Source of the DNA: a bacterium | Lineage (GTDB): Bacteria; Omnitrophota; Gorgyraeia; Zapsychrales; Zapsychraceae | Direction of reading: 5' to 3' | DNA: 64,000 nucleotides | NCBI GenBank assembly: GCA_030429765.1 | Contig: JAUIER010000005.1 | Location: 3,175-67,174 of the forward strand | Part shown: positions 1 to 64,000 of the stretch, one piece after another | How the letters are laid out: every line of letters begins with the position of its first letter | Numbering within the stretch: the stretch's first letter is position 1 | The notes under the pieces: model-generated | Told to the model about the DNA's origin: nothing | The model's input: only the letters and a program-made list of their open reading frames with translations | The model's database searches: none | Program-made: the position numbers and the translations under genes

Positions 1-396
1 TAATTGGACCCAAGAATGCGTATATAAATCCAAGGACCAAAGGCACCAACTCACGCACTGATCCCAACGATGTAGTCAATACGGCATAATCACTGGCACC
101 AAGTTTTTGAAGGTTACTTTCATTTTGAGTGGTTAGAAACCAACTCATAGAAATGCAAGCCAATAATGTCAGAACACCTCCCACGGCGACATAGATCCTC
201 AAAGAGCTTCTTAAGCAAAGATTATTGTTCAAGTCTATAAATCCGGTAGAAAGGGGGTTGAAATGCCTTCATTATACCATCTCGCTACAAAAAATTCTCT
301 TTGTCATTTCTTGATGGGTCTCGGTGGGACATAGCGAGCAAATGGGGTAAATCTTCGGCCGCTATGATGTCTCGATACGACATCTTAATCTATACA

Positions 397-539
397 GGCG
401 TATTCTTGAAACAAAAAAATATCTCGTTGATGCATCATGATGACCATAAAGCTATTCCCGGTCGTTAAAATGTCTCGTTGATGCATCGGGATTTTTGCTG
501 GCGTATTCTTGAAACAAAAAAATATCTCGTTGAAGCATC
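397..539. repeat. Two 40-bp direct repeats with one mismatch (397..436 and 500..539), each ending in motif TCTCGTTGA(T/A)GCATC. A third copy of the motif lies at 471..487 and a GATGTC-TCGATACG-GACATC palindrome at 366..384.
   Basis: Read directly: ggcgtattcttgaaacaaaaaaatatctcgttga[t/a]gcatc occurs twice 103 bp apart, and atctcgttgaagcatcgagat is itself palindromic. Confidence 0.8.
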
Positions 540-562
540 GAGATATTTTTTCGTTTCCATAG

Positions 563-592
563 AAAAGGACAATCCTGACGGATTGTCCTTTT
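563..592. terminator. Stem-loop (13-bp arms aaaaggacaatcc / ggattgtcctttt, loop tgac) flanked by A/T runs, next to the tRNA-fragment copy. Likely the native tRNA-Met terminator left on the chromosomal side of the insertion.
   Basis: Perfect inverted repeat read in the sequence, followed by a T-rich run on either strand. Confidence 0.5.
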
Positions 593-596
593 CTAT

Positions 597-641
597 TGGT
601 TGCGGGGGCCAGATTTGAACTGACGACCTTCAGGTTATGAG
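597..641 (-). repeat. 45-bp perfect copy of the 3' portion of tRNA-Met (identical to 32347..32391); candidate att site (attR-type relic) of a tRNA-integrated island.
   Basis: tggttgcgggggccagatttgaactgacgaccttcaggttatgag is identical at both loci. Downstream bases diverge (ggctaggc here versus cctgacgag in the tRNA). Confidence 0.85.
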
Positions 642-759
642 GCTAGGCTAAAACCTTTGCTTGTGTTAGCTGATTTTTATTAATGTTAAGCGTTGAAAGG
701 GTTTAAGAAAAAGTACGTTTGCTGGTGTTAGGTGTTCTTAGGCTGTTATCGCACCTGTT

Positions 760-777
760 TGTTACACATACGTTATC
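760..777. repeat. 18-bp subterminal repeat tgttacacatacgttatc (second copy at 32261..32278); candidate recombinase arm-type site. GTTATCGCA also occurs at 745..753.
   Basis: Exact 18-bp match found by eye near both island ends, same orientation, each 66-116 bp inside the tRNA-derived core repeat. Confidence 0.6.
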
Positions 778-854
778 ACATATATAAATCTACTATTAGG
801 TATATCTGATAAACGATTTGGATATTTGATGACCTCCACGTTCAATTCACAATT

Positions 855-2312
855 TTATTGATCTCCCGTCACAATCGTCGGCGTCAGAAAGATAACGATC
901 TCTGAAACTCGGTCAAAATTGCGGGTATTACGAAATAGAACGCCCACGACCGGGATGTCGCCGATTACCGGCACCTGGCTGACCGCGTCGATCTGTTCTT
1001 CTTTGATCAAACCGCCAATCACAAGCGTGGTCTGATCTTTGACCATCACCTTGGTCTGGGCCTCGGATGTATCGACCACCGGAATGATATTATTGTTGCT
1101 GGTGACGAGATTACGGACCACTGAACTCACCTCCGGCCGGACGGACATGGTGATAAACCGATCTTTGTGAATGGTGGGTGTGACGTAGAGTTTGACGCCG
1201 ACATCGATAAACTTGACATCTTCGGCCGTGGTAGCCGGACCCGACGCGGTGGTGGTTGTTGTTGTGGTGACATACGGTTCCTGAGATCCAACGAGAATAC
1301 GCGCTTCCTCTCCATCGATTGCGGTTATGCTTGGACTCGATAATATCCGGCTGTCTCCGACGGTTTCCAGGGCCTCCAACAGAAACGAATAATCATCATC
1401 CTGCAACGTACCGATACTGATCGTTCCCTTCTTTTCATTGATCCCCAGAATATCAAAATCACCGCCCAGCGTCAGATTGTGCCGATCCCGGACAATTCCT
1501 TGCCAATCGACACCGAGCTTGTATTCATCATCAAGCGTCACCTGAACGATCTTGGCCTCAATCAAGACCTCCTGCTGCTGCGTATCAAAGGCCTTGATCA
1601 TGCGCTCGATCTCCTGCAGCTTCTGAAACGTGTCCGAGACAATCATACGCTTGGCCTTGCGGTTGAATCGAAGGGTTCCGACACCCGAAGTCAGCACCTG
1701 CTCAATATCCGCCGCCAGCGACTCGATATTGGCATACGACACATCAAACACCCGTGTCTGCAGCGCCACATCAATCTTGTCAATGACCTTAATCATCTGC
1801 TGGATCTTCAGCGGGGTATCGATCAGGATCAACGTCCGTGATTTTTCATCGGGAATGATCTGTCCTACCTCGCTCTTGATCATGGACAGCGTCGATTCCA
1901 GCTTCTTGGGCTCGGCAAAGGCGATATCAACCACCTGCGTCGCCATCACCGTTTCACCAAATTTCCGGCCGTAACGGATCTCATAATCCTTGTCCGTCAT
2001 CACTGTCATCAACCGCTCCGACTTATCGATCACCCATCCGTAGGTCTGAACGATGATATCCAGCGCTTCCAACGGTTCAATGTTCTTGAGATAAATGGAC
2101 ACCTTGCCGCGTACATTCGGTGATTTGACAATATTCACCCCCGACTCATTGGACAGGTATTTGAGGACATCACCGACCTCCATCTCCTTGAGGTCCAATA
2201 CATCAATAGTGACGGGAACGGTATCTACGGCAGAACGTGAACTCTGTGCCCATACCGCGGATGGCAAGAATGTTAGGCAAATCAAAATGATGAGAGGCTT
2301 CAAGGCTGTCAT
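855..2312 (-). CDS. Secretin (type IV pilus PilQ or type II secretion GspD family) with signal peptide. ATG at 2312 preferred over the TTG at 2333 used in the ORF track.
   Basis: Secretin-like C-terminal region (LIEAKIVQV...GGLIKEE...VPVIGDIPVVGVLF...IVIFLTPTIV) and N-terminal secretin_N-like modules. Confidence 0.8.
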   Translation of the reverse strand: MTALKPLIILICLTFLPSAVWAQSSRSAVDTVPVTIDVLDLKEMEVGDVLKYLSNESGVNIVKSPNVRGKVSIYLKNIEPLEALDIIVQTYGWVIDKSERLMTVMTDKDYEIRYGRKFGETVMATQVVDIAFAEPKKLESTLSMIKSEVGQIIPDEKSRTLILIDTPLKIQQMIKVIDKIDVALQTRVFDVSYANIESLAADIEQVLTSGVGTLRFNRKAKRMIVSDTFQKLQEIERMIKAFDTQQQEVLIEAKIVQVTLDDEYKLGVDWQGIVRDRHNLTLGGDFDILGINEKKGTISIGTLQDDDYSFLLEALETVGDSRILSSPSITAIDGEEARILVGSQEPYVTTTTTTTASGPATTAEDVKFIDVGVKLYVTPTIHKDRFITMSVRPEVSSVVRNLVTSNNNIIPVVDTSEAQTKVMVKDQTTLVIGGLIKEEQIDAVSQVPVIGDIPVVGVLFRNTRNFDRVSEIVIFLTPTIVTGDQ

Positions 2313-2339
2313 AACACAATTGAGGTTGTACAAATAAAT

Positions 2340-2930
2340 CTAGAGTTCCAGATCGACGAGTGTTTCGTTAAACTCAAACTGCACCCGGTCGGGATGAATC
2401 GCGAGCACTTTGGCGCCGTGAATCCCGTCGCCGGTCTTCAAAAAAAGCGTTTCATGCGTCGATAAATCTTTGACCACCGCCAGCGACGGCGACTTGATGA
2501 TAATCCCCGACAGCGTAATAAATTGATCTAGCGTCTTGACCGGTTCAGCGACTGCCTCGGACCGGTTAACCCGGCGCGCGTCCAGCTCATCGCGATAGTT
2601 TACAAAGATATTCCGGCGGCGAACCGGCTGTAAATACTCCGACACGTCCCGAACCGGTGATGATGCGACATCGAGTTGAGCGTCCGCGATCGATTGAGCC
2701 CGAATATCAAAATCACTCAATCGCTGCTGTTGCTGAAGGCTCAACCAGACAAACTGCACGCCGACACCGATCAACAGCATCAAAATCATCCAGCGAAGCG
2801 ACAGGTTCACACGCTTCATCCATTGCAGCAAACGGTTCCGTTGCCGCATCTGCTGCTGATCCTTCAGCATTTGATCATGCGAATAGTCCGTCGTGACGGC
2901 AGGAATCGTGATGCGGCTTTTCTGGATCAT
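2340..2930 (-). CDS. Secretin-associated inner-membrane protein (PilP/GspC-like); single TM helix then periplasmic domain. Start moved to internal ATG 2930, which has a GGAGAA RBS.
   Basis: Position immediately upstream of the secretin on the same strand; TM segment WMILMLLIGVGVQFVWLSL; C-terminal beta-rich domain. Weak family assignment. Confidence 0.4.
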   Translation of the reverse strand: MIQKSRITIPAVTTDYSHDQMLKDQQQMRQRNRLLQWMKRVNLSLRWMILMLLIGVGVQFVWLSLQQQQRLSDFDIRAQSIADAQLDVASSPVRDVSEYLQPVRRRNIFVNYRDELDARRVNRSEAVAEPVKTLDQFITLSGIIIKSPSLAVVKDLSTHETLFLKTGDGIHGAKVLAIHPDRVQFEFNETLVDLEL

Positions 2931-3057
2931 AACAGTTCTCCGACCTAGTCTTAGTCTAGAGAAGGTTGACAGACAAATCAACTGATCTTATGTACTTTGG
3001 ATGGACAATCGTTTTGTAAGGCGTTGGGAATGAGAGATTTAAAACAGCGACACTTTT

Positions 3058-3789
3058 TTAGTCCAGCAATCGACCCACAACCGGAAATTCGATCACATAT
3101 TTGTCGCCATGGGGTGAAAGTTCCAGCAATTCCGTCAAATCGTAACCGGCGTAACCCTGTCCGTCACTGGGATCATGCTCGCCCCCGCGCCACAATCGGC
3201 TCTGAGTAACGTCATAAATAACACCATTAACCGCTACATACGCCGGACGGCCGTTCTTACCGTCGAACTCACGTAATTGACGCTCGGTTAAATCAATCGG
3301 CGTTTTGTACTCACGGTGAACCGGCTTCTTGAATTCTTTTTTAAGGTCCTTGGGTTTCTCGATGATTTCAGGTTCTTCAGATCCTTTGGCATAAATTACC
3401 TGACCACCGGCATTCCAGCTGGAGGCTCCGCCCTCAAGCACAAAGATGTTATCCAGACCCAGATCGGCCAGCAGATTACCCGAATACGGCGCGCGCCACG
3501 ACGAATGCGTGCAGTAAATCACCGCCGGTCGATCTAGCGGGATCTCCTCCCGCCGATTCTCCATTTCATAATACGGAATGTTGATCGCACTCGGAAGATG
3601 CCCAGCCTCAAACTCCTTGGGTTCACGCACATCCACAAACACAAATTCACGGTCATGTTTGATCCAATTACGGATGGTTTGTGAGTTAATGTATGGGGCT
3701 TTGGGAAGGGTCGAATTCTCTGCATACGAGACACTTGGTAACGTTATAAGTATAATTAAAGTTGCACATATTATTCGTATAAGTTCCAT
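3058..3789 (-). CDS. Secreted rhodanese-domain protein fused to a C-terminal cytochrome b5-like heme/steroid-binding domain. Start at ATG 3789 with an AGGAG RBS.
   Basis: Rhodanese active-site region YCTHSSWRAPY (Cys loop); C-terminal GKNGRPAYVAVNGVIYDVT...GGEH...GYAG resembles cyt-b5-like domains. Confidence 0.6.
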   Translation of the reverse strand: MELIRIICATLIILITLPSVSYAENSTLPKAPYINSQTIRNWIKHDREFVFVDVREPKEFEAGHLPSAINIPYYEMENRREEIPLDRPAVIYCTHSSWRAPYSGNLLADLGLDNIFVLEGGASSWNAGGQVIYAKGSEEPEIIEKPKDLKKEFKKPVHREYKTPIDLTERQLREFDGKNGRPAYVAVNGVIYDVTQSRLWRGGEHDPSDGQGYAGYDLTELLELSPHGDKYVIEFPVVGRLLD

Positions 3790-3808
3790 TGAACAAACTC
3801 CTATAGCT

Positions 3809-4864
3809 TTAGTTGTTCTTTGTTGATAGTAATGCATGTAATTCTAAGACCATCTCTTTGGTAAAACGTTGCGCTCCCTTCTGATTGAGATGATGCCAGT
3901 CTTCAAAGTATTCAAAGCCATACGACCTTAGTAATCCTTCATCATATCGCACAAAAGAATTATCTCTTGCAATCTCGGCAATAAACTCTTTATATCGGTC
4001 ATTACTACCATCCGCCTCCCGATTAGCCATAATCTCCTCAAAGATTGGGGCATTAATGATGATCAGGGGCACGCTGTATTGCTTGGCCAAATCACAAGCC
4101 TTCTTGTACCAATACAGGCTTTCGTGGTCTGGATAGATAGGCCAATTGTAATACTTGTGCTCTCGTATCTCCTGCAATGACATCGGCACCGGACGCTCGG
4201 TCAAGTTGCCTCCGTTATAGCGTTGTAGCTGATCCTTCTGAATCGTCACCCGTGGGGTCTGATCTACTCCTCGTCCACGTAAGAAATCACTAATAGCAGC
4301 TCGATATAAAATCAGGGTAGAAATCCGTTCGCATTTGGCGGCAACCAAAGACAACGCTGTTTTAAAAGGAAAATTCTGGACGAGACTTCCTAAGGAATAC
4401 AGTTCAACAAGCATATGCGACGCATTCGAAATTTCAAACGAATTCTCGAGCGTCCACTCCCCCGTAGTGGCGATGGGAGTAATAGCCAAAATAATATACT
4501 TGGGCTTGTGATGATTTTTCAAATACCTATCCAAGAGCAGATAATAGGTGCGAATTCCATGATTGGGAATCGCAAAATTGTAAACGTCAAATTGATGCCC
4601 CGTCTGCTTGGCTATCTCATCGGACAAATACTTGGCGTCCAGCCGTAATATCTGGCTGTCACCCAGAATTATCGCATCATAATCCAGCTTAGAGCGGCTA
4701 TCCAAAAGCTCGCTTTTGTGTTTGACCAAGCCCATAGCCAATGTACGGAATTTGATTTGATTCGCGCGGACTAATCCTTCCATCAGTAAAAGGCCCACGA
4801 TGCAGACCAATAGTGCCTTGGGAACCGGTTTTCCAAATATAGACATTCTCGATGGCAATGGCAT
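3809..4864 (-). CDS. SGNH/GDSL-type hydrolase or O-acyltransferase (DltD/AlgJ/AlgX-like, DUF1574-like) with N-terminal signal/anchor.
   Basis: GDSQ block near the N-terminus and the C-terminal DWHHLNQKG catalytic Asp/His motif typical of SGNH-fold enzymes. Confidence 0.55.
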   Translation of the reverse strand: MPLPSRMSIFGKPVPKALLVCIVGLLLMEGLVRANQIKFRTLAMGLVKHKSELLDSRSKLDYDAIILGDSQILRLDAKYLSDEIAKQTGHQFDVYNFAIPNHGIRTYYLLLDRYLKNHHKPKYIILAITPIATTGEWTLENSFEISNASHMLVELYSLGSLVQNFPFKTALSLVAAKCERISTLILYRAAISDFLRGRGVDQTPRVTIQKDQLQRYNGGNLTERPVPMSLQEIREHKYYNWPIYPDHESLYWYKKACDLAKQYSVPLIIINAPIFEEIMANREADGSNDRYKEFIAEIARDNSFVRYDEGLLRSYGFEYFEDWHHLNQKGAQRFTKEMVLELHALLSTKNN

Positions 4865-4942
4865 AGACCGTTATTTTACTAGAAAGCGCGGAGTATTTGT
4901 ATCCGTTTTTTGGTCTATTGACGAAAAGAGTATCCTCAGAAA

Positions 4943-4973
4943 TACAAAAAATTCCCCTTCCATGCGGGGGAAT
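4943..4973 (-). terminator. Rho-independent terminator for the minus-strand gene 5093..5671 (stem attcccc / ggggaat, loop ttccatgc, followed on the minus strand by a TTTTTTGTATTT run).
   Basis: Inverted repeat plus a poly-A run on the plus strand at 4945..4950, read directly. Confidence 0.5.
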
Positions 4974-5092
4974 CTCGAGGGGGATTGGATGAACGTCAAA
5001 CCAAAGACTGTTATATCTGTCGATTACTATAGGTCAAACCATCAAATTTAATGGGATAATGGGATAATTGGTGCTGATCCCGTTTTTTACTT

Positions 5093-5671
5093 TTAATATT
5101 CGAATTCTATCATAGGAATTTTTAGTTCCAATTCTTCAAAATCAGGAATGCTTCGTAAAAGATATGTGTTTGAACTGGAAGTAATTATAATATTCTTAGC
5201 TGGTTTCCTTATATTTGTACTGCTAAAAGGCATCCATCCATTGATTTGCTCCTGCTCTCTATGAAGCAAGAAAAGCTGATTCATTTTCTCATACCTCTTA
5301 GTATCAACATGGATACCAAAATTAGGCTTTAATGTTCCACTAATAGTCATAGTATGATGTCCATTTAGTGTTTCATTGATTTTATTGTCTGATCCCTCCA
5401 GACTCGCCAAACTTAATCGCCTCAAAATTATACCGTTGGCCTCTTTGAGACCTCCAATTTCCTTTAGTATATCCGATTGGCCACTACTAAATGCAATTAT
5501 CTGTTTTTCAATATGATCGACCTTACCAACTAAGTTCTTATAGTTTATGTCCAATTCAGTAAACTTGGACACAACATTTCCATACATTATTGTGCATCCA
5601 ACAATACCTCCCATAATAGTAAGTAACAAACTGATAACTACTACAGATGTGTTTATACCATCTAAATTCAT
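5093..5671 (-). CDS. Hypothetical membrane-anchored protein (N-terminal TM helix, AT-rich gene).
   Basis: Long ORF; hydrophobic N-terminus VVVISLLLTIMGGIVGCTIM; no recognisable motif. Confidence 0.4.
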   Translation of the reverse strand: MNLDGINTSVVVISLLLTIMGGIVGCTIMYGNVVSKFTELDINYKNLVGKVDHIEKQIIAFSSGQSDILKEIGGLKEANGIILRRLSLASLEGSDNKINETLNGHHTMTISGTLKPNFGIHVDTKRYEKMNQLFLLHREQEQINGWMPFSSTNIRKPAKNIIITSSSNTYLLRSIPDFEELELKIPMIEFEY

Positions 5672-5858
5672 TGTTTGCCTTTCTGGATTCGCTCAAATAA
5701 GGACACAGTCATCCTTCTGTTAGTTGCAGTTAGATTAGCTTTGCGTACAATATTGGAAACTAGGTTAGTCGATTGCTCATATTTAAGTTGTTTTTCTTCC
5801 CTCCTATTACCATCACGATAAGTCCAGATCGTTTTTAATCGTAATATTCGATCCAATT

Positions 5859-6644
5859 TTATTGATAAAACTGAAATGATGTTAATATACCATTCTCAAA
5901 TCTCAAATATTTTGATTTTCTTGCAGGATCTCCATAAATCCACTGCTCTTGAGCATTATTGGAATATTTTCCTTTTTCAACTTCATCAGCTCGGCCTAAG
6001 CTTCTTGTAACATCTGACCTGGTCATTCCGTATAGAATTTCTCGATTCCTGATCGCTTCTTTAATTTGCTTCTCAAAGCTTCTCTTTTCGCTGTATAAAC
6101 TAGCCTTGTCATCACGTAGAGCAGATATTACAGACTTAATTTTAGTTCGTTGGTCGGAATCTAAATTCTTATCTAGTGCATACTGTAATTGTCTTTCAGC
6201 TTTGTCATAGAATGAAATTGCCTTCTTATATTTAGCAACCGACTTCACTCCTCCAGACAATATGATTTCTGCATCTGTAGTATATTGAAAAGCTTGTTTA
6301 ATTTTCTCTTCCCCCATTAGTTCAGAGGATTGTTTTGAAGATGCTACTTGCCGCATAGGAACTTCAGCTTTTTTTACCTTTACACCTAAACGCTTGATAA
6401 ATTTGCCACTACCCTTGGAGTCAAATTCTACATAATCGGCCCCAATTTCCGTTACGGTAAGCTCGCCTACTCGATCACCCACCCTAACTAGCTCATCATT
6501 AACAACAGCAACATATTCAGTTCCGCTCATAATTCCACTTATATTCAAACTTTCTGCCCAGCAGGCTGATGGAAAGTATCCGACAAAAGCTACTACTAAT
6601 AATATTACTATTTTTTTCACGATTATAGTACGATTAGCCTTCAA
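5859..6644 (-). CDS. Secreted/lipoprotein with C-terminal BamE-like (SmpA/OmlA) domain.
   Basis: Signal peptide; C-terminal GMTRSDVTRSLGRADEVEK...EQWIYG...LRFENGILTSFQ resembles the SmpA/OmlA fold consensus. Confidence 0.45.
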   Translation of the reverse strand: MKANRTIIVKKIVILLVVAFVGYFPSACWAESLNISGIMSGTEYVAVVNDELVRVGDRVGELTVTEIGADYVEFDSKGSGKFIKRLGVKVKKAEVPMRQVASSKQSSELMGEEKIKQAFQYTTDAEIILSGGVKSVAKYKKAISFYDKAERQLQYALDKNLDSDQRTKIKSVISALRDDKASLYSEKRSFEKQIKEAIRNREILYGMTRSDVTRSLGRADEVEKGKYSNNAQEQWIYGDPARKSKYLRFENGILTSFQFYQ

Positions 6645-6858
6645 CCGCTGCAGTGATCGGAAAAAGGCCTGTCCGGAAGGACGAAAACGATCGAATGCCT
6701 TTCTCGATCGTTTCTTAATATTGATTATCCTGTTTCTGAAAAAGAAAATGAACAGCGGATTGATACTCTCGAAATTTATTTTTCGGAAACAGATGCGTTA
6801 ACTACTGCGCTGTCCCTTTTCAGGGACTGTCTCGTTCTCCCTTCTCGTCCCTATTTAT

Positions 6859-7386
6859 TCATTTATTGTAACTGTCTATACCTAATGCGTTAATATAATG
6901 AACTATTTCATGCCATTGAGCTAGGTTGCAATCACAGTATATTGGTCCGTCCGAAAAGGCCAAGTTTATTATTCGTTTGTATTTAAAAAATTCTATTGTA
7001 TAGTCTTTATCTAATGTAATACTGTCTTTAATAGTTTGAAAATCAACTTCCTTAGACTTTCCGTCAAACTTATTTTTACACACAATTTTTACCCTAGTGA
7101 CTCCATCATTCGATCTATCGAGTTCCGCTTTAGTTTTTACACCTAAATCTTTAACGTATTGAGTTATTTCAAGCCATTCCTCAAAAGTACAATTACAATA
7201 CATTTCTCCATGTGGAATATTTAGGTTTATTATTTTTTCATTCTCATATAACTCTATAGCATAGTTACCCTCAATATATATATTTTTCTTAATGGTATCA
7301 AAGTCAACCTCATTAGAAATTCCATCAAAATTTTTTTTATACACAACTACTAGCACTTTACCTCCCCATACAAACGAAATTATCAA
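6859..7386 (-). CDS. Putative immunity protein of the upstream RHS toxin. It is an internal tandem duplication of ~85-aa modules, each with a conserved C-x-C (CNC/CDC) and W-x-E-I motif.
   Basis: Position 31 bp downstream of the RHS gene on the same strand; two homologous halves (KKNFDGISNEVDFDTIKKNIYIEG...MYCNCTFEEWLEITQYVKDLG versus KNKFDGKSKEVDFQTIKDSITLDK...IYCDCNLAQWHEIVHYINALG). Confidence 0.5.
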   Translation of the reverse strand: MIISFVWGGKVLVVVYKKNFDGISNEVDFDTIKKNIYIEGNYAIELYENEKIINLNIPHGEMYCNCTFEEWLEITQYVKDLGVKTKAELDRSNDGVTRVKIVCKNKFDGKSKEVDFQTIKDSITLDKDYTIEFFKYKRIINLAFSDGPIYCDCNLAQWHEIVHYINALGIDSYNK

Positions 7387-7417
7387 TCAGTTGTCGTAGC
7401 CCGGCAGAAATTGCTAA

Positions 7418-10400
7418 TTATTCTGGAAAAAACGGCCCATCATACCATTCCACTCCCCATCCGGGTGTGTAATGCTCCCACTGTGGCTGTGGCTTAGGAT
7501 GTCTGGGACCAGCCGGAAAGGGAAATTTGGGCTTATATGGCCTCACTCCTGTCCCAGGATTACTGGTTGGTAAATTTAATGCAGTTTGTGCTTCTAACCC
7601 CGGCTTATAAGGAGGCTTAACGCTAGGCCCTGTAAAATATTTAGTCTTGTACCATGGTTGTTCTGCTGGATAGTATTGCCAATATTTTGGCTTTTTCGAA
7701 TCCTGTATCAAGTAAGTAACTCCAGCAACTAATAGTAAAAGAAGAGCAATAGGCAATATTCCACAGCTAGATATAGCTGACCCTGTTCCTGCTGCTCCTG
7801 CTACTGCTGCCGTTTCTGCTACTTGCAAACCTAATGGATCCGTAAAATTAATTGGATTGGATAACACATATTCAAACAAATTCATCGAATCATAGTAGCC
7901 CAACGGATCCCTTTGCAAAAATCGACCTATGTCTGGATCATATGCTCTGGCGCGGTAGTGGTAAATACCGATTTCTGTGTCAAATCGACGTCCAGTAAAA
8001 TAATACGGATTACCTATTGATGACAGCGATGTAGTGATCTTTCCATATGGATCATAATCATAAGTTTCCAGAACTGTCCCCGATGAGTTTGAAATATTAC
8101 GAATACTATTTAAACCGTCAAAATGATAATAGTAGGTTGTGGAACTACGATCCATAGTAAGGACTTCGTCGATCCCTCGCCCCATGACGTAATCTGCTTG
8201 CAGAACATTCGAAGAACTATATTCCTCTATTACTTCCGATCCATCGTAAACAAAATAAGTCGTCGTACCATCAACTGTCTTACTGACTCGCCGATTAAAC
8301 GCATCATATTCGTATGTTGCGGTATGCGATGAGTTTTGCATTTGGATAAGCCTGTTCTGCTCATCATACGTATACGTGTTGGTTCCATCTGATTGAAGGT
8401 TATCATTGGAGTCATACGTGTATGTCTGTGTGCCGACTTGATCGTATTGATTTAGGTTATTTGACGTATAGCTAGCACTATCGGCTGTTGTACGATTACC
8501 CACATTATCATACGCGTAACTATGCGTCTGAGCACCTGTCACACCCGTCAACTCATAAATATCGTTATAAGCATAGGTCTGCGTTGCACCGCCTGTTGTC
8601 ATGGTTAGTCGATTGCTCACGTTATCGTATGTGTAATCGAACGTTGAAACGTTCGTTGACGGCAACACATCATTCTTGAGCTGAAGCAACTGATTGGCGA
8701 TGTCATAATCATAATCTGCCACAGGCAAATTGGTATTGATAAACGACTTCTTCGTTCGTCGATTCAGCGGATCGTAGGTGTAATCGAGCAATCCCGCCGT
8801 ATTAACGTCGATATCCGTCATCCGATTCAGATCATCATACGCGTAATCAACAACCTTACCCGACGGATACGTCAACTTGGTTCGATTGCCGTAGTCATCG
8901 TAATTGAAAGTTAGCGTGTAGTTGTTTGAGTTTAGGGTTTGGGTGGTGGTGGCCACACGGTTTAAGGCATCATATGTGTAACCCACACTACTGGCTGTCG
9001 TATCTGCATCCGTCAACCGCGACCCCACATCATACGTGTATGTAACATCCAGATTGCTATCCGTCGTGTACGTTTTGTCAGTCCGGCGGTTAAGGACGTC
9101 GTAAACATAATCAATCGCGTTCCCGCTTGGCGTCGTATGCTTGGTCAGGTTAGAATTCTTGTCGTACTGATACGTACTTCCACTGGAATCCGCGTAAGTC
9201 TTACTGGTGCGCCGATCAAACCCGTCATACGCGTAATCGGTGGCATTACTTTCCGCATCCGTAATCTTGACCAAATTACCGTTCTTATCGTAATCATATT
9301 GCGTCACACCCTGCGGCGTATTGGCATCTTTATGTTCAAATAACAAGTCCCGTTCATCATAAACATATGTCGTCACATTGGTCTCGGCATCCGTCACCGT
9401 CGCTACATTCTCGCTAAGATCATAGGTATACGTCATTGTCCGGTTCAGCGGGTCCTTCATGGTCAGCACATTATTGAGAATGTCATACGTGTACTCGATG
9501 GTCTGCCACACCGTCACCGGATCATCGGCCTGACGTTCGAGCTTCGTCACATTCCCGTTCTGATCATAGGTGTATTTGGTCTCATAACCCAGATCATTAG
9601 TAGTCTTGATCAACCAGCCTAACTCATTGTAGTCCAGGTCAGTCACATTGGTATTGGCATCAGTGATCGTATCCACATTCCCATACGTATCGTATGTTAA
9701 AGACGTAATCGCGTTAATCCCGGATGGATCGCGGATAACATCCTTAAGATAACCGGTTGTTGCATGGTAGGCAAACTGAGTGATATTCCCGTTGGGATTC
9801 TGTGTTTCCGTGATCTGTCCATAGGCATTATACGTAAAATGGGTCGTCGGCGTCTGACTGTTCACCGTTGGCTGCTCGAGCTTAACCACATTCCCGGCTG
9901 CACCATATTTGGGATCGCTCGTCGGCAGGTCATAATCAAACGTATAGGTGTAGGTATTCCCCTTAGGATCGGTAATCGTACGAACCTGATTGAAATTAGA
10001 CTCATAGATAAAATCCGTCACAATATCATTGGTATTGTTATCAGCCAGCGCCATATCCGCTTTTTGACGGACTTGCAGGACATTGCCGCGGGCACGGCGA
10101 TCGGTATTTGTGATGTCATACACATACTTGACCCCATTTCCTTCCGGATACGTAACCGTCTCCAGCTGACGCTCTGAATTGTAGGTATAACTAGTAATAT
10201 AAGAGGCCGGATCTCCCGTACGAATCCCTTGTGTGAAGACTTCTTTGGATAACAGAGCTGCGTTTCCATCAAAATTGTAGGTCGTGACCATACCGCGCCG
10301 ATCCGTCACCGTTGTGGTATTGACGCCATAGGAAAACAAGTAATATCCAGAACCCAAATCCTGCCGCTCGACACGTCCTTCGGAGTCATACGTATTTGTC

Positions 10401-11509
10401 AGAAACACCTGACTCTTGGCATCGGTAATTGTCAGCATGTTATGACTGGTATCATAGGTAAAACTCTTGGTTAATCCCGCCGGATACTGAGCTGACGTTG
10501 GTTTGGTGATACTTAGTAGATGCGCGGAATTGGCATCGTAGGTGAAGGTGATCGTTCGTCCGGCATAGTCCACTATCGAACTTAGTTTTCCATCCGAATT
10601 ATAATTGAGATCAATTTCCCGTCCGACCGTATCAATAATCTTAGTTAGCTGGTAGTCATACCCGACAACAACAGGCGTTAAAGACTTACTAAAATCTGAA
10701 TGCGCGTGAATAGGAATAGCACCACTCGGATTATATTGGAAGGTTATCTGATTTCCGTGGCGGTCCACTATCGCCGTTAATTTACCATCAATATCAAATT
10801 CATATTTGGTTCCATTGGGTCGGGTCATGCTCCACGATCCATCGACATTTTGTACCAATGTTCTGAATACCCCAGCTGGAGCTTCATAAACTCCGGCATT
10901 ATAGGTAAATTCATCCTGCCGGCCATTCTCTGAAATTACAATTGCGTTACCATTACTCATCGGACGGACACGGTAGTAATAACTCATCGTCCACCCATAG
11001 CCAAACTGACCGTTGTAATTTTTGCCGCTACGGTATAAGTGATTAATAGCGACATTGAGGCCTCGCCCGGGAATATATAGGTCTGTGCAATAATAGTAGA
11101 ACTCACCACTGTGCAGGTATACTGGGTCAGCACCCGTTTCAGAACCTTCTCCTGGCTTTGGTGTGTTCTCGGAAGGATTCCGCGCTTCAAAACAACCTCC
11201 GCCAAGTGTAGGCATACCATTTGGATTTTGCTTTGGTTGTGGTTTCTGTGAAGAGTCTTCTGTCTCCGGGACCGGCTGCTTATCGCCATTGGGAAGTGCA
11301 CCTCCACCATCGCCACCCGGTGGCTGGCCTTGTTGCGCTTGATCATTTACCGGGGCAGGCGCTGGAAGCGAATCTCCAAAATCTACACCACCAACCCCAT
11401 CCCAAGGATTGACATGAAGAGCCATGGCCGAATATGGAACAATACAGCTCCAGGCAAACGTTAGCAATGTGATAAAGGCAATCGACTGAAGTTTTTTGAA
11501 TATTTTCAT
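7418..11509 (-). CDS. RHS/YD-repeat polymorphic toxin with Sec signal peptide, RHS-associated core ending in DPLGL, and a ~135-aa C-terminal tip of unknown type (hydrophobic helix plus Pro/Tyr/Lys-rich tail).
   Basis: Numerous YD repeats (YTYDxxNRxT, FxYDxxGN), RHS core motif GRRFDTEIGIYHYRARAYDPDIGRFLQRDPLGYYDSMNLFEYVLSNPINFTDPLGL, then ILPIALLLLLVAGVTYLI and a PKYWQYYPAEQPWYK...PKPQPQWEHY tail. Confidence 0.9.
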   Translation of the reverse strand: MKIFKKLQSIAFITLLTFAWSCIVPYSAMALHVNPWDGVGGVDFGDSLPAPAPVNDQAQQGQPPGGDGGGALPNGDKQPVPETEDSSQKPQPKQNPNGMPTLGGGCFEARNPSENTPKPGEGSETGADPVYLHSGEFYYYCTDLYIPGRGLNVAINHLYRSGKNYNGQFGYGWTMSYYYRVRPMSNGNAIVISENGRQDEFTYNAGVYEAPAGVFRTLVQNVDGSWSMTRPNGTKYEFDIDGKLTAIVDRHGNQITFQYNPSGAIPIHAHSDFSKSLTPVVVGYDYQLTKIIDTVGREIDLNYNSDGKLSSIVDYAGRTITFTYDANSAHLLSITKPTSAQYPAGLTKSFTYDTSHNMLTITDAKSQVFLTNTYDSEGRVERQDLGSGYYLFSYGVNTTTVTDRRGMVTTYNFDGNAALLSKEVFTQGIRTGDPASYITSYTYNSERQLETVTYPEGNGVKYVYDITNTDRRARGNVLQVRQKADMALADNNTNDIVTDFIYESNFNQVRTITDPKGNTYTYTFDYDLPTSDPKYGAAGNVVKLEQPTVNSQTPTTHFTYNAYGQITETQNPNGNITQFAYHATTGYLKDVIRDPSGINAITSLTYDTYGNVDTITDANTNVTDLDYNELGWLIKTTNDLGYETKYTYDQNGNVTKLERQADDPVTVWQTIEYTYDILNNVLTMKDPLNRTMTYTYDLSENVATVTDAETNVTTYVYDERDLLFEHKDANTPQGVTQYDYDKNGNLVKITDAESNATDYAYDGFDRRTSKTYADSSGSTYQYDKNSNLTKHTTPSGNAIDYVYDVLNRRTDKTYTTDSNLDVTYTYDVGSRLTDADTTASSVGYTYDALNRVATTTQTLNSNNYTLTFNYDDYGNRTKLTYPSGKVVDYAYDDLNRMTDIDVNTAGLLDYTYDPLNRRTKKSFINTNLPVADYDYDIANQLLQLKNDVLPSTNVSTFDYTYDNVSNRLTMTTGGATQTYAYNDIYELTGVTGAQTHSYAYDNVGNRTTADSASYTSNNLNQYDQVGTQTYTYDSNDNLQSDGTNTYTYDEQNRLIQMQNSSHTATYEYDAFNRRVSKTVDGTTTYFVYDGSEVIEEYSSSNVLQADYVMGRGIDEVLTMDRSSTTYYYHFDGLNSIRNISNSSGTVLETYDYDPYGKITTSLSSIGNPYYFTGRRFDTEIGIYHYRARAYDPDIGRFLQRDPLGYYDSMNLFEYVLSNPINFTDPLGLQVAETAAVAGAAGTGSAISSCGILPIALLLLLVAGVTYLIQDSKKPKYWQYYPAEQPWYKTKYFTGPSVKPPYKPGLEAQTALNLPTSNPGTGVRPYKPKFPFPAGPRHPKPQPQWEHYTPGWGVEWYDGPFFPE

Positions 11510-11541
11510 GATAGCTCTTGGTTATCCATGGTGAATGATTT

Positions 11542-12249
11542 TCATTTTACGAAAAAAGGAATACTAACCGTTCCGATTTCGCCCTCATATCCAACGACAT
11601 TCACTGTCAGTGTATGCCGTCCTTTCGATAATCCTTTGGCGTTAAGTTCGTAGTTAAATGGATTGACTCCCTGCTCATCTTCCATCAAAAATGTATTGTC
11701 GAGGTACATACCAATCTCAAACTGGCTTTCGTTAAGCCATTTGATATCCCGAGCATCAATCATGATCCTCACAGGTACATCCGTATTTCCGCTAATTTGA
11801 GCCATGCCGTTGTCCATGTCGGCGTCCGGAAATTCAACTTCAAAGCGGGGAACTTTACGATACCCCCGGATGGGTGAATCGTAACTCTGTCGCTTATTCT
11901 CATCCGTAGGTAGACAGGCAATGATCAACATATAATCCGGTCGTTTCCCAAAACTCACAAGTCCGCTTGAATCTGTGAAGTCCCACTGTTCGGTATGTGA
12001 CCCTGCCTTTCGAGGCTCCCAATCCAGCAGATTTCGAAGCAGTGGACCTCCTTTGGCTATGCCGATTCGAAGCCGTACAAGCGCGTCTTCCGGCAGGCTA
12101 TACTTTATTTCCCCTGTTTGCGAATCGAAAGAGACATCCGTTGGCACAATTTCAGGATACTGATACCCGCTTTCTGCTGGATATGCTGTTGATCCGCAGA
12201 CGCCAAGAAAGAGACAAAGGAAAAAACTAGAAAGAACGCTGAGTTTCAT
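11542..12249 (-). CDS. Secreted hypothetical protein (signal peptide; beta-rich, Ig-like C-terminal region).
   Basis: ORF with N-terminal signal MKLSVLSSFFLCLFLGVCGSTAYPAES; tightly packed in the operon. Confidence 0.45.
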   Translation of the reverse strand: MKLSVLSSFFLCLFLGVCGSTAYPAESGYQYPEIVPTDVSFDSQTGEIKYSLPEDALVRLRIGIAKGGPLLRNLLDWEPRKAGSHTEQWDFTDSSGLVSFGKRPDYMLIIACLPTDENKRQSYDSPIRGYRKVPRFEVEFPDADMDNGMAQISGNTDVPVRIMIDARDIKWLNESQFEIGMYLDNTFLMEDEQGVNPFNYELNAKGLSKGRHTLTVNVVGYEGEIGTVSIPFFVK

Positions 12250-12258
12250 ATAGTTGCT

Positions 12259-12774
12259 TTAATCAATGACTTCGATCGATTGAATCTGTGAAGCCAAGAC
12301 CTGATTATTTTGGTCGATAACTTCAATCCTGACTTCATACGTACCTGGTTGCTGTCCTTTAAAATTTTGTTTAAATGCAAAAGGAAGAAATGACTCTTTA
12401 TAGCGTTCAATCTGACGACCGTTCAAATAATACGCGATATCATATGGCCCCTCGGTCACATTGGTGCCAGCTATTAGATCAATCCTGAATTCGTGGATAT
12501 TCTTAACTTGAGTCCCTTTGTTGTCCCTGCCAAACTTTCGTTTGCTGAAGACCACATCTGCTTGACGCATTTTCGTTCGTCGTACGTTCTCCAGCACGAC
12601 CTTAGCATTACGAGCTTTCTGTTCTTCGGCCCGCGTAAAGGCTTGAATAGAATTTTCACCCGGCGGCGTGGCGCCTGCCAGAGAAACGCTCACCAAACTA
12701 ATAGCCATGGGTAGGATTAGGCTTGGAATATATCTATTCTTCAGATACGTCATATTATTTTTCTCCTGCTGCAC
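12259..12774 (-). CDS. Secreted hypothetical protein.
   Basis: Signal peptide LILPMAISLVSVSLAGA; overlaps the upstream TolB-like gene by 20 nt, so probably co-transcribed. Confidence 0.45.
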   Translation of the reverse strand: MQQEKNNMTYLKNRYIPSLILPMAISLVSVSLAGATPPGENSIQAFTRAEEQKARNAKVVLENVRRTKMRQADVVFSKRKFGRDNKGTQVKNIHEFRIDLIAGTNVTEGPYDIAYYLNGRQIERYKESFLPFAFKQNFKGQQPGTYEVRIEVIDQNNQVLASQIQSIEVID

Positions 12775-13630
12775 ACCATCTGGGCTCTATCGCCTCTGAC
12801 GTTCCGTCAGTCAGCTGTTTGACATTGGAACCGTCTAAATCCATTAGCCATAGTTGCTGAACGCCTGATCGGGTTGAGGTGAAAACCACTCTTTGACTGT
12901 CCGCCGCTACATCAGGCGTAGTATCCAAATCTTCGTTATTTGTTATCGATTTAACCTTTTTTGATTCGACATTCACTACGTATATCTCGTAATCCTGACC
13001 ATCACGATTGGAGGCAAAGATTATATTCGCACCGTCCGGTGTAAAGCGTGGATGGACGTCCAGTCCGTCGGCCTTCGTGATCTGTACTCGCTCCTTACTT
13101 TCCGGACTGATTGTCCAAATATTGTGTTCCAATTGTCCGTCCGCGCTGACAAACGCGACTTGATCACATGTCGGACTAAAACTTGGGTGATACTTCAAAT
13201 ACTTGTCCTGTGTGACCATCCGGGTCTCATCTCCAGTCATGTCCGAAACCCAAATATCGCTAATGTCAATTTCTCTGGGATTAAACCGTACAAACAATAA
13301 CTTCTGAATACCGTCGCAATAGTCCGGACTATTAATCGAATTGTATCGGCTCAACAACTCTGTTTCTTGACCATTCTCCAGACTGTATTGATATAATTTC
13401 CCGTTATTACTTCGATACACAACTTGCTGAGTTGAATCAATACAGACCGGACTGCGCTTATCGCGCTTACTGGTTGTCAATTGAGTAGGCTCACTCCCAT
13501 CTTCATTAATCATCCAGATCTGCCAGTAACCATCCGTCAGCCGGGAGTATACGACCTGTTCCTGAGCCGAGGCTGTCACGGGGCTGGACAGTAGTCCTAT
13601 CAATACTATGAAAAAGATCGTTCTTGGCAT
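12755..13630 (-). CDS. TolB-like periplasmic beta-propeller (PD40/WD40-like repeats) protein.
   Basis: Signal peptide then repeated DGS/DG...Q.T... blades (INEDGSEPTQLT, FTPDGANIIFASNRDGQDYEIYVVNV, LMDLDGSNVKQLTDG) typical of TolB-type propellers. Confidence 0.6.
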   Translation of the reverse strand: MPRTIFFIVLIGLLSSPVTASAQEQVVYSRLTDGYWQIWMINEDGSEPTQLTTSKRDKRSPVCIDSTQQVVYRSNNGKLYQYSLENGQETELLSRYNSINSPDYCDGIQKLLFVRFNPREIDISDIWVSDMTGDETRMVTQDKYLKYHPSFSPTCDQVAFVSADGQLEHNIWTISPESKERVQITKADGLDVHPRFTPDGANIIFASNRDGQDYEIYVVNVESKKVKSITNNEDLDTTPDVAADSQRVVFTSTRSGVQQLWLMDLDGSNVKQLTDGTSEAIEPRWCAAGEK

Positions 13631-16600
13631 CTACTCAAATACGGTAATGTTTCCGTCAATCACCTGGGTTGTCGAGTCTTTTGTCACGGATAATCTGATT
13701 TTGTAATGCCCTTCGGTATCTACAAACTTACCTAAATCATTCAAGCCATCCCACTCTACCGTATGGCTTCCGATATTAGTGAACACATTATTAACTAAGG
13801 TCGCCACCGTCTGATCCTGGGTATCAACAATGGTTAGGGTAACGTTCCCCGATTCGGATATAGTATATTCAATCTCCGTCGATTGACCGTAGACCGGATA
13901 TATAACATAGGGGTCGGCCTGAATAGTTGATGTAGTTAGGCCTGGATGATTGTCAACAATAATCGCATTGTCGGGCAAAATCTTAGACCATGCCAATACC
14001 GTATGGTCGTCTGCCACAGGCATATCTCCATCATCCGTACGACCGTCCCAAATAACAGTATTACCGGTCGTATCACTCGGAAGATACTCCACGAGGCGTC
14101 GATCCATGTAATGCTCGCCATGCCGGCCTACCCAGAGAATCACCCAGGACGGAACGCTGACGTCATAAGAAACAGTGACCGTTTCACCTTGATATGGATT
14201 GAATGTCGCCGGTGTGACACTCATATTCGAGAAAGTCGCCGTACCGGAGACATATTCGGGATCATAGGTGAAATTCATTGTAGAATCGACTGCGTCAATT
14301 GTATATACATATGCCGAGTCATCCAAATCAGTATTAGTGGAATCTTTTCCATTCCATACAAAGGTATTGGCTCCGGCTGTCCGGGCTGAATTTAGCAACA
14401 GTGTATCTTCATACACCCGGTAATATTTGCCATTCGAGATGTACACATCTCCTTTGTATATTTTGATCGTCACATCCGCGTCCCGATCCAGCGTAAAATT
14501 GATAGTTGATGTCTGTCCACTGCCAGGATCGATGGAAGTGTCTGTGTGCGAAACATTGGTTATCAAATCATTTGGATAAGCCTGCCCCCAAATTCGAGCA
14601 TCAGTAACCATATGATTGAAATAATAGATACTGCTGTCTACGAACAAAGAATTGGAACTGGCCACCGTGCTTGTATAAAATACCATTTCATTTTTGAGAT
14701 ACGTGATCGTCGTTCCAGTGCGCTCAATTTTAATCTTATCACCGGCCTGATACGGACCAAAATCTCCCCTGGAGACACCACTTTCATAAACTTCAAGCGT
14801 TTGGTTGTCTGTGACATATATTCCATAATCGATGGTTTCCCAGCTGTTATTAGTATTGGTGTCCGATAGACCGACAATATAGGCCTTATCGATATTTGTC
14901 ATCTCGAAATCAAGTGCAAAATCTCCGGTAAATATTCCGGTTGATATGGCACCGGCATTTCCCCATCCTGCTCCGATATTCTTTTGTAAGTCATTTCCAT
15001 AAGCAACTCCTCCAACAATATCTCGCCATACGACATCCGAATTAATGTCCGGCTTGGCACTCACGACGTTTGACGCTCCACCGGAGCCAATCGCATTCTT
15101 GGTGACAACTCTAAATTGATAAGACGTACCATTAGATAAACCTGTAATCGTTGCACCGGTCACAGCGTCATCTGCGTATGTTGAGCCAAAAGTCCCACTG
15201 GCCACCGTGCCGTATTCTACATCATACCCCGTAATAACTGAGCCTCCGTTGGAAGGTGCGGACCAATACAAACTAGCACTTGAGTCATCAGCTTGCACAT
15301 ATAGATCATTCACAGCCCCAGGAACGGTCGGGACAACGCCTAAAAATTTAGCATCCTGTATGGTTGCTCCATAGTCATAAAATGCTGTATCTACGAGCAA
15401 AACTCCTGCACTTGGTACAGAACTGCGGTAAAAAACAACACCGTTTTTATGATAGGATATTTCCGAACCATTCCGTACTATCTGAAATTTATCACCCGTC
15501 TGATACGTACTTAAATTACCTCTATCAGTCCCCCCTTCGTAAACATGTACCACACCACCTGGAATCAGGTCTATGGCATAGTCAATTGTAGTATAATTGG
15601 CATCTACATTGACATCTGAAAACCCGCACAAACGATAAGTTGTTGTTTCATTGGCTGTAAATTCTATTCCGAAATCCCCTTCAAAAGATGACGTTGAAGC
15701 CCCGCCAGCAGCACCCCATCCTCCCCCCATAGAGGTCTTAGCCAAATCGTTTCCCGTGGCGCCAACTCCGACAAAATCGGTCCATACAACATCGATTGGC
15801 ACTCGAGGTGTAATTGTAAGAATGTTGGATGCCTGGCCGCTCCCGTTGGCATTCTTGGCTACAATTCTAAACTGATAAGAGGCCCCTGTTGTGAGTCCCG
15901 TGACTGTCGCGCCAGGTACAGCGTCATCCGTATAGGTGGAAGCAAAAGTTCCGCTACTGACTAAACCATACTGAACCTCATACTCCGTTATTGGGGAACC
16001 ATTGCTGGCAGGTGCGGACCAATCCAAGTCGATACTGGTACCTTGGGAAATCCCAATCAAATCAGATACAGCGTCTGGTGCCGACGTCGAAATTCCAAAA
16101 AACTGTGCGTTCGTAATCGTTGATCCGTTCCAGTTCAATGCAGCATCGACAAGCAATGCTCCGGAACTTGGCGTAGCACTTGTGTAGAAAGTGACACCGT
16201 TCTTTTTGTACAGAATACTGGTCCCCATGCGTTCAACCGCAAAAATATCTCCCGATTGATACGTTCCAAAGGCCCCCTTATAGCTCCCGTTTTCATAAAC
16301 CTGAACACCAGCGCTCGAGGTCAAATAAAGAGCATAGTCAATAGACGTATAGTTGGCATTCACGTTGACATCGGACAAACCGCACATTCGGTGCTTATTG
16401 GTTTCAGTTGCCTCAAATTGAACACCGAAATTACCGGTCTGCGTAGAGTCCGAAGCCGCACCTGCAACACCCCATGTACCCCCGACATTCTGGGTGATGG
16501 TGTTGCCTGTTGCTGTAACGCCAACCAAATCCGTCCATACGACATCAACCAGGGCACTTGGCGTGACAAGGACAACATTTGACGCTGGTCCCGTACCAAT

Positions 16601-17404
16601 CGAATTTTTGGCCACAACCCTGAACTGATACTCTGTACCAGTCGTCAAACCTGTAATTGTGGCACCCGGGCTGGCATCGTCCGTATAAGTTGAACCAAAC
16701 GTACCGCTGGTGACAGTCCCGTACTGAACCTCGTACTCAGTTATGGCTGAGCCTCCATCCGACGGTGCCGACCATGACAATATGGCGGTGGTCGTTGTAA
16801 AATCCGATGACAAATCATTGATTGCACCGGGCGCTTGAGCAGGAACACCTGTAAATTTTGCATCGAGAATACTGCGATTGGTGTAGTAAAAACTGGTATC
16901 TGCCAATAAATCGCCAGTGCTAGAGATGGTGCTTGTATAAAATGTAGTTCCGTTTTTCTTATACGTAATCGTTGTCCCTGTTCTTTCTACCTTAAATACA
17001 TCCGAGAGACTAAACGATCCGAAACTTCCTCTCAAAGTGCCACTTTCATACACCTCGACTGTCGCTGAATTAGAGAAATAAATGGCATAATCAATGGTAT
17101 CCCAGTCCGCATCTGCGTTTGTACTGGAGAGACCACACAGAGTGTTATTGTAGGAAAGTGTATTTGTGGAAAATTCTAAACCGAAATCTCCGCTATGTTT
17201 ATCCGTAGAGGCCGCTCCTCCATTGTTCCAACCATTTCCAGCGGTTTTGGTGAGATCATTCCCGCTGGCGGACACACCCACCAGATCCGTCCAGACGACA
17301 TCAACATCTGCCGCATAGACGCAAGGAACCATGATTATTAAAAACATCCAAATTATAGAGATTTTAAGTAAATGGGTGAGAATCGGGAGTTTTTTTCTGC
17401 GCAT
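13631..17404 (-). CDS. Large secreted or cell-surface repeat protein: four tandem ~250-aa units, each an unknown ~170-aa beta domain (VDVVWTDLVGV...) followed by a fibronectin type III domain, then C-terminal Ig-like (FlgD-Ig-like) domains.
   Basis: FN3 consensus (ITEYEVQYG...YTDDA.PGAT.TGLT.G..YQFRVVAKN..G.G.ASN) repeated four times; signal peptide; 1257 aa. Confidence 0.7.
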   Translation of the reverse strand: MRRKKLPILTHLLKISIIWMFLIIMVPCVYAADVDVVWTDLVGVSASGNDLTKTAGNGWNNGGAASTDKHSGDFGLEFSTNTLSYNNTLCGLSSTNADADWDTIDYAIYFSNSATVEVYESGTLRGSFGSFSLSDVFKVERTGTTITYKKNGTTFYTSTISSTGDLLADTSFYYTNRSILDAKFTGVPAQAPGAINDLSSDFTTTTAILSWSAPSDGGSAITEYEVQYGTVTSGTFGSTYTDDASPGATITGLTTGTEYQFRVVAKNSIGTGPASNVVLVTPSALVDVVWTDLVGVTATGNTITQNVGGTWGVAGAASDSTQTGNFGVQFEATETNKHRMCGLSDVNVNANYTSIDYALYLTSSAGVQVYENGSYKGAFGTYQSGDIFAVERMGTSILYKKNGVTFYTSATPSSGALLVDAALNWNGSTITNAQFFGISTSAPDAVSDLIGISQGTSIDLDWSAPASNGSPITEYEVQYGLVSSGTFASTYTDDAVPGATVTGLTTGASYQFRIVAKNANGSGQASNILTITPRVPIDVVWTDFVGVGATGNDLAKTSMGGGWGAAGGASTSSFEGDFGIEFTANETTTYRLCGFSDVNVDANYTTIDYAIDLIPGGVVHVYEGGTDRGNLSTYQTGDKFQIVRNGSEISYHKNGVVFYRSSVPSAGVLLVDTAFYDYGATIQDAKFLGVVPTVPGAVNDLYVQADDSSASLYWSAPSNGGSVITGYDVEYGTVASGTFGSTYADDAVTGATITGLSNGTSYQFRVVTKNAIGSGGASNVVSAKPDINSDVVWRDIVGGVAYGNDLQKNIGAGWGNAGAISTGIFTGDFALDFEMTNIDKAYIVGLSDTNTNNSWETIDYGIYVTDNQTLEVYESGVSRGDFGPYQAGDKIKIERTGTTITYLKNEMVFYTSTVASSNSLFVDSSIYYFNHMVTDARIWGQAYPNDLITNVSHTDTSIDPGSGQTSTINFTLDRDADVTIKIYKGDVYISNGKYYRVYEDTLLLNSARTAGANTFVWNGKDSTNTDLDDSAYVYTIDAVDSTMNFTYDPEYVSGTATFSNMSVTPATFNPYQGETVTVSYDVSVPSWVILWVGRHGEHYMDRRLVEYLPSDTTGNTVIWDGRTDDGDMPVADDHTVLAWSKILPDNAIIVDNHPGLTTSTIQADPYVIYPVYGQSTEIEYTISESGNVTLTIVDTQDQTVATLVNNVFTNIGSHTVEWDGLNDLGKFVDTEGHYKIRLSVTKDSTTQVIDGNITVFE
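14300..17311. repeat. Intragenic tandem repeat, four copies with ~756-bp period, encoding the repeated modules of the surface protein.
   Basis: Protein-level repeats starting near residues 32, 285, 537 and 785 with high similarity imply DNA-level tandem repeats. Coordinates approximate. Confidence 0.6.
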
Positions 17405-17983
17405 ACAAGTTTCCTAAAGAATTCGAAGAGAAGAACTTTGATTGCAAAAAGAAAAAAGTAATTAGCGCAGAAAAAATAGACTGAAATGCCGTATCTTTTT
17501 TATCTTACAAAATTTGTACTCCAAAGTAAAGGCCAAATCAGCGTCAAGACCAACTTTTTTTATAATCGGATTACTTTTGGATAGTTAAATGTCACTTTAG
17601 ATCAGTTTTAATGGATCTATATCCATCAAGATTCTACCAAACCTAAATCGCATGAAAAATGCAGCCCGATCTTGACTCCTGAAGGCTGCATTGTTTCTAG
17701 AGATTGTTATCAAAACGTTATCGCGGGCAATCCAATTAACATCTCCTTAAACAAAATCTTTTACAAAATCAGCATTTGCAAATATTTATGCACTCTAACT
17801 AATCTTCTTATAAATTCGACCTTTAGGTTACATACCTATTGATGCAATTTTATGTTCCCTCAAATCCAAAAAATATTGGTTGTATTTTATCAACGCTCAA
17901 TATAGGATGAAAACCCATAGTAAAAATACAGCCTATTTGCAGAGCACTCTAAAAAGACACTACTTCGAATTAAGGACTATTTC

Positions 17984-19219
17984 ATGCTTAATATTTCTTT
18001 AGAAGATTTTCTAGATTCATTTTACGATCAAGCTACTTACGTTAAAGTATATAAAAAAAACCCCGCCTATGATTACGACGTTAATGGACAAATAATCTAC
18101 TTTAATCGTCTGTATACTCGGGGGCTCATAGAAAGAGTTGAGCATAACTTTAAAAAATTCACCTCACTTTTTAATCCTTATGAGCTATCAATGCTCAAAA
18201 AAACCTACAATGTTGAGAATATTACTGACAAAGAAGTCGATGCGTTTCGCAAATTGGTGATTAAGAAAAAATTTACCGATTTAGATTTATTCAATAGTCA
18301 TGGCCATAATTTCATAGAGAATGATCATGAAGTTATGAACGGGGAAAAAATGAAGTTTCCTCACAAACTTGAGGACTCCCTATTCCCTGATGGAACTCCA
18401 AGAAAAATTTCAACAACAAAAGTTCCCTTTAAATTGGATGGAAAAATTATCGGTGTCATAGGTTTTTCAAAAGATCGCAGTGGATCTTATAATTTATTTA
18501 AAAATTTGGAGTCGGCTTTTTCTGGTGCAATTCTTGTTGTAGATGCTTTAGGTAGAATTGTGTACAGAAGCCCCCACACCCCTTCGTTTTTTGGATACTC
18601 CTCTGACAGATTCAACCAAATCGTACATGTTAAAGAAATCTTTGCAAGAAAGGATGATCGAAAAAAAATTATTAGAACTTTATATTCAGAAAAATCTGGC
18701 GAGAAAACTTTTGATGATGTCAGCCTAAAACGACTAAATGGAGAAATTTTCAAAGCTAAAGTTGCCGCTGGGATCAGAACTCATGAAAGGTCTACACAAT
18801 TATTTCATGCCACAATAATCGACATTCAAGGCGAATTACGCAAAAGTTTAGAACTAGACAATATCAAAGCGCTAGTAAGGCAAGCCACAACAAACATTCA
18901 AAAAGAGGTATCTAAAGCTGTAAACGACGTGCTTCAAGAAAAAATCTTCGAGAACTCTATAAGTAAGATCGTCGTACTAAATTCCCTTGACGATAAGTTT
19001 AAAGAGTTGTTTAATCTCTATGTTCACACCAACCTCAGCACTAAAAATATTGCACCCCTTACCATCAATTGGAGAGTCGAGCAAACAGTCAAGAACAGGC
19101 TGGTGGAATTAGCAAAAATATTAGGCATAGAAAACGATCGCAATGAATTTAGAAAATATGCTCAGAGCGCTGGTATTTATTCCTTATCATTAGGCCCTTC
19201 TTCTCTGAGATTGGACTAA
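17984..19219 (+). CDS. Hypothetical protein (AT-rich island gene; possibly PAS-like sensory fold in the middle).
   Basis: ORF with AAGGA RBS 8 nt upstream; no confident motif. Confidence 0.4.
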   Translation: MLNISLEDFLDSFYDQATYVKVYKKNPAYDYDVNGQIIYFNRLYTRGLIERVEHNFKKFTSLFNPYELSMLKKTYNVENITDKEVDAFRKLVIKKKFTDLDLFNSHGHNFIENDHEVMNGEKMKFPHKLEDSLFPDGTPRKISTTKVPFKLDGKIIGVIGFSKDRSGSYNLFKNLESAFSGAILVVDALGRIVYRSPHTPSFFGYSSDRFNQIVHVKEIFARKDDRKKIIRTLYSEKSGEKTFDDVSLKRLNGEIFKAKVAAGIRTHERSTQLFHATIIDIQGELRKSLELDNIKALVRQATTNIQKEVSKAVNDVLQEKIFENSISKIVVLNSLDDKFKELFNLYVHTNLSTKNIAPLTINWRVEQTVKNRLVELAKILGIENDRNEFRKYAQSAGIYSLSLGPSSLRLD

Positions 19220-19249
19220 ATTACAGTCTGATTAGAAAAATAGTTTTCA

Positions 19250-19505
19250 AATACTTGAAGTATTTCTCGACATTCCGAAGTTATTGTTATCACCCTTTTT
19301 TATATCCTAATAGTACTTCTCGATGCCCTCCGAAATAACCTCACTTTCATAAGTTCCTTAATTTCATTAGGTACAGTAGATACCTCATCTATCAAAGTAC
19401 CAGTAAGTATATCCTCATTCTTATTAAGTTATATTTCACTTCCCAGAAAGTATAGAAAAGTACTGAAATTCTCATAAGTTCATTGATTTCAATGGTTTGC
19501 AGTAA
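19250..19505. repeat. Repeat-rich AT-rich intergenic region: imperfect ~35-bp direct repeats (ttcataagttccttaatttcattaggtacagta / tctcataagttcattgatttcaatggtttgcagta) and iterated AGTAC/AGTAT-TTCTCGA motifs upstream of the sugar transferase.
   Basis: Read directly; candidate regulator iterons or small-RNA region. Confidence 0.4.
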
Positions 19506-19582
19506 TTTTTAAATTGACTTAATTGCCGCAGCATTCTAAAATAAGGTATCAAACTTAAAACTACCGCATGGAGGCCTCCAAT

Positions 19583-20311
19583 ATGTCACCTAGCCATCGT
19601 AGCAATGCAACTTTTCACAACCATTTCGAATTTCTGGAGCTTTTTCTTATAAACCAAATGTTGGAATTATTTTCATTCCTGAGTATGCCCTATTTAAGAC
19701 TTAAACCCCTAGTTGACTTTTTTGCAGCTGCGGCAGGATTAATCCTTTTTTCACCCTTTTTGTTAACGGTAATTCTGCTCGTATGGATCACCTCGCGAGG
19801 CCCAGTCCTATATTCTCAAACCCGGGTCGGAAAAAATGGAAAACACTTCATAATTTATAAATTTCGAACAATGCATATCGACGCGGAGAAAGAAAGCGGC
19901 CCCATTTGGGCAAGCAAGAATGATACTCGTGTAACATCAATAGGCAAGTTCCTTCGAAAATCACATATTGATGAACTTCCACAGCTTATCAACGTATTGA
20001 AAGGCGAAATGAGCATCGTTGGTCCAAGACCGGAGCGTCCAATTTTTGTTGAAAAATTCATACAGTCAGTCCCTAACTATAACGAACGCTTATCGGGGAT
20101 GCCTGGAATCCCAGGATTAGCACAAGTACGACATAGTGGTGATGAGTCCATAGAAGATGTTGTTAGAAAATTGTCGTTCGATTTAGACTACCTTAGAAAC
20201 ATTAGATTTTCTAATGATCTTAAAATTTTCTTCCAAACGATTTATGTTGTATTGCGTGGCGTGAAACTAGGAGATCAACCTGTTATAAATATACCAGTTA
20301 CTGCCGATTAA
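19583..20311 (+). CDS. Polyprenyl-phosphate glycosyl-1-phosphate transferase (bacterial sugar transferase, WbaP/EpsB C-terminal domain family), the EPS/glycan priming enzyme.
   Basis: Motifs KRLVDFF.A...L..SP, YSQTRVGKNGKHFIIYKFRTM, DELPQLINVLKGEMSIVGPRPERP; start chosen at ATG 19583 with a GGAGG RBS. Confidence 0.8.
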   Translation: MSPSHRSNATFHNHFEFLELFLINQMLELFSFLSMPYLRLKPLVDFFAAAAGLILFSPFLLTVILLVWITSRGPVLYSQTRVGKNGKHFIIYKFRTMHIDAEKESGPIWASKNDTRVTSIGKFLRKSHIDELPQLINVLKGEMSIVGPRPERPIFVEKFIQSVPNYNERLSGMPGIPGLAQVRHSGDESIEDVVRKLSFDLDYLRNIRFSNDLKIFFQTIYVVLRGVKLGDQPVINIPVTAD

Positions 20312-20377
20312 GTGGACCATCTAGCGATATATCATTTTAAACTCCATGCATGTTAACCTCATTAACAAGGAGAAAAT

Positions 20378-21550
20378 ATGAAAACTTTAATTGAGAAAGC
20401 ATTAACCATTTGCCGCCTGTTTGACTCTTTGATCCAGCATGTACTCATTGGTTTTTTACTAATCCTCATTCTCAACGCGTCTAATGCTTCTGCGTTTCTT
20501 ATAGAAAGAGATTATCAAACTTTAGGAGACAATCTCTTTACTCTTGATACCCAAACCGGCCTTCTATGGCTAGATGTGCCAGTTACCAGTCCCCAAAGTA
20601 AAGATAGCATTCTGGACTTTATTGCCGAAGAAGACTTTTTTTGGGGAATTCGAGACTTAAATTCCTCTGGACAAATAATTAGTGAAGTTGAAATGTTGAT
20701 GCAACATGCTGGTATAGTTAATACTTTTGGTGTACCTACGGCAGCTAACGATGCGGGCGTACTAAAATTGTTAGCATTAATGGGAGAGACTACTGTTGGC
20801 GAGCAATATGGCATATTTCATAATGTTTTAGGACCAACTAATACGTCGTCTTCAAAATTGGTGTATAGTCCAGGAGCCTCCGAAGCGCATGGCATTTTTG
20901 ACAGCCTGGTACATACAAGTGATGGAAGAAATGATCGTGGACAGTATCTCAGACGCATAGCAGATCCAAACTCTTACGAATCTCTTTCTAATGGCAATAA
21001 TTCCAGCTCTCTGCTTGGAGGAACTTCTAGTACAGGAGGTGTAACTGTAACGTTTGATACAAACGACGACGGGGTTTTTCTTGCCGAGTACAACTTGGAA
21101 AATCAATCAGAGTTCCTAAAACATATCTTTGACAATCAGGTGGAGAATCTGAACTTCGCAATTCCAGGTGAGAATATTCAATGGTGGGACCTTGATTATA
21201 AGAGTGATTTCGGACTTGCTGACCCAAATTTTGGAACAGCTCTAGTTCAGTTAAAATATGACGATTCAGAGTTGGGTCAATTATTTAACGAAAGTGATTT
21301 GCAAGTATTTCATTTTAGGCAAGGGGCATGGGAATTGGTGGCAACTACAGTGGATACCGATGCAAATATCGTCTCCTTTTCTACAAATAGTTTTTCTCCA
21401 TTTGCTTTAGGAATGTCCTCTAGTGTAATTCCTGAACCAACTACGATACTGTTGTTTGGAGGAGGTTTGCTTGGGTCAATTTTAAAGCGGAAAATTAGAT
21501 TTTCGGGAGTATCGTCTATTCCCTCTACTACGACCGACTTTAGGATTTGA
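20378..21550 (+). CDS. PEP-CTERM sorting-signal protein (secreted, exosortase-substrate-like), with an extra 15-aa tail after the basic cluster.
   Basis: C-terminus VIPEPTTILLFGGGLLGSILKRKIRF = PEP motif + TM helix + Arg/Lys cluster; N-terminal signal; AAGGAG RBS. Confidence 0.7.
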   Translation: MKTLIEKALTICRLFDSLIQHVLIGFLLILILNASNASAFLIERDYQTLGDNLFTLDTQTGLLWLDVPVTSPQSKDSILDFIAEEDFFWGIRDLNSSGQIISEVEMLMQHAGIVNTFGVPTAANDAGVLKLLALMGETTVGEQYGIFHNVLGPTNTSSSKLVYSPGASEAHGIFDSLVHTSDGRNDRGQYLRRIADPNSYESLSNGNNSSSLLGGTSSTGGVTVTFDTNDDGVFLAEYNLENQSEFLKHIFDNQVENLNFAIPGENIQWWDLDYKSDFGLADPNFGTALVQLKYDDSELGQLFNESDLQVFHFRQGAWELVATTVDTDANIVSFSTNSFSPFALGMSSSVIPEPTTILLFGGGLLGSILKRKIRFSGVSSIPSTTTDFRI

Positions 21551-21555
21551 ACCCA

Positions 21556-21930
21556 TCAGATATGTGAAAGATGCCTTTTTAACAGATCATCCAACTCGCT
21601 GTCCTTAAGCCCTCGCATATTTCCAGGCTTGACCTCTTCAGACTCGGAAACTGAGACTTCTCTGGGGAGCATTCTGGCAAGTAGGGTATAAAAAACCTTT
21701 TCATTAGCCGGATCACCCTCCGCCCATTCAACCAGACGATCAACCCCTCCTAGCCGCTCAAACGCATCTAGAAATACCTGTTTTAAGGTAGTGAATTTAT
21801 TGAGCGTACCCTTCTTTTTACCTGAAGGATTCAATGGCGCCGATCCTTTGGCTATTTTCCCATCAGCGGTCCGTTTGATGATTTTTCCGTCTTTAACCGT
21901 CTTTTTAATGGTTCTGCTCGCTCTTTTCAT
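21556..21930 (-). CDS. Hypothetical mobile-element protein downstream of the integrase (Lys-rich N-terminus; DAFERLGG...LVEWAEG helix region).
   Basis: ORF; start set at ATG 21930 to avoid overlapping the integrase stop at 21938. Confidence 0.35.
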   Translation of the reverse strand: MKRASRTIKKTVKDGKIIKRTADGKIAKGSAPLNPSGKKKGTLNKFTTLKQVFLDAFERLGGVDRLVEWAEGDPANEKVFYTLLARMLPREVSVSESEEVKPGNMRGLKDSELDDLLKRHLSHI

Positions 21931-21937
21931 ACATATA

Positions 21938-23143
21938 TTATGCCGCAGATCGCGGTTCACGAACAATTGAAAGCTCAGAATTTAAAACATCGCCATCAAG
22001 GCCATTTTGAAATAATAGGCTGTCTAATTTGTCCCCAACCGCAACATTATCAACGGGTAAAAGATGCCCATATCTGTCCATAGTTGTCTGAATTGAACTG
22101 TGCCCGAGTTGGCTCTGAATGAACTTCGCATTCTCCCCCTGGGCTATCAATAATGACGTATATGAATGTCGTAAATCATGGAATCTAATCTTTCTTAAAC
22201 CAGCCCTCTCCAAAGCTGGATGAAATTCGCGTTTTAACATATTGTCACCACTGATCGGATTCCCTTCTTTGTTTGCAAATACGAGATCATGTTCATTAAT
22301 CGGACTGACTATCTTATGGATCTCAAGTGCCTTTTTTAGATTGGCAGACATGACAATAGCTCGCTTTGATCGTGCAGACTTCGGGGCTACAAATTGCCAC
22401 CCACCCCCTTTTAGGGTACTTTTTGTACTGTACAAACTGCGCCTGACATGGATGGTATTGCTATTCCAGTCTATATCCCCCCATTGCAACGCTAGCACTT
22501 CGCTACGCCTCATCCCGGTCATTACCGCCGTCATAAACAAGGTCCGATATGGCTCATCTGCGTTATTAAGCAGCAAATTTATCTCGGATGGGTTCAAATA
22601 GTCCATTTCTCTATGTTCTTCCTTGAATTTTTTGATATCCGCAGCCGGATTGATCTTCGTATGTCCCCACTCCTTCGCGTGCTTGAAGAGTGTTTTCATC
22701 AGCACCAGAATATTATTTACAGTTTTAGGACTTCTGGTTTTTGCAATATCAGCCAAAAACGACCTGATATCTCCGGCGTTGATCTTTGATACTGTACCGC
22801 CCTTAAAGGCTGGCCTGAGATGACAATTAATGATATTCTCATAATTATTGTATGTCCGCTGCTTTACCCTTGGCCGGGCGTATTCGTCCAACCATTTATC
22901 GGCAAATGCTCCAAATTTTATATCTACGACTTCGGAGAATTCACCCATGACAACCTGAGCTAAACGTCTGGCCAAGAGCTTCTCAGCAAGCTTCTTGTTT
23001 GTTCCGACTGTTTCGCGCTTTTGACGACCATTAACCCTGTAGGCTATGTAATAAACGGGATTCTTACAGCCGCCGTTGGCATTACAATACGCCTTCCCTT
23101 TACGTGAACAGACCTTACACCGTTTTAATACCGATCCCCTCAA
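21938..23143 (-). CDS. int: Tyrosine site-specific integrase (phage integrase family) with N-terminal Cys-rich arm-binding-like region; TTG start.
   Basis: C-terminal catalytic box RFHDLRHSYTSLLIAQGENAKFIQSQLGHSSIQTTMDRYGHL (R...HxLRH...Y) and upstream R (GMRRSEVLAL). Confidence 0.9.
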   Translation of the reverse strand: MRGSVLKRCKVCSRKGKAYCNANGGCKNPVYYIAYRVNGRQKRETVGTNKKLAEKLLARRLAQVVMGEFSEVVDIKFGAFADKWLDEYARPRVKQRTYNNYENIINCHLRPAFKGGTVSKINAGDIRSFLADIAKTRSPKTVNNILVLMKTLFKHAKEWGHTKINPAADIKKFKEEHREMDYLNPSEINLLLNNADEPYRTLFMTAVMTGMRRSEVLALQWGDIDWNSNTIHVRRSLYSTKSTLKGGGWQFVAPKSARSKRAIVMSANLKKALEIHKIVSPINEHDLVFANKEGNPISGDNMLKREFHPALERAGLRKIRFHDLRHSYTSLLIAQGENAKFIQSQLGHSSIQTTMDRYGHLLPVDNVAVGDKLDSLLFQNGLDGDVLNSELSIVREPRSAA

Positions 23144-23148
23144 TCTGA

Positions 23149-23343
23149 CTACCTCGATTGCTTTCTGATAAAACCAAGAACTTCCTCTGGATCAAATCGC
23201 AAATACTTGCCAACCTTATAGTGTGGAATACCATCCTGCCCTTGTGCCGTACGTTCGTACAGCCACCATTTAGTTACATTAAGTATTTGGGCCATCTCTT
23301 CAACATTGACCAAATTTGGTAATTTTTCGTTGGATAATTTCAA
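23149..23343 (-). CDS. xis: Excisionase/AlpA-like helix-turn-helix DNA-binding protein.
   Basis: 64 aa; VEEMAQILNVTKWWLYERTAQGQ..IPHYKVGKYLRFDPEEV matches the excisionase-family HTH pattern; located just upstream of int. Confidence 0.7.
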   Translation of the reverse strand: MKLSNEKLPNLVNVEEMAQILNVTKWWLYERTAQGQDGIPHYKVGKYLRFDPEEVLGFIRKQSR

Positions 23344-23498
23344 TATTATCGCCTTTCCTTAGATTCGTACACGCTTATTTAATTCACCCTATATCGTCGA
23401 CATTGACTGATTTTTTTCATTATTTCCCTTGTTTTCAACCCCTCTATATACTGCATTCTCTGTCGCAAATAACATTAAGTATATTTGTCAATGTCGTC

Positions 23499-25718
23499 TT
23501 ATTTGTTTAACAAGTGCTTAAGTTTAATATTGATCCATATGTGTCCAGTTGAGCCTCTAGACTCCTCAATTTTAGCGAAGTGCTTTTTTAGATGTCTTCC
23601 AAAATTAATTTTTGACAAGGGAAAACATCCGGAACTCTCACAATATTCAACATATCGAATGTATAATAGTTTTTTAGTGACACTCCATTCATTATTCAAT
23701 ATCTTGCCATTTGACTTTTTAAATTTTAGTGTCTTCCTTTTCAATCCAGATTTAGATACCCCTCGCACGGCACACTCCTCCGAAACAAACTGAAGAACAT
23801 TATTTTGCTCAATTCTGTACTTCTCTACATCCATTCTCATCTTTGATGTCACTTGAAACCTACCCCTATTCTCCAAGTTCCCCAACCCTTCAATCATCCA
23901 ATTTAGAATCCCCGAAAGCTCTTCCAGAAGTTTATTCTTCAAATTTCGATCATCCTTTTTTCCTTGAAACTGCTGTGTGTATCTGATGATAATTAATCTT
24001 CGAAAAAATGCGTCGGTCTTATCGTCAACCCGAGGCAGGTCGTTCATGGCAAAAATTAATTTCACAAACGGATTGAACTCAAAGGGTTGACCATACTTTC
24101 TGTCAGCTGTAATTGTATCTCCGCTGACAATTGCCTTAAAATTTGCATCATGTATCGCTTTTTTTGCTTCGGATTCGATTGAAATATTGACCAGCTTCCC
24201 ACTAAGTTGAGCGATATAGTGGCGGTTTCCAAAACACTCCATAGGTACTGAACTACAATTTTCTTTGCCTACTATTTTCTCAAAGACAGAAAAAAGTACA
24301 GATTTACCATTGGCTCCTTCTCCTACATTAAGAAGTGCTACTTGATGTGAATTATTTGGCGTTAAGCAGTAGCCCATGAACTCCTGCAAAACTGATATTT
24401 TCCCGACATCATCGGCAAATATCTGCCCTAAAGTCTCAATAAAAAGGGGGCATTCTGCCTTTGAGTCATACTCAATGGGGATTCTAATAGTTGAGATAAA
24501 ATCCGAAGCGTGAGGATCCAGTTTTCCTGTCCGAATATTTAAAATTCCATTTTTCATATTTAGACGATGCTTATCTTCATTTATCTTTTCTCCAGAAATA
24601 AAACTCTCTGTTAGCAGGGAATGAATTACATCATTGCATCTACTAATCTTAAATTGATTCTTCAATTCACGCTTGACCCATTTCTTGACAACTTCATCCG
24701 GGACTGGTTGATAATAGCCATCTTTATACTCATAGAATACTTTATTTGAGTTTATAATTTTGTGTTCAGACAGTATTTTGTCAGCTGTTATATTTGGATT
24801 AAATTGTCCAGCTACAACTACGTCTCCAGTTTCCTTCTCGTACTTTTTACAAGACTGAATGTATTTCTCAAATTTGGCTTTCCCGTATTTTTCTAAATAT
24901 TGCCGAATATCCCATCCCGACTTCAATTTACTAGTGAATTTCATAATCCGCACTTCCTGGGCCACATCAAATACCTTACCTGAAAATCTCTCTGCCCCTT
25001 TAAATCCAGCTTCATCATTATCTGGGATGATGTATACCACCTTTCCGCTAAAGTACTCAATTTCGTACTTTTTTATATTTCCCGCACCTGCTGTTCCGAC
25101 TGCAGGATAGCCGTTGTCCTTAAGAGCCAACGCACTCCATGGACCTTCAGCGACAAATATTCTCTTTTCATTACAATTGAATAAGTCTTCGACGCCGTAG
25201 AGTATATTTTCAGCACCTCTGGAGGAAATAGTGTCGCCCCCCAAGCACTTCTTATAAATGTTCCTTATAACCCCTTTCTTGTCTCTGGCTGGTAATGTAT
25301 ACTGGCCTTGCTTATTCATCCCTAATTCTGAATTTTTAAGTATTTCCCTTGATAGACCTCTTTCCTTAGCAAACTCCTCCAATTTCTTCTCAGACATATT
25401 ATCTATATACTGATCTACACTAGCCTGTGAAAATCTCGGCTTCTTTCTTCTTGCAATCTTAATGGGCTTTCTAGTTCTAAAACTATTTATTTCTTTAATA
25501 GTATCTATTTGACTCATATTCTTTAAAGCTCTTAAAAATGTTATGGCATTTCCCTGGAAATCACATACTTTACAATCGCATTGTCCAGTTTCTCTACTAG
25601 CGTAGAAGTGTTGCTCTTTATAGCAGAATGGACAGTCACCTTGAATTTGATCATCTCCAGAAAGTCCTGCTGCTTCAAGATGCTTAAAGTACAATTCTAC
25701 ATAATTTATATCCTCCAT
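23499..25718 (-). CDS. Primase-helicase of phage/plasmid P4 type: CHC2 zinc finger, Toprim domain, then D5-N/P4 C-terminal SF3-like NTPase.
   Basis: GDCPFCYKEQHFYA...CDCKVCDFQGNAITFL (zinc finger); RIFVAEGPWSALAL...YIIPDNDEAGFKGAER (Toprim); GEGANGKS Walker A and DDKTDAFFRRLIII. Confidence 0.85.
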   Translation of the reverse strand: MEDINYVELYFKHLEAAGLSGDDQIQGDCPFCYKEQHFYASRETGQCDCKVCDFQGNAITFLRALKNMSQIDTIKEINSFRTRKPIKIARRKKPRFSQASVDQYIDNMSEKKLEEFAKERGLSREILKNSELGMNKQGQYTLPARDKKGVIRNIYKKCLGGDTISSRGAENILYGVEDLFNCNEKRIFVAEGPWSALALKDNGYPAVGTAGAGNIKKYEIEYFSGKVVYIIPDNDEAGFKGAERFSGKVFDVAQEVRIMKFTSKLKSGWDIRQYLEKYGKAKFEKYIQSCKKYEKETGDVVVAGQFNPNITADKILSEHKIINSNKVFYEYKDGYYQPVPDEVVKKWVKRELKNQFKISRCNDVIHSLLTESFISGEKINEDKHRLNMKNGILNIRTGKLDPHASDFISTIRIPIEYDSKAECPLFIETLGQIFADDVGKISVLQEFMGYCLTPNNSHQVALLNVGEGANGKSVLFSVFEKIVGKENCSSVPMECFGNRHYIAQLSGKLVNISIESEAKKAIHDANFKAIVSGDTITADRKYGQPFEFNPFVKLIFAMNDLPRVDDKTDAFFRRLIIIRYTQQFQGKKDDRNLKNKLLEELSGILNWMIEGLGNLENRGRFQVTSKMRMDVEKYRIEQNNVLQFVSEECAVRGVSKSGLKRKTLKFKKSNGKILNNEWSVTKKLLYIRYVEYCESSGCFPLSKINFGRHLKKHFAKIEESRGSTGHIWINIKLKHLLNK

Positions 25719-25921
25719 TATTTAATCCCCTCCATTTCAATTGCTAAAAAATACTTTGTTTTATACGTCCCTTTGTTGTTACTAATAACAGTTAAGATAT
25801 ATCGTTTTCCCTCTTCGTCTAGCTGTACTATCTCCCAGCGTACAATTGGCCTAATTTTGCTTAGCTTCTTAAGCGACCATTCAAGTTTTTCGTAAAAACT
25901 TTCCTTCTTTGAATTCATCAA
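25718..25921 (-). CDS. Small hypothetical protein translationally coupled to the primase (stop/start overlap).
   Basis: 67-aa ORF ending at the primase start codon. Confidence 0.35.
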   Translation of the reverse strand: MMNSKKESFYEKLEWSLKKLSKIRPIVRWEIVQLDEEGKRYILTVISNNKGTYKTKYFLAIEMEGIK

Positions 25922-26036
25922 ACACCTCCGTTACAATTTTTTTATGCAAAACCCTTTACAGAAAAGAGCTAACATATATATTGCACCAGAAACCAAAACA
26001 CGCTAGTTAGTTGTTTTAGCGTGTATATTTATTTGC

Positions 26037-26070
26037 ACAAAAAAGCCCCTTTCCGTCCAGAAAGAGGCTT
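26037..26070 (-). terminator. Hairpin (aagcccctttc / gaaagaggctt) with flanking A/T runs; terminator downstream of gene 26108..26869 (bidirectional possible).
   Basis: Inverted repeat with one mismatch, flanked by an AAAAAA run on the plus strand (T-run on minus). Confidence 0.45.
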
Positions 26071-26107
26071 ACTTTATTTTTGTAATGATCTTAATTTTTA
26101 TAGCGTG

Positions 26108-26869
26108 TTAAGGTTTTTCTAATTTCTTAACCTTAATTTTTCCCTGACACTTCCTTCTATTGTGATATTCATAGCGGCACTTCTTATCACAATACATTCC
26201 ATTTGATCTTCTACAGACAAACCACTGAGAGCAATATTTACATTTTTTTATATGATACCCACCCTTGCATATCAATATTCTATGAATAAAATCGAATATA
26301 CCTGCGGTTAATTTTGTCCGAATAACCGATGAATAGCTTTGTTCATGTATCTTGTAATCTTCCCAAGAAGGAATCAAATAAAAGAAAAGGTCTGATAGAC
26401 TACTTTCTACTAGTAACTTATTAATTTTTTTATATGCTTTCTTACCAGATAGTCTGTATTCTGTATCAGATTCGAAAATATCATTTATATAATCGCTACT
26501 TTTTATACCAACCCTCGCTAATTTATCAAACTCCAATACTATTCTCATGGGTTGCTTTCTCAAAATTTCACTAAGACCCAAAATTTCTTTCTGTGCGTAT
26601 TTTTTATATATATCTATATTTCTGTCCTCATTCGTTTTTAACTTTGATTTTTTCCCCTCATGTCTTTTTCGATATACTTCTTCTTTTTCATTTATATATT
26701 CAATATACTTTTTGGTTTCTTGGATATCCTTGTAAAGCTCCAAATCTTGATGCTTCCCTTTGTCTTTTAGTAAGGAACAATCATCATTAAAAAGCTCGGC
26801 TAAGTCAAACTTTGCCAATATATTTTTGTTTAGCTCATCAATACGGACATTTTTGGATTTCTTTTTCAT
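26108..26869 (-). CDS. Hypothetical Lys/Glu-rich protein with C-terminal Cys-rich zinc-ribbon-like tail.
   Basis: C-terminus KCKYCSQWFVCRRSNGMYCDKKCRYEYHNRRKC. Confidence 0.4.
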   Translation of the reverse strand: MKKKSKNVRIDELNKNILAKFDLAELFNDDCSLLKDKGKHQDLELYKDIQETKKYIEYINEKEEVYRKRHEGKKSKLKTNEDRNIDIYKKYAQKEILGLSEILRKQPMRIVLEFDKLARVGIKSSDYINDIFESDTEYRLSGKKAYKKINKLLVESSLSDLFFYLIPSWEDYKIHEQSYSSVIRTKLTAGIFDFIHRILICKGGYHIKKCKYCSQWFVCRRSNGMYCDKKCRYEYHNRRKCQGKIKVKKLEKP

Positions 26870-26897
26870 GAAGTACAGAATAGCAAATAAAGCCGGA

Positions 26898-27443
26898 TTA
26901 AGCCAGTGATGAGATACCTTGCCAATAATTTACATATTGGCTGAGATTTCGATCTGGATTGGAATAGTCATGTTTGGCTATCTGAATCTGTTCATCTTTG
27001 GAAAGTCCTCTTGTTTCCCAGCACTGCCCCTTCTTTGTAATCATAAGATACGTTTGCCAAACCTTCATCTTGCCGTGAATTGAAGTAAGAAATTCGTGGA
27101 GCGTTTTGGGAGGAAGTATTACATATTGGATCTTTTTGCTGTGGATTGACATTAGAGTAAAAACCCATAGATCCGCAACGGACTTTTCCATCTTCTCTGG
27201 ATTCAAAGACCACCATCCCCAAGCTGCAAGATTTTCCCTTAAGTATGCGGTCGAATTCTGAATCAGGAAATCTTTACTGAACTTAACCTGAAGCGAGACT
27301 GTTTTTTTGTTGGTTTTATCAGTGACAAGAAGGTCAACCCCGGTATCTTTGGAAGGAACCCATACATTCAAGCCCTTGAATGTAGATTCAATATGGCTGG
27401 CTACAAGATACTCCCCGGCATGAATGGTAAAAATTGGCCTCAT
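26898..27443 (-). CDS. Small putative PD-(D/E)xK-fold (restriction-endonuclease-like) protein.
   Basis: Pattern HAGEYLVASHIE ... GVDLLVTDK ... SLQVKFSK fits E-(n)-D-(n)-(E/Q)xK of the nuclease fold. Inference only. Confidence 0.4.
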   Translation of the reverse strand: MRPIFTIHAGEYLVASHIESTFKGLNVWVPSKDTGVDLLVTDKTNKKTVSLQVKFSKDFLIQNSTAYLRENLAAWGWWSLNPEKMEKSVADLWVFTLMSIHSKKIQYVILPPKTLHEFLTSIHGKMKVWQTYLMITKKGQCWETRGLSKDEQIQIAKHDYSNPDRNLSQYVNYWQGISSLA

Positions 27444-27510
27444 AGATTGCGTGAATTTGTAGACTATCGTCCATGTTCTATTTGTTTTCTATAGTCTACA
27501 TTATTTAATT

Positions 27511-27753
27511 ATGGCAATCAATTCTGAACTCGATAATCTACGATCCAAACTAGCGACCACTATCAGAAACCGAAGAAAAAAACTGAAGTTATCCCAAGAG
27601 GATATGGCTGAATTGGCCGAGATTGATAGAACATACGTAAGCAGGTTGGAGAATGGAAGGGTTGATATTAGCGTTGCCGTAGCTTTTAAGGTGGCCCTAG
27701 CCTTAAAAACCACACTCTCGCAAATCATTAAAGAAACTGAAAAATCTTTATAA
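27511..27753 (+). CDS. XRE-family helix-turn-helix transcriptional regulator (Cro/C1-type).
   Basis: LKLSQEDMAELAEIDRTYVSRLENGRVDISVAVAFKVALALKTTLSQI is a classic HTH_XRE pattern; preferred over the antisense ORF 27501..27758. Confidence 0.75.
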   Translation: MAINSELDNLRSKLATTIRNRRKKLKLSQEDMAELAEIDRTYVSRLENGRVDISVAVAFKVALALKTTLSQIIKETEKSL

Positions 27754-27754
27754 T

Positions 27755-29014
27755 TCAATTTCGTTCAAATACCACATCCAAAAACGGCACCAATGCTCTG
27801 GCTGATTCTTGCAACACCCTAATGGCTTGCTCAGTTTTCACAACTTTAGATCTACCTAGCCTAATTTCCACACCTATCTGCATTTGTAAATTTGACTTCT
27901 TATTCTTCATTGCACTATAAGTTGCTGAAATCCATTCCGGCTGGTATTTCTCCTTACCTTTACTCTTGGCTATAGTTCGCAAATCATAATTTAATACAGC
28001 GTCCACAATCCCCGAGTGACTCTGACTCAAATAATGACGTTGCAATAACTTGATAGTCGGCTTTAGAGCTTCATCCATATCAATTGACTTACTCATCCTA
28101 TTTGAAACCAACGTTATTAAATTATGAAATTCATCAAAATTGAGATTAAAAATCCTATTTCTATATTCGGTATTTAGACGATGTGGCAACGTTAACATCA
28201 TTTCAACTCGATCAAACATTATCCCAAAGGTTAAATGAGGATGCCTCGTAAAGTCCATTGTGGCCTTAGACTCCCTGAACCTTAAGAAATCCCATACGAC
28301 AGTTCCTTTTGTTCCTTTAATGGCTCCTCGTCCTGGTAATCTGGGATCAACCCCCAATTCTTTAATCAGCTTTCTATTTTGCTTAAACTCCGCTATTAGT
28401 AGCCTCAGCAATCTTTTAGCCTCTATATATGAATATGGATTGTCAGCATCAAAGGGGATACCCGAGAATTTCGTTAATGCTCCAGCCTTTAAATATTCGT
28501 CTTGTACCATGCGAGCCTCCAAAACTTCGAAATACTTAGTAAATAAATTGGGCCAAACTGAACGATTGGACTGCCGAATACCCCACTCATAAATCTCTCG
28601 CCAAGTCTTCTTATGCACATATTTGGGCAAAGATTTTGTCTCAAATTCTGCGGTAATAACAAGCAAACTCGGATTCTGATACCCTCGCTTGACTATCGTG
28701 CTATAGTGGCGCTTAAGCTGATTAATAGATAACTGACTTGCAACTTTGCTTTCAATGACAAGCATCCATCCATTATCATCAAATATGCAAGCATCCGGCA
28801 AACCCTTTCGTTCTGCCTCTTTCTCTTCAATCACTCCATGCCCCGGAAGGGACTGCTCAATTACGTTTAACTTATTTCGTTTTGTACACTTCTTACCAAC
28901 CGACCATCTCAAAAATTCTATTAGCAAATTGGTGTCTTGTGAAAGGCTTGATACGAGGGAATGTGTGAGTTTGTTTTCTGGCTGGCTGTATTGGTCAAAG
29001 ATATTACGCATCAA
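27755..29014 (-). CDS. Putative PD-(D/E)xK-like nuclease-domain protein (419 aa), downstream partner of the PHP-ATPase gene.
   Basis: N-terminal E13...T..; GLPDACIFDDNGWMLVIESKVASQ (D74 ... E88-S-K90) matches the PD-(D/E)xK core. No family could be assigned without a search. Confidence 0.45.
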   Translation of the reverse strand: MMRNIFDQYSQPENKLTHSLVSSLSQDTNLLIEFLRWSVGKKCTKRNKLNVIEQSLPGHGVIEEKEAERKGLPDACIFDDNGWMLVIESKVASQLSINQLKRHYSTIVKRGYQNPSLLVITAEFETKSLPKYVHKKTWREIYEWGIRQSNRSVWPNLFTKYFEVLEARMVQDEYLKAGALTKFSGIPFDADNPYSYIEAKRLLRLLIAEFKQNRKLIKELGVDPRLPGRGAIKGTKGTVVWDFLRFRESKATMDFTRHPHLTFGIMFDRVEMMLTLPHRLNTEYRNRIFNLNFDEFHNLITLVSNRMSKSIDMDEALKPTIKLLQRHYLSQSHSGIVDAVLNYDLRTIAKSKGKEKYQPEWISATYSAMKNKKSNLQMQIGVEIRLGRSKVVKTEQAIRVLQESARALVPFLDVVFERN

Positions 29015-29034
29015 AACCTTTCAATTTATTATTT

Positions 29035-32000
29035 TTATCTATTTTGATACTTCGCATCGCGATTATCGAATGCTGGTCGCGTTCCTTCCAAAACATCCAC
29101 AACATATGAGTTCATTTGCGGTGACTCAATTGCCCCTCCAAGATAATTAACTTTATAACTGTTTTTTCGATCAATTTCACAATAAATTATTTGCTCGGCA
29201 TCGCAAGCGACAGCAATATTAGGATGATGCGTAACCATAATTATCTGTCTCCGCCGTTTTACATCCTTTATAACCGGCTTAAGCAAAGTATAGACAGTTT
29301 GGCTGTCTAAGTTCTCTTCTGGTTGATCAACAATAATTGGATATTCACTCTTATCAACCAACAAATAAAATATAAGCAACAACGTACCTCTCTCACCGGG
29401 TGAAAGCTGAGTCAAATATTTATCATCAAGCTTTAAGGCATATTGAGGTTTAAGATAATCGAATGACCAAATAAAATCATAAACACCTTGTACTAAAACA
29501 TCCTTTCTCAATTGATCTTCAACACGCATAAACGGTTGTTTTTCATCTCTCAGATTTTGTTTTAGACTTTTTGTTATTTCTTCAGCAAAAACGATAACCT
29601 CATCAATTTTTCCAAAGTCTACACCTTCTATTAGCCGTTCTAATCTATCACTACCTTCAACCTTTCCCATGAAGGTTCCTGTCTTTCCTTGACTTATATA
29701 ATTCCCAAAGAATACAGATATAAAATTGGCTATCATTATACTGCTGTCAAAACTCAACCCAAGTTCATCTTTTATCAGCGCATTGTTGGCAATAAGGTCT
29801 TGAACAGGTTTAAATAATTGATTGTAAATTTGCCGAATAGCTTCAATTTGAGCAAATAAATTTCTTGCTTGCTCACTTCGCTTGATCTCTAATTCCTTTA
29901 ACTTATTGGGCAAATCATTTTTAATAGCCCTAATTTGTTCTTCAACATATTTAAGCGTTCCTGATATTTTTTTATCACCCTCAATTTTATTAAGTATTTT
30001 CTCCCATTCCCGTAAATCCTTAAGATAGGCTTGATATTTTTTATTTGGGGCATCTAGTGTTTCTTGTAGTTTTTCCGCATTCTCTGCCAGTTGTTGCTTT
30101 TTCATTACCAAACTTCTAGTGCCGGATTCACTTAAATATTCACCAGCCTTTATTTCTTGCCTGCTGAGACGACCTATCTTATTCTCTAAACTGCTTAAAT
30201 TTAATGTCAGACTTATAGTTGATGGTATATTCAAACTCAGTATTCTGAAATCATCAGCTGTATCATCTTTTAACTGTTCAAAGGATTTCTCAAAACCCTC
30301 AAGTTTTGTCCTAAGTTTTCGAGCCAACGCAATTCGTTCAGTGACAGCTTTCTTATAATTTACTGCAGATTCAATTCTATTTTCAAGCAACTCAATTTGG
30401 GTTTGTACTGCCTTGATCTGCTTATTTACAGCATCTATCTTTTTCTGCTCCTCTTTTGTTGGTTCACTAGGCTTAGACACCTCTTTAGGTTTGCCTTTCT
30501 TATGCGCAGAAATCTTTTGCTCTAATTCCTTTTTTTCGGATAGTAATTTTGTAAGAGTTTCTGGAGTTAATTGAATCTCGACACCAATAATTTCCGTGTT
30601 AATACGCGAAATCTGACTTCGAAAGCTGTCTAATTGCTGCTCTAATTCTTCACTATGATAGTGTATTAAATCCTCTAGACTATTGTGCCCAAGCCTGTTG
30701 TCTTCTGGTATATGAGAGAAGATTATACTGCGAAGTTCTTTCTGAAATTCATCAGAACTAGTTTCTGTGCAAATTGAGTCGAGATACGTTTGAGGAATAT
30801 ACTTTACTTTTTCAATCTTATTTAAGTCAGGATCTTGATCGAGCTGTATAGAATCTTTCGATCCATCAGCCCATGTCACTTCAGCAATAAAATTCGAAGC
30901 AAATTTCCCATTTTTCTCTCTAAACCTCTTACTAGTCAAAAAAGAAAAATATTTAGGTAGGCAATGAGTATTGCAAGCGGTTGCCATTATATCGGTCAAT
31001 GCGCTTTTTCCCTCTCCTTTATTTCCTATGATAGCAACCATATCAAAGTTTAATGGTATATCATTATCAAACCATTCTCTTGCCCCAGAGATAGTACCGA
31101 CTTTACTAATATTTATATGCGACAAATAATTAGTGCTATTGTTAGTTACCGTCTTAATTTTATCAGGCGTATCACATATATTGATGCGATCTTCTGGCTC
31201 ATTACAAATTTGTTTTAATCCTTCAAAAGTGGGATCAGCCTTGATCCAACAAAACTTATTTACCGGTTTAGAGTTACTATCTTTAAGTTGACCTATTTCA
31301 TCATTTGAATCGTGAGAATCACTCCCCTTAATGCAGGGTAATTTCTTACCAAACCAATCTTTATACTGTTGTTCAGTAAATTTTTGATTCTTCCATAGAA
31401 AAAAATCAATCTGATTCTTATTTGAAGATCCAATAATATTTGCGTTATTAATCAACCTTTGCTTAAAAAGTCTATCATTAACTGGATCAACCTCATCAGC
31501 ACCCCCATACTCATCGTAAGGAAGCCAAATTAAAAAACTATTACGTAAAGTTTTTTCACTTTTTAATTCATTGATTGTTGCAAAATAATCTACAGCAGCA
31601 TCATTCAGAAGATATATTGAATCGTTATAATGTGAACTGATTTTTTCATCATTAACTTTAAAAGATTTTATAGCATTTTCTATATCATCTGGGCTTAAAC
31701 TATTATCGAAAATTATATGAAAGTTAATGCGTGTACCACTTTTTTGGCTATGCTTACTAATTACAATATTATTCATCCTACACTCAACAACCGGCAGTAA
31801 TATTTTAATACGTAGCTTTTCTAAAGCATCTCTATATGCTTGATTACCTTTGCTGGCTTCATCTGGATCATTAAGCCTTTTAAGGACTTCTTTATATCCC
31901 GTAACAGAGAAATAGTCATTTATTCCGATTACATCACAATCAGCATTGCCTAACTGTATTATGAATTGATTCCAGTCCCCCTTAAATCCTGAGGATGCCG

Positions 32001-32094
32001 GACTATGTACATGTAGATCCCACTTCCGCCAAATGGAACCTACCTGGTTTGTTGTATCATTCCGAAGTTCTGTTTTGATGATATTACCCTCCAA
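29035..32094 (-). CDS. PHP-domain phosphoesterase fused to an SMC/RecN/SbcC-like ABC ATPase with a long coiled-coil insert (1019 aa); candidate defence protein; TTG start.
   Basis: PHP motifs WDLHVHS, VIGINDY, ECRM, NFHIIF, GSDSHD. Walker A GNKGEGKS. ~300-aa coiled coil. ABC signature LSPGERG. Walker B IIVDQPE. H-loop MVTHHP. Confidence 0.7.
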   Translation of the reverse strand: MEGNIIKTELRNDTTNQVGSIWRKWDLHVHSPASSGFKGDWNQFIIQLGNADCDVIGINDYFSVTGYKEVLKRLNDPDEASKGNQAYRDALEKLRIKILLPVVECRMNNIVISKHSQKSGTRINFHIIFDNSLSPDDIENAIKSFKVNDEKISSHYNDSIYLLNDAAVDYFATINELKSEKTLRNSFLIWLPYDEYGGADEVDPVNDRLFKQRLINNANIIGSSNKNQIDFFLWKNQKFTEQQYKDWFGKKLPCIKGSDSHDSNDEIGQLKDSNSKPVNKFCWIKADPTFEGLKQICNEPEDRINICDTPDKIKTVTNNSTNYLSHINISKVGTISGAREWFDNDIPLNFDMVAIIGNKGEGKSALTDIMATACNTHCLPKYFSFLTSKRFREKNGKFASNFIAEVTWADGSKDSIQLDQDPDLNKIEKVKYIPQTYLDSICTETSSDEFQKELRSIIFSHIPEDNRLGHNSLEDLIHYHSEELEQQLDSFRSQISRINTEIIGVEIQLTPETLTKLLSEKKELEQKISAHKKGKPKEVSKPSEPTKEEQKKIDAVNKQIKAVQTQIELLENRIESAVNYKKAVTERIALARKLRTKLEGFEKSFEQLKDDTADDFRILSLNIPSTISLTLNLSSLENKIGRLSRQEIKAGEYLSESGTRSLVMKKQQLAENAEKLQETLDAPNKKYQAYLKDLREWEKILNKIEGDKKISGTLKYVEEQIRAIKNDLPNKLKELEIKRSEQARNLFAQIEAIRQIYNQLFKPVQDLIANNALIKDELGLSFDSSIMIANFISVFFGNYISQGKTGTFMGKVEGSDRLERLIEGVDFGKIDEVIVFAEEITKSLKQNLRDEKQPFMRVEDQLRKDVLVQGVYDFIWSFDYLKPQYALKLDDKYLTQLSPGERGTLLLIFYLLVDKSEYPIIVDQPEENLDSQTVYTLLKPVIKDVKRRRQIIMVTHHPNIAVACDAEQIIYCEIDRKNSYKVNYLGGAIESPQMNSYVVDVLEGTRPAFDNRDAKYQNR

Positions 32095-32260
32095 TTTCTC
32101 TTAAACAAAAAAACCTCCGCCAACGCTGGCAAAGGTCTTAATTTTGATCGTATAGCGAATTTTTCCGTAAGATTTAACAACGCTAGCGTATGTAGATATT
32201 AGAGCAAATACGCCACCCAATGTCAATCGTTCGAAATCACTGACATTTCTCTACCATAGA

Positions 32261-32278
32261 TGTTACACATACGTTATC
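32261..32278. repeat. Second copy of the 18-bp subterminal repeat tgttacacatacgttatc (see 760..777).
   Basis: Exact match read in the sequence. Confidence 0.6.
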
Positions 32279-32302
32279 GCAACCCTATTTTGGATGGAAC
32301 TT

Positions 32303-32346
32303 AAAAAAATAACCCCCTGTAAGTGCTTGACCTACAAGGGGTTATT

Positions 32347-32347
<1 letters not shown>
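32303..32347 (-). terminator. Rho-independent terminator immediately downstream of tRNA-Met (arms aaataacccc / ggggttattt, followed on the minus strand by a T7 run).
   Basis: Inverted repeat plus poly-A at 32303..32309 on the plus strand. Confidence 0.55.
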
Positions 32348-32423
<76 letters not shown>

Positions 32424-32610
32424 ATCTTTATTTGATAGCCTGAGCGGAACGGACGATAACTTGCTTCCGCAACTTGTTTAAAATTCTAATATCGAATGTC
32501 GAAATCCGAAACAAATTATAAATTCGAATTTTAAAATCTCAAAATGTTTTGTTACATTCTAATTTCGACATTGTTTCGAACTTCGGTATTCGAAATTCGA
32601 TATTTACCAA

Positions 32611-32895
32611 CTATTCCACTTCAGTATTCGCAAGTGGAACCTGCTCAATCCGGTAAATCACTTCTCCGTCGCGGACGATGCCCATTTTTTCGCGGGCGAC
32701 ACGCTCCAGGTAAACCGGATCTTCTTCGAGCTTTCGCTTTTCCTCCGCCAGCTCCAGATTCTTACGCGTGAGATCTTCAATATCGCGTTCGTACTGACGG
32801 TTTTTTTCAAGCAGCTGCTGCTTTTTGGAAAAGGCCGGTAAAAATACCAGGATTAATCCCACAACGACCAAAAGCAGCCAAATAATATTTTTCAT
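32611..32895 (-). CDS. ftsB: Cell division protein FtsB/DivIC (septum formation initiator).
   Basis: N-terminal TM helix, coiled coil, C-terminal EKMGIVRDGEVIY; classic position downstream of eno. Confidence 0.7.
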   Translation of the reverse strand: MKNIIWLLLVVVGLILVFLPAFSKKQQLLEKNRQYERDIEDLTRKNLELAEEKRKLEEDPVYLERVAREKMGIVRDGEVIYRIEQVPLANTEVE

Positions 32896-32980
32896 GACTA
32901 GTAAATAATATTGAGTGGTTAGTGTGTAGTCGTGATTAGTGACTCAAAACTACCATCCTCTAACCTCTATTTACTACTCA

Positions 32981-34270
<1,290 letters not shown>

Positions 34271-34525
34271 TTAATAGAGATGATAGTTGTTGAAACTGTT
34301 GAACTAACCGTCATTACCGTATTTTGCGGCCCGATCAGTAATAAGCGCACAATTTAGCATAGTTCAATGGGGATGTCAAGGACGGTTGATAACTTTCTGT
34401 CCCTGTGTATCACACAGACGGTCGTAAGTACTAGTATATATATTGTTAATATAGCGTTTGCATATATTTGTGGTATACTTGGGAAAACAAACAAACTGCA
34501 AGAAAGGTGTTTGCCTCTACTTATT

Positions 34526-37500
34526 ATGAAAAAAAATCCTGTAATTATCTACCTTCGGCTTCACTGGGCCAAACTTCTTCTTATCTTCTTCGCCGCATCC
34601 TTCGTATTTATACTTGTATCGTTGATGTGGTTCGGATTCAGCGGTTATATCGAGCTTGAATCATTTTCCCAACGTCAAATGAAAACCCAGATGGGAATGT
34701 ACATTATGATGGGGATTGTTCAGGCAATCGTCTTCGTAGCCGCTCTGGGAGCCCTTCATTACTACCAAATGAATGGCATGCTGAAGAATTTAGGAAAAGA
34801 TTCCGCTATGGAGGTAAAACCCAACATCAAGTGGGATGATGTGGTGGGTATGGAGTACGCCAAACGCGATGCCTGGGAAATTGTAGAGTTTCTCCGCGAT
34901 CAAAAGAAAATCAAAAGTATCGGTGGGAAGATCATTAAAGGTACGATGTTTCTGGGGCCTCCCGGATGTGGAAAAACGTACCTAGCCAAAGCCATTGCAA
35001 CAGAGGTCGACCTGCCCTTTCTGTCTGCCGTGGGAAGCGACTTTGTCGGCATGCTCGTGGGGCAAGGTGCTGCCAGAATGAAAGGCCTTTTCAAGAAAGC
35101 ACGGAAACTAGCAAAGATATACGGCGGGGTTATTATCTTCTTTGATGAAATTGATTCGTTCGCCACACACCGTAGAGCCGATACAGGTCTTGGCGGAGGA
35201 CAAACCAGCCACAATGCAACGATTAACCAATTTCTGACGGAATTGGACGGCCTCCGAAAAACCGAAAACAACATTGTTGTCTTTGCGGCCACCAACTCTG
35301 GCGAAGAAGAACTTGATGCGGCCATTATGCGTTCAGGACGTTTTGACCGGAAAATCCAAGTTGATTATCCTGGAACCAGAGATCGAGAGGGTCTTGTTAA
35401 GTTTTACCTCAACAAAATTCAGCACGATAGCTCCTGCAATCCTACCATCTTAGCCAAACAAACGATATGGTTTTCCCCCGCGGATATCGACAACCTTGTT
35501 CGTGAAGCAGCCATTTTTGCTCAAAGAGAAAAACGCGAAGTAGTTTCACAAAAAGATCTAACCAAAGCGAAAGACCATATTATCAAGATCCTAAGTAAAT
35601 CTGGCACCCGAAACATCGCTTTCGCCCAAAAACAAGTACATTGGGATGAAATCATCGGAATGGATGAAGTTAAAAAGGAAGTTTGGGACATCATCACTCG
35701 GATGAGAAATTATAGAAAATCTGATACACATACCCGCTTAGCCAAGGCATACCTGCTTTTGGGACCTCCAGGCACCGGAAAAACTCATTTTGTTCATGCC
35801 ATCTCGACGGAAACCATGTATCCCATCATTCCACTTAATCCTGCAGATTTGTATGCCATGGATTGGCACAGGGCCATCGGAAAAGTCAAAAGAACCTTTG
35901 AGGAAGCCAAGGCTCTGAACCGTACAGAGAATGGGTGTATCTTGTACATCGACAATATCGACAGTCTCGTTTGGAGCGATCGGGACGTCAGCTCTAATTT
36001 GTTACAAAATATATTCATGAGTGAATTGGATCAAATACTCACAGGAGACAATAACATTTTTGTATTTGGCGAGTCTACGGAACAAGAGGACGACTTGAGT
36101 GACCAGCTTACAAAAGTAAGCCGATTCAGCCAAAAAATATTCTTCTATCGCCCCGGTTCAGAAGATCGAGGCCGCCTCCTCAACAAATTCTTACACAAAA
36201 AAGCATTCGCGAAAGATATCGAAATTGAGGAAATCGTGCGAAGAACTATGTGGTTTTCCATTGTCGATCTAAAAAGCATGATCACCGAAGCGCAATTACT
36301 ATCTGACAAGGACGATGGCATCATCAGAAAAAATCACTTTGAAAAAGCCATCGAAAAGACAATTAATATTATTGAAAAAGCCAGCGGGTCCTTCTTAATG
36401 GCAACCCGTGTTGATGTACAGTGGAAAAATGTCATTGGAATGGACACGGCCAAGAAAGACGCCTGGGAAATTGTGGAGCTACTCCGTGATCAAAAACTTT
36501 TAAAACTCATTGGTGGAAAAATCATCAAAGGTACCCTAATGACTGGCCCCCCTGGCTGTGGTAAAACTTATCTTGCTAAGGCCATAGCTACAGAAGCTCA
36601 ATTACCCTTCCTAGCCGTTTCAGGAAGTGAGTTTGTTGGGATTTATGTTGGGACGGGCGCCGCACGTATGAAAAAGCTTTTTGCCGAAGCTCGCGCACTA
36701 GCCAGAGCTGAAAAAGGCTGCATCATCTTCATCGATGAGATCGATGCGTTTGCTAGACATCGCCAAGGACTCACGGGTGGCGGAGCTGGAATGAGTCATA
36801 ATGCAACGATCAACCAGTTTTTAACGGAATTGGATGGCCTTAGAAAGGCTGAAAACAACATCGTATGTCTGGCGGCTACTAATGCTTCGGAAGCCGACCT
36901 AGATTCCGCTATTACACGATCAGGTCGATTTGAACGAGTAATAGAAGTTTCTTATCCTAATCTTAAAGAACGTAAAGATCTCCTTGAATTCTATATCCAA
37001 AAAGTCAAATACGAAGAGGACATCAACCTCGGACAACTGGCACGCCGGATTTTATGGTTTACCCCGGCCAACATCGACCAGCTCATTCGAGAAGCCGGAC
37101 TTCTGGCTCTGAGGGATAAACGCGAAAAAATCACGGCAAAGGATCTGTCACAAGCCTATGATAAAATCGAATACGGAAATAAATCCAATCTCATACAGAC
37201 CCCGGAACAGCTTGAATGGACAGCATATCACGAGGCTGCGCATGCTATTGTTGGGTATATCCTGCATCCGAGTCACGATGTGGTTAAGGCCACCATCATT
37301 CCGCGTGCCGGTTCACTTGGCTTTGTAGCACCTAGACCCCGCTATGAAGAATATTGCAAGAATCGTGAGTGGTTCTTAGCCAAAATCAAAACGTTTGTAG
37401 CCAGTTATGCAGGAGAAATGATCAAGTATGGATCCACCAGCAGTGGCGTAGGTGGCGGCCCAGGATCCGACTTTTATGTTGCTTTATCCTTCGCTAAAAC

Positions 37501-37816
37501 AATGGTATGGCGATACGGAATGGGTAAATCCGGCCTGATTGGAGATTTTATGGCCTTTACAAGATACTATGCAAACGAGACATACTTATCTGAAAAGACT
37601 CGCGAAACACTCGACGATGATGTTCAGTTGATATTACAAGAATGTTTGAAGGAATGTTATGACTTATTAAATGAACATCGAGAACTTTTTGAGTATTTCG
37701 CCCAGGAACTCCTTGCCAAGCAAGAACTTGAGTATGATGAAATCGAAGCTATCTTTAAAAAATTCAACGTCAAACCAAAAACTCGCCCTCCCATCCTAGA
37801 CGAAATAGATGAGTAA
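34526..37816 (+). CDS. FtsH-family membrane zinc metalloprotease with three tandem AAA+ modules: modules 1 and 3 canonical, module 2 with Walker B DNID instead of DEID, then an M41 peptidase domain (HEAAH). The ORF track starts at 34367; the ATG at 34526 (MKKNPV..) is preferred.
   Basis: GPPGCGKTYLAKAIATE twice and GPPGTGKTHFVHAIS once; IIFFDEIDSF / ILYIDNIDSL / IIFIDEIDAF; SGRFDR arginine-finger regions; YHEAAHAIVGYILH. Confidence 0.8.
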   Translation: MKKNPVIIYLRLHWAKLLLIFFAASFVFILVSLMWFGFSGYIELESFSQRQMKTQMGMYIMMGIVQAIVFVAALGALHYYQMNGMLKNLGKDSAMEVKPNIKWDDVVGMEYAKRDAWEIVEFLRDQKKIKSIGGKIIKGTMFLGPPGCGKTYLAKAIATEVDLPFLSAVGSDFVGMLVGQGAARMKGLFKKARKLAKIYGGVIIFFDEIDSFATHRRADTGLGGGQTSHNATINQFLTELDGLRKTENNIVVFAATNSGEEELDAAIMRSGRFDRKIQVDYPGTRDREGLVKFYLNKIQHDSSCNPTILAKQTIWFSPADIDNLVREAAIFAQREKREVVSQKDLTKAKDHIIKILSKSGTRNIAFAQKQVHWDEIIGMDEVKKEVWDIITRMRNYRKSDTHTRLAKAYLLLGPPGTGKTHFVHAISTETMYPIIPLNPADLYAMDWHRAIGKVKRTFEEAKALNRTENGCILYIDNIDSLVWSDRDVSSNLLQNIFMSELDQILTGDNNIFVFGESTEQEDDLSDQLTKVSRFSQKIFFYRPGSEDRGRLLNKFLHKKAFAKDIEIEEIVRRTMWFSIVDLKSMITEAQLLSDKDDGIIRKNHFEKAIEKTINIIEKASGSFLMATRVDVQWKNVIGMDTAKKDAWEIVELLRDQKLLKLIGGKIIKGTLMTGPPGCGKTYLAKAIATEAQLPFLAVSGSEFVGIYVGTGAARMKKLFAEARALARAEKGCIIFIDEIDAFARHRQGLTGGGAGMSHNATINQFLTELDGLRKAENNIVCLAATNASEADLDSAITRSGRFERVIEVSYPNLKERKDLLEFYIQKVKYEEDINLGQLARRILWFTPANIDQLIREAGLLALRDKREKITAKDLSQAYDKIEYGNKSNLIQTPEQLEWTAYHEAAHAIVGYILHPSHDVVKATIIPRAGSLGFVAPRPRYEEYCKNREWFLAKIKTFVASYAGEMIKYGSTSSGVGGGPGSDFYVALSFAKTMVWRYGMGKSGLIGDFMAFTRYYANETYLSEKTRETLDDDVQLILQECLKECYDLLNEHRELFEYFAQELLAKQELEYDEIEAIFKKFNVKPKTRPPILDEIDE

Positions 37817-38927
37817 AATTGATCAAAATTTTTCAACACATTGGTTTGCATCGTCAATTCATCTGTGGCTATTTGCAGCTATGCTCTTCTTGTCGACTGC
37901 TCTGATCTTGACTGGATGTGAAAACAATACGGCCGTGGAGATCGCTACCACACCAGCCCATGAGAGATTGAAAGAAATATTAATCGAAGAAAAAAACGTA
38001 AATGCCATAACAAGAGCATTCGAAAACTCGATATGGATATACGTACCGCTAGAAAATCCGTTTCTAGAAATGTCGTCAAGTGACAAGGGCCCCCAGAAGT
38101 CCTCAGATATGCAGGAAAAATTGTCGCTTTATTACCTTGATGGCCAATTCGATGGCCAATACTTCAACGTAGCCTTTGACGTGGGACAATCTAGGTCCTA
38201 TATGAATGATCGGGGACTCCAGAACAAGTATACTGAAGAATATAGCCTTGTTAGTCGGCAAATTACCACCGCCATCAGCAGTGCTTACAGCAATATAGAA
38301 CGTAAAGTGGGAACTCACGCCTATATCGAGAAAATTCAGGGAGATCGTGATTATGCCGACCCCGGAAAGGATCGAACACACTCTGCACTAATCCAGTCAA
38401 ACGTACTTTTTGAGAAAAAAGTACCGGACTTTTTTGTAATTATTATTGCGGACATCAAGACGGGTATCGAAACCCGAAGCATGCTATATCTCCAAGACCT
38501 AAGGAGAGCCCATATGGATCATACGTTTTTCGAAGAATATGCCAAACGTAATATTACTAAACAACCCTCCGGCCATTCAATCATCATCGGAGATTCCGTA
38601 GGAGAATACGTGGACTACCACGATATCACCTGGAATGAATTCCTAATGGCCCAAATATTACACAGAATTAACTTTCAGTACTCAGTAAGTTCACAGCCTC
38701 CAAAAGATGACAAATTTGAAACATTTAAGAAAATCATCAATCAAACCCTTTCAGCATATCCTCACCGGAATTATCTAGGCGTCAAGTTAAACAATTTGAG
38801 AATAGGTAAACGAAAAACTATGGGCCTAGAAGAAATTCCAAAGTTCAAGGACTATGAAAACCCAGATGCAGGACGGATACACAATATCAAGGTTGATATA
38901 GCACCTCCAGCCCAAGGTGGAATCTAG
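37809..38927 (+). CDS. Hypothetical lipoprotein (lipobox LTGC).
   Basis: Signal peptide + ALILTGCEN; overlaps the FtsH-like stop by 8 nt. Confidence 0.5.
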   Translation: MSKIDQNFSTHWFASSIHLWLFAAMLFLSTALILTGCENNTAVEIATTPAHERLKEILIEEKNVNAITRAFENSIWIYVPLENPFLEMSSSDKGPQKSSDMQEKLSLYYLDGQFDGQYFNVAFDVGQSRSYMNDRGLQNKYTEEYSLVSRQITTAISSAYSNIERKVGTHAYIEKIQGDRDYADPGKDRTHSALIQSNVLFEKKVPDFFVIIIADIKTGIETRSMLYLQDLRRAHMDHTFFEEYAKRNITKQPSGHSIIIGDSVGEYVDYHDITWNEFLMAQILHRINFQYSVSSQPPKDDKFETFKKIINQTLSAYPHRNYLGVKLNNLRIGKRKTMGLEEIPKFKDYENPDAGRIHNIKVDIAPPAQGGI

Positions 38928-38961
38928 TCCCTTTAATATATTCCAGATATAGATAAAAGAA

Positions 38962-39585
38962 TTACTTCGCCGGCACGATCTTGACACGACGGGCGGCCTG
39001 GACTTTGAGGCGTCCCTGTTCATACATCGCGATGGCTTTTTTGAAGACACGATGTTCAATCGCGTGGATTTTTTCGGTGAGATTTTCAAGCGTCTCTCCC
39101 TCCGGCACCTTAATGCTCTCCTGAAGGATAATCGGCCCGTTGTCCATCTTGTCGTTAACAAAATGGATCGTCACGCCGGTGATCTTGGCACCGTAGGTAA
39201 ACGCGTCCTTGATCCCCTGCTTGCCTTTAAAAGCCGGCAGCAGTGACGGATGCACATTGATGATCTTGTTGGGGAACTCCTTGACGAAATACGGCGTTAG
39301 CAACTTCATATAACCGGCTAACACAATAAAATCGATCTTGGCGCGTTTGAGGTTGATAACGATATCCCGGTCGTAACTTTGCGGGTTGGTATAGTCACGG
39401 GGATGAAGATGAAGGGTTTCAAGCCCGATCTCGGCCGCGTATTTAATCGCTTCGGCCTTGGGCTTGTTTGAAAATACCAGCGCCAGTTCAGAAGCGATTT
39501 CTCCCTTCTTCACCGCGTCGACGATGGCATGCAGATTGCTACCTTTTCCTGATACAAATACGGCAAATCGCAATGGCTTCTTCAT
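38962..39585 (-). CDS. purN: Phosphoribosylglycinamide formyltransferase.
   Basis: RFAVFVSGKGSNLHAIVDA...VLAGYMKLL...NVHPSLLPAFKG. Confidence 0.9.
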   Translation of the reverse strand: MKKPLRFAVFVSGKGSNLHAIVDAVKKGEIASELALVFSNKPKAEAIKYAAEIGLETLHLHPRDYTNPQSYDRDIVINLKRAKIDFIVLAGYMKLLTPYFVKEFPNKIINVHPSLLPAFKGKQGIKDAFTYGAKITGVTIHFVNDKMDNGPIILQESIKVPEGETLENLTEKIHAIEHRVFKKAIAMYEQGRLKVQAARRVKIVPAK

Positions 39586-39717
39586 AGTATTTCAAGGTGA
39601 ATCAATTAATCAAGCGTCTCGGTTAACTTCCTAAGTATGCCATTTTCTGACGAAATATCAATGCTTTGTTGAAAAATTACCAGCCATTTCCAAAATATTT
39701 AAAGCGTCGACAATTGC

Positions 39718-41238
39718 CTAATAATTATGCAATGATCGACGGTTCAACGCCGTCAATACCTGGTCCAGATTGTCTTTATACAGTGTTTCGAAGATCATCG
39801 GGTCGGGAACACGTTGATACATCCGTAAGGCCTCGGCGTAGCGCCCCTGATCGGCCAACGCCTTGCCGGCCCCCACCAGCGCGTCGACATTCAGCGGATC
39901 GACGAGCAGCGACTGTTTGTAGTGAAATTCGGCCTTATCAAACTTTTGGGCGTAGGCGAAACACACGGCCAGCGAATTTCTCACCCGGATATTGCCCGGA
40001 TGATGTTCCAGCGACCGCTGAAACATGGCCACTTGATTGGTCGCGTAGATGTTCTGCTGAAGCAGTGTCACAAACAAGTACAGCGCGTAGCCGCCGATCA
40101 CGAACACCTGAATGCGCGGATTGAGCCGGACGCGCTCGGTGAACAGCCAGTTCACGGCAAACACAAGGATCATCAGCAATCCCAGCACCGGCAGATACAA
40201 AAAGTGATCGGCCGTTGAGATACGGTCCTGCGGCGCGCGGATCGGGATGATCTGCATCACCGTTAAAAAATTGATCACGGTCCAGATCAATCCAAACTGA
40301 ATCACCGGACTCATCCGTTTCCAGCACACCGCGATCACGATCAGGATCACCGCCCAGACGCCCAACACCATCCATGCCTGCGGCGTCATCGACAAAAACA
40401 ACGGCGTGGTATGATCATAATAAAACTCCACCGGCAGCGCCGACTGCGCCACATACGTCAACGCCGTGCGCGCAAAGGTCAATACCCCCAGCCCAAGCTC
40501 AGCCGGCGTCGCCCAGAAATTCATGGCATTGATCCCCAACCCGCGGCGAACCATCAAATAGAGCATCGCCGCTAGCGCGTATGGCCATAAATTCACGATG
40601 GACGCAATCCTGTTCTGCCGCTTAAAGATCCACACATACGCGGCAAGAACGCCCGGCAGCACAATCGCCGATTCTTTGGACAACAATGCTCCTAAGTAAC
40701 AAATCAATGATATCAGTAAAAATCCCATTCCCCGCTCCGCCGCCAGCCTGCGCTGGAAAAAAACAAACGCCGCGAGAAAAAAAGTCGAACATAAAATGAT
40801 CGAGCGTCCCGGGATATTCGCCACCGCCTCCCAGTGGACAGGATGAATCAGATAAAACAGGGCGCACAAAAAGGCCAGCTGACGCGTAGCCATAATCCGG
40901 CACAGGATCAAAAAGGCTAGAAACGCGTTGGTGATATGCAATCCAACATTGGTAAGGTTATAGAAAAACGAGTTGAGCCCGAACAGCTGATGCTCAATCA
41001 GGAAGGTCACCAGCACCATCGGCCGGTAATACGAATTTCCGTGGAAAAATGAGGTGGTGAAGATCTCGTCGAGCTGATCCCACCCATGGACGCGCGGATT
41101 ATTGATGATCGAGATCTGATCGTCCATGGTCTTGAACTGCGTGGGCAGGATCACGGCGTAGGCCGCCAGCCCCACCAGGGCGAGGATCAGATAGACTTTT
41201 TTTGAGGACTGAAGCCAGTTGTTCAGCAAATCAATCAT
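39718..41238 (-). CDS. Polytopic membrane GT-C glycosyltransferase of TMTC/PMT-like type (DUF1736-like) with C-terminal TPR repeats.
   Basis: ~11 predicted TM helices, SYYRP motif in the first loop, C-terminal TPR consensus (AEFHYKQSLLVDPLNVDALVGAGKALADQGRYAEALRMYQR). Confidence 0.55.
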   Translation of the reverse strand: MIDLLNNWLQSSKKVYLILALVGLAAYAVILPTQFKTMDDQISIINNPRVHGWDQLDEIFTTSFFHGNSYYRPMVLVTFLIEHQLFGLNSFFYNLTNVGLHITNAFLAFLILCRIMATRQLAFLCALFYLIHPVHWEAVANIPGRSIILCSTFFLAAFVFFQRRLAAERGMGFLLISLICYLGALLSKESAIVLPGVLAAYVWIFKRQNRIASIVNLWPYALAAMLYLMVRRGLGINAMNFWATPAELGLGVLTFARTALTYVAQSALPVEFYYDHTTPLFLSMTPQAWMVLGVWAVILIVIAVCWKRMSPVIQFGLIWTVINFLTVMQIIPIRAPQDRISTADHFLYLPVLGLLMILVFAVNWLFTERVRLNPRIQVFVIGGYALYLFVTLLQQNIYATNQVAMFQRSLEHHPGNIRVRNSLAVCFAYAQKFDKAEFHYKQSLLVDPLNVDALVGAGKALADQGRYAEALRMYQRVPDPMIFETLYKDNLDQVLTALNRRSLHNY

Positions 41239-41289
41239 GCGGATTGTCTCGACGCCGGGACAGGGCGTCCGGTTGATACCACATCCGCG

Positions 41290-41688
41290 TTATTCAGGGA
41301 TAGTCAGTTTCTGGGAGTCTTTGCGGATAAATCTGGGGCCGATACGGATCTCTTCCAAACCAAAACTCGCGCCTTGTTCACGGACCACAAAGTACAGCAG
41401 ATAATTCCGGTCCGGATATCCGAACAGGTCCACATCCACCGTCACAATGTAACTGCCGTCCGGTTGTTCATTGACATTCCCCAGGATGCCGTAGAGCTCA
41501 AACCATTCCTCGGCGCCGGTCTCGGGATGTTTGAGATTAAAGATCCCACTATCCTTGGACTCGGTCATGATAAATTCTTTGGTGAACTCGAGCATCGCCG
41601 CCTGCCGTTCGGGCGTCAGCGCCGCCGATAGACTCGGGACAGAGCCGAACAGAAACAGAACCGTCAATAAACACAAAAAACCGCGCAT
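41290..41688 (-). CDS. Secreted hypothetical protein (start at internal ATG with AGGA RBS).
   Basis: Signal peptide MRGFLCLLTVLFLFGSVPSLSAA. Confidence 0.45.
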   Translation of the reverse strand: MRGFLCLLTVLFLFGSVPSLSAALTPERQAAMLEFTKEFIMTESKDSGIFNLKHPETGAEEWFELYGILGNVNEQPDGSYIVTVDVDLFGYPDRNYLLYFVVREQGASFGLEEIRIGPRFIRKDSQKLTIPE

Positions 41689-41797
41689 GTTGGTCATCCT
41701 TGTCGATAAATCGTCCGTATTTGCTAGTATTGTACTGGGAATCCCCGTCGATTTCAATCGGGAAAATGGGAAAAGGTGGTCTTGAAAATACTGATTT

Positions 41798-42451
41798 TTA
41801 TCGATTTGGAGGTACAACTGGCGAATCGTCCAGATCCATATTATCTATTGTCTTATCGGGCATCCAACAGAATTCTATATCTCCTACGCCTCCGGATCCC
41901 TCAAAATCACTCCGAAGATGAAAATGCGATTGGGTGGACTTCATCTTCTCCAAGGCAGCGATCAGGCAATCGATCTGCTGGGTTTTCATACCAATTGTGA
42001 TCCCGTACCAACCAGTTTTGAAATTTTCAATATCAGCTCTCATATGATCCTCACAGGGATGGCATTCAGATTCACCATCATTACGATTGGTACTCAGCAA
42101 TGGATGAACTTACCAATCACATTTGTATTGCAGAAACCCATTAAATTTTTGGACGATACTCGTCCAATCTTTACAATCTTGCGCATACATGAATAGCTTT
42201 TCCAATCGATTTCTTATACTGTCCCAGTCAAATTCATGAAGAACCATGGTGTTCTGGATAAAAGTCAAACTATCCAATTTCGCCAAACTTGATGGAGACA
42301 TAACCCGAAAAACAAAACAGTGATGCTCTATTTGACCAACTCCCGATAAAACAACATAAATCCAGATTTCAAAATCCGTGGAATTTTCGGGAAGCCCGCT
42401 TCTGCTGGGTTGAAGATCATCACTCCACATGTCGTCGATTTGAAGCTTCAT
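41798..42451 (-). CDS. Two adjacent small hypothetical ORFs (42110..42451 and 41798..42100) in an AT-rich islet; possibly one frameshifted gene.
   Basis: Two ORFs separated by 9 bp in different frames; composition differs from flanking genes. Confidence 0.25.
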
Positions 42452-42508
42452 ATGTTCATAATTCTACTTCCAACAACCGTTCGTGTCCACTTCCATGAAA
42501 ATACAGAT

Positions 42509-43327
42509 TTACTTTCTGCCCGAAACTCTGGTCAGGGCGATGCCAGCCAGCAGCACCCCAAAGACACACACCACACTGGGTCCGGTTGGCAGGTCCAGCC
42601 CGTAGGAGACAATCATGCCCAGCACGCTGCCGATCATCCCGATGATCCATCCGAGGATCAAACGAGATTTGAGATCATCCGTCAGGATCATCGCGCAGAC
42701 GGCCGGGATGACCAGAAATGAAAAGACTAAATACACGCCCGCGATCTTGACCGAACTGGTGACAACCAGCCCAAACGTCGCGTAAAACAAAAAGTCCCAA
42801 CCCCGAACATTTAATCCCTGTCGAAATGCCAGTTTGGGAGACGCCGAAATCAGACTGAACGGCTTACGGAAAATATAATGCAACGCCCCCACGATCACAT
42901 AGATCACAAACATCTGAAACACCTCAGCCCCGCTGACCAGCAGCACATTGCCGACGAGTGATTGGCGAATGTGTTCCATACCTTCACCGGAAAAGCTCAA
43001 GACAATCATCATCAGGGCCGACGACACGATGTAAACGATACCGATGATCGCCTCCTGGGGAACGGTTTGATGTTTGAACCGGGTCATGGCGAACAGGCCG
43101 GCCCCGACGAGGGTAAAGCCCAGGGCGATCAAATAGCCCGGCAGACTATCCAGACCAAAACCCAGGACAAGCGCGATACTCGCGCCAAGCACAGCAATCT
43201 GCGCCAGCGCCAGGTCCACAAAAATAACCTGGCGCTGGATCACATGTAATCCCAAATAGGCATGAATACCCGTCAACACAAAACAGGCTAGTAACGGCAT
43301 CAGCATAATCTGGAAAAAATCGATCAT
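42509..43327 (-). CDS. znuB: Metal (Zn/Mn) ABC transporter permease, ABC-3 family.
   Basis: MIDFFQIMLMPLLACFVLTGIHAYLGLHVIQRQVIFVDLALAQIAVLGA is the typical ZnuB/MntB N-terminus; ~8 TM. Confidence 0.8.
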   Translation of the reverse strand: MIDFFQIMLMPLLACFVLTGIHAYLGLHVIQRQVIFVDLALAQIAVLGASIALVLGFGLDSLPGYLIALGFTLVGAGLFAMTRFKHQTVPQEAIIGIVYIVSSALMMIVLSFSGEGMEHIRQSLVGNVLLVSGAEVFQMFVIYVIVGALHYIFRKPFSLISASPKLAFRQGLNVRGWDFLFYATFGLVVTSSVKIAGVYLVFSFLVIPAVCAMILTDDLKSRLILGWIIGMIGSVLGMIVSYGLDLPTGPSVVCVFGVLLAGIALTRVSGRK

Positions 43328-44235
43328 AGACGGAATCCTTTAGCGACACCTTGCACAATCTGGTCCATCAACGAAAAGTAATCGTCCGCTGATTTCGTCC
43401 CTCCGACGGAGACCGGCGCCTTCACCACGTTCGCGCTTGTTCGATCGGCTATAAATTGAGCCGCGTCCGTTTTATAGATGTTCTCATTGAGGATCACCCG
43501 CACATGATTGTCTTTGACCACTTGCACAATCTTTTTGAGATGGGACGGTGATGGCGGCACACCGGGTTTTGACTCCAGCTCGCCGATCACATCCAGATTG
43601 AACCGTTCAGCAAAATACGACCACGACTGATGATACGTAATGATCTTCTCGCCCGAATATGGCGACAGGACACGCTGCCACTCCGCCATCTTCAAATCAA
43701 TCTGACGATTAAAGGCGGTCAGATTGGCATTGAATTCAGATTCATACTCAGGTGCAATCTCCGACAGACGCGAGGCAATGTCGTGGGCGACCGTCTTCAT
43801 ATTCATCGGATCCAGCCAGTAATGCGGATTGCCGTGGGCATGAATGTCTCCCATGGACCGGTCGACTTCATGCGGCACATCCATCGGATGAATATTGGCG
43901 GACGCGTCCAGATGCCCGCGCCGTCCGACGCGGATATCCGGATTGCGGGCCCCTTCGAGGATCAATGACTCATAACCGATTTCCAGATCAAACCCAACGC
44001 GTACAAACAGGTCGGCCTTTTTGGCCTTCATCATGTACGACGGTTTGGCTTGAAGGAAATGATAGTTCTGATGTCCGGATCCAAGGCTATACACCTTGAC
44101 CCGATCGCCTCCGATGTGTTCGACCACACTTTTGAGATCGGCGGTTGTGGTCACCACGTTAATCGTACTGGCCGATACCGGAGCGGACGCACAACAAAGA
44201 CATACCAAAAATGCTAAACGTAATATGTTTCGCAT
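43324..44235 (-). CDS. znuA: Metal ABC transporter substrate-binding protein (ZnuA/TroA family).
   Basis: Signal peptide; His-rich metal-binding loop (DIHAHGNPHYW); ITYHQSWSYFAERF motif; overlaps znuB by 4 nt. Confidence 0.8.
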   Translation of the reverse strand: MRNILRLAFLVCLCCASAPVSASTINVVTTTADLKSVVEHIGGDRVKVYSLGSGHQNYHFLQAKPSYMMKAKKADLFVRVGFDLEIGYESLILEGARNPDIRVGRRGHLDASANIHPMDVPHEVDRSMGDIHAHGNPHYWLDPMNMKTVAHDIASRLSEIAPEYESEFNANLTAFNRQIDLKMAEWQRVLSPYSGEKIITYHQSWSYFAERFNLDVIGELESKPGVPPSPSHLKKIVQVVKDNHVRVILNENIYKTDAAQFIADRTSANVVKAPVSVGGTKSADDYFSLMDQIVQGVAKGFRL

Positions 44236-44246
44236 AGTTTCCTCCT

Positions 44247-45470
44247 TTACCGGTACGCATGCGGTTTGTGCGGCCCAATCGAGAAGTCTAACTGAAACCA
44301 GACGGTGTTATCATCCGCCGACATTTCATTGTCCGTGTGAGTATACATCACACGCCAGAAAACGTACTCGCTTTGCGCGAAGGTCAGACCAGCCGAATAG
44401 GCGTGCGTGTCTTCGTTGGATGCCGTCGGGGTTTGACTAAAGTCGTATCGGCCAAACGCCCACCATCGATCCGTCAGCTGCTGCTCCAGCGACGTAAACA
44501 TCCCCCAGGAATTGATATCATTCCCCATGGCTTGCTCACGCGTATTAAACACGGCTTCTGTATGGGATGTCGTCCGACGCTGATCGAATAACTCTGTATT
44601 GACCGTGACATCGAAACCAGATAGATGTGTTTCGGCACCGTTCCCCAATCCATTTTCGCCAAAGGCATAACTCGCCCCGACTTCCAAGGACGTGATATCG
44701 GTCAATTCGAAAAAGTTTTTCCAGTGTCCTAGATAGATGGTCTCGCCTTCTTCACCGCCACCGAAGACGGTCCCGCCATTATTGACGGCTTCAAGGGTGA
44801 TTTCCGAAAAGATATCGGCCGGATTTGGAATCAAGTAGCTCAAACTCGCACCGGCTTCACTAAACCCTTCTTCGCCGAAGAAATTCTGGACCACCAACGG
44901 ATAATTGGTCCACGGCAATTGATGCAAATGCATCCGGTTGGCCTTGCCGAAGAACGGCCGAAACTTACCGAACTTACCCTGCAAATTGGCAATCGGAGTT
45001 TCCAACAAGGTCAGATAGCCCTCCTCGATCGCAACTACGGTATCACCGTCTTCATTCTCGACGGCCACAATCACATCCGCGCGTGCCCAGGTATCCACAT
45101 TGGCCGAGAAGGCAATTTCCACTTCACGCAGGTTGAAGTCATTATCGCCTTCGCCGCCGTTATCATCCGCCTTGTAGACGAAATCGCCGATCACACTCAC
45201 CTCGGGGTTCAAGGTCGAAAGGATTCCTTTGGACTCTTCGTCACGGGCCTGCTTGAATTTGTCAAAGCTGGCCTGCAGCTCCTGGATGGTTTCCTGATCT
45301 TCGCGGGCCTGCACGTGCTTTTCTTGTTCGAGTTCCTGAATGCGGTTTTCCATCACACGCATTTGCCGCTGCATTTGCCGCATCATTTGTTTTAATTCGG
45401 ATAATTCATCGGCCCACACCGGCGATCCCGCCAGCACAAACACGATGATCAATAATAGTACTTTTTGCAT
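44247..45470 (-). CDS. Putative outer-membrane beta-barrel porin with N-terminal coiled coil.
   Basis: Signal peptide, coiled coil (LSELKQMMRQMQRQMRVMENRIQELEQEK), then alternating beta-strand pattern ending in an aromatic residue. Confidence 0.45.
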   Translation of the reverse strand: MQKVLLLIIVFVLAGSPVWADELSELKQMMRQMQRQMRVMENRIQELEQEKHVQAREDQETIQELQASFDKFKQARDEESKGILSTLNPEVSVIGDFVYKADDNGGEGDNDFNLREVEIAFSANVDTWARADVIVAVENEDGDTVVAIEEGYLTLLETPIANLQGKFGKFRPFFGKANRMHLHQLPWTNYPLVVQNFFGEEGFSEAGASLSYLIPNPADIFSEITLEAVNNGGTVFGGGEEGETIYLGHWKNFFELTDITSLEVGASYAFGENGLGNGAETHLSGFDVTVNTELFDQRRTTSHTEAVFNTREQAMGNDINSWGMFTSLEQQLTDRWWAFGRYDFSQTPTASNEDTHAYSAGLTFAQSEYVFWRVMYTHTDNEMSADDNTVWFQLDFSIGPHKPHAYR

Positions 45471-45534
45471 GAATCATCTCCTGTTGATACACGTTGATTG
45501 TCTTATTCAAAGGTGCTGCTTGAGGTAAGGTGTA

Positions 45535-45939
45535 TCAAACCATTGGAGGCGCTCGAAGAGCTGGCAGGAAAAAGGATGTCCCATTAAGCTCGGGACGGCA
45601 GGAATTACATGGAATGAATTCGATCCGGATCTGTATCGTGGCCGCGATCACCACGAAGACAATCATCGCCTGGACCAGGAACTGATACAGCGGACAGTCC
45701 TCCCGGTCGCCATCCGCCGGCACGTGACCGGCTGGTGCAGCATGAGCGTGTCCCGCCGAATGGTCGCACACGGTGTCATGATTGTGCACTAGATCATGCA
45801 CAAACTCGCCCCCCACGGATAAAAAAGCAAATCCGAGAACGGCCAGACAAACCAGACACTTGAGAAACAGATTAGATTTTTTACGCATATTTTGAATCAT
45901 ATGAAAGTTGGGTCTATCAAACTGGCTTTGTGTTGTCAA
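45535..45939 (-). CDS. His-rich putative metal-binding membrane protein.
   Basis: TM helix then HDLVHNHDTVCDHSAGHAHAAPAGHVPADGDREDC. Confidence 0.35.
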   Translation of the reverse strand: MTTQSQFDRPNFHMIQNMRKKSNLFLKCLVCLAVLGFAFLSVGGEFVHDLVHNHDTVCDHSAGHAHAAPAGHVPADGDREDCPLYQFLVQAMIVFVVIAATIQIRIEFIPCNSCRPELNGTSFFLPALRAPPMV

Positions 45940-45945
45940 AGTATC

Positions 45946-46350
45946 CTATGATTTGGAGGCCTGACATTTAGGGCACGATTCACACATCTTTAAATTCAGA
46001 AAGTGTGTGGCAATCAATAAAATACCCACGACCATCGCGACGAACGGCTCCGCCGAGTCTCCGAATATTCCCTTGTTCAGCGACAAGGCAAAACCCATGG
46101 CCAGCGGAATAAATACCGCACCGTGCTTATGCTTGAACGCAAACTGGTAAAATGTAACCACGGCACAGAGCCCGAAGGTGACATTCCACGACCAGAACTC
46201 AAAACTCTCGGACGCGATAAAACTCAGATTCAGCAGGACCAGGGCCGGCAAAATAAACGGCACCAGCAGACAATGGACCGCACAGATCCCGGATAGGACG
46301 ATTCCCAATTGATCCAGTTTGGTTGCAGATTTCTTTAAAGCAAAATTCAT
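45946..46350 (-). CDS. MerC-like metal transport membrane protein.
   Basis: GICAVHCLLVPF resembles the MerC-family Cys motif; 4 predicted TM; C-terminal CESCPKC. Confidence 0.4.
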   Translation of the reverse strand: MNFALKKSATKLDQLGIVLSGICAVHCLLVPFILPALVLLNLSFIASESFEFWSWNVTFGLCAVVTFYQFAFKHKHGAVFIPLAMGFALSLNKGIFGDSAEPFVAMVVGILLIATHFLNLKMCESCPKCQASKS

Positions 46351-46387
46351 GTTCGTCTCCCGTGTTTTTACTTCTTTCTCTTAACAA

Positions 46388-46690
46388 TTAGTGATGATCA
46401 TGACATTCACCCACCACCATTTCGTGACACTCCTCGCATTCGGTGAGATCATGCGAAGCGACCAAGGCCTCCCAATGCTTCTTTCTGTGACCATTCAATA
46501 CCCCTGTCCCCTTGCAGAACGGACAGGCACTATCCAGGGCCGCCAATACCGCATTTCGAATAAATTCAGATCGATTCGACACCCCGGCCAACATCTGTTT
46601 CAACGACTTTTCCACCTTAAACGTAACCACTTCAAGATCATTTGACTCTGGCATAACGCCCTCCTCTTGGTAATACTGGGTATTATCCAT
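46388..46690 (-). CDS. Ribbon-helix-helix (NikR/CopG-like) metal-responsive regulator with Cys/His-rich C-terminus.
   Basis: VVTFKVEKSLKQMLAGVSNRSEFIRNAVLAAL = RHH; CPFCKG ... ECEECHEMVVGECHDHH. Confidence 0.55.
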   Translation of the reverse strand: MDNTQYYQEEGVMPESNDLEVVTFKVEKSLKQMLAGVSNRSEFIRNAVLAALDSACPFCKGTGVLNGHRKKHWEALVASHDLTECEECHEMVVGECHDHH

Positions 46691-47140
46691 AAACTGACCA
46701 ATTCGTCAAGGGTAATTTAGACATTGCTATATCACATTGAAGTAATTGATCGGTTTGCCTGGGTGATCTGACACCCGGCATCGTTATTAGCGGCGGGGAT
46801 TCATATTATCAGTGTGGAATAGCTCCCTACTCAGTTAACTTTTCTTAACGAGCGTATTCCCGCAATAAGGAGTATTCCACCAAAAACAACGGCGACGAGC
46901 TGCCCAACCCCGTATGCCCCATCTCCAAACCCCGTTGTACATAATTTTACAATGCTATTAATGAGGATAAGTCCTCCCCAAATGGTGGCAATCCAGCCAA
47001 GAATTTTAATTTTCATATAGTCCTGTTCGTACGTATTATTCGAATCAAATATTTAAATTGCTTGGAAGCTAATTCAGGCATGCTAAAAGTGTCTGGAGAA
47101 TGTATGTCAGCGATTGCGAATATTTTTAGTTTCTTCATAT

Positions 47141-47965
47141 TTATTTTATGGATTTATACTCGCCAATATGAGCGCATCTCTGGTTATCATAAGACGACGC
47201 CAAACTCGAGACTAAACGACACTTCTCACAGAGAAAATCAAATTCCCAAAACTTTGCCTCATCTCTGGTAGCGTATTCCGTAGCCCATGAATCACCGCAT
47301 AACGGACATCTTCTTCTTTTTTCACCCTCAATTCTGCCCCAATATCGCATCATGTAATAGTATGTGGGTATTTTAGTTTTCTTCTCAATTATGGAACACA
47401 ACTCCCGTCCTGTCGTTGAAAGCTCCGTAGTTGGATCGGCCAATTCTTTATATGCGGGAATTTCTAACTTTCCAGAACCTATCCAAATTCCATCATGTAA
47501 TCTGTACGAACGTATCCAGAAATGTATATCTTCAATTTCCTGATCATCCAATGGCAATAAATACAATGGAATTTTCTCTTTACGATTGAGTTTATAAACA
47601 CAATTTACATAGCCAAACATATCAGTATATAAAACCAAACCTTTTGAGGAACGCCAATTGGGAAATCTTTTTGGCACTCTATCATCAACAATCTTCCAAG
47701 TGGGATTCTTACCAAATATATCAAATATTTTTTCAATATATCCTAGGCACCATTGACTATGATATTTTTCTAATAACGAATCAGGTCTTGTTAAATTAAC
47801 GAACGATTGCACTTGCCCATTGGTGTAACACCATGAATATTGTGACCCTGCGATCTGCCCTCTACGCATTAGTTGTGTTTGATAGTCTACAACTAAATCG
47901 TTTATTTTCTCATCCGATATGTTTTTTTTCGGTTTTCCGAAGTTGATTTTTGCTGTTATGCACAT
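47141..47965 (-). CDS. Hypothetical protein with C-terminal zinc ribbon (AT-rich islet).
   Basis: CPLCGDSW...(22 aa)...CEKCRL. Confidence 0.4.
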   Translation of the reverse strand: MCITAKINFGKPKKNISDEKINDLVVDYQTQLMRRGQIAGSQYSWCYTNGQVQSFVNLTRPDSLLEKYHSQWCLGYIEKIFDIFGKNPTWKIVDDRVPKRFPNWRSSKGLVLYTDMFGYVNCVYKLNRKEKIPLYLLPLDDQEIEDIHFWIRSYRLHDGIWIGSGKLEIPAYKELADPTTELSTTGRELCSIIEKKTKIPTYYYMMRYWGRIEGEKRRRCPLCGDSWATEYATRDEAKFWEFDFLCEKCRLVSSLASSYDNQRCAHIGEYKSIK

Positions 47966-48010
47966 TTTATTTACCTTACAACATATTACATATTAAGAAT
48001 CTAAACACTC

Positions 48011-48481
48011 CTAACTTAGGCTAATCTTGCCACTTTTCTCCAAATTCGAGATAGCCTTTAGTACGTTATTGCGATTCTTCGCCGACTTCACCCAATTAGG
48101 TAATCGGCTAACCATACTTCGGTTTGACCAACCATGGGAAAATCTCAGATTCTCCCGTAAGCTTGCTTCGACATAGGACTTTACCTTGAACATATGCTCA
48201 TAGTTAAAGAACCAAAGTGTTTTTCCGCAACAATTAACTTGAAGCCATAACAACTCACCAAAAAAGGGATCAACTGGTTTATAAGAAAACCCATATCCTG
48301 GACTGGACTTTAACTTATTCAAACCACAATGAGTACACACAAGTTTTCTATCGGAACTAATTTTGTGCAAATCAGCAGTCACAATCTGTGCCAATGCTGA
48401 ACATCGAGGACACTTAACCAAAATACGTGTCGTGTAGCTATATTTACTCAATCCATTGTCTTGAAATCTTTTTGGATACAT
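48011..48481 (-). CDS. Hypothetical protein with N-terminal zinc ribbon.
   Basis: CPRCSALAQ...(20 aa)...CTHCGL. Confidence 0.4.
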   Translation of the reverse strand: MYPKRFQDNGLSKYSYTTRILVKCPRCSALAQIVTADLHKISSDRKLVCTHCGLNKLKSSPGYGFSYKPVDPFFGELLWLQVNCCGKTLWFFNYEHMFKVKSYVEASLRENLRFSHGWSNRSMVSRLPNWVKSAKNRNNVLKAISNLEKSGKISLS

Positions 48482-48483
48482 TA

Positions 48484-49221
48484 CTATAACCTACCTTCGG
48501 TATTTGTGATCTTCGTCCATTCTTCAGTAATATTATTATACAGCTCCTTCACCCAATCCGGTTGATCTAAACCTGCCGCTAATTGATTCTTTCGCGGATC
48601 GGTCGGGGCAATAATGACCTGCACATAAGATATCCCAACCCGTTCTGAAATGATGAACAGCTCTTCGATAGCCTGATCCCCCATAGCCAGACATCCAATC
48701 GAAACATCCCGTCCGTGAATGAATATGTCGGACCCGGGATTGTCGCGCCCTTCAATCTCCGCCCATTTGAGGTCAAATGCATTGGGATAATTTAACTTCA
48801 TTGACAAGTGAAAGGAGCTATTCGGATTCAGGCCCACAACCTTGTATATTCCTTCAGGAACCTGCAGGTCACCTTCCCTGAGCTTAGGCCCTAGGACACC
48901 ACTGCTGCCTTGAATATCGTATGACTTGATAAATGACCATCTGTCTTGGTCATACGCCCAAAGCTCCATCCGCCGCTCATCCTTCATCGCTATCATCGCC
49001 AGCCCCTCAGGGGGATAGTCCACCCCTCTATTGTTGAAATATGGCCTTATTCTTGCTTCGACGTTCACTCCAAATTCACTTACAACGTCGGAAACCGTCC
49101 TTCTACCTTTTGCCTTCATGTATGCTCCATACCAAATATCTTTACTCAACAAAACCAGCATTGCCAAGCCTACTATAAAAAACAGGAGAATTTTACTTTG
49201 AGCAGCAGTTTTAGTCTTCAT
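48484..49221 (-). CDS. L,D-transpeptidase-like (YkuD/ErfK catalytic domain) periplasmic protein.
   Basis: LNYPNAFD...GSDIFIHGRDVSIGCLAMGDQAIEEL matches the YkuD His...S-x-GC catalytic pattern; N-terminal anchor. Confidence 0.5.
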   Translation of the reverse strand: MKTKTAAQSKILLFFIVGLAMLVLLSKDIWYGAYMKAKGRRTVSDVVSEFGVNVEARIRPYFNNRGVDYPPEGLAMIAMKDERRMELWAYDQDRWSFIKSYDIQGSSGVLGPKLREGDLQVPEGIYKVVGLNPNSSFHLSMKLNYPNAFDLKWAEIEGRDNPGSDIFIHGRDVSIGCLAMGDQAIEELFIISERVGISYVQVIIAPTDPRKNQLAAGLDQPDWVKELYNNITEEWTKITNTEGRL

Positions 49222-49442
49222 TTAATGGCCATATCCTCTAACGCGGAACCTTTACATCCATTCGAATTAATACGTTATTTGTTTTGACTTAATATATTTC
49301 CATTCCTGCTTCTATACGAGAACCTTGGAATAAAAAAACTCCCCCGTCAAATTGAATCATTTTCAGGGGGATTGATTTATTATAGGGGGATTATTATTTA
49401 CTGTCAAAAACGGTCTACCGTTGGAATAAACTTCAACAACAA

Positions 49443-49688
49443 CTAGGCTACATTATTCTCAAGTCCACTGAGAAAAACATGAACTTTTTCCTCTTTGGAG
49501 ACTCTTTTTACAAAAAATGGGACATTGCCAAACTGGGTTAAACCAGCTTTAAGGGCTTCTTTGTAGGACACATAAAAATTAACAATCTTCTCACCCTTAA
49601 TAAGAACAAACTCTCCCAAATGATTGGAAATAAAATCCTCTAGGTGATTCTGATATGTCTTATATTCTAACTCTAATTGATGTGCCAT
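49443..49688 (-). CDS. Small hypothetical protein.
   Basis: 81-aa ORF in an AT-rich context. Confidence 0.3.
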   Translation of the reverse strand: MAHQLELEYKTYQNHLEDFISNHLGEFVLIKGEKIVNFYVSYKEALKAGLTQFGNVPFFVKRVSKEEKVHVFLSGLENNVA

Positions 49689-49718
49689 TTTTCTCTACGT
49701 GTTTAGGTTATTTTAACA

Positions 49719-50012
49719 TTAATACCTAATAAAGGAATAATATTCTGTATGGTAATCGTACCCCCTATCACCCCACAAAGTATTTCCGAAAAAAGGCATG
49801 ACCAAAACTCGCTTTAGATACCGTTCAAACTTTATGGCCTTGGCCCGGGATTCAAAGGTAATATACACCTCAATATCCCAGGGCGCATAAAGTTTGGAAT
49901 AGGTTGATTTGCGGGCGTTGTGGGCTTTCAGGCGTTTTTCTAAATTGATTGTATAACCAATATAGTATTTGGATAAAAATTTAGTACTTTTGAGGATGTA
50001 GACGTAATGCAT
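49719..50012 (-). CDS. GIY-YIG nuclease-family protein (UPF0213/YhbQ-like).
   Basis: MHYVYILKSTKFLSKYYIGYTINLEKRLKAHN = GIY-(n)-YIG with R and the downstream E/N. Confidence 0.7.
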   Translation of the reverse strand: MHYVYILKSTKFLSKYYIGYTINLEKRLKAHNARKSTYSKLYAPWDIEVYITFESRAKAIKFERYLKRVLVMPFFGNTLWGDRGYDYHTEYYSFIRY

Positions 50013-50165
50013 TTGGTATATTTAAGGGGAAGAGAGTATATAATGGGGGGATTATGATAAGTGTCCTACTACGCCAAATACTTTGTCGGACTGACGTCCT
50101 CCTTCGTGTTTGGCTTCGTAGAACATTCTACGAAGCTCAAACAATTACAGAAATATGTCTATTTC

Positions 50166-50234
50166 GGTGATATGTCATGCCATAAAAAAAATACCGCGTT
50201 GAAGATTCGCGGTATTTTTTTTATGGCATGACAT
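50166..50234. repeat. Large perfect palindrome (30-bp arms GATATGTCATGCCATAAAAAAAATACCGCG, 9-bp loop) between the GIY-YIG gene and tRNA-Phe; a smaller hairpin tttttgggcgaagcccaaaaa follows at 50241..50261.
   Basis: Read directly. Confidence 0.8.
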
Positions 50235-50263
50235 ATCTGATTTTTGGGCTTCGCCCAAAAAAA

Positions 50264-50339
50264 TGGTGCCGAGAGACAGAATCGAACTGTCGACACAAGG
50301 CTTTTCAGGCCTCTGCTCTACCAACTGAGCTATCTCGGC
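50264..50339 (-). tRNA. tRNA-Phe (anticodon GAA).
   Basis: Reverse complement GCCGAGATAGCTCAGTTGGTAGAGCAGAGGCCTGAAAAGCCTTGTGTCGACAGTTCGATTCTGTCTCTCGGCACCA; cloverleaf; similar to the E. coli tRNA-Phe from memory. Confidence 0.85.
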
Positions 50340-50461
50340 ACAAATGAAGTGATCATACTGTCGGGAAGCCGCGGTTTTGGGCTGAATGAGGCTTCAGCCC
50401 GGCGCTTCCTCTAAATTTGAAGCCCCATTGTAACCAACGGTCCAGGAAATGTCAATAGATT

Positions 50462-50881
50462 CTACGGGCTATCGATCATCGTTCCGGGCAGTCCGCCCAT
50501 GATCTTCACATACACATTTTGAGAGATCGAGATCTTGGGAAACATCATTTTACGCGACTTGACCCGCAGGGTCGTCTGATTCGGCCCCATCGGAATCACC
50601 GAAACCGTCACTCGGGTGCCGTTGACATCGGCCAGCACAATCTGGGAATCCTCGGACTTTTCGCGAATGGTCCCCATAATCTCCAAGACCTCCAGGGACT
50701 GTTCCCAAACGGTCTGCCCATCGTGCAGCGTGCTTCCCTCGACCGTGTCCGGACTCACCACATAACCACCCAGCGCCCCGATACTGCCGACAACCAGATA
50801 GACACATCCGCTCAACGAGATCAGGACCGGCAGCATTAAAATTTTTTTAAATACCGAAAACATACCTTGGTGAGTGCTCAA
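50462..50881 (-). CDS. Hypothetical lipoprotein (LSGC lipobox).
   Basis: Signal + lipobox; Gly-zipper region. Confidence 0.45.
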   Translation of the reverse strand: MSTHQGMFSVFKKILMLPVLISLSGCVYLVVGSIGALGGYVVSPDTVEGSTLHDGQTVWEQSLEVLEIMGTIREKSEDSQIVLADVNGTRVTVSVIPMGPNQTTLRVKSRKMMFPKISISQNVYVKIMGGLPGTMIDSP

Positions 50882-50899
50882 TGAATCGTCCCCCTCTTT

Positions 50900-52429
50900 T
50901 TACTCATGTTCATGCTCTAAATCTTCAAGTTCTTTTTTCCACGGATACATCGCCACAAACAGCGATCCGATCATCACGACAACCAGCCACACCGGCCCGA
51001 TCAATAGCAACGGCGCCATATCGTAGCCTTCGTAACGGCTGCTGATCTCCTTGATAAACGCGTTGACCAACAGGAATGTCAGAATGGCGGGCGTGATATA
51101 CATCACACAGGCGTCCCAGAACTTGACCAGCGAATCCGGGGCGACCTTGTTGATATGCTGGCGCAACTTGCCGGCCCTGTAGATCCATCCGACGATGATA
51201 CACTGTAATATACCGATAATCACCAGCCCATAATGTGTAATGAAATGGTCCGCGATATCCAGCCAATACAGGCCGCTCTTGGCCGAGAAAATGATACTGC
51301 CGAAAAATCCCGTGGCGCAGACAAAGGTGACAACGCCTTTACGGGTATAGTTGAATTTATCAATGATCGCCGAGCTGAAGGCCTCGACAATCGAAATGGC
51401 GCTCGATATCCCCGCGATGACCAGGCTGGAAAAGAAAATCACACCGAACGTCTTGGCAAAGGCCGGCATCAGACTGATGGCCTGCGGATACGAAACAAAG
51501 GCCAGCCCAATCGATTTGGACACCACTTCGGACACTTCCTTGTTTTGGGCCATGGCCATGTAACCAAGCGTCCCGAATACGGCAAAGCCTGAAATAAATG
51601 AAAAGATGCAGTTCCCGACGCTGATGATCAACGCGTCCTTGACAATATTGACCTTACGCGGCAGGTACGACGCGTACGCGATCATGATGCCGAATCCCAA
51701 CGACAGCGTAAAAAAGATCTGCGAGAACGCGTCGATCCAGACCTTCTTCTCTGATAACTTACTGAAATCGGGTTTCAGATACACCGCGATCCCCTTGGCC
51801 GCCCCCTCGAGGCTGACACTCCATAAGACGAGGATCAGGATCAAACCCAGCAACAACGGCATAAAAATCTTGTTGGCGCGCTCCACGCCCTTTTGAATCC
51901 CGAAGTAGACGATCAGCCAGCACAAAAACCAGACCAATGAAAGTGAAAGCAGAATCGGCAAACGGATGTCGCCAAGTTCAAACGGTTTACTGCTGAGCTG
52001 AAGAAATTCATTGTAAAAATAATTGTTGGGGTCCGCGCCCCAGGCCAACGTGAAGGAATGATAGACGTAGTTAACACACCAGGCAATCACCGTCGAGTAA
52101 TACAGCATGATGCCGTACATCACCAACAGCACCGACCACCAGCCAACCCATTCCCAGCTGCGGCTGACCTTGGCAAAGGACATTGGTGAAGATCCGCGCA
52201 TGCGGTGTCCGATCCCCAACTCCAGGATCATCAAGGGAATCCCGACGACAACCAACGCCACCAGATAGGGGATTAAAAACGCGCCGCCGCCATTGTCATA
52301 CACCAGATATGAAAAACGCCAGATGTTTCCCAGACCGACCGCCGAACCGATGGCCGCGAGAATAAAACCCAATCGGGACTTCCATTGCGGACGCGGGTGA
52401 TGGGCCTCACCCAGACGAGATTGACTCAT
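50900..52429 (-). CDS. Neurotransmitter:sodium symporter (NSS/SNF, SLC6-like) family transporter.
   Basis: GFILAAIGSAVGLGNIWRFSYLVYDNGGGAFLIPY is the NSS TM1 signature; 12 TM. Confidence 0.85.
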   Translation of the reverse strand: MSQSRLGEAHHPRPQWKSRLGFILAAIGSAVGLGNIWRFSYLVYDNGGGAFLIPYLVALVVVGIPLMILELGIGHRMRGSSPMSFAKVSRSWEWVGWWSVLLVMYGIMLYYSTVIAWCVNYVYHSFTLAWGADPNNYFYNEFLQLSSKPFELGDIRLPILLSLSLVWFLCWLIVYFGIQKGVERANKIFMPLLLGLILILVLWSVSLEGAAKGIAVYLKPDFSKLSEKKVWIDAFSQIFFTLSLGFGIMIAYASYLPRKVNIVKDALIISVGNCIFSFISGFAVFGTLGYMAMAQNKEVSEVVSKSIGLAFVSYPQAISLMPAFAKTFGVIFFSSLVIAGISSAISIVEAFSSAIIDKFNYTRKGVVTFVCATGFFGSIIFSAKSGLYWLDIADHFITHYGLVIIGILQCIIVGWIYRAGKLRQHINKVAPDSLVKFWDACVMYITPAILTFLLVNAFIKEISSRYEGYDMAPLLLIGPVWLVVVMIGSLFVAMYPWKKELEDLEHEHE

Positions 52430-52546
52430 AAAAGGCTCCTCAAGAGTGTTTAAAACCGCCAGATTGGCTTAAAATCGAGTGGTTTTATTGTACAGAGGAT
52501 TGCCGATTTTGTCGATTGAATTTGCAAAAAAATTAGGCAGATTCGC

Positions 52547-54652
52547 CTATTTGATGATGTGAACGACCGTGTTTTGCAGGATAAAGGCGGCAAATACGAT
52601 CGAGACCATGGACATCAGCTTGATCAGGATGTTGATGCTTGGTCCGGCGGTGTCTTTGAACGGATCACCCACGGTATCCCCGACCACACTGGCCTTGTGC
52701 GCGCGGGAGCCTTTACCGTCGTGATGCCCTTCTTCGATATATTTCTTGGCGTTATCCCAGGCGCCGCCGGAATTGGCCATCATGATCGCCAACAGGAATC
52801 CCGAGGCCGTCGCGCCGATGAGCAAACCGCCGACGCTGTTGATACCAAACAATACACCAATCAAGACCGGTGTGACCATCGCGATGATGGCCGGCAAGCG
52901 CATTTCCTGCAGCGCGGCCGTGGTCACGATATCCACACAGCGCGCGTAGTCCGGACGGGTCTTACCTTCCATAATGCCATCGATCTCTTTGAACTGACGC
53001 CGGACCTCAACAACGACTTTACTGCCCGCGCGTCCGACCGCGCTCATCGTCAACGATGAAAACACATACGGCATCATGGTCCCGATAAACAATCCTACGA
53101 GGACCAATGGATCCATCAGATTCAGCATCATCGATCCGCCTTCGAGGACGACCTTTTCTTTGAAGGCCGCGATCAGGGCCAACGCGGTCAACGCCGCTGA
53201 TCCGATCGCGAATCCCTTGCCCGTCGCTGCCGTGGTATTTCCCAAAGAATCCAGCGCATCCGTGCGTTCCCGAACCTTGGGATCCAGGCCGGCCATTTGG
53301 GCGTTTCCACCGGCATTATCCGCCACCGGTCCGTAGGCGTCCGTGGCCAGGGTAATGCCCAATGTGCTAAGCATTCCGACCGCGGCAATACCGATGCCGT
53401 ACAATCCTAAACTGAAGTTTGAAAATCCGCCGGCAAAAGAAAACGCCGCAATCGTCGCGATACTGACAATGATCATCGGATAGGCCGTGGAGAACATCCC
53501 GACCGCGATCCCTTCGATAATCAGGGTGGCGGATCCGGTTACGGCCGTACCGGCAATCTTTTTGGTTGGTTGATAGTGTGATGACGTGTAGTACTCGGTA
53601 CAAAGCCCGATCAGAATACCGGCGATCAATCCTGTAATCACGGAATACGCGATACCCATGTATTCCGCTCCCAAAACGAAACGGATCAGGACAAATGCCG
53701 CTACCACGACAATAATAGATGAGATAATGATGCCTTTTCGCAAGGCCATCAGAAGTGTTTTTTGGGTGGCATCTTCGGTGGTCTGAACAAATTTCATCCC
53801 GATGATCGACGCGATGATCCCGACCGCGGCCATGATCATCGGAATCGTGACACCATTCACGCCCAGCCCGGCCGCCACACCCAACGCGCCGGTCGCGACA
53901 ATCGATCCGACATAGGATTCGTACAGGTCCGCGCCCATTCCGGCCACGTCCCCGACATTGTCCCCGACGTTGTCCGCGATAACCGCCGGATTGCGTGGGT
54001 CGTCCTCCGGGATACCGGCCTCGACTTTTCCGACGAGGTCAGCCCCGACGTCAGCGGCTTTGGTAAAGATCCCTCCGCCCACGCGGGCGAACAGGGCCTG
54101 AAAACTGGCGCCCATCCCAAAGGTGAGCATGGTGCTGGTGATCGCTGTGATACGATCCATCCCTTCCGGCAAGGCGTGACCGGCAAAATACCAGTCCAGA
54201 CTGTAAAACCAGACGCTCAAGTCCAGCAATCCCAAACCGACAACGATGAATCCCATAACCGCGCCGGATGAAAATGCCAGACGCAATCCGGCGTTCAATG
54301 ATGTTTGGCAGGCATTGGCCGTGCGGGCACTGGCCAGTGTCGCGATCTTCATCCCGCAGAACCCGGCCAGACCGGAAAAGAATCCGCCGGTCAGAAACGC
54401 GAACGGAACAAAGATCACCAGATATTTCTTAAAGGCGAGAAACAACAGCAATCCGAAGATGATGACAAAAAACACGCCCGATACTCGGTACTGACGTTTC
54501 AGGTACGCGGCCGCCCCTTCACGGACAGCGGTCGCGATCTCCACCATCTTGGCGTTACCTTCGTCATGTCGTAAAATTTTTGTTGTTAAGGTCAGCGCGA
54601 ACGCCAATGCGATGATCGAACAGATAGGAACCAAAACAAAAAAATTTAACAT
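52547..54652 (-). CDS. hppA: Membrane-bound proton/sodium-translocating pyrophosphatase.
   Basis: [36 protein letters not shown] and full-length conservation. Confidence 0.95.
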
Positions 54653-54734
54653 GAACTCTCCTTTTGATTAAACGATATCCCAAACGGCGGCGTTAATCGC
54701 ACCGCCCATTTCAACGAGACATATCCCGTCCGAT

Positions 54735-54815
54735 TTAACCCTTGTTCGGTTTGACACCGTGATTGGCTTTCTTGGATCGCCAGTTGAGTTTACCTCTACG
54801 CTTTTTCTTACTCAT
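54735..54815 (-). CDS. Unlisted 26-aa highly basic small ORF (MSKKKRRGKLNWRSKKANHGVKPNKG) with GAGGG RBS; possible bTHX-like small ribosomal or basic protein.
   Basis: ATG preceded by gaggg at 8-nt spacing in the hppA-HAD intergenic region; weak resemblance to the THX RRGKI.RG pattern. Confidence 0.35.
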   Translation of the reverse strand: MSKKKRRGKLNWRSKKANHGVKPNKG

Positions 54816-54920
54816 AATCATACCCTCGTTTGTTGAATTATTTCATAAAATTTGCAGTATTTTGACTTATAGTTATACAGGATAACCTGTGGCCGTTCAA
54901 GTTTTTTTTAAGATCGTAAG

Positions 54921-55568
54921 TCAAAGCCTGTCAATTATTTCAGTCATATCGGTCATGGACGAGACAATCGCGAACGGCTGGTCGGACACGATCTCCTCAT
55001 GGGTATTCGATCCGGTCGTCACCGCCACGGTCCGGATATTCGCCCGGTTTCCGGCCTGCACGTCGATCGCCATATCGCCGATGTACAGCGCCTCATGCGG
55101 CTGGATCGCGAAGCTCTGGATGACGAAATCCAGCATGTCCGGCGCCGGCTTGGGCTCGGCGACCTTGTCGGCGCTGATCACACAGTCAAAATGGTTGATA
55201 TAGTTGAGCTGCTTGAGAATGATATGGGTAAAGCGCGACGGCCGGTTGGTCGCCACGGCGATACGGATCCCTCTGGACTTGAGCTCCTTGAGCAATTCCT
55301 TGGCCCCGGGCAAAAACCGAACGCCCGATTTGAGCGCGAAACGGTGATGCCGCCGGAACACCGATAGCGTCTTATCCACGTCTTCGGGCCGGACAAACTT
55401 GGAGATCAGGGCCCGCTCACCGCCGCCGACATTGCGTTTAACCGTGTCCATCGTCACCTGATCATAGCCGATCGCGTCGAAGGCGTGATTCATGCTCTCG
55501 GTCACCGCCTCGTACGCATCAATCAATGTCCCGTCCAGGTCAAAGATAACGGCCTTAAGACTGTTCAT
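54921..55568 (-). CDS. HAD-superfamily hydrolase (phosphoglycolate phosphatase-like).
   Basis: LKAVIFDLDGTLIDA (DxDGT), later K and GDxxxD motifs. Confidence 0.8.
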   Translation of the reverse strand: MNSLKAVIFDLDGTLIDAYEAVTESMNHAFDAIGYDQVTMDTVKRNVGGGERALISKFVRPEDVDKTLSVFRRHHRFALKSGVRFLPGAKELLKELKSRGIRIAVATNRPSRFTHIILKQLNYINHFDCVISADKVAEPKPAPDMLDFVIQSFAIQPHEALYIGDMAIDVQAGNRANIRTVAVTTGSNTHEEIVSDQPFAIVSSMTDMTEIIDRL

Positions 55569-56229
55569 CTTCCAAATCCTTAGGCTTGGGCGTCATGCCG
55601 ACCTGCTGCTGCGGATTGACCACCCCGCCCGATACGATGAATTTAAAGGCCGCTTCAATACTCATATCCAGCACCGTGATATCCTTGCGCGGGACGATAA
55701 TCGTAAATCCCGTCAGCGGGCTTGGCGAGGTGGAGATAAAGACATTGGCCATTTCCTTGTTGATCTTGTCCGTCACTTCGGCCGGGGCCTCATTGGTCAG
55801 AAACCCGAGCGAATAAATCCCCTTTCGCGGATACTCCACCATCACCACCTGTTTGAACGACGCCACGCGGTCGCGTGAAAACAAGAAGATCGATATTTCC
55901 TTGAAGGCCGGATACAGCTGACGGAAAAACGGGAGTTTGACCAGGATCTGTTCAAAGATTTCATAGATCTTCCGTCCCAGGAAATTACGCGCCAGTACCC
56001 CGATGAGGATGATCAGATAGACCAGAACGAGGATGCACAAAAAGTGAAACAGAAACCGGTGAATCCCCTCAAAATAAAATCCGTATTTTTCAAGAATGAT
56101 CGGTTCCAGAAACCGCGCGATCCGGGCGTCCAGAAAGTTGAGCGCCAGAAAGAAGATGTAAATGGTCAACGCCGCCGGCAGAAAGATCACCAGTCCGGAC
56201 AGAAAATAATTTCTCAGTTTTTGCCACAT
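55555..56229 (-). CDS. DUF502-family membrane protein.
   Basis: N-terminal GLVIFLPAALTIYIF two-TM pattern typical of DUF502. Confidence 0.5.
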   Translation of the reverse strand: MWQKLRNYFLSGLVIFLPAALTIYIFFLALNFLDARIARFLEPIILEKYGFYFEGIHRFLFHFLCILVLVYLIILIGVLARNFLGRKIYEIFEQILVKLPFFRQLYPAFKEISIFLFSRDRVASFKQVVMVEYPRKGIYSLGFLTNEAPAEVTDKINKEMANVFISTSPSPLTGFTIIVPRKDITVLDMSIEAAFKFIVSGGVVNPQQQVGMTPKPKDLEDEQS

Positions 56230-56244
56230 ATCAAACTCCTTCGA

Positions 56245-57240
56245 CTACCGTAACCAATAAAGGATTGTCGTGCCGGCCAGCCAGACCCCCAACATTGTCC
56301 AGGTGTCCCAGGCCAATCCGCCAAATATCCGCTTGCCTTTGGTTTGTATTCCCTTCACCGCAATAACGACGAGCAGAATACTTATAATCGCTGTCAGAAT
56401 GTGAGTATTGGTGACGTCCATCAACACCGGTCCTTCAGGGTTAAAAAACGTACATACCACGATGATCAGCAGGTTGGTCATATTGCTGCCGAAAATATTA
56501 CCAACGGCCAGGTCGAACGATCCCATCTTCATCGCTGACAGCGTCACGACCACTTCCGGCAACGATGTGACGATCGCCAAAAAGATACTGCCGACGAATG
56601 TCCGGCCCAATCCGGTGCTCTCGGCGATCATATCAGCGGCGCGGGCGAGCACCATCGCAGACCCCACCACAACGATCGCTCCAAGAAAAATGTGAATCAG
56701 CGTGCCGAGGACCGTGCCCTTGACCGGTTCCTGAGGCTCCTCGAGCTGGGGTATCGCCCTGACCTCGGCGGCGCTCAGGTCCGCGATCCGGCGCATTCCA
56801 AAAATGTACAATCCGACAATCATCACGCCGCCCGGACTAAACACACCGGCACTGACGTGATCATTGAACGCGATCTCCAGGATCGCCACAACGGTCATCA
56901 CCACGGCCATTCCAGCCGAGTAGAGCAACGATCCGCGCGGGATCACATCATTGGTCACCGACCCCCGTCGGTATACCATGTCCATCAGCACGATCAGCAG
57001 CGGATTAAAATTGTTGCTGCCCAGCAGATTTCCCACCGCCAGATCGTCCGCCCCGAGTGATTTGACCGCCACGATACAGGTGATCGCCTCGGGCAAAGAC
57101 GTGATAAATCCCAACAGGACCACACCCACCACCGCCTTGCCCAAATTAAGCTGAGCGCTCAACCGATCCGCGTAATGGGTCACATGGATCCCCGCGACGA
57201 TAATGACCACACTGCTAACTAAGAACTGAAGCCAATACAT
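56245..57240 (-). CDS. Ca2+:cation antiporter (CaCA, YrbG-like), with two alpha-repeats.
   Basis: GNLLGSNNFNPLLIV and GNIFGSNMTNLLIIV alpha-1/alpha-2 signatures. Confidence 0.8.
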   Translation of the reverse strand: MYWLQFLVSSVVIIVAGIHVTHYADRLSAQLNLGKAVVGVVLLGFITSLPEAITCIVAVKSLGADDLAVGNLLGSNNFNPLLIVLMDMVYRRGSVTNDVIPRGSLLYSAGMAVVMTVVAILEIAFNDHVSAGVFSPGGVMIVGLYIFGMRRIADLSAAEVRAIPQLEEPQEPVKGTVLGTLIHIFLGAIVVVGSAMVLARAADMIAESTGLGRTFVGSIFLAIVTSLPEVVVTLSAMKMGSFDLAVGNIFGSNMTNLLIIVVCTFFNPEGPVLMDVTNTHILTAIISILLVVIAVKGIQTKGKRIFGGLAWDTWTMLGVWLAGTTILYWLR

Positions 57241-57265
57241 GAATTCGCCAACTCCGTTCCGAAGG

Positions 57266-57454
57266 TTATTTCTTCAGCGAATAAAGCAGAAGCAGACCGC
57301 TTCCGGCCAAGATAAAGCCGATGGTTCCGCGGAACAGAATCACGATTTCATCCGACCAGGCCAGGATCAGCGTGATCCCCAGAACGATAATGAAGCATCC
57401 GATCACAAATTTGGCCAGCGTTTTTGTCGATGTTGATTGTTTGGGTGTTGTCAT
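57266..57454 (-). CDS. Small two-TM membrane protein translationally coupled (ATGA overlap) to the upstream acyltransferase gene.
   Basis: ATG 57454 overlaps the TGA stop of the LpxL-like gene; hydrophobic 63-aa product. Confidence 0.35.
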   Translation of the reverse strand: MTTPKQSTSTKTLAKFVIGCFIIVLGITLILAWSDEIVILFRGTIGFILAGSGLLLLYSLKK

Positions 57455-58401
57455 TGCTTGATAGAATTTTTGGTTTTCGTTTGGTTCGGATTGGGACGGC
57501 TCTTCCAGCGTCGGTGCATCCAGCCCCACTCCAGCGGATATGTCCGGGCGTAACGTTCGATGACATTGGTGATTTTCTGAATATTCACCTGCAGCATTTC
57601 GTCATTGTCGTCCCGTTCTTCAATCTTCATTTCCGGCTCGACAATCACCTGATGCATGCCGTTTTCTTTATGAATGATAAACATCAGGATGATCGCGGCG
57701 CCGGTTCGACGTGACAATACCACCGGACCCGTCGCTGTCGCTGCCTTGCGACCGAAGAAATCCACAAACACCGATCCGCCGCTGCCGGAGTTCTGGTCCA
57801 GCGGGACAAACAAAACCTCATTGTTCCGCAAAACCTCCAGGCACTGCGACACACACTGTTTACGGGGGATCGCGTAAATCGTCTTGAGCCCCGAATCCGT
57901 CCGTTTCTTCAGAAGATACTCTTCCATTTTCTCGTCGCGGGCCGGACGGACAATCGAGCTTACTTTATACCCCTGCATCGCGCAGTAAAACATCATCAGC
58001 GGAAAATTGCCGAAGTGAGCGGTCACGACAATAGCCCCCTTGCCGCGCGCCAAGGCCGCGTCGAGATGCTCCCGTCCGTCCATGTACACCGAACTGTTCA
58101 CATGCTCGGGATGGACCAGAAAGTACGACATCTCAATCATCGCCATGCCGAGATTCCGGAAACACTTCTTGATGATCTGTTTGATCTCTTTGTCAGACTT
58201 TTCTTTGCCGTAGGCGATGGTCAGACTTTCATGGGCAATCCGTCGGTGACGGATCGTAAACTGAAATCCCAACGCCAATGCCAGATGGGCGAAAAACCGG
58301 ACAATGCCGTAGGGAACATGCTTTAACAACCATGTAAAAAAATAAAGCCCCTGACGGGCGGCCGCCCGTTGGAACTTTTTGACGTGTTTGTTCTTGCTCA
58401 T
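57451..58401 (-). CDS. Lipid A biosynthesis (Kdo2-lipid IVA) lauroyl/myristoyl acyltransferase family (LpxL/HtrB-like).
   Basis: N-terminal anchor; LysoPL-acyltransferase pattern (HFGNFPLMM block after the TAHFGN-type H motif). Confidence 0.6.
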   Translation of the reverse strand: MSKNKHVKKFQRAAARQGLYFFTWLLKHVPYGIVRFFAHLALALGFQFTIRHRRIAHESLTIAYGKEKSDKEIKQIIKKCFRNLGMAMIEMSYFLVHPEHVNSSVYMDGREHLDAALARGKGAIVVTAHFGNFPLMMFYCAMQGYKVSSIVRPARDEKMEEYLLKKRTDSGLKTIYAIPRKQCVSQCLEVLRNNEVLFVPLDQNSGSGGSVFVDFFGRKAATATGPVVLSRRTGAAIILMFIIHKENGMHQVIVEPEMKIEERDDNDEMLQVNIQKITNVIERYARTYPLEWGWMHRRWKSRPNPNQTKTKNSIKQ

Positions 58402-58426
58402 TTTTAGCCGATAAGGTCAGACCGCC

Positions 58427-59164
58427 TCAGCGTTCCAGCGCACCCTGAATCGTGACAATCAGACTTTCCGCGTTGACGGGTTTTGTTAGATGAGCCTCAC
58501 CGCCGGCATCGATCTCCGCCGTGATGTCATCCTGAGAATCCTTTGCTGTTAAAAATATCACCGGAATATGCCGCGTGCGTTCATCTTCCTTAAGCCGCCG
58601 GCAGACTTCACGCCCCTTGATCCCCGGCAGGATCACGTCGAGCAGGATCAAATCCGGCCCCTGCTCCTGGGCGATCCGGAGCCCTTCCTCGCCTTTATTC
58701 GCCGTCAGGACGGAATAGCCGTGCGACATCAAGATCGGCCGGACGGTTTTGATTAGAATTTCGTCATCATCGACGACGAGAATACTCTGCCATTTGCGTC
58801 GGGCGGACCTGAAATGCAGACGAACATCACTCAATTGAAAATAGATCCCGAAGATAAACGATCCCAGGATGTACGGGATCGGCACGAGATCATCAAATTT
58901 GAAATACAAGTAGACCAGCAATGCGCACAGCGCCAGATTTCCAACGACCAGTCCCTTTCGCGCGGCCTCCACCTTCTTGTTGACGGCCAACGCGCACACA
59001 AACAGGATGGCCAGTAACAGCACCAACAGCAGGGTAAACGGCCGGGCCGCGTCATCGCGCATATTCAGAATGAATGACACCGCCGACAAACAGTACAAAA
59101 TGGAAAGGACAAATCCAACCGTGCGGATCGCGACAAATTTTTTATGGACAGGCGCTTTAAACAT
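58427..59164 (-). CDS. Membrane-anchored response regulator (3 TM helices + C-terminal REC domain).
   Basis: ILVVDDDEILIK...DLILLDVILPGIKG...VIFLTAK are receiver-domain motifs (DD, D, T, K). Confidence 0.65.
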   Translation of the reverse strand: MFKAPVHKKFVAIRTVGFVLSILYCLSAVSFILNMRDDAARPFTLLLVLLLAILFVCALAVNKKVEAARKGLVVGNLALCALLVYLYFKFDDLVPIPYILGSFIFGIYFQLSDVRLHFRSARRKWQSILVVDDDEILIKTVRPILMSHGYSVLTANKGEEGLRIAQEQGPDLILLDVILPGIKGREVCRRLKEDERTRHIPVIFLTAKDSQDDITAEIDAGGEAHLTKPVNAESLIVTIQGALER

Positions 59165-59170
59165 AGATTA

Positions 59171-59563
59171 TCAGCCGGACTGGACCTTTTTGTTTAGGAT
59201 AAATGCCAGGACCGTCATCACCACCGCAACACCGGCCGGCAAAAAGTAGGCAGGCGACGTGATCAAATTGGTCGTGGACAGACGGTTCATCAGCACCGCG
59301 GTCATCACACCGATGAGCACCACGGCGACGATATGAACAGCCGCTGACGATTTGTTTTTGAGAACCGACATCAATCCGATCGCCACGAACAGCAGCGCCG
59401 ATAGCGTCAACAGGATCATAAACCAGTCGTTCGCACCCATCGCCGCGGCGGCTCCCGACATCTTTTTATCGAGCAACACAGGAAGGGTAAATAACAGAAC
59501 CCTCACTGAAACAATAACTTCCGCCCATGCCAAAATCTGCGGACCGATTGATTGATTTTTCAT
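59171..59563 (-). CDS. Hypothetical membrane protein (start at internal ATG 59563 with a GGAGGG RBS; the longer ORF overlaps lnt).
   Basis: 4 predicted TM helices; RBS read in the sequence. Confidence 0.4.
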   Translation of the reverse strand: MKNQSIGPQILAWAEVIVSVRVLLFTLPVLLDKKMSGAAAAMGANDWFMILLTLSALLFVAIGLMSVLKNKSSAAVHIVAVVLIGVMTAVLMNRLSTTNLITSPAYFLPAGVAVVMTVLAFILNKKVQSG

Positions 59564-59603
59564 TATGTGAATCCCTCCATAAAATATTATAAGTAATAAT
59601 CGT

Positions 59604-61121
59604 CTATTGAGAAGCCTTAATTCGTCTTTTTGGGCAACGAACCAGTAGTATACACCCGATGCACAAAAATACAAAAACATTCCCGAAGCGCGTGTACAAC
59701 GAAAGCCCGGTGTTGAGCGGCACCTCCTGGACAAACGTGCCGGCCACATCCACCCGGCGGCCATCCTCCGATTGAACCTCATTCAAACGCCGGCCGAACG
59801 GATCGATCACACTGCTGATACCCGTATTCGCCGACCGGACCAGCGAGCGCCGATTCTCCACCGCCCGAAAAATGGATGATGTTAGATGCAGATCCGCCGC
59901 CTTGGAATCCTTGAACCACGCGTCATTGGTCATGTTAAGCAGCCACTGCGCACCGGCCTGCACAAACGGCCGGGCCATCCGCGCAACCGTATCCTCAAAA
60001 CAAATCAGCACACTGAACGGCGCAATACCCGGCGACTCAAACACCGTCCATCGCTCACCGCGGGTAAAGTCCGAAATCGGCACCAGATCGGCCAATGGCC
60101 CGATCAGAGCGCGTCCAGGCAAAAACTCGCCGAACGGCACCAGATGAATCTTGTCATATTGCGAACCGATACGTCCATCCGCTCCCATCAACAGCACTGT
60201 GTTATGATAATCATCACCCCGGCGTTCAATCGCACCCAGCATCATCGGAATCGATACCGTGCGGGCCAGCGCTTCCACCTGACCAAACAGCGCGTCATCC
60301 TCGCCGAGGATCCCGGGAAACGATGTCTCCGGCCAGATGATCAGATCAGGTTTTTCGGCCGCTACCTCCATCGTGAATGTTCGGTACGCCTTCATGATCA
60401 TCGGCCAGGCGAACTCCGCCCACTTCATCTCCTGTTCGATATTTCCCTGAACCACACCGACGGTCAACGATTTCGCAGGCAAGGGCTGCGACAATCGGAT
60501 CAACCCGTACAGCCAGTGACTCACAAGTATCGCCGTAAAAACCGCCAAATAAACCCGACGGCAAAGCGGCCGCTCAGGTAAACGTCTGATCTGCGCCGCG
60601 AACACATTCACCATACAGACCACAAACGAAATCCCGTACACGCCCGCGACATCCGCGATCTGTATCGATACCAGGTTCGGCGCCTGCGAATGGCCCAGAC
60701 TGATCCAGTCAAATCCCGTAAACACGATTCCGCGAACCCACTCGAGCGCCACCCAGACACTCGGGATCACGATCAGTCGCTTCAGCGGTGTCCACTGAGA
60801 GGTGCGACACACATACATCCCGAAGACCGCATAATACAACGACAGATACAGAAACAAGGCCACCACACCGACGGCCGCCACAACCGAAAACCATTCCGTA
60901 ATGTGAAAGAGCCAATAAAGCGTACCGCTAAACGTCAGACATCCGCATAAAAACCCGATACGAATACCCTGCCACGTCGACTTACCGTCGAGGGCGATCA
61001 AGAAAGGAACCAGACTGATCCAGGCCAGCGGCCACCAGCTCATCGACGGAAACGATAAGGTGATCAGGATTGCCGTCGCCACGCACAGCATCAGATTTTT
61101 CAGATGTTCTGCCAAAACCAC
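59604..61121 (-). CDS. lnt: Apolipoprotein N-acyltransferase.
   Basis: N-terminal polytopic domain + nitrilase/CN-hydrolase domain (VVQGNIEQEMKW, IIWPETSFP, LVPFGEFLP, VLICFE). Confidence 0.85.
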   Translation of the reverse strand: MVLAEHLKNLMLCVATAILITLSFPSMSWWPLAWISLVPFLIALDGKSTWQGIRIGFLCGCLTFSGTLYWLFHITEWFSVVAAVGVVALFLYLSLYYAVFGMYVCRTSQWTPLKRLIVIPSVWVALEWVRGIVFTGFDWISLGHSQAPNLVSIQIADVAGVYGISFVVCMVNVFAAQIRRLPERPLCRRVYLAVFTAILVSHWLYGLIRLSQPLPAKSLTVGVVQGNIEQEMKWAEFAWPMIMKAYRTFTMEVAAEKPDLIIWPETSFPGILGEDDALFGQVEALARTVSIPMMLGAIERRGDDYHNTVLLMGADGRIGSQYDKIHLVPFGEFLPGRALIGPLADLVPISDFTRGERWTVFESPGIAPFSVLICFEDTVARMARPFVQAGAQWLLNMTNDAWFKDSKAADLHLTSSIFRAVENRRSLVRSANTGISSVIDPFGRRLNEVQSEDGRRVDVAGTFVQEVPLNTGLSLYTRFGNVFVFLCIGCILLVRCPKRRIKASQ

Positions 61122-61666
61122 CGTCCTTTGACCGGATGAAATACCTTACGGATCCGCGGCCGGCAGAAATACCAGACCATCCCGATACAAAATATCAGGT
61201 CAACCGCGATAAATGCCATTTGAGAAATTTTAGGATGCGACGGGTTCATCAACCGGTGCCGGCTGATGTCGGGCGGGTACAACGGATAGGCAAATTGATC
61301 GGTGATCGTACCGGCGGGCAGCTGATTGATCCCCTTTTGGTATTCCCAGTATATCTGTATATTCTCGAATACCGAATAAGGATGCTTCCAGCCGATGGTC
61401 ACAATCGTCGTGACGCACAAAAACAAGACCATGCGCCGCGCCCAGGCCTTGTGACACATCAATCCGATGGCCGTGATGATCCCGACGAGCCTCAGACCGA
61501 CGGACATGTAGTAACGATCATTGATCTGACCGGAAGGCAGCTGCTGAAACATAAACACGTAATAGTCGTAGTCGAGAAAGCCGAAGAGTTTGTAGCACGA
61601 ACCTAAGATCAGGAGGACCGCGGCCACGATCACACCGCGAGGTTTACGTTTTATTGACCGCAGCAT
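61100..61666 (-). CDS. Hypothetical membrane protein overlapping the lnt start.
   Basis: ORF with N-terminal TM; no motif. Confidence 0.35.
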   Translation of the reverse strand: MLRSIKRKPRGVIVAAVLLILGSCYKLFGFLDYDYYVFMFQQLPSGQINDRYYMSVGLRLVGIITAIGLMCHKAWARRMVLFLCVTTIVTIGWKHPYSVFENIQIYWEYQKGINQLPAGTITDQFAYPLYPPDISRHRLMNPSHPKISQMAFIAVDLIFCIGMVWYFCRPRIRKVFHPVKGRWFWQNI

Positions 61667-64000
61667 TTTTTATATTTTTTTCCGCTGCCGCACGGGCAAG
61701 GATCATTCCGTCCGACCTTGGGACCTTCCGTCCGCACCGGAGCCTGACGTGGAGCCGCGCTGTCCGACTGCTGGGGCATGGCCGCGGCCTGCGGCGCCAT
61801 GTTCTGAGCCACATCGACGATATCACCGGCATCATCATGCACATAGTTCTGCGGTAATGAACTGAATACGCCCTTGATCCGCTGGGAGCGGTCGGCCGGC
61901 TGCATCTTCATGATCAATTCCGCGACTTCCTGATTGATCGACGCGTACATGGTCTCAAACATCCCGAAGCCTTCCTTCTTGTACTCGATCAACGGATCAC
62001 GTTGGCCGTAAGACCGAAGTCCAATCCCTTCCTTAAGCAGGTCCATCGCGTAAAGGTGATCTTTCCATTTGGAGTCGATCATGTTGAGCATGAGCATGCG
62101 TTCAAGATAGCGCAACTGATCGGCGCCGATATCTTTTTCTTTGGCGTCGTACTGCTTCATCAAATCATCGAGGATCAATTGCGTAATATCCGCCTGCGAC
62201 ATCTCGGTGATCTTGTCTTTCTGCGGTGACAGATCGTAATCAAACGCCACCTTCAAATAACTGTTCAGGCCGTCAAAATCCCACTGATCTTCCTTGCCTT
62301 CCACGAACAGGTGGTCCGCCACTACCGCGGAGACTAAACCTTCTATCGCCTCGACGACAACATACTTGATGTCATCTGTCTCCAAGACCATGCGGCGCAG
62401 ATCATAGATAACCTCACGCTGACGGTTCATGACGTTGTCATATTCGAGCAGATGTTTTCGGATCTCGAAGTTATGCCCCTCGACACGTTTTTGCGCGTTT
62501 TCTAACGCCCGGTTCAGCCACGGATGTTCCAGCGCCTGGCCTTCTTCCATCCCCAACTTATCCATCACGCCGATAATCCGATCGGAGGCAAATAAACGCA
62601 TCAAATCATCTTCCAATGAAACATAAAATCTCGACGCCCCCGGATCACCCTGTCGTCCCTGTCGACCGCGCAACTGATTGTCGATCCGTCGGGATTCATG
62701 CCGCTCCGTCCCCAACACATACAGCCCGCCCAGCTCGCGCACCTTGACCTGCTCTTCCTTACACTTTTGGGTGAATTGCGAAATAAACTTCTGCGTCATC
62801 TCATCGCGTTCAGCATCACTCGCGCCGTCCTTGATCTTTTGATCAACGAGATTCGCCGCCAAAAATTCCGGGTTTCCGCCCAGCACAATATCCGTCCCTC
62901 GACCGGCCATGTTCGTGGCAATCGTGACCCCGCCCAGACGCCCGGCCTGCGCGATGATATTGGCTTCCTGCGTGTGAAACTTGGCGTTCAGGACATTGTG
63001 CGCGATTCCCCGCTGCTTCAACATACGGGAGAGCAGCTCCGAACGCTCAATCGAGATCGTCCCGACGAGCACCGGCTGACCTTTTTGATGACATTCAGCA
63101 ATGTCGCTCACAACCGCTTCGTACTTTTCCTTTTGCGACTTGTAGATGGCATCGGGATAGTTCAATCGCTGAAGTTTTTTATTGGTGGGAATAACGACCG
63201 TCTCAAGTTTGTAGATTTGCTTAAATTCGGTCGCCTCGGTATAAGCCGTCCCGGTCATCCCTGAAAGCTTTTCGTATAGACGGAAATAGTTCTGAAAGGT
63301 GATGGTCGCCAGCGTCTGATTTTCCCGCTCGATCTTGATGCCTTCCTTGGCCTCTACCGCCTGGTGCAGACCGTCCGACCAGCGCCGGCCCGGCATCATC
63401 CGTCCGGTGAATTCGTCGACAATAATGACTTCTCCGTCCTGAACCACATAGTCCACATCGCGGACAAAAAATTCCTTGGCCTTGAGCGCGGCCATGATGT
63501 GATGCCGCTCTTCGATGGTCTCCATATCGTGCAGGTTATCGATACCCAGCAGTTTTGCCGCTTTTTCCTCGCCGGCGTCCGACAATGAAATGGATTTGTT
63601 TTTCTCGTCCGCCAGATAATCGAAACCTTCAGATAAATCGATCTCCTTGTGCTTGGCGTCTACTTCATCCTTTTCGGTGATCCGTCGTCCGGTGAGCTGT
63701 TTACTGACATCGAAGGCTTTATAGTATTTGTCCGTGGCCTTCTCCGAGGGCCCCGAAATAATCAAGGGAGTTCGCGCCTCGTCGACAAGAATACTATCAA
63801 CCTCATCAACGATCGAAAAATGATGCGGACGCTGGACCATGGCCTCTTTGTAGTTGACCATATTGTCCCGCAGGTAATCAAATCCGAACTCATTGTTGGT
63901 TCCGTAGGTAATGTCGCAATCGTACGCTTTTTTACGTTCTTCCGGGATCATATCATGCAGGATCACGCCGACGGTGAGCCCCAAAAACCGGTACAACGGC
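61651..64000 (-). CDS. secA: Preprotein translocase ATPase SecA, partial (the N-terminal ~190 aa lie beyond the window end).
   Basis: Conserved SecA motor-domain blocks and the C-terminal zinc-binding tail RNDPCPCGSGKKYKKCCG. Confidence 0.9.
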   Translation of the reverse strand, partial: PLYRFLGLTVGVILHDMIPEERKKAYDCDITYGTNNEFGFDYLRDNMVNYKEAMVQRPHHFSIVDEVDSILVDEARTPLIISGPSEKATDKYYKAFDVSKQLTGRRITEKDEVDAKHKEIDLSEGFDYLADEKNKSISLSDAGEEKAAKLLGIDNLHDMETIEERHHIMAALKAKEFFVRDVDYVVQDGEVIIVDEFTGRMMPGRRWSDGLHQAVEAKEGIKIERENQTLATITFQNYFRLYEKLSGMTGTAYTEATEFKQIYKLETVVIPTNKKLQRLNYPDAIYKSQKEKYEAVVSDIAECHQKGQPVLVGTISIERSELLSRMLKQRGIAHNVLNAKFHTQEANIIAQAGRLGGVTIATNMAGRGTDIVLGGNPEFLAANLVDQKIKDGASDAERDEMTQKFISQFTQKCKEEQVKVRELGGLYVLGTERHESRRIDNQLRGRQGRQGDPGASRFYVSLEDDLMRLFASDRIIGVMDKLGMEEGQALEHPWLNRALENAQKRVEGHNFEIRKHLLEYDNVMNRQREVIYDLRRMVLETDDIKYVVVEAIEGLVSAVVADHLFVEGKEDQWDFDGLNSYLKVAFDYDLSPQKDKITEMSQADITQLILDDLMKQYDAKEKDIGADQLRYLERMLMLNMIDSKWKDHLYAMDLLKEGIGLRSYGQRDPLIEYKKEGFGMFETMYASINQEVAELIMKMQPADRSQRIKGVFSSLPQNYVHDDAGDIVDVAQNMAPQAAAMPQQSDSAAPRQAPVRTEGPKVGRNDPCPCGSGKKYKKCCGQ

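Follow-up and report, generated by a model that had tools for sequence, protein, structure and literature searches.

A Sec-type RHS protein with a conserved proline- and aromatic-rich C-terminal domain and a tandemly duplicated candidate immunity protein in an Omnitrophota bacterium

In the 64,000-nt stretch of DNA analysed here (the window) we consider it probable that the locus at 6859..11509 (−) encodes a Sec-exported RHS polymorphic toxin together with its cognate immunity protein, the tail of the released tip poisoning a target in the cytoplasm or on the inner leaflet of the membrane. The tail is a genuine conserved domain, basic and rich in proline and aromatic residues, and not low-complexity filler. 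By sequence comparison, both the tail family and the immunity family are uncatalogued, i.e. absent from Pfam, NCBIfam, PADLOC and the PDB sequences. The pair follows the standard RHS toxin-immunity logic and is of an ordinary type; what is new is the two families.

The RHS gene occupies 7418..11509 (−) and encodes 1363 aa plus a stop codon, the product being identical to the NCBI protein P0002. Precisely, the protein starts with a putative Sec-type signal peptide (aa 1-30, 11420..11509 (−)), read by eye and from hydropathy as MKIFKK, a hydrophobic core and SAMA|LH, and the AxA|xH pattern is kept in the RHS relatives P0003-P0005. Its Pfam domains are limited to a DUF6531 domain (aa 128-201, 10907..11128 (−); PF20148, E 7.7e-14) and to RHS_repeat (PF05593, E 5.1e-64, 13 stretches), and NCBIfam gave YD_repeat (TIGR01643, E 2.8e-39) and the RHS repeat-associated core (aa 1152-1228, 7826..8056 (−); TIGR03696, E 3.7e-23), which holds the presumed autoproteolysis site. 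The core ends with DPLGY-x18-DPLGL and therefore closes, as originally predicted, with DPLGL (aa 1224-1228). Cleavage that releases the tip is known in RHS and TcC proteins, and by analogy it may occur here. The sequence thus supports the reading of this ORF as a polymorphic toxin of the RHS type that carries a Sec-type leader.

The Pfam scan covered 36 ORFs of the window, including the RHS gene and most of the large ORFs, and none of them matched either PAAR, VgrG, Hcp, Tss and other T6SS families or the SpvB, TcA and TcB (TcdB_mid) domains. Likewise, no prePAAR or PAAR domain was found by Pfam in the RHS protein, the N-terminus of which is the putative signal peptide instead. The toxin had been described as bearing a signal peptide with no T6SS PAAR/VgrG linkage, and this agrees with the leader read by eye and with the ORFs scanned. 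The leader should not be considered atypical, since a Sec leader is the commonest export mode of polymorphic toxins (PMC3482391).

Upstream of the RHS gene there is a four-gene cassette (11542..17404 (−); recognised from Pfam and conserved order), whose products, all with N-terminal signal-like sequences, are a 1257-aa FN3/FlgD_ig protein, a PD40 β-propeller, a 171-aa protein and a 235-aa Ig-like protein. The order of cassette and RHS gene is shared by L020, L022/L023 and L028, with partners 34-53% identical in L020 and L022. A lipid A acyltransferase and Lnt are also encoded in the window, and for this reason the host appears to be diderm. A predatory lifestyle has been proposed for members of Omnitrophota (bioRxiv 10.1101/2023.11.21.568195); that preprint contains nothing on the cassette or on RHS toxins in the phylum. 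A PEP-CTERM protein is encoded at 20378..21550.

The sequence after DPLGL is a variable C-terminal tip of 135 aa (aa 1229-1363, 7421..7825 (−)), to which the tips of the relatives with 60-77% core identity are unrelated. It contains the hydrophobic, TM-like helix GILPIALLLLLVAGVTYLI (aa 1250-1268, 7706..7762 (−)), followed by QDSKKPK. A strongly hydrophobic helix had been noticed in the tip, and its 19-residue Kyte-Doolittle mean (KD19) of 2.51 confirms it, being the maximum among 98 related RHS tips. It is not a feature free of precedents: hydrophobic helices occur in other tips (15 of the 98 have a segment that reaches a KD19 of 1.6 or more), and the other carriers of the tail domain do not conserve it, having at most weakly hydrophobic segments. 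In most tail-bearing relatives a module of ~100 aa (SLLP…FGTGxGxEAxDYW…LWTPETW) stands before the tail in place of the helix.

The close RHS relatives P0003 (77% identity), P0004 (64%) and P0005 (60%) carry tips unrelated to that of the window, and the tail domain was found in none of 120 RHS relatives. For the two loci examined downstream, those of P0004 and P0005, the downstream genes are also unrelated. The polymorphism expected among RHS tips of related strains, a comparison that had been called for, is thus present. Precisely, the closest relatives retain the core and the upstream cassette, whereas tip and downstream gene change as a pair. The tip of P0004 consists of a helix and a Pro/Trp-rich part, is followed by a multi-TM protein of 127 aa and is not of the tail family.

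The tail domain covers the last 93 aa of the protein (aa 1271-1363, 7421..7699 (−)), as defined by alignments and HMM matches, and includes 20 Pro (~20%), 19 Tyr/Trp/Phe and 12 Lys/Arg; the pI is 9.5-11.2 in 11 of 13 tails. The same domain forms the very C-terminal end of 12 other RHS tips from 10 further loci, in RHS backbones that are 24-46% identical to the window RHS. The HMM matched L001, L004, L007 (two copies), L010, L014-L019 and L025, with E between 1e-27 and 1e-50 in the other loci. In L004 and L010 the RHS protein is 24-25% identical to the window RHS, yet the tail is 38-44% identical to the window tail. Twelve tail sequences align over 97 columns, nearly without gaps and with 13 invariant columns, at 35-52% identity to the window tail, and share the motifs YWQYYP, PYxxG, ALNLPxxNPGTxVR (also read ALNLPxxNPGTAVR), GPRxPxP and GxGxE. 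The original prediction had taken this Pro/Tyr/Lys/Trp-rich stretch for low-complexity sequence and not for a domain, which is refuted by the nearly gapless alignment and by the 35-52% identity to 11 other RHS C-termini. Residues N1312, N1317, T1320 and E1354 are invariant. There is no recognisable catalytic motif in the tail; E1354, its single invariant acidic residue, and R1323 would be the only candidates for catalysis, and a stoichiometric binding mode seems equally possible.

No match was obtained for any of the 12 tails in Pfam (E up to 10), for the tail profile in the PDB sequences (E up to 10) or for six full tips against known toxin families (E up to 1). The NCBIfam matches of the RHS protein are confined to the core, with none in the tip. 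The suggestion of a novel toxin is in line with these profile searches of the residues after DPLGL, which matched no known family in Pfam, NCBIfam or the PDB sequences. A typical tail had no tblastn match in plasmids and phages, a three-sequence alignment run against genome contigs gave no confirmed locus, and we found no literature record of the motif YWQYYP. We also used a two-motif DNA pattern for the tail (TGGCARTAYTAYCC-N78-99-AAYYTNCC-N7-AAYCC), validated on known members and with 0 chance matches expected in the window. It matched 8 metagenome loci and 1 genome locus, and in two huge collections only tail-bearing RHS genes were matched. A word-index search with the tip returned nothing; as it also missed the identical P0002, which is present in the database, its empty result carries no weight.

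Downstream of the RHS gene we found the immunity candidate (6859..7356 (−)), a 165-aa protein with a tandemly duplicated domain, which matches NCBI P0001 and Logan P0149. The gene had been placed 31 bp downstream, and this gap is found if the ORF is taken from its TTG (6859..7386 (−)). However, the GTG at 7356, which gives the 165 aa, is the likelier start, considering a Shine-Dalgarno-like GGGGAGG read 4 nt before it (7361..7367 (−)) and an independent gene call with the same start on an identical contig. Copy 1 (7108..7356 (−)) has the canonical LNIPHGEMYCNCTFEEWLEI and scores 98.5 bits; copy 2 (6862..7107 (−)) has the diverged LAFSDGPIYCDCNLAQWHEI, has lost the NIPxGE motif and scores 58.3 bits, in both cases against a family HMM from which the window protein was left out. 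The halves are 41% identical and their alignment score is 175 versus 28±5 for shuffles. As regards the claim of two homologous halves, each with C-x-C and W-x-E-I, the duplication and the motifs in each half were found, but C-x-C is not a family motif, since near-invariance across the wider family is limited to the second Cys and the Trp, the first Cys being usually His. The AF2 model of copy 1 has a mean pLDDT of 90.7 and a β-α-β-β-β-α-α layout. The model of the full protein is of low confidence for copy 2 and for how the two domains are arranged, in the case of copy 2 because no homologue aligned to it. A metal site shared by the two C-x-C motifs would be speculative. The protein has no signal peptide and no TM segment. 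Its architecture had been judged unusual, but tandem immunity domains have already been described ('polyimmunity proteins'; PMC3482391).

An exhaustive profile search among 1.84 billion representatives gave 28 matches for the immunity domain, 3 of which were spurious (P0126, P0134 and P0142, repetitive proteins); the remaining ~25, a rare family, are 73-156 aa long (73-115 aa for the single-domain proteins). The window gene is the only duplicated member among these about 25 representatives, all the others being single-domain. The immunity-family proteins are without signal peptide. Several members have a TM anchor with Lys/Arg-rich residues beside the domain, which by the positive-inside rule would place the domain in the cytoplasm. 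Action of the toxin on the cytoplasmic side is probable on these two grounds. When 26 members of the family were compared with Pfam (Imm, SUKH, SuFu) and PADLOC, we obtained scattered matches, by one or two members, with E of at least 0.003. One was PADLOC PDC-M02A (E 0.004), rejected as a relative, being matched by 1 of the 26 members. A weak profile match to coronavirus Nsp15 (N-terminal domain; E 0.003) was rejected too, as Foldseek against the PDB did not recover it; for the immunity model that search gave no match at E <= 0.001. The immunity candidate had no match in NCBIfam.

The tail is almost always followed by this family of small α/β proteins, which lies directly downstream, at 0-60 nt or overlapping, in 9 independent modules (the window, L001, L004-6, L007a, L007b, L010, L014, L019 and L025/26). 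Two of these are orphans, located in L007 behind one full-length RHS gene; the immunity protein of L007b is membrane-anchored. L024 was not considered as an independent strain, being the same organism (100% identity over 9218 nt). There are exceptions: the tail-bearing L016 and L017 are followed by unrelated ORFs, and the immunity homologue P0123 (L002) follows a non-RHS gene. The pairing of tail and immunity family in 9 modules, two orphans included, is the signature of a toxin-immunity pair, and this genomic evidence supports the proposed role of the downstream ORF as the cognate immunity gene. As for conservation of the downstream ORF independently of RHS genes, which had been named as a possible refutation, the 9 modules stand behind an RHS-type tail, and P0123 is the one homologue noted after a non-RHS gene.

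A different reading, close to the membrane-inserting toxin first proposed, is that the tip forms pores: the helix would enter the inner membrane of the target and the aromatic, Lys-rich tail would perturb the bilayer or form a channel, with dissipation of the PMF. It draws on the helix (KD19 2.51, the strongest among the 98 related tips), on the basic, Trp- and Tyr-rich tail and on the membrane anchors of several immunity homologues and of the L007b immunity protein. Moreover, the helix and Pro/Trp-rich tip of P0004 with its multi-TM 127-aa neighbour indicates that this RHS clade may include tips directed at membranes, but P0004 is outside the tail family. Cells are protected from pore-forming colicins and from T6SS pore-formers by immunity proteins that are periplasmic or integral to the membrane. 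In the window the immunity protein is soluble, with neither a signal peptide nor a TM segment, and some homologues are anchored; the conserved part linked to immunity is the hydrophilic tail and not the helix, in place of which other family members have segments that are at most weakly hydrophobic. We consider a pore-former unlikely, as it rests on a helix absent from the other members and as the cytosolic-type immunity proteins point away from it.

We considered it very unlikely that the tail is instead a C-terminal module for anchoring, adhesion or sorting and the small protein a cytosolic chaperone or export adaptor. The lack of a catalytic signature and of a toxin-family match, and a Pro/aromatic-rich composition similar to that of linkers or binding modules, would fit such a role. 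However, the tail sits past the DPxGL cleavage motif, in the position of RHS cargo, it persists with the small gene as shell-less orphans in L007, the two swap between unrelated RHS backbones, and close relatives exchange tip and downstream gene together. Sorting signals combine a motif, a TM helix and a basic tail at the very C-terminus; in the RHS protein 95 aa separate the helix from the C-terminus, and neither PEP-CTERM nor any other sorting-signal model was matched. The match to a known non-toxic anchoring domain that had been named as a possible refutation was not found in Pfam, NCBIfam or the PDB sequences. Finally, the high Pro, Gly and aromatic content and the empty word-index search might suggest that the tail family and the immunity duplication are chance resemblances of low-complexity sequences. 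That search also missed the identical P0002, and we regard the probability of this reading as negligible: it is refuted by the nearly gapless tail alignment with its 13 invariant columns, by the HMM matches, by the DNA pattern, which matched tail-bearing RHS genes only, and by the score of the immunity halves (175 against 28±5 for shuffles).

For the toxin-immunity pair, which we prefer, the following mechanism can be proposed. The RHS shell would enclose the 135-aa tip and cleave itself after DPLGL, as in other RHS/TcC proteins, and the tip would be set free once the protein has been exported and has met a target cell. The residues that precede the tail may form an exchangeable membrane-entry part (a TM-like helix plus Lys-rich residues in this case, the ~100-aa module in most relatives), delivering the tail to the cytoplasmic face of the inner membrane of the target cell. 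There the tail would poison a target in the cytoplasm or on the inner leaflet. In producer cells, the immunity protein would bind the tail 1:1 in the cytosol and block the toxin. Copy 1 may be the canonical neutraliser and copy 2 a diverged duplicate, which would either broaden the range of toxins neutralised or mimic a homodimer.

Proline-rich antimicrobial peptides kill by stoichiometric binding to a cytoplasmic machine. In a more specific version, which we hold to be rather unlikely, the tail would be a new kind of RHS cargo, non-enzymatic, that binds a cytoplasmic machine (e.g. ribosome or chaperone) stoichiometrically, delivered in Omnitrophota-like bacteria by a Sec-dependent RHS cocoon, with a dedicated and conserved apparatus of FN3 protein, PD40 propeller and two small proteins replacing the T6SS or TcA. 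A 93-aa tail that is basic, with ~20% proline and one invariant acidic residue, could in any case have a new target. The toxin and immunity domains would be two additions to the polymorphic-toxin repertoire, and their genomic pairing in 9 modules is clean enough to warrant direct testing. The conserved accessory cassette might reveal how diderms export and deliver Sec-dependent RHS toxins, a poorly understood process.

Among known systems, the proline-rich antimicrobial peptides (oncocin, Bac7, apidaecin) resemble the tail in composition only, RPYKPKFPFPAGPRHPKPQPQ being basic and Pro/aromatic-rich and the cytoplasmic target being a presumed one. The tail differs from them in being a 93-aa domain with conserved non-Pro motifs; we take the likeness as a lead and claim no homology. 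CdiA-CT tips are bipartite, with an exchangeable N-terminal 'cytoplasm-entry' part and a C-terminal toxin, and in the window family the conserved C-terminal domain, the putative toxin, is similarly preceded by a part that differs between members, although the scaffold is an RHS protein and not a T5SS filament, and the entry role is conjectural. As for the immunity protein, tandem SUKH repeats occur in single 'polyimmunity' proteins (Zhang et al. 2012, PMC3482391), with which it shares the fusion of copies of one immunity domain (98.5 and 58.3 bits). Unlike these, it has only two copies, belongs to a new domain family and is encoded beside the toxin and not in a polyimmunity locus.

With the T6SS Rhs effectors (PAAR-Rhs, RhsA, RhsP) and the TcB-TcC cocoons the window protein shares the RHS cocoon, the C-terminal DPxGL autoproteolysis motif, the enclosed cargo and a DUF6531 domain N-terminal to the repeats; unlike them, it has a Sec leader, and PAAR, VgrG, Hcp, Tss, SpvB, TcA and TcB are absent from the 36 ORFs scanned. 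With the Sec-dependent RHS/YD toxins (WapA of Bacillus subtilis; the 'T2SS/Sec' class, Zhang et al. 2012, PMC3482391) it has in common the signal peptide, the YD/RHS shell, the core ending in DPxGL, the variable C-terminal toxin, the adjoining downstream immunity gene and the orphan modules in related loci. It differs from this class in that its host is apparently diderm, its toxin and immunity domains belong to no catalogued family and its gene is accompanied by the four-gene cassette, the products of which have signal-like N-termini.

The RHS gene (ORF 7418..11509, minus strand, 1363 aa) is co-directional with the small ORF downstream of it. In profile searches its product matched RHS_repeat (E 5e-64, 13 stretches), YD_repeat, DUF6531 (aa 128-201) and the Rhs-associated core TIGR03696 (aa 1152-1228), and the core is closed by DPLGY-x18-DPLGL, whose final motif, at aa 1224-1228, is the end of the core named in the original prediction. 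The N-terminus (MKIFKK, a hydrophobic core and SAMA|LH) reads as a Sec signal, and AxA|xH is kept in the closest relatives of the protein. The claim that the toxin carries a signal peptide and has no obvious T6SS linkage was supported as well: the N-terminus is Sec-like by eye, and no match to the Pfam families of T6SS components was found in the 36 window ORFs scanned, a set that took in most large ORFs. RHS toxins with a signal peptide make up the most frequent export class among polymorphic toxins (PMC3482391).

DPLGL is followed by a tip of 135 aa, made up of an Ala/Gly-rich stretch, then GILPIALLLLLVAGVTYLI (Kyte-Doolittle 19-residue mean, KD19, 2.51), then QDSKKPK and finally a 93-aa tail with 20 Pro, 19 aromatic and 12 Lys/Arg residues and a pI of 9.6. 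A word-index search with the tip gave no match and missed also P0002, the database entry identical to the window RHS protein, which contains the tip; hence this negative result means nothing, and for composition-biased sequences of this kind the absence of homologues in a word-index protein search is untrustworthy. On the 547-nt contig of the best immunity-family match (P0122), the upstream ORF ends with …ARQALNLPPHNPGTAVRR…AGPRVPKSQPDWGYDTPGTGQEYYRGQNFPD, which is plainly homologous to the end of the window protein, …AQTALNLPTSNPGTGVRP…AGPRHPKPQPQWEHYTPGWGVEWYDGPFFPE. On other contigs of the immunity family, full RHS genes (DUF6531 and RHS repeats) end in the same tail domain, the small gene being 13 nt downstream of the RHS gene or overlapping it. 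A degenerate DNA pattern made of two tail motifs, YWQYYP and NLPxxNP (chance expectation in the window 0), matched the window tail and 7 of the 10 loci fetched earlier (L004-L010, which between them contain the known tail-bearing RHS genes), and gave as new loci 8 from metagenomes and 1 from a genome.

The alignment of 12 tail sequences is nearly gapless, with 35-52% identity to the window tail and 13 invariant columns (P30, G34, A37, A40, N42, L43, P44, N47, T50, V52, P65, G80 and E84 in tail numbering), and the tail always lies at the extreme C-terminus, after the RHS DPxG motif. On the basis of this alignment the tail is a conserved domain; of the original description of the tip, the hydrophobic helix stands and the low-complexity tail does not. 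Pfam gave no match to the tails or to the full tips, the tail profile matched no PDB sequence, and nothing was found with one typical tail in plasmid and phage collections.

A member of the small family directly follows the tail domain in 9 independent modules, namely the window, L001, L004-6/L011, L007a, L007b, L010, L014, L019 and L025/26. In L007, which belongs to one metagenomic RHS locus (L007/L008/L009/L012/L013), a full-length RHS gene is followed by two orphan tail and immunity modules (e.g. L007:7279-8330 and 9762-11203) and by further RHS fragments, as is classical for polymorphic-toxin loci. In the second orphan module, the immunity domain is joined at its C-terminal side to a membrane region of several helices. 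As exceptions, unrelated ORFs follow the tail in L016 and L017, and the immunity homologue P0123 sits after a non-RHS gene; the sequences of L015 and L018 stop too soon after the tail for the pairing to be scored. Conservation of the downstream ORF independently of RHS genes, named in the original prediction as evidence against it, was essentially not observed.

The shells differ greatly among these loci: the window RHS protein shares only 24-25% identity with its counterparts in L004 and L010, against 38-44% for the tails. Conversely, the closest RHS relatives (77%, 64%, 60% and 48% identity) carry tips unrelated to that of the window, as expected for polymorphic tips, and the tail is absent from all 120 RHS relatives listed. 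In the neighbourhoods of the 64%, 60% and 48% relatives the upstream cassette is kept, with different small genes after the RHS gene. In P0004, the 64% relative, the tip combines a helix with a Pro/Trp-rich tail, and the next gene encodes a 127-aa multi-TM protein; this may be a tip of the same RHS clade that genuinely targets membranes. At this locus (L022:10001-15185) the Pro/Trp-rich tail is unrelated to the window tail family, and the multi-TM protein is followed by an orphan RHS tip bearing a motif of the HWD type.

The immunity candidate (ORF 6859..7386 from TTG, minus strand) more likely starts at GTG 7356, giving 165 aa; GGGGAGG lies 4 nt before this codon, which was chosen also by an independent gene call on an identical contig. 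The protein is indeed made of two homologous halves (41% identical, alignment score 175 versus 28±5 for shuffles). An exhaustive profile search with both halves gave 28 matches among 1.84 billion representatives. Three of these were spurious repeat proteins; the others, apart from the window protein, have a single domain and a length of 73-156 aa and share the core motif LNIP(F/H)GE-Y-x-C-xx-EW-x-E, and the duplication is unique, in this search, to the window protein. The C-x-C motif proposed for the immunity protein is not family-wide: near-invariance is limited to the second Cys and the Trp, and His usually stands in place of the first Cys. Nor is the tandem architecture, thought unusual for an immunity protein, without precedent, since tandem immunity domains in one chain have been described as 'polyimmunity proteins' (PMC3482391).

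A family HMM built without the window protein scored copy 1 (7108..7356) at 98.5 bits and copy 2 (6862..7107), in which the NIPxGE motif is lost, at 58.3 bits. Copy 1 was predicted by AF2 (26 sequences, mean pLDDT 90.7) to be a β-α-β-β-β-α-α domain; the full-length model is unreliable for copy 2 and for the two-domain arrangement. Foldseek with the copy 1 model returned nothing from the PDB at E <= 0.001. A weak, full-length resemblance of copy 1 to the N-terminal domain of coronavirus Nsp15 (profile E 0.003; VV-K-xFDG…EV…I…ELFEN…N) was unsupported by the fold search and is probably due to chance. Neither this resemblance nor a weak PADLOC PDC-M02A match of the candidate recurred in the family as a whole or in the fold comparison, and the Pfam matches of the family were scattered noise. 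No family member has a signal peptide. Several are anchored by a TM segment at the N- or C-terminus, with Lys/Arg-rich residues beside the domain, which, by the positive-inside rule, would place the immunity domain in the cytoplasm.

Beyond the directly observed architecture, conserved tail domain, co-inherited immunity family and tip polymorphism, a mechanism can be proposed. By analogy with RHS and TcC proteins, the RHS protein would be cleaved after L1228 and its shell would enclose the tip. From the location of the immunity protein and the charge pattern around the helix, we infer that the tail would act on the cytoplasmic side of the target inner membrane, that the part in front of it would help it to arrive there, and that the immunity protein would neutralise it by binding.

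The toxin could also be read as a pore-former, and among 98 related RHS tips, 15 of which show a TM-like segment (KD19 >= 1.6) in their early part, that of the window is the strongest. In the other tail carriers the place of the helix is taken by a conserved module of ~100 aa (SLLP…FGTGxGxEAxDYW…LWTPETW) or by moderately hydrophobic stretches, so the helix belongs to the exchangeable part and not to the toxin domain; we consider a pore-former improbable. Slighter still is the chance that the tail is a non-toxin or an anchor. For the preferred reading, a tail that would act as a toxin on the cytoplasmic side, no acidic residue but E1354 is invariant, and 10 of the 12 aligned tails keep R1323. 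The high pI (9.5-11.2 in 11 of 13 tails) is compatible with a polyanionic target, be it nucleic acid, ribosome or anionic lipid leaflet.

Named relatives of the RHS protein come from Candidatus Omnitrophota MAGs. The cassette upstream of these Omnitrophota-type Sec-RHS genes (11542..17404, minus strand, in the window) has a gene order conserved in four loci (L020, L022/L023 and L028; RHS identity to the window 48-64%): a giant FN3/FlgD_ig protein, a PD40/Tricorn-like β-propeller, a ~130-170-aa protein, a ~240-aa Ig-like protein and the RHS gene, then a variable small gene. In the window the gene starts are adjacent or overlapping, and each of the four accessory proteins begins with a signal-like sequence (by eye from translations). 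The cassette may provide the delivery machinery still missing for the Sec-dependent RHS toxins of this lineage, or could be a dedicated apparatus for RHS delivery or assembly. Downstream of the RHS-immunity pair (855..2981 and 5093..6644, minus strand) are a secretin (PF00263), a T2SS-C-like protein, a weakly GspC-like 261-aa protein and a 192-aa protein; in L020 the related RHS gene is not followed by these genes, so it is uncertain whether they are linked to the toxin. Next to the cassette are genes for a Bac_transf sugar transferase and a PEP-CTERM protein (19568..21550, plus strand), so the genome has an exosortase-type sorting system. A probable integrated element (21938..32423) adjoins tRNA-Met (32347..32423) and encodes a phage-type integrase (21938..23143), a D5_N/DUF5906 primase-helicase (23499..25718) and four more ORFs without a Pfam match, among them those of 1019 aa and 419 aa. 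At 34367..37816 (plus strand) lies a 1149-aa FtsH-like protein with three AAA modules followed by Peptidase_M41, i.e. a tripled ATPase.

As far as Pfam-A (2025), NCBIfam 20, PADLOC 2.0 and PDB sequences tell, the toxin domain and the immunity domain each represent a new family, and both are rare (~13 tail modules and ~25 immunity cluster representatives in very large collections). To a specialist this is another uncharacterised toxin–immunity pair, although its composition is unusual and its genomic signature clean. All the sequence-level features that define the RHS polymorphic-toxin kind are present and the window locus is a member of it; its RHS protein is neither a T6SS Rhs nor a Tc toxin.

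What the first reader, a model, noticed from the sequence alone, without database searches (positions are those of the whole stretch)
6859..17404. Long co-directional array linking a modular FN3 surface protein, a TolB-like propeller, two secreted proteins and the RHS toxin-immunity pair
Six minus-strand genes run from 17404 to 6859 with gaps or overlaps of -20 to +32 bp, consistent with a single transcription unit. A surface adhesin-like protein and a periplasmic beta-propeller are coupled with an RHS toxin. Together they may form a dedicated delivery or contact apparatus for a Sec-dependent RHS toxin, an arrangement I do not recognise. The four ~756-bp intragenic tandem repeats in the 1257-aa gene are also a likely hotspot for copy-number variation and assembly collapse.
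Basis: inference. Interest (0 to 1): 0.55.

Follow-up and report, generated by a model that had tools for sequence, protein, structure and literature searches.

The report
Conserved accessory operon for secreted RHS toxin
Uncultured Omnitrophota bacteria keep a secreted shell-type (RHS) toxin next to the same four surface-protein genes, which suggests a dedicated but so far undescribed way of displaying or delivering such toxins.

Summary
The six minus-strand genes exist exactly as described, with gaps of 0, -20 (or +1), +9, +32 and +31 bp.

They are:
- g1: a modular adhesin with four ConA-like lectin domains, three FN3 domains and three C-terminal FlgD-type Ig domains.
- g2: a stand-alone PD40 propeller. 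It is TolB-like but not TolB.
- g3 and g4: two small exported Ig-fold proteins. Most g4 orthologues are lipoproteins.
- A signal-peptide RHS protein with an intact autocleavage motif and a polymorphic C-terminal tail.
- g6: a 29.5 %-GC ORFan in the immunity position.

Linkage is strongly conserved. I recovered 26 distinct related cassettes, and every taxonomically labelled one comes from an Omnitrophota MAG. RHS is present in 18 of 20 informative cassettes and the propeller in 23 of 23. This holds at 30-50 % protein identity, after a rearrangement, and in three diverged paralogous copies within one MAG.

The adhesin keeps its Ig stalk while its head is swapped between lectin/FN3, PPC and beta-helix types. 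RHS tails and the downstream small genes differ in every locus.

The best reading is a lineage-specific RHS polymorphic-toxin operon with its own surface display and targeting proteins. The delivery role is inferred, not shown.

The repeat-hotspot idea is not supported: the units share only 60-65 % DNA identity and two assemblies agree on the gene.

The parts
17405..17983 (-). AT-rich (32 % GC) divergent intergenic region upstream of g1. It is the likely promoter region of the operon and is shared with a plus-strand PAS-domain gene at 17984-19219.
   Evidence: GC 0.323. Sigma-70-like matches on the minus strand at 17913-17884 and 17658-17631. These are consensus matches only.
13631..17404 (-). 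g1: 1257-aa exported modular adhesin. It has a signal peptide, three [ConA-like lectin domain + FN3] units, one further lectin domain and three FlgD-type Ig domains.
   Evidence: Pfam fn3 x3 E=1e-43 and FlgD_ig. AF2 model of the lectin domain plus Foldseek matches to CBM66, galectin and SPRY. Repeat analysis.
14573..17302 (-). Variable 'head' of g1. It holds four diverged tandem units (16547-17302, 15794-16546, 15038-15793, and 14573-15037, which is lectin domain only).
   Evidence: Unit coordinates and 60-65 % DNA identity. Orthologues carry other heads here: an FN3 array, PPC, or a right-handed beta-helix.
13631..14572 (-). Conserved C-terminal stalk of g1 (aa 945-1257, three FlgD_ig-like sandwiches). 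This is the only part of g1 conserved across all cassettes.
   Evidence: tblastn at 25-44 % identity in every locus that has upstream sequence. FlgD_ig E=2e-10.
12755..13630 (-). g2: exported stand-alone six-blade PD40 beta-propeller. It is TolB-like and lacks the TolB N-terminal domain. Its ATG directly follows the g1 stop codon.
   Evidence: PD40 E=1e-16. TIGR02800 scores 140.9 bits against a cutoff of 343 and matches only the propeller part. The nearest PDB entries are TolB propellers. Present in 23 of 23 informative cassettes.
12259..12774 (-). g3: small exported protein (164-171 aa) with a signal peptide, a linker and one Ig-like domain homologous to the second domain of g4.
   Evidence: Alignment A4 of 14 orthologues. 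hhalign against the g4 family gives probability 94 %, E=1.3e-7. A GGAG precedes the ATG at 12753. g3 is absent in the distant clade, where g4 is longer.
11542..12249 (-). g4: 235-aa exported protein made of two tandem Ig/FN3-like sandwiches. The first resembles the g1 stalk domains. Most orthologues carry a lipobox (xxGC).
   Evidence: AF2 pLDDT 84 and Foldseek matches to RbmA and SiiE tandem Ig structures. BLASTP against the g1 stalk gives E=1e-4 and 3e-4. Lipoboxes in orthologues. The family is very small, with 8 hits in 5.8e9 proteins.
7826..11509 (-). RHS protein, aa 1-1228. It comprises a type-I signal peptide (aa 1-30), a conserved N-terminal W-x-x-G-G motif with a Pro/Gly-rich linker (aa 31-125), DUF6531 (the start of the cocoon), the YD-repeat shell, and the Rhs-associated core with DPLG-x20-DPLGL.
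   Evidence: RHS_repeat E=5e-64 and DUF6531 E=8e-14. TIGR03696 scores 81.8 bits. PDB Rhs cocoons match at E=1e-51. DUF6531 aligns to the first residues of solved Rhs cores. N-terminal alignment.
7418..7825 (-). RHS C-terminal tail (aa 1229-1363). It has a Gly/Ala-rich hydrophobic helix followed by a ~90-aa Pro/Trp/Tyr-rich domain. It is the putative toxin module, of a recurrent but unnamed family.
   Evidence: 49 representative proteins carry it, always at the extreme C-terminus, and the long ones are DUF6531+RHS proteins. No Pfam match. Tails differ in every orthologous locus.
6859..7386 (-). g6: candidate immunity gene. It has 161-175 aa, no signal peptide, an internal duplication of a ~70-aa unit with a Y-C-x-C motif, and 29.5 % GC against 45 % for the operon.
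   Evidence: The only hit in 5.8e9 proteins is itself. GC. Each orthologous locus has a different small gene in this position.
6684..6714 (-). 12-bp hairpin ending in UUUU, about 150 nt after g6. It is a weak candidate for the operon terminator.
   Evidence: RNA fold of 6645-6870, z=-2.35.

Best explanation
This is a lineage-specific (Candidatus Omnitrophota) polymorphic-toxin operon. A Sec-exported RHS cocoon toxin is co-inherited, and very probably co-transcribed, with its own four exported accessory proteins.

Proposed working (inferred):
1. All five products cross the inner membrane through Sec.
2. The g4 tandem-Ig protein, a lipoprotein in most orthologues, anchors a scaffold at the outer membrane or cell surface together with the related Ig protein g3 and the PD40 propeller g2.
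3. The adhesin g1 joins this scaffold through its conserved Ig stalk. It exposes an interchangeable head (here four lectin-like domains) that recognises glycans on a target cell.
4. The RHS cocoon has a conserved short motif at its mature N-terminus, followed by a flexible Pro/Gly linker. It is tethered to the scaffold through that motif, plausibly in the propeller.
5. The C-terminal tail is cut off by the DPxG aspartyl-protease motif and carried inside the cocoon. On contact it is released into the target, and its own hydrophobic helix helps membrane entry.
6. g6 protects the producer.

Shown: gene structure, domain content, export signals, conserved linkage, head/tail/immunity polymorphism.

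Inferred: physical complex, localisation, target binding, toxicity, immunity.
For: Operon-like structure:
- Gaps run from -20 to +32 bp, and the g1 stop directly abuts the g2 ATG.
- No terminator-like site lies in any gap.
- Orthologous cassettes mostly show -4 to +40 bp spacing, with many 4-nt overlaps, including g4/RHS.

Conserved linkage:
- The g4 family is tiny, and it sits next to the same partners in 26 distinct cassettes.
- RHS is present in 18 of 20 informative cassettes, the propeller in 23 of 23, and the g1 stalk in 16 of 17.
- Linkage persists at 29-49 % g4 identity, after the rearrangement in L009, and in three paralogous cassettes binned into one MAG. There the accessory proteins (40-47 % identity) are more diverged than the RHS cores (55-61 %). 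This fits cognate sets rather than a shared housekeeping factor.

Export:
- Signal peptides are present on all five products and their orthologues, and about 19 of 23 g4 orthologues have a lipobox.

Polymorphic-toxin behaviour:
- The Rhs core has an intact bipartite DPxG motif.
- Tails and downstream small genes differ in each locus, and orphan RHS C-terminal fragments occur in L011, L013 and L015.
- This window's tail belongs to a recurrent RHS C-terminal family.
- g6 has atypical GC.

Targeting module:
- g1 keeps its stalk and swaps heads between lectin+FN3, an FN3 array, PPC and beta-helix. This is the pattern of receptor-binding proteins.

Shared Ig modules:
- The g1 stalk, g3 and g4 share Ig-type domains.

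Docking-peptide candidate:
- A conserved motif sits at the mature RHS N-terminus. It is W-x-x-G-G-Q in 12 of 12 clade-1 sequences and P-G-G-T-S-P in the clade whose accessory set also differs.

No alternative delivery genes:
- No PAAR, VgrG, TcA or CdiB-type genes appear on the RHS protein or in the window ORFs scanned.
Against: - There is no experimental or structural evidence that the proteins interact. Multimer modelling was not available.
- No outer-membrane translocator is encoded in the cassette. The secretin and T2SS-C-like genes 4-6 kb downstream are not conserved neighbours, so the route to the surface is unexplained.
- Two cassettes lack RHS: L006/L014 and the second partial copy in L025.
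- This window's g4 and its closest relative L007 lack a canonical lipobox.
- The C-terminal tail has no recognisable toxin fold, and g6 has no homologues, so the toxin/immunity assignment rests on position and analogy.
- All loci come from one phylum, and several share a neighbouring rhodanese gene. Part of the conservation could therefore be inherited synteny.
- The three-copy MAG could be a mixed bin.
Confidence: 0.55

Rival explanations
1. The accessory proteins are periplasmic export or maturation factors for the RHS protein (folding, stabilisation, hand-over to a general secretion system). They would be comparable to MafA for MafB or Eag chaperones for T6SS Rhs, and would play no part in contacting a target cell.
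For: All the proteins are Sec-exported, and g4 orthologues are lipoproteins. PD40 propellers such as TolB are periplasmic scaffolds. A secretin lies nearby in this window. The tight linkage fits a chaperone role equally well.
Against: g1 has an interchangeable lectin, FN3, PPC or beta-helix head on a constant stalk. That is hard to explain for a chaperone and typical of receptor-binding surface proteins. The secretin is not a conserved neighbour.
Confidence: 0.2
2. The two modules are functionally independent. g1-g4 would be a surface or adhesion (or glycan-processing) module of Omnitrophota, and the RHS gene merely occupies the neighbouring site because of inherited synteny or because Rhs elements insert at hotspots.
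For: L006/L014 and the second copy in L025 have the accessory genes without RHS. The loci come from one phylum and share a rhodanese neighbour.
Against: RHS is present in 18 of 20 informative cassettes, down to about 30 % protein identity. g4 and RHS show 4-nt overlaps. Linkage is kept after the rearrangement in L009 and in paralogous copies within one MAG. The mature RHS N-terminal motif changes together with the accessory-gene architecture.
Confidence: 0.12
3. The system is not a weapon. It would be a cell-cell adhesion or recognition device, with a teneurin-like use of a YD shell, for attachment of these ultra-small bacteria to a host. The C-terminal tail would act as a membrane anchor or signal rather than a toxin.
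For: The tail is a hydrophobic helix plus a Pro-rich domain with no enzymatic signature. The adhesin domains dominate the operon. Omnitrophota are proposed epibionts or predators (PMC10066038). Bacterial teneurin-like proteins are discussed as possible communication devices (PMC13018210).
Against: The autocleavage motif is intact. Tails are hypervariable, each with a different small downstream gene, and orphan C-terminal cassettes occur. These are hallmarks of toxin/immunity diversification.
Confidence: 0.1

Closest known systems
Sec-dependent ('T2SS/Sec') RHS polymorphic toxins, e.g. WapA of Bacillus/Streptococcus (Zhang et al. 2012, PMC3482391)
   Same: It shares the N-terminal signal peptide, the YD/RHS cocoon, the Rhs core with the DPxGL cleavage motif, the polymorphic C-terminal tail and a small downstream gene.
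   Different: For this class, Table 1 of PMC3482391 lists no signature neighbourhood genes. Here four conserved accessory genes accompany the toxin. The host is a diderm candidate phylum, and there is no cell-wall-binding domain.
Bacterial teneurin-like proteins (TLPs; PMC13018210)
   Same: The parts list matches: Ig-type adhesion domains, a lipoprotein or Sec signal, a six-blade beta-propeller, a YD shell with autocleaved encapsulated tail, and an immunity gene. For TLPs the delivery machinery is likewise unknown.
   Different: In TLPs everything is one polypeptide, with an FN-plug and an NHL propeller. Here the parts are separate genes, the propeller is PD40-type, the RHS protein has only DUF6531 plus RHS, and it is closer in sequence to classical Rhs (E=1e-51) than to TLPs (E=3e-32).
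ABC (Tc) toxin complexes
   Same: It is a multi-protein system in which a beta-propeller and receptor-binding Ig-like domains accompany an RHS cocoon with an autocleaved tail.
   Different: There is no TcA-like pore-forming or injection subunit, no split of the cocoon into TcB and TcC, and the propeller is not fused to the shell. PDB matches to TcB-TcC cover only the Rhs core (E about 1e-9).
T6SS Rhs effectors (RhsA, RhsP, Tse15, Rhs1)
   Same: These are the closest cocoon sequences and structures, with the same DUF6531 start of the core and the same cleavage motif.
   Different: This protein has a cleavable signal peptide instead of PAAR, prePAAR or a clade domain. No VgrG, Eag or T6SS genes appear in the window ORFs scanned.
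MafB/MafA of Neisseria (PMC4287609)
   Same: It is a Sec-dependent polymorphic toxin encoded downstream of an accessory lipoprotein gene, followed by immunity genes and orphan cassettes.
   Different: No sequence relationship exists (no DUF1020/MafB-N). The toxin here is an RHS cocoon, and there are four accessory genes including an adhesin and a propeller.
TolB (Tol-Pal system) and the colicin TolB-box interaction
   Same: g2 is a PD40 propeller whose best PDB and NCBIfam matches are TolB propellers. A disordered Gly-rich N-terminus with a conserved Trp on the RHS protein recalls colicin TolB-binding epitopes. That resemblance is from my own knowledge and is a lead, not a test.
   Different: g2 lacks the TolB N-terminal domain and scores far below the TolB cutoff. 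It is encoded with RHS rather than with tolQRA-pal.

Membership tests
RHS/YD-repeat polymorphic toxin | Multiple RHS/YD repeats forming a cocoon | tested here: met
   PF05593 E=5e-64 and TIGR01643 E=3e-39. Solved Rhs cocoons match at E=1e-51.
RHS/YD-repeat polymorphic toxin | Rhs-associated core ending in PxxxxDPxGL, with the bipartite DPxG aspartyl-protease motif | tested here: met
   TIGR03696 scores 81.8 bits against a cutoff of 32.5, covering aa 1152-1228. The sequence reads RDPLGY-x-TDPLGL.
RHS/YD-repeat polymorphic toxin | Variable C-terminal toxin domain after the core | tested here: met
   Tails differ in all orthologous loci. This tail recurs at the C-terminus of other RHS proteins. 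Toxicity itself was not tested.
RHS/YD-repeat polymorphic toxin | Cognate immunity gene immediately downstream | tested here: inconclusive
   A small gene (g6) is in the right place, with 29.5 % GC and a different gene in each locus. It has no homologues and no known immunity family.
T6SS Rhs effector | N-terminal PAAR, prePAAR or VgrG-binding domain, with vgrG/eag or T6SS genes nearby | tested here: not met
   The N-terminus is a signal peptide plus linker. No such Pfam hits appear on the protein or on the window ORFs scanned.
Bacterial teneurin-like protein (TLP) | FN-plug, NHL propeller and YD shell in one polypeptide | tested here: not met
   Pfam finds only DUF6531 and RHS_repeat on the 1363-aa protein. 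The propeller is a separate PD40 gene.
ABC (Tc) toxin complex | TcA injection subunit, and TcB (propeller plus half cocoon) with TcC (half cocoon plus tail) | tested here: not met
   No TcA-like protein is present. A single protein carries the whole cocoon from the DUF6531 start to the Rhs core.
TolB | N-terminal alpha/beta domain plus C-terminal propeller, scoring above the equivalog cutoff | tested here: not met
   TIGR02800 scores 140.9 bits against a cutoff of 343.15, and the match covers model positions 158-335 only. At 291 aa with a signal peptide, there is no room for the N-domain.
Single transcription unit (operon) | Co-directional genes with short gaps, no internal terminators, and conserved order in relatives | tested here: met
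   Transcription itself is not testable with these tools.
Recombination-prone tandem repeat | Repeat units with long stretches of near-identity | tested here: not met
   Units share 60-65 % identity with a longest shared word of 11-15 nt. An independent assembly gives an identical product.

The most novel reading that the evidence does not exclude
The cassette would encode a previously unrecognised multi-protein machine for contact-dependent delivery of Sec-exported RHS toxins in diderm bacteria. It would be a 'teneurin-like assembly in trans', built as follows:
- A lipoprotein/Ig scaffold and a PD40 propeller hold the RHS cocoon by a short N-terminal docking motif, in the way colicins engage TolB.
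- An adhesin with exchangeable heads sets prey or host specificity.

It could be a killing or attachment tool of the predatory or parasitic ultra-small Omnitrophota. It would also offer a model for how signal-peptide RHS proteins and teneurin-like proteins reach their targets.
Probability: 0.3. Interest if true: 0.8.

Novelty: new variant of a known kind. Interest (0 to 1): 0.6.

Why it matters
How RHS and teneurin-like toxins that carry only a Sec signal are displayed and delivered is an open question. The 2012 census lists no signature neighbourhood genes for the T2SS/Sec-dependent export class, to which signal-peptide RHS toxins belong (PMC3482391). The 2026 teneurin-like protein study states that no delivery machinery is evident (PMC13018210).

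This cassette offers a concrete, conserved and testable candidate set of partners:
- an adhesin with swappable heads;
- a propeller;
- Ig lipoproteins.

It occurs in Omnitrophota, a phylum proposed to live as predators or parasites, for which no toxin systems are described in the papers I searched. If the proteins do form a complex, it would define a new delivery route for one of the most widespread toxin scaffolds.

Tried and rejected
Searches that returned nothing useful:
- TRF found no repeat because its period limit is 500. The repeat finder and my own alignments were used instead.
- Exact look-ups of the RHS protein and of the NCBI version of g6 found no record, so the source genome was not identified directly. 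The listing of cluster members gave no accession. The assignment to Omnitrophota rests on the relatives.
- The g6 homology search returned only g6 itself.
- The word-indexed search with the g1 stalk returned a single hit. tblastn on fetched loci was more informative.
- The PDB profile search with the g4 family found nothing significant. The g4 fold search gave only generic tandem-Ig matches.
- PADLOC returned no hit. Rfam found only two tRNAs elsewhere in the window.

Classifications considered and rejected:
- TolB orthologue, T6SS Rhs effector, Tc toxin and TLP membership (see the membership table).
- The nearby secretin and T2SS-C genes as part of the system. They are not conserved next to the cassette.
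- A PAS-domain regulator as a conserved partner. It is found only in the identical contig.
- Internal promoters. Promoter-like matches are barely above the shuffled expectation (47 against 34 +/- 6), and none is persuasive in the gaps.

Full report
**Observation**

- g1: 13631-17404, 1257 aa.
- g2: 12755-13630, 291 aa.
- g3: 12259-12774, 171 aa.
- g4: 11542-12249, 235 aa.
- RHS: 7418-11509, 1363 aa.
- g6: 6859-7386, 175 aa.

The gaps are 0, -20, +9, +32 and +31 bp. For g3, an ATG at 12753 preceded by GGAG is the more likely start. It gives 164 aa and a +1 gap, and it is the start used in an independent gene call. The g6 start is uncertain, at 161-175 aa.

No terminator-like hairpin lies in any of the gaps. 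The only minus-strand terminator-like matches inside the array fall within the g1 coding sequence. The first convincing hairpin after the array is at 6684-6714, about 150 nt past g6. Promoter-like matches are only slightly above shuffled expectation and are not informative.

**What the genes are**

*g1 (adhesin).* It has a signal peptide followed by a unit of about 252 aa repeated three times.
- Each unit is an unannotated domain of about 155 aa plus an FN3 domain. A fourth copy of the 155-aa domain follows alone, and then come about 310 aa with FlgD-type Ig domains.
- An AF2 model of the 155-aa domain (pLDDT 78.5) is a ConA-like lectin/SPRY/CBM66 jelly roll.
- A profile of its four copies also hits a deposited 'Structural protein' chain, 26gp_Q, at E=1.8e-4.

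*g2 (propeller).* It is a signal-peptide PD40 propeller. Its best matches are TolB propellers, but it lacks the TolB N-domain and scores 140.9 bits against a 343-bit cutoff, so it is not TolB.

*g4.* It models confidently (pLDDT 84) as two tandem Ig/FN3-like sandwiches. Its first domain resembles each of the g1 stalk repeats.

*g3.* It carries one Ig-like domain that is homologous to the second domain of g4 (hhalign probability 94 %, E=1.3e-7).

*RHS protein.*
- It has a type-I signal peptide, then a short conserved motif and a Pro/Gly-rich linker, then DUF6531. DUF6531 aligns to the first residues of solved Rhs cores and is therefore the start of the cocoon.
- The YD shell follows, and then the Rhs-associated core with an intact DPLG-x20-DPLGL motif.
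- The last 135 aa are a Gly/Ala-rich hydrophobic helix and a Pro/Trp/Tyr-rich domain of about 90 aa with no Pfam match.
- An exhaustive HMMER search found 49 representative proteins with this domain, always at the extreme C-terminus. The long ones are DUF6531+RHS proteins. It is therefore a genuine, recurrent, unnamed RHS tail family.

*g6.* It has no signal peptide and contains an internal duplication of a unit of about 70 aa with a Y-C-x-C motif. Its GC is 29.5 % against about 45 % for the rest of the operon. It has no homologue among 5.8 billion proteins.

The g4 family is tiny, with 8 clusters. Contexts came from exact look-ups, a scan of one genome per species and a metagenome scan. Together they gave 30 loci, or 26 distinct cassettes after removing duplicates. 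I mapped them by tblastn and ORF calling.

- All eight genome hits are Candidatus Omnitrophota MAGs, although some carry a default 'uncultured Planctomycetales' label.
- The order g1 stalk - g2 - (g3) - g4 - RHS recurs with spacings mostly between -4 and +40 bp.
- RHS is present in 18 of 20 cassettes with enough downstream sequence. g2 is present in 23 of 23, and a g1-type gene in 16 of 17.
- The exceptions are L006/L014, where defence-like genes on the other strand follow g4, and a second partial copy in L025.
- In L009 the order is rearranged but all the genes stay together.
- In a distant clade (L023-L030; g4 about 30-35 % identical, RHS about 27-43 %) g3 is missing and g4 is 360-390 aa, with an extra stalk-like Ig domain.
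- One MAG has three cassettes whose accessory proteins (40-47 % identity) are more diverged than their RHS cores (55-61 %).

**Polymorphism pattern**

- *Heads:* only the C-terminal ~310 aa of g1 is conserved. The heads are lectin+FN3 (window, L002, L007), an FN3 array (L006), PPC (L004) or a right-handed beta-helix (L008, L010, L013, L025, L029).
- *Tails:* RHS tails diverge right after the cleavage motif in every locus. Several begin with a Gly-rich hydrophobic stretch, and each is followed by a different small ORF. L011, L013 and L015 carry orphan RHS C-terminal fragments.
- *Export signals:* signal peptides are conserved on all five products, and about 19 of 23 g4 orthologues have a lipobox. 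The window protein (LGVC) and L007 do not clearly have one.
- *N-terminal motif:* the mature RHS N-terminus carries a conserved short motif. It is W-x-x-G-G-Q in all 12 clade-1 sequences and P-G-G-T-S-P in the distant clade, so it changes together with the accessory architecture.

**Interpretation**

The safest statement is that this is a conserved operon of Omnitrophota, specific to that lineage as far as sampled. It couples a Sec-exported RHS polymorphic toxin and its immunity gene to four dedicated exported proteins.

The combination has three parts: a constant stalk with swappable heads, Ig modules shared between g1, g3 and g4, and a lipoprotein plus a propeller scaffold. The RHS protein also carries an N-terminal linear motif on a flexible linker. 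Together these make a surface display and targeting complex the most economical model.

That step is inference. Multimer prediction was not possible, no outer-membrane translocator is encoded in the cassette, and the nearby secretin is not a conserved neighbour.

The rivals are a periplasmic chaperone or export role, independent modules in inherited synteny, and a non-toxic adhesion role. They are weighed in the rival explanations section.

**Comparison with known systems**

- The RHS protein meets the defining features of an RHS polymorphic toxin.
- It fails those of T6SS Rhs effectors (no PAAR, VgrG or Eag), Tc toxins (no TcA, no TcB/TcC split) and bacterial teneurin-like proteins (no FN-plug or NHL in the same chain).
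- The parts list nevertheless parallels teneurin-like proteins, with the parts in separate genes. For those proteins the delivery mechanism is explicitly unknown (PMC13018210).
- The 2012 census of polymorphic toxins lists no signature neighbourhood genes for the Sec-dependent class (PMC3482391).
- Omnitrophota papers discuss Tad pili and giant adhesins but not this cassette.
- My literature searches found no description of it. They cover open-access text only.

**Repeat-hotspot claim**

The units share only 60-65 % DNA identity, with no common word longer than 15 nt. An independent Logan assembly encodes the identical 1257-aa protein. Copy number does differ between species: 1837 aa in L002 and 1218 aa in L007. 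That is evolutionary variation, not instability. Contigs end inside the RHS gene instead (L001, L003-5, L010, L012, L016, L019, L020, L024, L028, L029).

**Verdict**

This is a new variant of a known kind, of moderate to high interest.

Noticed in passing
window 3058-3837 (-); L006 4044-4805, L007 15365-16099, L008 15703-16464, L009 8989-9798, L015 11268-12044, L025 5381-6151, L029 5956-6726: An exported rhodanese plus cytochrome-b5-like protein is a recurrent neighbour of the cassette at 50-60 % identity. In L025 and L029 its stop overlaps the g1 start by 4 nt, so it may belong to the operon there. Its role is unknown.
   Followed up: partly
window 855-2981 (-): A secretin (PF00263, E=6e-47) and a T2SS-C-like protein lie 4-6 kb downstream on the same strand. 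The 261-aa ORF at 5859-6644 has a faint GspC-like hit. They are not conserved next to the cassette in the other loci.
   Followed up: partly
window 21938-25718 (-): A tyrosine integrase and a D5-type primase/helicase lie about 4.5 kb upstream of the operon. This looks like a small integrated mobile element, and a tRNA-Met is at 32347-32423.
   Followed up: no
window 34367-37816 (+): A 1149-aa protein has three AAA modules followed by a Peptidase_M41 domain. It looks like an unusually long FtsH-like protease.
   Followed up: no
window 19568-21550 (+): A bacterial sugar transferase is followed by a 390-aa protein with a PEP-CTERM sorting motif. This points to an exosortase-type surface system beside the operon.
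   Followed up: no
L011 6553-9181; L013 15214-15756; L015 9988-10407: Orphan RHS C-terminal fragments, each with its own small downstream ORFs, follow the main RHS gene. This is the classic displaced toxin/immunity array.
   Followed up: partly
L006 10734-18622: In the one full cassette without RHS, g4 is followed by a four-helix-bundle ORF and large minus-strand genes that look like a methylase or defence island. This may have replaced the RHS gene.
   Followed up: no
window 14573-17302 (-): The lectin-like domain profile matches a PDB chain named only 'Structural protein' (26gp_Q, 620 aa) at E=1.8e-4 by sequence. The identity of that entry was not established.
   Followed up: no
window 6859-7386 (-): g6 is an ORFan at 29.5 % GC, about 15 points below its operon. 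It is built from two copies (~47 % identical) of a ~70-aa unit with a conserved Y-C-x-C ... W-x-E-I motif.
   Followed up: partly
window 5093-6644 (-): Three low-GC ORFs (33-37 % GC; 261, 62 and 192 aa) with no family lie between g6 and the DUF1574 gene. Two of them have N-terminal hydrophobic segments, and none has a homologue in the related loci.
   Followed up: partly

Follow-up and report, generated by a model that had tools for sequence, protein, structure and literature searches.

A TrlF-family PHP-ATPase and an adjoining PD-(D/E)xK protein in the cargo of a tRNA-Met integrative element from an Omnitrophota genome

Introduction

Genes lying side by side in a mobile island may form one system or may have met there by accident, and this is the question raised by two neighboring genes of the window, i.e., the whole stretch of 64,000 nucleotides analyzed here. 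Gene A (29035..32094, minus strand) encodes a single protein in which a PHP phosphoesterase precedes a coiled-coil ABC ATPase; gene B (27755..29011, minus strand) encodes a PD-(D/E)xK nuclease with a YktB/DUF1054-like C-terminal domain. The original prediction took them for a candidate two-gene anti-phage module not recognizable as any named system, possibly a variant of the single-gene Ppl system with an added nuclease. The evidence below suggests instead that they are two adjacent defence-island genes, each probably autonomous.

The mobile island

The inserted DNA comes from a Candidatus Omnitrophota genome and is 31.75 kb long. It lies beside a tRNA-Met gene (32347-32423, minus strand) detected by ARAGORN: a 46-bp exact repeat of the 3' end of this gene is present at the attachment site (32346-32391) and again at the far end of the insert (596..641, minus strand). 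The mobility module (21938..25718, minus strand), as identified with Pfam, consists of a tyrosine integrase (21938-23143), an HTH_17 AlpA-like gene (23149-23343) and a D5/DUF5906 primase-helicase (23499-25718), all on the minus strand. The GC content of the island region is 0.32-0.40, as compared with about 0.5 in the flanks. An empty site was found in a close relative (L174), where the tRNA-Met is joined directly to the sequence corresponding to window positions 644->519, and a relative carrying a 97%-identical enolase lacks the island. Genes A and B are located at the tRNA-Met-proximal end, gene A being the first gene inside the attachment site, and their predicted position in AT-rich mobile cargo between the primase and the tRNA was correct.

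The XRE-type regulator predicted to adjoin the pair is present (80 aa; 27511..27753, plus strand; Pfam HTH_3, E 7.6e-15); it is encoded on the other strand and converges on gene B. Divergent from it is a gene encoding a protein of 181 aa, C181 (26898..27443, minus strand), for which the only match was a weak one to Pfam Mrr_cat_2, below the cut-off (E 0.0036). In a related island (L170-172), the XRE gene is collinear and 71% identical, and C181 is 61% identical in L170/L172, so that gene B, XRE and C181 form a conserved block.

Gene A belongs by its sequence to the TrlF family

The 1019-aa open reading frame exists as predicted and encodes a full-length member of an already named family, TrlF (NCBIfam NF045780, "TrlF family AAA-like ATPase"), although the original prediction did not recognize it as a named system. 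The score was 628.8 bits (cut-off 350), with residues 19-1017 aligned to positions 2-944 of the 944-position model, and the protein has the PHP metal-binding motifs and the ABC ATPase interrupted by a coiled coil which are expected of family members. An identical protein (P0001) is encoded on a 177,594-bp NCBI contig. Gene A shares only about 53% identity with most of the family, and its nearest TrlF relatives (52%) come from loci without gene B.

The PHP domain (about residues 19-310; 31165..32040, minus strand) is supported by its invariant residues and by PDB profile matches. D26, H28, H30, D60, E104, H126, D194/E195 and H261 are invariant across 25 family members, and D259 is nearly so. 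The Pfam PHP model did not match gene A at E <= 0.1; the profile of the N-terminal 300 aa gave as its best PDB match a solved PHP phosphoesterase, 9etk_A (E 1.1e-4), with weaker matches to 3e0f, PolC and YcdX.

Columns invariant across the same 25 members also support the two lobes of the ATPase. In the N-lobe (30685..31122, minus strand), G357, K359, G360 and G362-S364 of the Walker A motif (GNKGEGKS, residues 357-364) are invariant, as is Q435 of the Q-loop, and the gene A profile matched Rad50 heads at model positions 323-358. In the C-lobe (29035..29757, minus strand), the signature L897-G903 (LSPGERG), D923-E926 of Walker B (VDQPE) and H956 of the H-loop are invariant, and this region was matched by the PADLOC models for Ppl and AriA as well as by AAA_21 and SMC_N of Pfam. 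The PHP and ABC motifs originally read from this protein are thus present on invariant columns.

The predicted coiled coil of about 300 aa (about residues 473-770; 29785..30678, minus strand) splits the Rad50/SMC-like ATPase and was recovered as long helices in the AlphaFold (AF2) model (473-508, 511-533, 547-611, 634-653, 662-705 and 714-760), which matched MukB, Rad50, LmuB and JetC in Foldseek. Residues 473-770 are free of cysteine, so this insert has no CxxC zinc hook.

Gene B is a PD-(D/E)xK protein of a compact, sporadically distributed family

An open reading frame of 419 aa located 20 bp from gene A was predicted and does exist (27755-29014, minus strand); the homologs, however, place the start at the ATG at 29011 (MRNIFDQY...), so that gene B encodes 418 aa and the spacer is 23 nt long. 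In the nuclease domain (28490..29011, minus strand), E13, D74, E88, K90 and Q99 are invariant, and conservation of D74, E88 and K90 (GLPD...ESK) in 34 homologs bears out the PD-(D/E)xK core noted originally. The fold is restriction-endonuclease-like, as in the rest of the PD-(D/E)xK superfamily, and resembles NucS/EndoMS; the Pfam PDDEXK_4 score (20.8 bits) is just under the cut-off of 22.3. The C-terminal domain has the YktB fold, whereas the YktB/DUF1054 proteins themselves (PDB 2a8e, 3mqz) are about 210 aa long and lack a nuclease domain. The best match to the PADLOC candidate PDC-S26 (24.2 bits) covers only residues 79-175, and since such matches span only about 100 residues, membership of this group is not established.

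The family is compact; most of the listed representatives are 410-450 aa long, and none of those listed is an A-B fusion. Its distribution is sporadic (172 loci among 185,579 species genomes). Many distant homologs occur among housekeeping genes, in Pelagibacter for example, which makes the defence role of gene B itself uncertain.

Genes A and B are rarely neighbors elsewhere

Eighty GTDB loci carrying a gene B homolog were checked for TrlF genes within 8 kb, and none was found. Conversely, the 80 TrlF loci fetched contained neither gene B (0/80) nor a TrlG-like gene (0/80). When the 68 same-strand ORFs adjoining these TrlF genes (42 upstream and 26 downstream) were scanned against Pfam, the neighbors proved to be variable and rich in restriction-modification genes: type III Res was present in 9 and RE_endonuc in 8, and type I, MmeI, XhoI and JetA families also occurred. 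This context makes a defence role for gene A plausible.

No conserved upstream or downstream partner of gene B was found in the loci examined. Its homologs occur after SPARTA (starting 7 nt downstream of pAgo where that system is complete), after type I restriction-modification and HNH genes, in a CBASS island, and among housekeeping genes. In the related island L170-172, the slot upstream of gene B is occupied by a complete SPARTA system. A recombination seam is visible at this point, as the DNA homology with L082, L169, L170, L171 and L088 begins exactly at the ATG of gene B (29011), and that with L084 begins 11 nt further upstream; in L170/171, it runs on into XRE and C181. Joint inheritance of the two genes is not supported, gene B being 67-68% identical at loci where the upstream ATPases are about 31-32% identical and the DNA homology starting at its ATG. 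Because genes A and B are so rarely neighbors elsewhere, a fixed two-gene system is unsupported at the family level. Lack of co-occurrence in other genomes, which the original prediction had itself named as a refutation, was thus largely observed.

The sole exception to this lack of co-occurrence is the closest subclade of gene B. The three proteins concerned (those of the window, P0121 and P0122) are monophyletic and 67-72% identical, and a different PHP-ATPase gene lies upstream of each on its own strand: one of 1019 aa in the window, one of 910 aa for P0121, and one of 782 aa, accompanied by an ORF of 84 aa, for P0122. These three ATPases are only about 30% identical to one another, and their belonging to different subfamilies looks like displacement in situ.

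Relation to known systems

The TrlF family was first described in the temperature-restriction locus trlR-trlF-trlG of Photorhabdus laumondii, which keeps the host from growing normally at 36 °C (PMC7554251). Gene A shares with TrlF the PHP and coiled-coil ABC ATPase architecture and the variable, horizontally spread type of locus. The Photorhabdus operon differs in its adjacent trlG (AlbA_2 + HATPase_c_4) and its small upstream regulator trlR, both of which are missing here: the XRE gene lies downstream of gene B, and the gene following TrlF is PD-(D/E)xK/DUF1054-like, with no AlbA_2 or HATPase_c_4 domain according to Pfam.

Ppl (NCBIfam NF042955; PADLOC PDLC02208) likewise carries a PHP phosphoesterase at the N-terminus and an NTPase at the C-terminus of one polypeptide, which is shorter than that of gene A. 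Its name reportedly goes back to Gao et al. 2020. The kinship suggested in the original prediction is real, though distant: homology to NF042955 is detectable over residues 245-1012, with only 88 bits where the cut-off is 1000, and the 65-bit match to the Ppl model of PADLOC spans residues 895-1012 only, i.e., about the last 120 residues. With scores so far below the cut-off, gene A represents a sister family rather than Ppl. Ppl of E. coli is a single-gene defence system and has been described as a 3'-5' ssDNA exonuclease which is inhibited by NTPs and senses 3'-OH ends (PMC12904381; PMC11482910); by analogy, gene A probably shares this nucleotide-gated exonuclease logic on DNA ends.

In SbcCD/Mre11-Rad50, too, a long antiparallel coiled coil interrupts the ABC ATPase head, which is coupled to a metal-dependent phosphoesterase nuclease. 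There, however, the nuclease is a separate calcineurin-like Mre11/SbcD protein, the coiled coil bears a CxxC zinc hook, and the genes belong to the core genome, whereas gene A has a PHP domain fused in cis and is carried by a mobile island; no Metallophos domain was found by Pfam. The ATPase head of gene A is similar to those of AriA (PARIS), LmuB (Lamassu) and JetC (Wadjet), and these systems, like Gabija with its GajA, share with gene A the logic of an ATPase sensor and a nuclease effector. They use separate TOPRIM, Cap4 or other nuclease effectors and require specific partners; in gene A, the nuclease is fused and neither a kleisin nor any other partner is conserved.

Discussion

We incline slightly toward the view that genes A and B are two separate defence-island genes which adjoin by chance in the cargo end of the tRNA-Met integrative element. 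Gene A would then probably work by itself, as does the distantly related Ppl; its autonomy is suggested by the absence of a conserved neighbor in 80 TrlF loci. Nucleotide and DNA would be bound by its Rad50/SMC-like ABC heads, which the coiled coil connects and which would control the fused PHP metal-dependent phosphoesterase; invading DNA would then be broken down by this domain, starting at free 3' ends. Gene B would be an independent PD-(D/E)xK endonuclease in which the YktB/DUF1054-like domain presumably serves to sense or select the substrate; it would travel as a cassette of its own, here with XRE and C181 and elsewhere behind many different defence systems. Some observations count against this reading. 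Three chance juxtapositions with a rare PHP-ATPase family are unlikely, and no terminator-like site was found in the 23-nt spacer. No phage test of any TrlF-family protein was found in the literature, and in Photorhabdus the one phenotype mapped to the locus, temperature restriction, arose from mutations in trlG and not in trlF (PMC7554251); both points count against a defence reading of gene A.

The same juxtapositions would be accounted for if the closest subclade of gene B were a dedicated partner of PHP-ATPases, nicking or cutting target DNA to provide 3'-OH ends for the PHP exonuclease, the ATPase being swappable between subfamilies. All three members follow a same-strand PHP-ATPase, from different subfamilies, at short distances (23 nt in the window, 65 nt in L082, and 4 nt after the intervening 84-aa ORF in L169); the 3'-OH ends that Ppl requires are reportedly made by an endonuclease (PMC12904381); and in L088, gene B is preceded by a TrlG-like gene, TrlG being the partner of TrlF in Photorhabdus. 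We nevertheless find such a clade-limited system rather doubtful. The sample amounts to three loci, and the window and L082 are not fully independent, as they carry the same type of island at the same tRNA-Met site. Co-occurrence is nil in both family-level censuses, no fused form is listed, and gene B is appended just as tightly to SPARTA, which is itself self-sufficient.

That gene A might be a conditional toxin or stress locus like the Photorhabdus TRL, or might serve the island against plasmids or competing elements, is distinctly unlikely. The growth restriction exerted by TRL (PMC7554251), the action of the SMC-like relatives Wadjet and Lamassu on plasmids or DNA structures, and the position of gene A just inside the attachment site are consistent with such a role. 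The suppressor mutations in Photorhabdus nevertheless all fell in trlG and none in trlF, no phenotype being assigned to TrlF itself (PMC7554251); TrlG homologs are missing both here and from the 80 TrlF loci, and the neighborhoods are classic restriction-modification and defence contexts. A housekeeping repair complex analogous to SbcCD or Mre11-Rad50, in which PHP would replace the Mre11 nuclease and gene B would be a repair endonuclease of the NucS/EndoMS type, is highly improbable. The Rad50-like head and coiled coil, the NucS/EndoMS-like nuclease domain and the housekeeping surroundings of some distant gene B homologs point that way, but the locus is part of AT-rich DNA which was acquired horizontally and is missing from a near-identical relative, the coiled coil has no zinc hook, TrlF genes adjoin restriction-modification rather than repair genes, and the distribution of gene B is sporadic.

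Separate genes thus remain our preferred reading. It is nonetheless conceivable, if unlikely, that gene B of this subclade is an interchangeable "end-maker" for PHP-ATPase exonucleases in a two-component Ppl-like system. If so, the 3'-OH entry sites which single-gene Ppl obtains from phage homing endonucleases would come from an endonuclease encoded by the host, and the ATPase-exonuclease partner would have been swapped between TrlF-like subfamilies in the course of an arms race.

TrlF Family Membership and Architecture of Gene A

Gene A (29035-32094, minus strand) encodes a protein of 1019 aa which, judging from its sequence, is a new and divergent member of the TrlF family: it matches the NCBIfam model NF045780 ("TrlF family AAA-like ATPase") over its full length, with 628.8 bits versus a cut-off of 350. 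Since this family is already named, gene A is not an unnamed protein, and the original prediction, in which no named system was recognised, does not hold for the large protein. The family is a large one (more than 4,400 matches in the sequence search). The scores obtained with the sister families were sub-threshold: 97 bits in the case of Spaf_1101 (cut-off 475) and 88 bits in that of Ppl (cut-off 1000), and the match with the PADLOC Ppl model was confined to the last ~120 residues. Gene A was therefore rejected as a Ppl ortholog; it is a relative of Ppl having the same architecture, and not Ppl itself.

The PHP residues D26, H28, H30, D60, E104, H126, D194/E195, and H261 were found to be invariant in an alignment of 25 family members, and D259 nearly so. 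The invariant ATPase columns include the Walker A motif (G357-S364), the Q-loop (Q435), the signature (L897-G903), the Walker B motif (D923-E926), and the H-loop (H956), so that the motifs first read in the sequence were all located on columns conserved throughout these 25 members. The Pfam PHP model did not match gene A; the top PDB match of a profile of the 300 N-terminal residues was the PHP-family phosphoesterase 9etk_A (E 1.1e-4), followed by 3e0f, PolC, and YcdX. The AlphaFold model (mean pLDDT 70) shows long helices at residues ~473-770, and its best Foldseek matches were MukB, Rad50, LmuB, and JetC. Since no cysteine was found on inspecting the sequence of the coiled coil, the protein lacks a zinc hook of the Rad50 type. 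Sequence-profile searches yielded no solved structure of Ppl or TrlF, the matches being with AriA, Rad50, and ABC-transporter heads, and a megablast search of an E. coli genome collection gave no match with the region.

TrlF owes its name to the temperature-restriction locus trlR-trlF-trlG of Photorhabdus laumondii, where the heat-tolerant suppressors were all located in trlG (AlbA_2 and HATPase_c_4 domains) and none in the larger trlF (PMC7554251). Ppl, which the original prediction cited as a single-gene PHP-ATPase system, is indeed a validated single-gene defence (PMC11482910); according to a 2026 review, it is a 3'-5' ssDNA exonuclease which bound NTPs inhibit and 3'-OH ends activate (PMC12904381). 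The unusual fusion of a PHP exonuclease with an SMC-like ATPase is a design common to Ppl and gene A/TrlF.

Gene B and Its Family

Gene B (27755-29011, minus strand) was first listed as extending to 29014. The 34 homologs aligned all begin with MR(N/H)(I/L/V)FDQY, and the true start is therefore the ATG at 29011, which gives a protein of 418 aa. Both of the ORFs initially proposed are thus present, with the start of B moved and the A-B spacer set at 23 nt; this spacer includes a ribosome-binding site (AAAGG) and lacks any hairpin resembling a terminator. The AlphaFold model of B is confident (pLDDT 88.9), and residues D74, E88, and K90 are invariant. None of the curated families in Pfam, PADLOC, and NCBIfam claims this protein: Pfam PDDEXK_4 is slightly sub-threshold, the PADLOC PDC-S26 match spans only ~100 residues, and NCBIfam gave no match. 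No solved relatives were found by sequence. The exhaustive profile search yielded 1106 clusters at 50% identity, 439 of them at E <= 1e-30; the representatives listed are mostly about 410-450 aa long, and no ATPase fusions occur among them. Gene B belongs to a compact, uncharacterised family combining a nuclease domain with a YktB/DUF1054 domain.

The Island and Its Insertion Site

The locus is ordinary defence cargo of a tRNA-integrated island in the genome of an uncultured member of the Omnitrophota, the enolase of which shows 90-97% identity to proteins assigned to Candidatus Omnitrophota. An exact direct repeat of 46 bp, consisting of the 3' part of tRNA-Met (32346-32391) and a second copy at 596-641, brackets 31.75 kb. 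In L174, a locus from a relative with a 97% identical enolase, the site is empty and tRNA-Met is joined straight to the sequence running from 644 to 519 in the window, so that everything the two repeats enclose, 31.75 kb in all, has been inserted. A ~10-kb element bounded by a second att copy near the integrase was considered and rejected, since the sole other copy is that at 596-641; no internal att copy was found in the insert.

The insert looks composite, only the proximal ~10.8 kb resembling an integrase/primase element. This tRNA-proximal part is AT-rich and carries, starting from the tRNA, gene A, gene B, an XRE regulator gene that runs the other way, two genes encoding proteins of 181 and 253 aa, respectively, a D5/DUF5906 primase gene, HTH_17, and the integrase gene. 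The distal 21 kb (GC ~0.45-0.5) carries secretin/GspC-like, Rhs, fn3, PAS, sugar-transferase, and PEP-CTERM genes. The inserted DNA includes the genes of an Rhs-repeat protein of 1363 aa (DUF6531 and RHS repeats; 7418-11509, minus strand) and an fn3/FlgD_ig protein of 1257 aa (13631-17404, minus strand), which may form a polymorphic-toxin cassette aboard the island. The XRE gene (27511-27753, plus strand) is divergent from the 181-aa gene (26898-27443, minus strand), which shows a weak match with Mrr_cat_2; the two may be a controller-plus-small-nuclease or a toxin-antitoxin pair.

A terminator-like hairpin (32110-32139, minus strand; 13 pairs followed by a T-run) lies only ~15 nt upstream of the TTG start of gene A; it is the second one here, coming after the terminator that belongs to the tRNA itself (32307-32347). 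The stretch from the tRNA to gene A yielded no sigma-70-like promoter. Elsewhere in the window, a second low-GC patch (47141-50339) adjoins tRNA-Phe (50264-50339, minus strand) and carries genes encoding a GIY-YIG protein (49719-50012), a DUF2310 Zn-ribbon protein (47141-47965), and a YkuD-domain protein; this patch may be a further small island remnant.

Neighborhoods of TrlF and B Homologs

At 80 loci from species-representative genomes of many phyla, carrying B homologs with 35-48% identity, no TrlF-like protein was detected up to 8 kb away, even with matches accepted at E < 1, and B was likewise encoded at none of 80 metagenome loci carrying a TrlF homolog. The co-occurrence by which the original prediction of a two-gene module was to stand or fall was thus observed in neither sample. 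The idea that P0132 and L102 share one contig carrying both genes was rejected, no TrlF being present within 10 kb of P0132. The distant B homologs have no recurrent neighbor: some occur by type I R-M, Mrr, NERD, or CRISPR genes, and many amid housekeeping genes, as in Pelagibacter. A conserved small gene 3' of B was also looked for and rejected: the ORFs of 130-190 aa present at many loci have no detectable mutual similarity.

The same-strand neighbors of TrlF were scanned with Pfam at the 80 loci (68 adjoining ORFs, 42 upstream and 26 downstream); they are variable and restriction-modification genes predominate, with ResIII in nine ORFs and RE_endonuc in eight. At six loci (L090, L092, L094, L095, L140, and L166), TrlF is preceded on its own strand by a type III Res gene at a distance of 18-43 nt, with Mod located upstream of Res, which suggests the existence of a recurrent Mod-Res-TrlF operon; no description of such an operon was found. 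In all, type III Mod was identified farther upstream at 11 loci. The other neighbors include type I, MmeI, XhoI, and JetA genes. TrlG-like genes adjoined TrlF at none of the 80 loci.

The slot upstream of the closest B homologs is occupied by various genes. The B homolog of L082/83 (68% identity to that of the window) is preceded by a TrlF-family protein of 910 aa (440 bits) at the same enolase-ftsB-tRNA-Met site, and that of L169 (67%) by a PHP-ATPase of 782 aa, which has DLHIHT...TDHN motifs and scores 188 bits, under the TrlF cut-off, plus an 84-aa ORF. In L170-172 (63%), which represent an island related to that of the window, Gabija-like genes (AAA_15/AAA_21 and UvrD) and then a complete SPARTA (TIR-APAZ of 471 aa and short pAgo of 499 aa; PADLOC E 1e-134 and 5e-193 in L171) lie immediately upstream (L171 1-5993); B starts 7 nt past pAgo and is followed by a convergent XRE gene and a 181-aa gene (71% and 61% protein identity) as in the window. 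Type I R-M and an HNH nuclease precede B in L084-87 (62%), and in L178-180 (51%) it is preceded by a CBASS-containing island. In L088 (58%), a TrlG-like protein of 469 aa (SLFN_AlbA_2 and HATPase_c_4; 6333-7742) directly precedes B; since TrlG is the partner of TrlF in Photorhabdus, TrlF, TrlG-like proteins, and B are linked pairwise across genomes, and all three together were never present in the loci seen.

The nucleotide homology to the window starts exactly at the ATG of B (29011) in L082, L169, L170, L171, and L088, and 11 nt farther upstream in L084; in L170/171 it extends through XRE into the 181-aa gene. B, or the B-XRE-181-aa block, therefore forms a separate unit, preceded by a slot that holds exchangeable cargo. 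L082, a related Omnitrophota contig, also carries two extra copies of the att repeat (4504-4549 and 5058-5107) past tRNA-Met (~4239-4276), bracketing a small PDDEXK_5 gene, with the TrlF-B pair located after them, which indicates tandem island accretion at this tRNA site.

The B protein of the window and its closest relatives, P0121 and P0122, are monophyletic in the NJ tree (67-72% mutual identity), and each of them follows a PHP-ATPase. The three ATPases (1019, 910, and 782 aa) show ~30% mutual identity, partly over the C-terminal ATPase motifs only; the TrlF of the window is closer to TrlFs from loci devoid of B (52%) than to the other two. That a rare protein type should lie next to one small B clade three times by pure chance is unlikely. 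The pair may be ancestral and the ATPase may later have given way to related ones, a history that would be a hint of functional coupling; alternatively, the cargo slot of this island lineage may favor PHP-ATPase genes. The subclade sample consists of three loci, two of which share both the island type and the tRNA.

Possible Functions of the Two Genes

On balance, we lean toward the view that A and B are two autonomous genes. TrlF would then act in the manner of Ppl: whether DNA ends can reach the PHP active site would depend on the ABC heads engaging on the coiled coil under the control of ATP or NTPs, and foreign DNA would be degraded at this site. B would work by itself as a PD-(D/E)xK endonuclease, the DUF1054-like domain presumably picking the target. 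The analysis establishes the family membership, the intact motifs, the folds, the mobility, and the neighborhood statistics; the enzymology and the defence phenotype are inferred throughout. It is also conceivable, if rather doubtful, that B creates ends which the PHP exonuclease processes, in a partnership limited to one clade: the fact that all three members of one B subclade are paired with PHP-ATPases argues for it, and a novel two-gene system finds no support at the level of the family. The two-gene system proposed originally therefore persists only as a clade-limited possibility.

We consider it improbable that gene A is a conditional toxin comparable to the Photorhabdus locus, or that it acts for the benefit of the island itself. 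That the two genes form a housekeeping repair complex is most improbable, since their distribution is mobile and sporadic; an SbcCD-type complex was rejected because its defining features, Mre11 and the zinc hook, are absent. A phage defence by TrlF, whether it acts alone or together with R-M enzymes or the B nuclease, would, if true, extend the class of end-sensing nuclease immunity. In our sample, TrlF frequently stands at the end of type III restriction-modification operons; this position merits follow-up, as do the three pairs formed by PHP-ATPases and members of a single B subclade and the domain architecture of B, in which the combination of a nuclease with a YktB/DUF1054 domain could provide the first functional handle on DUF1054.
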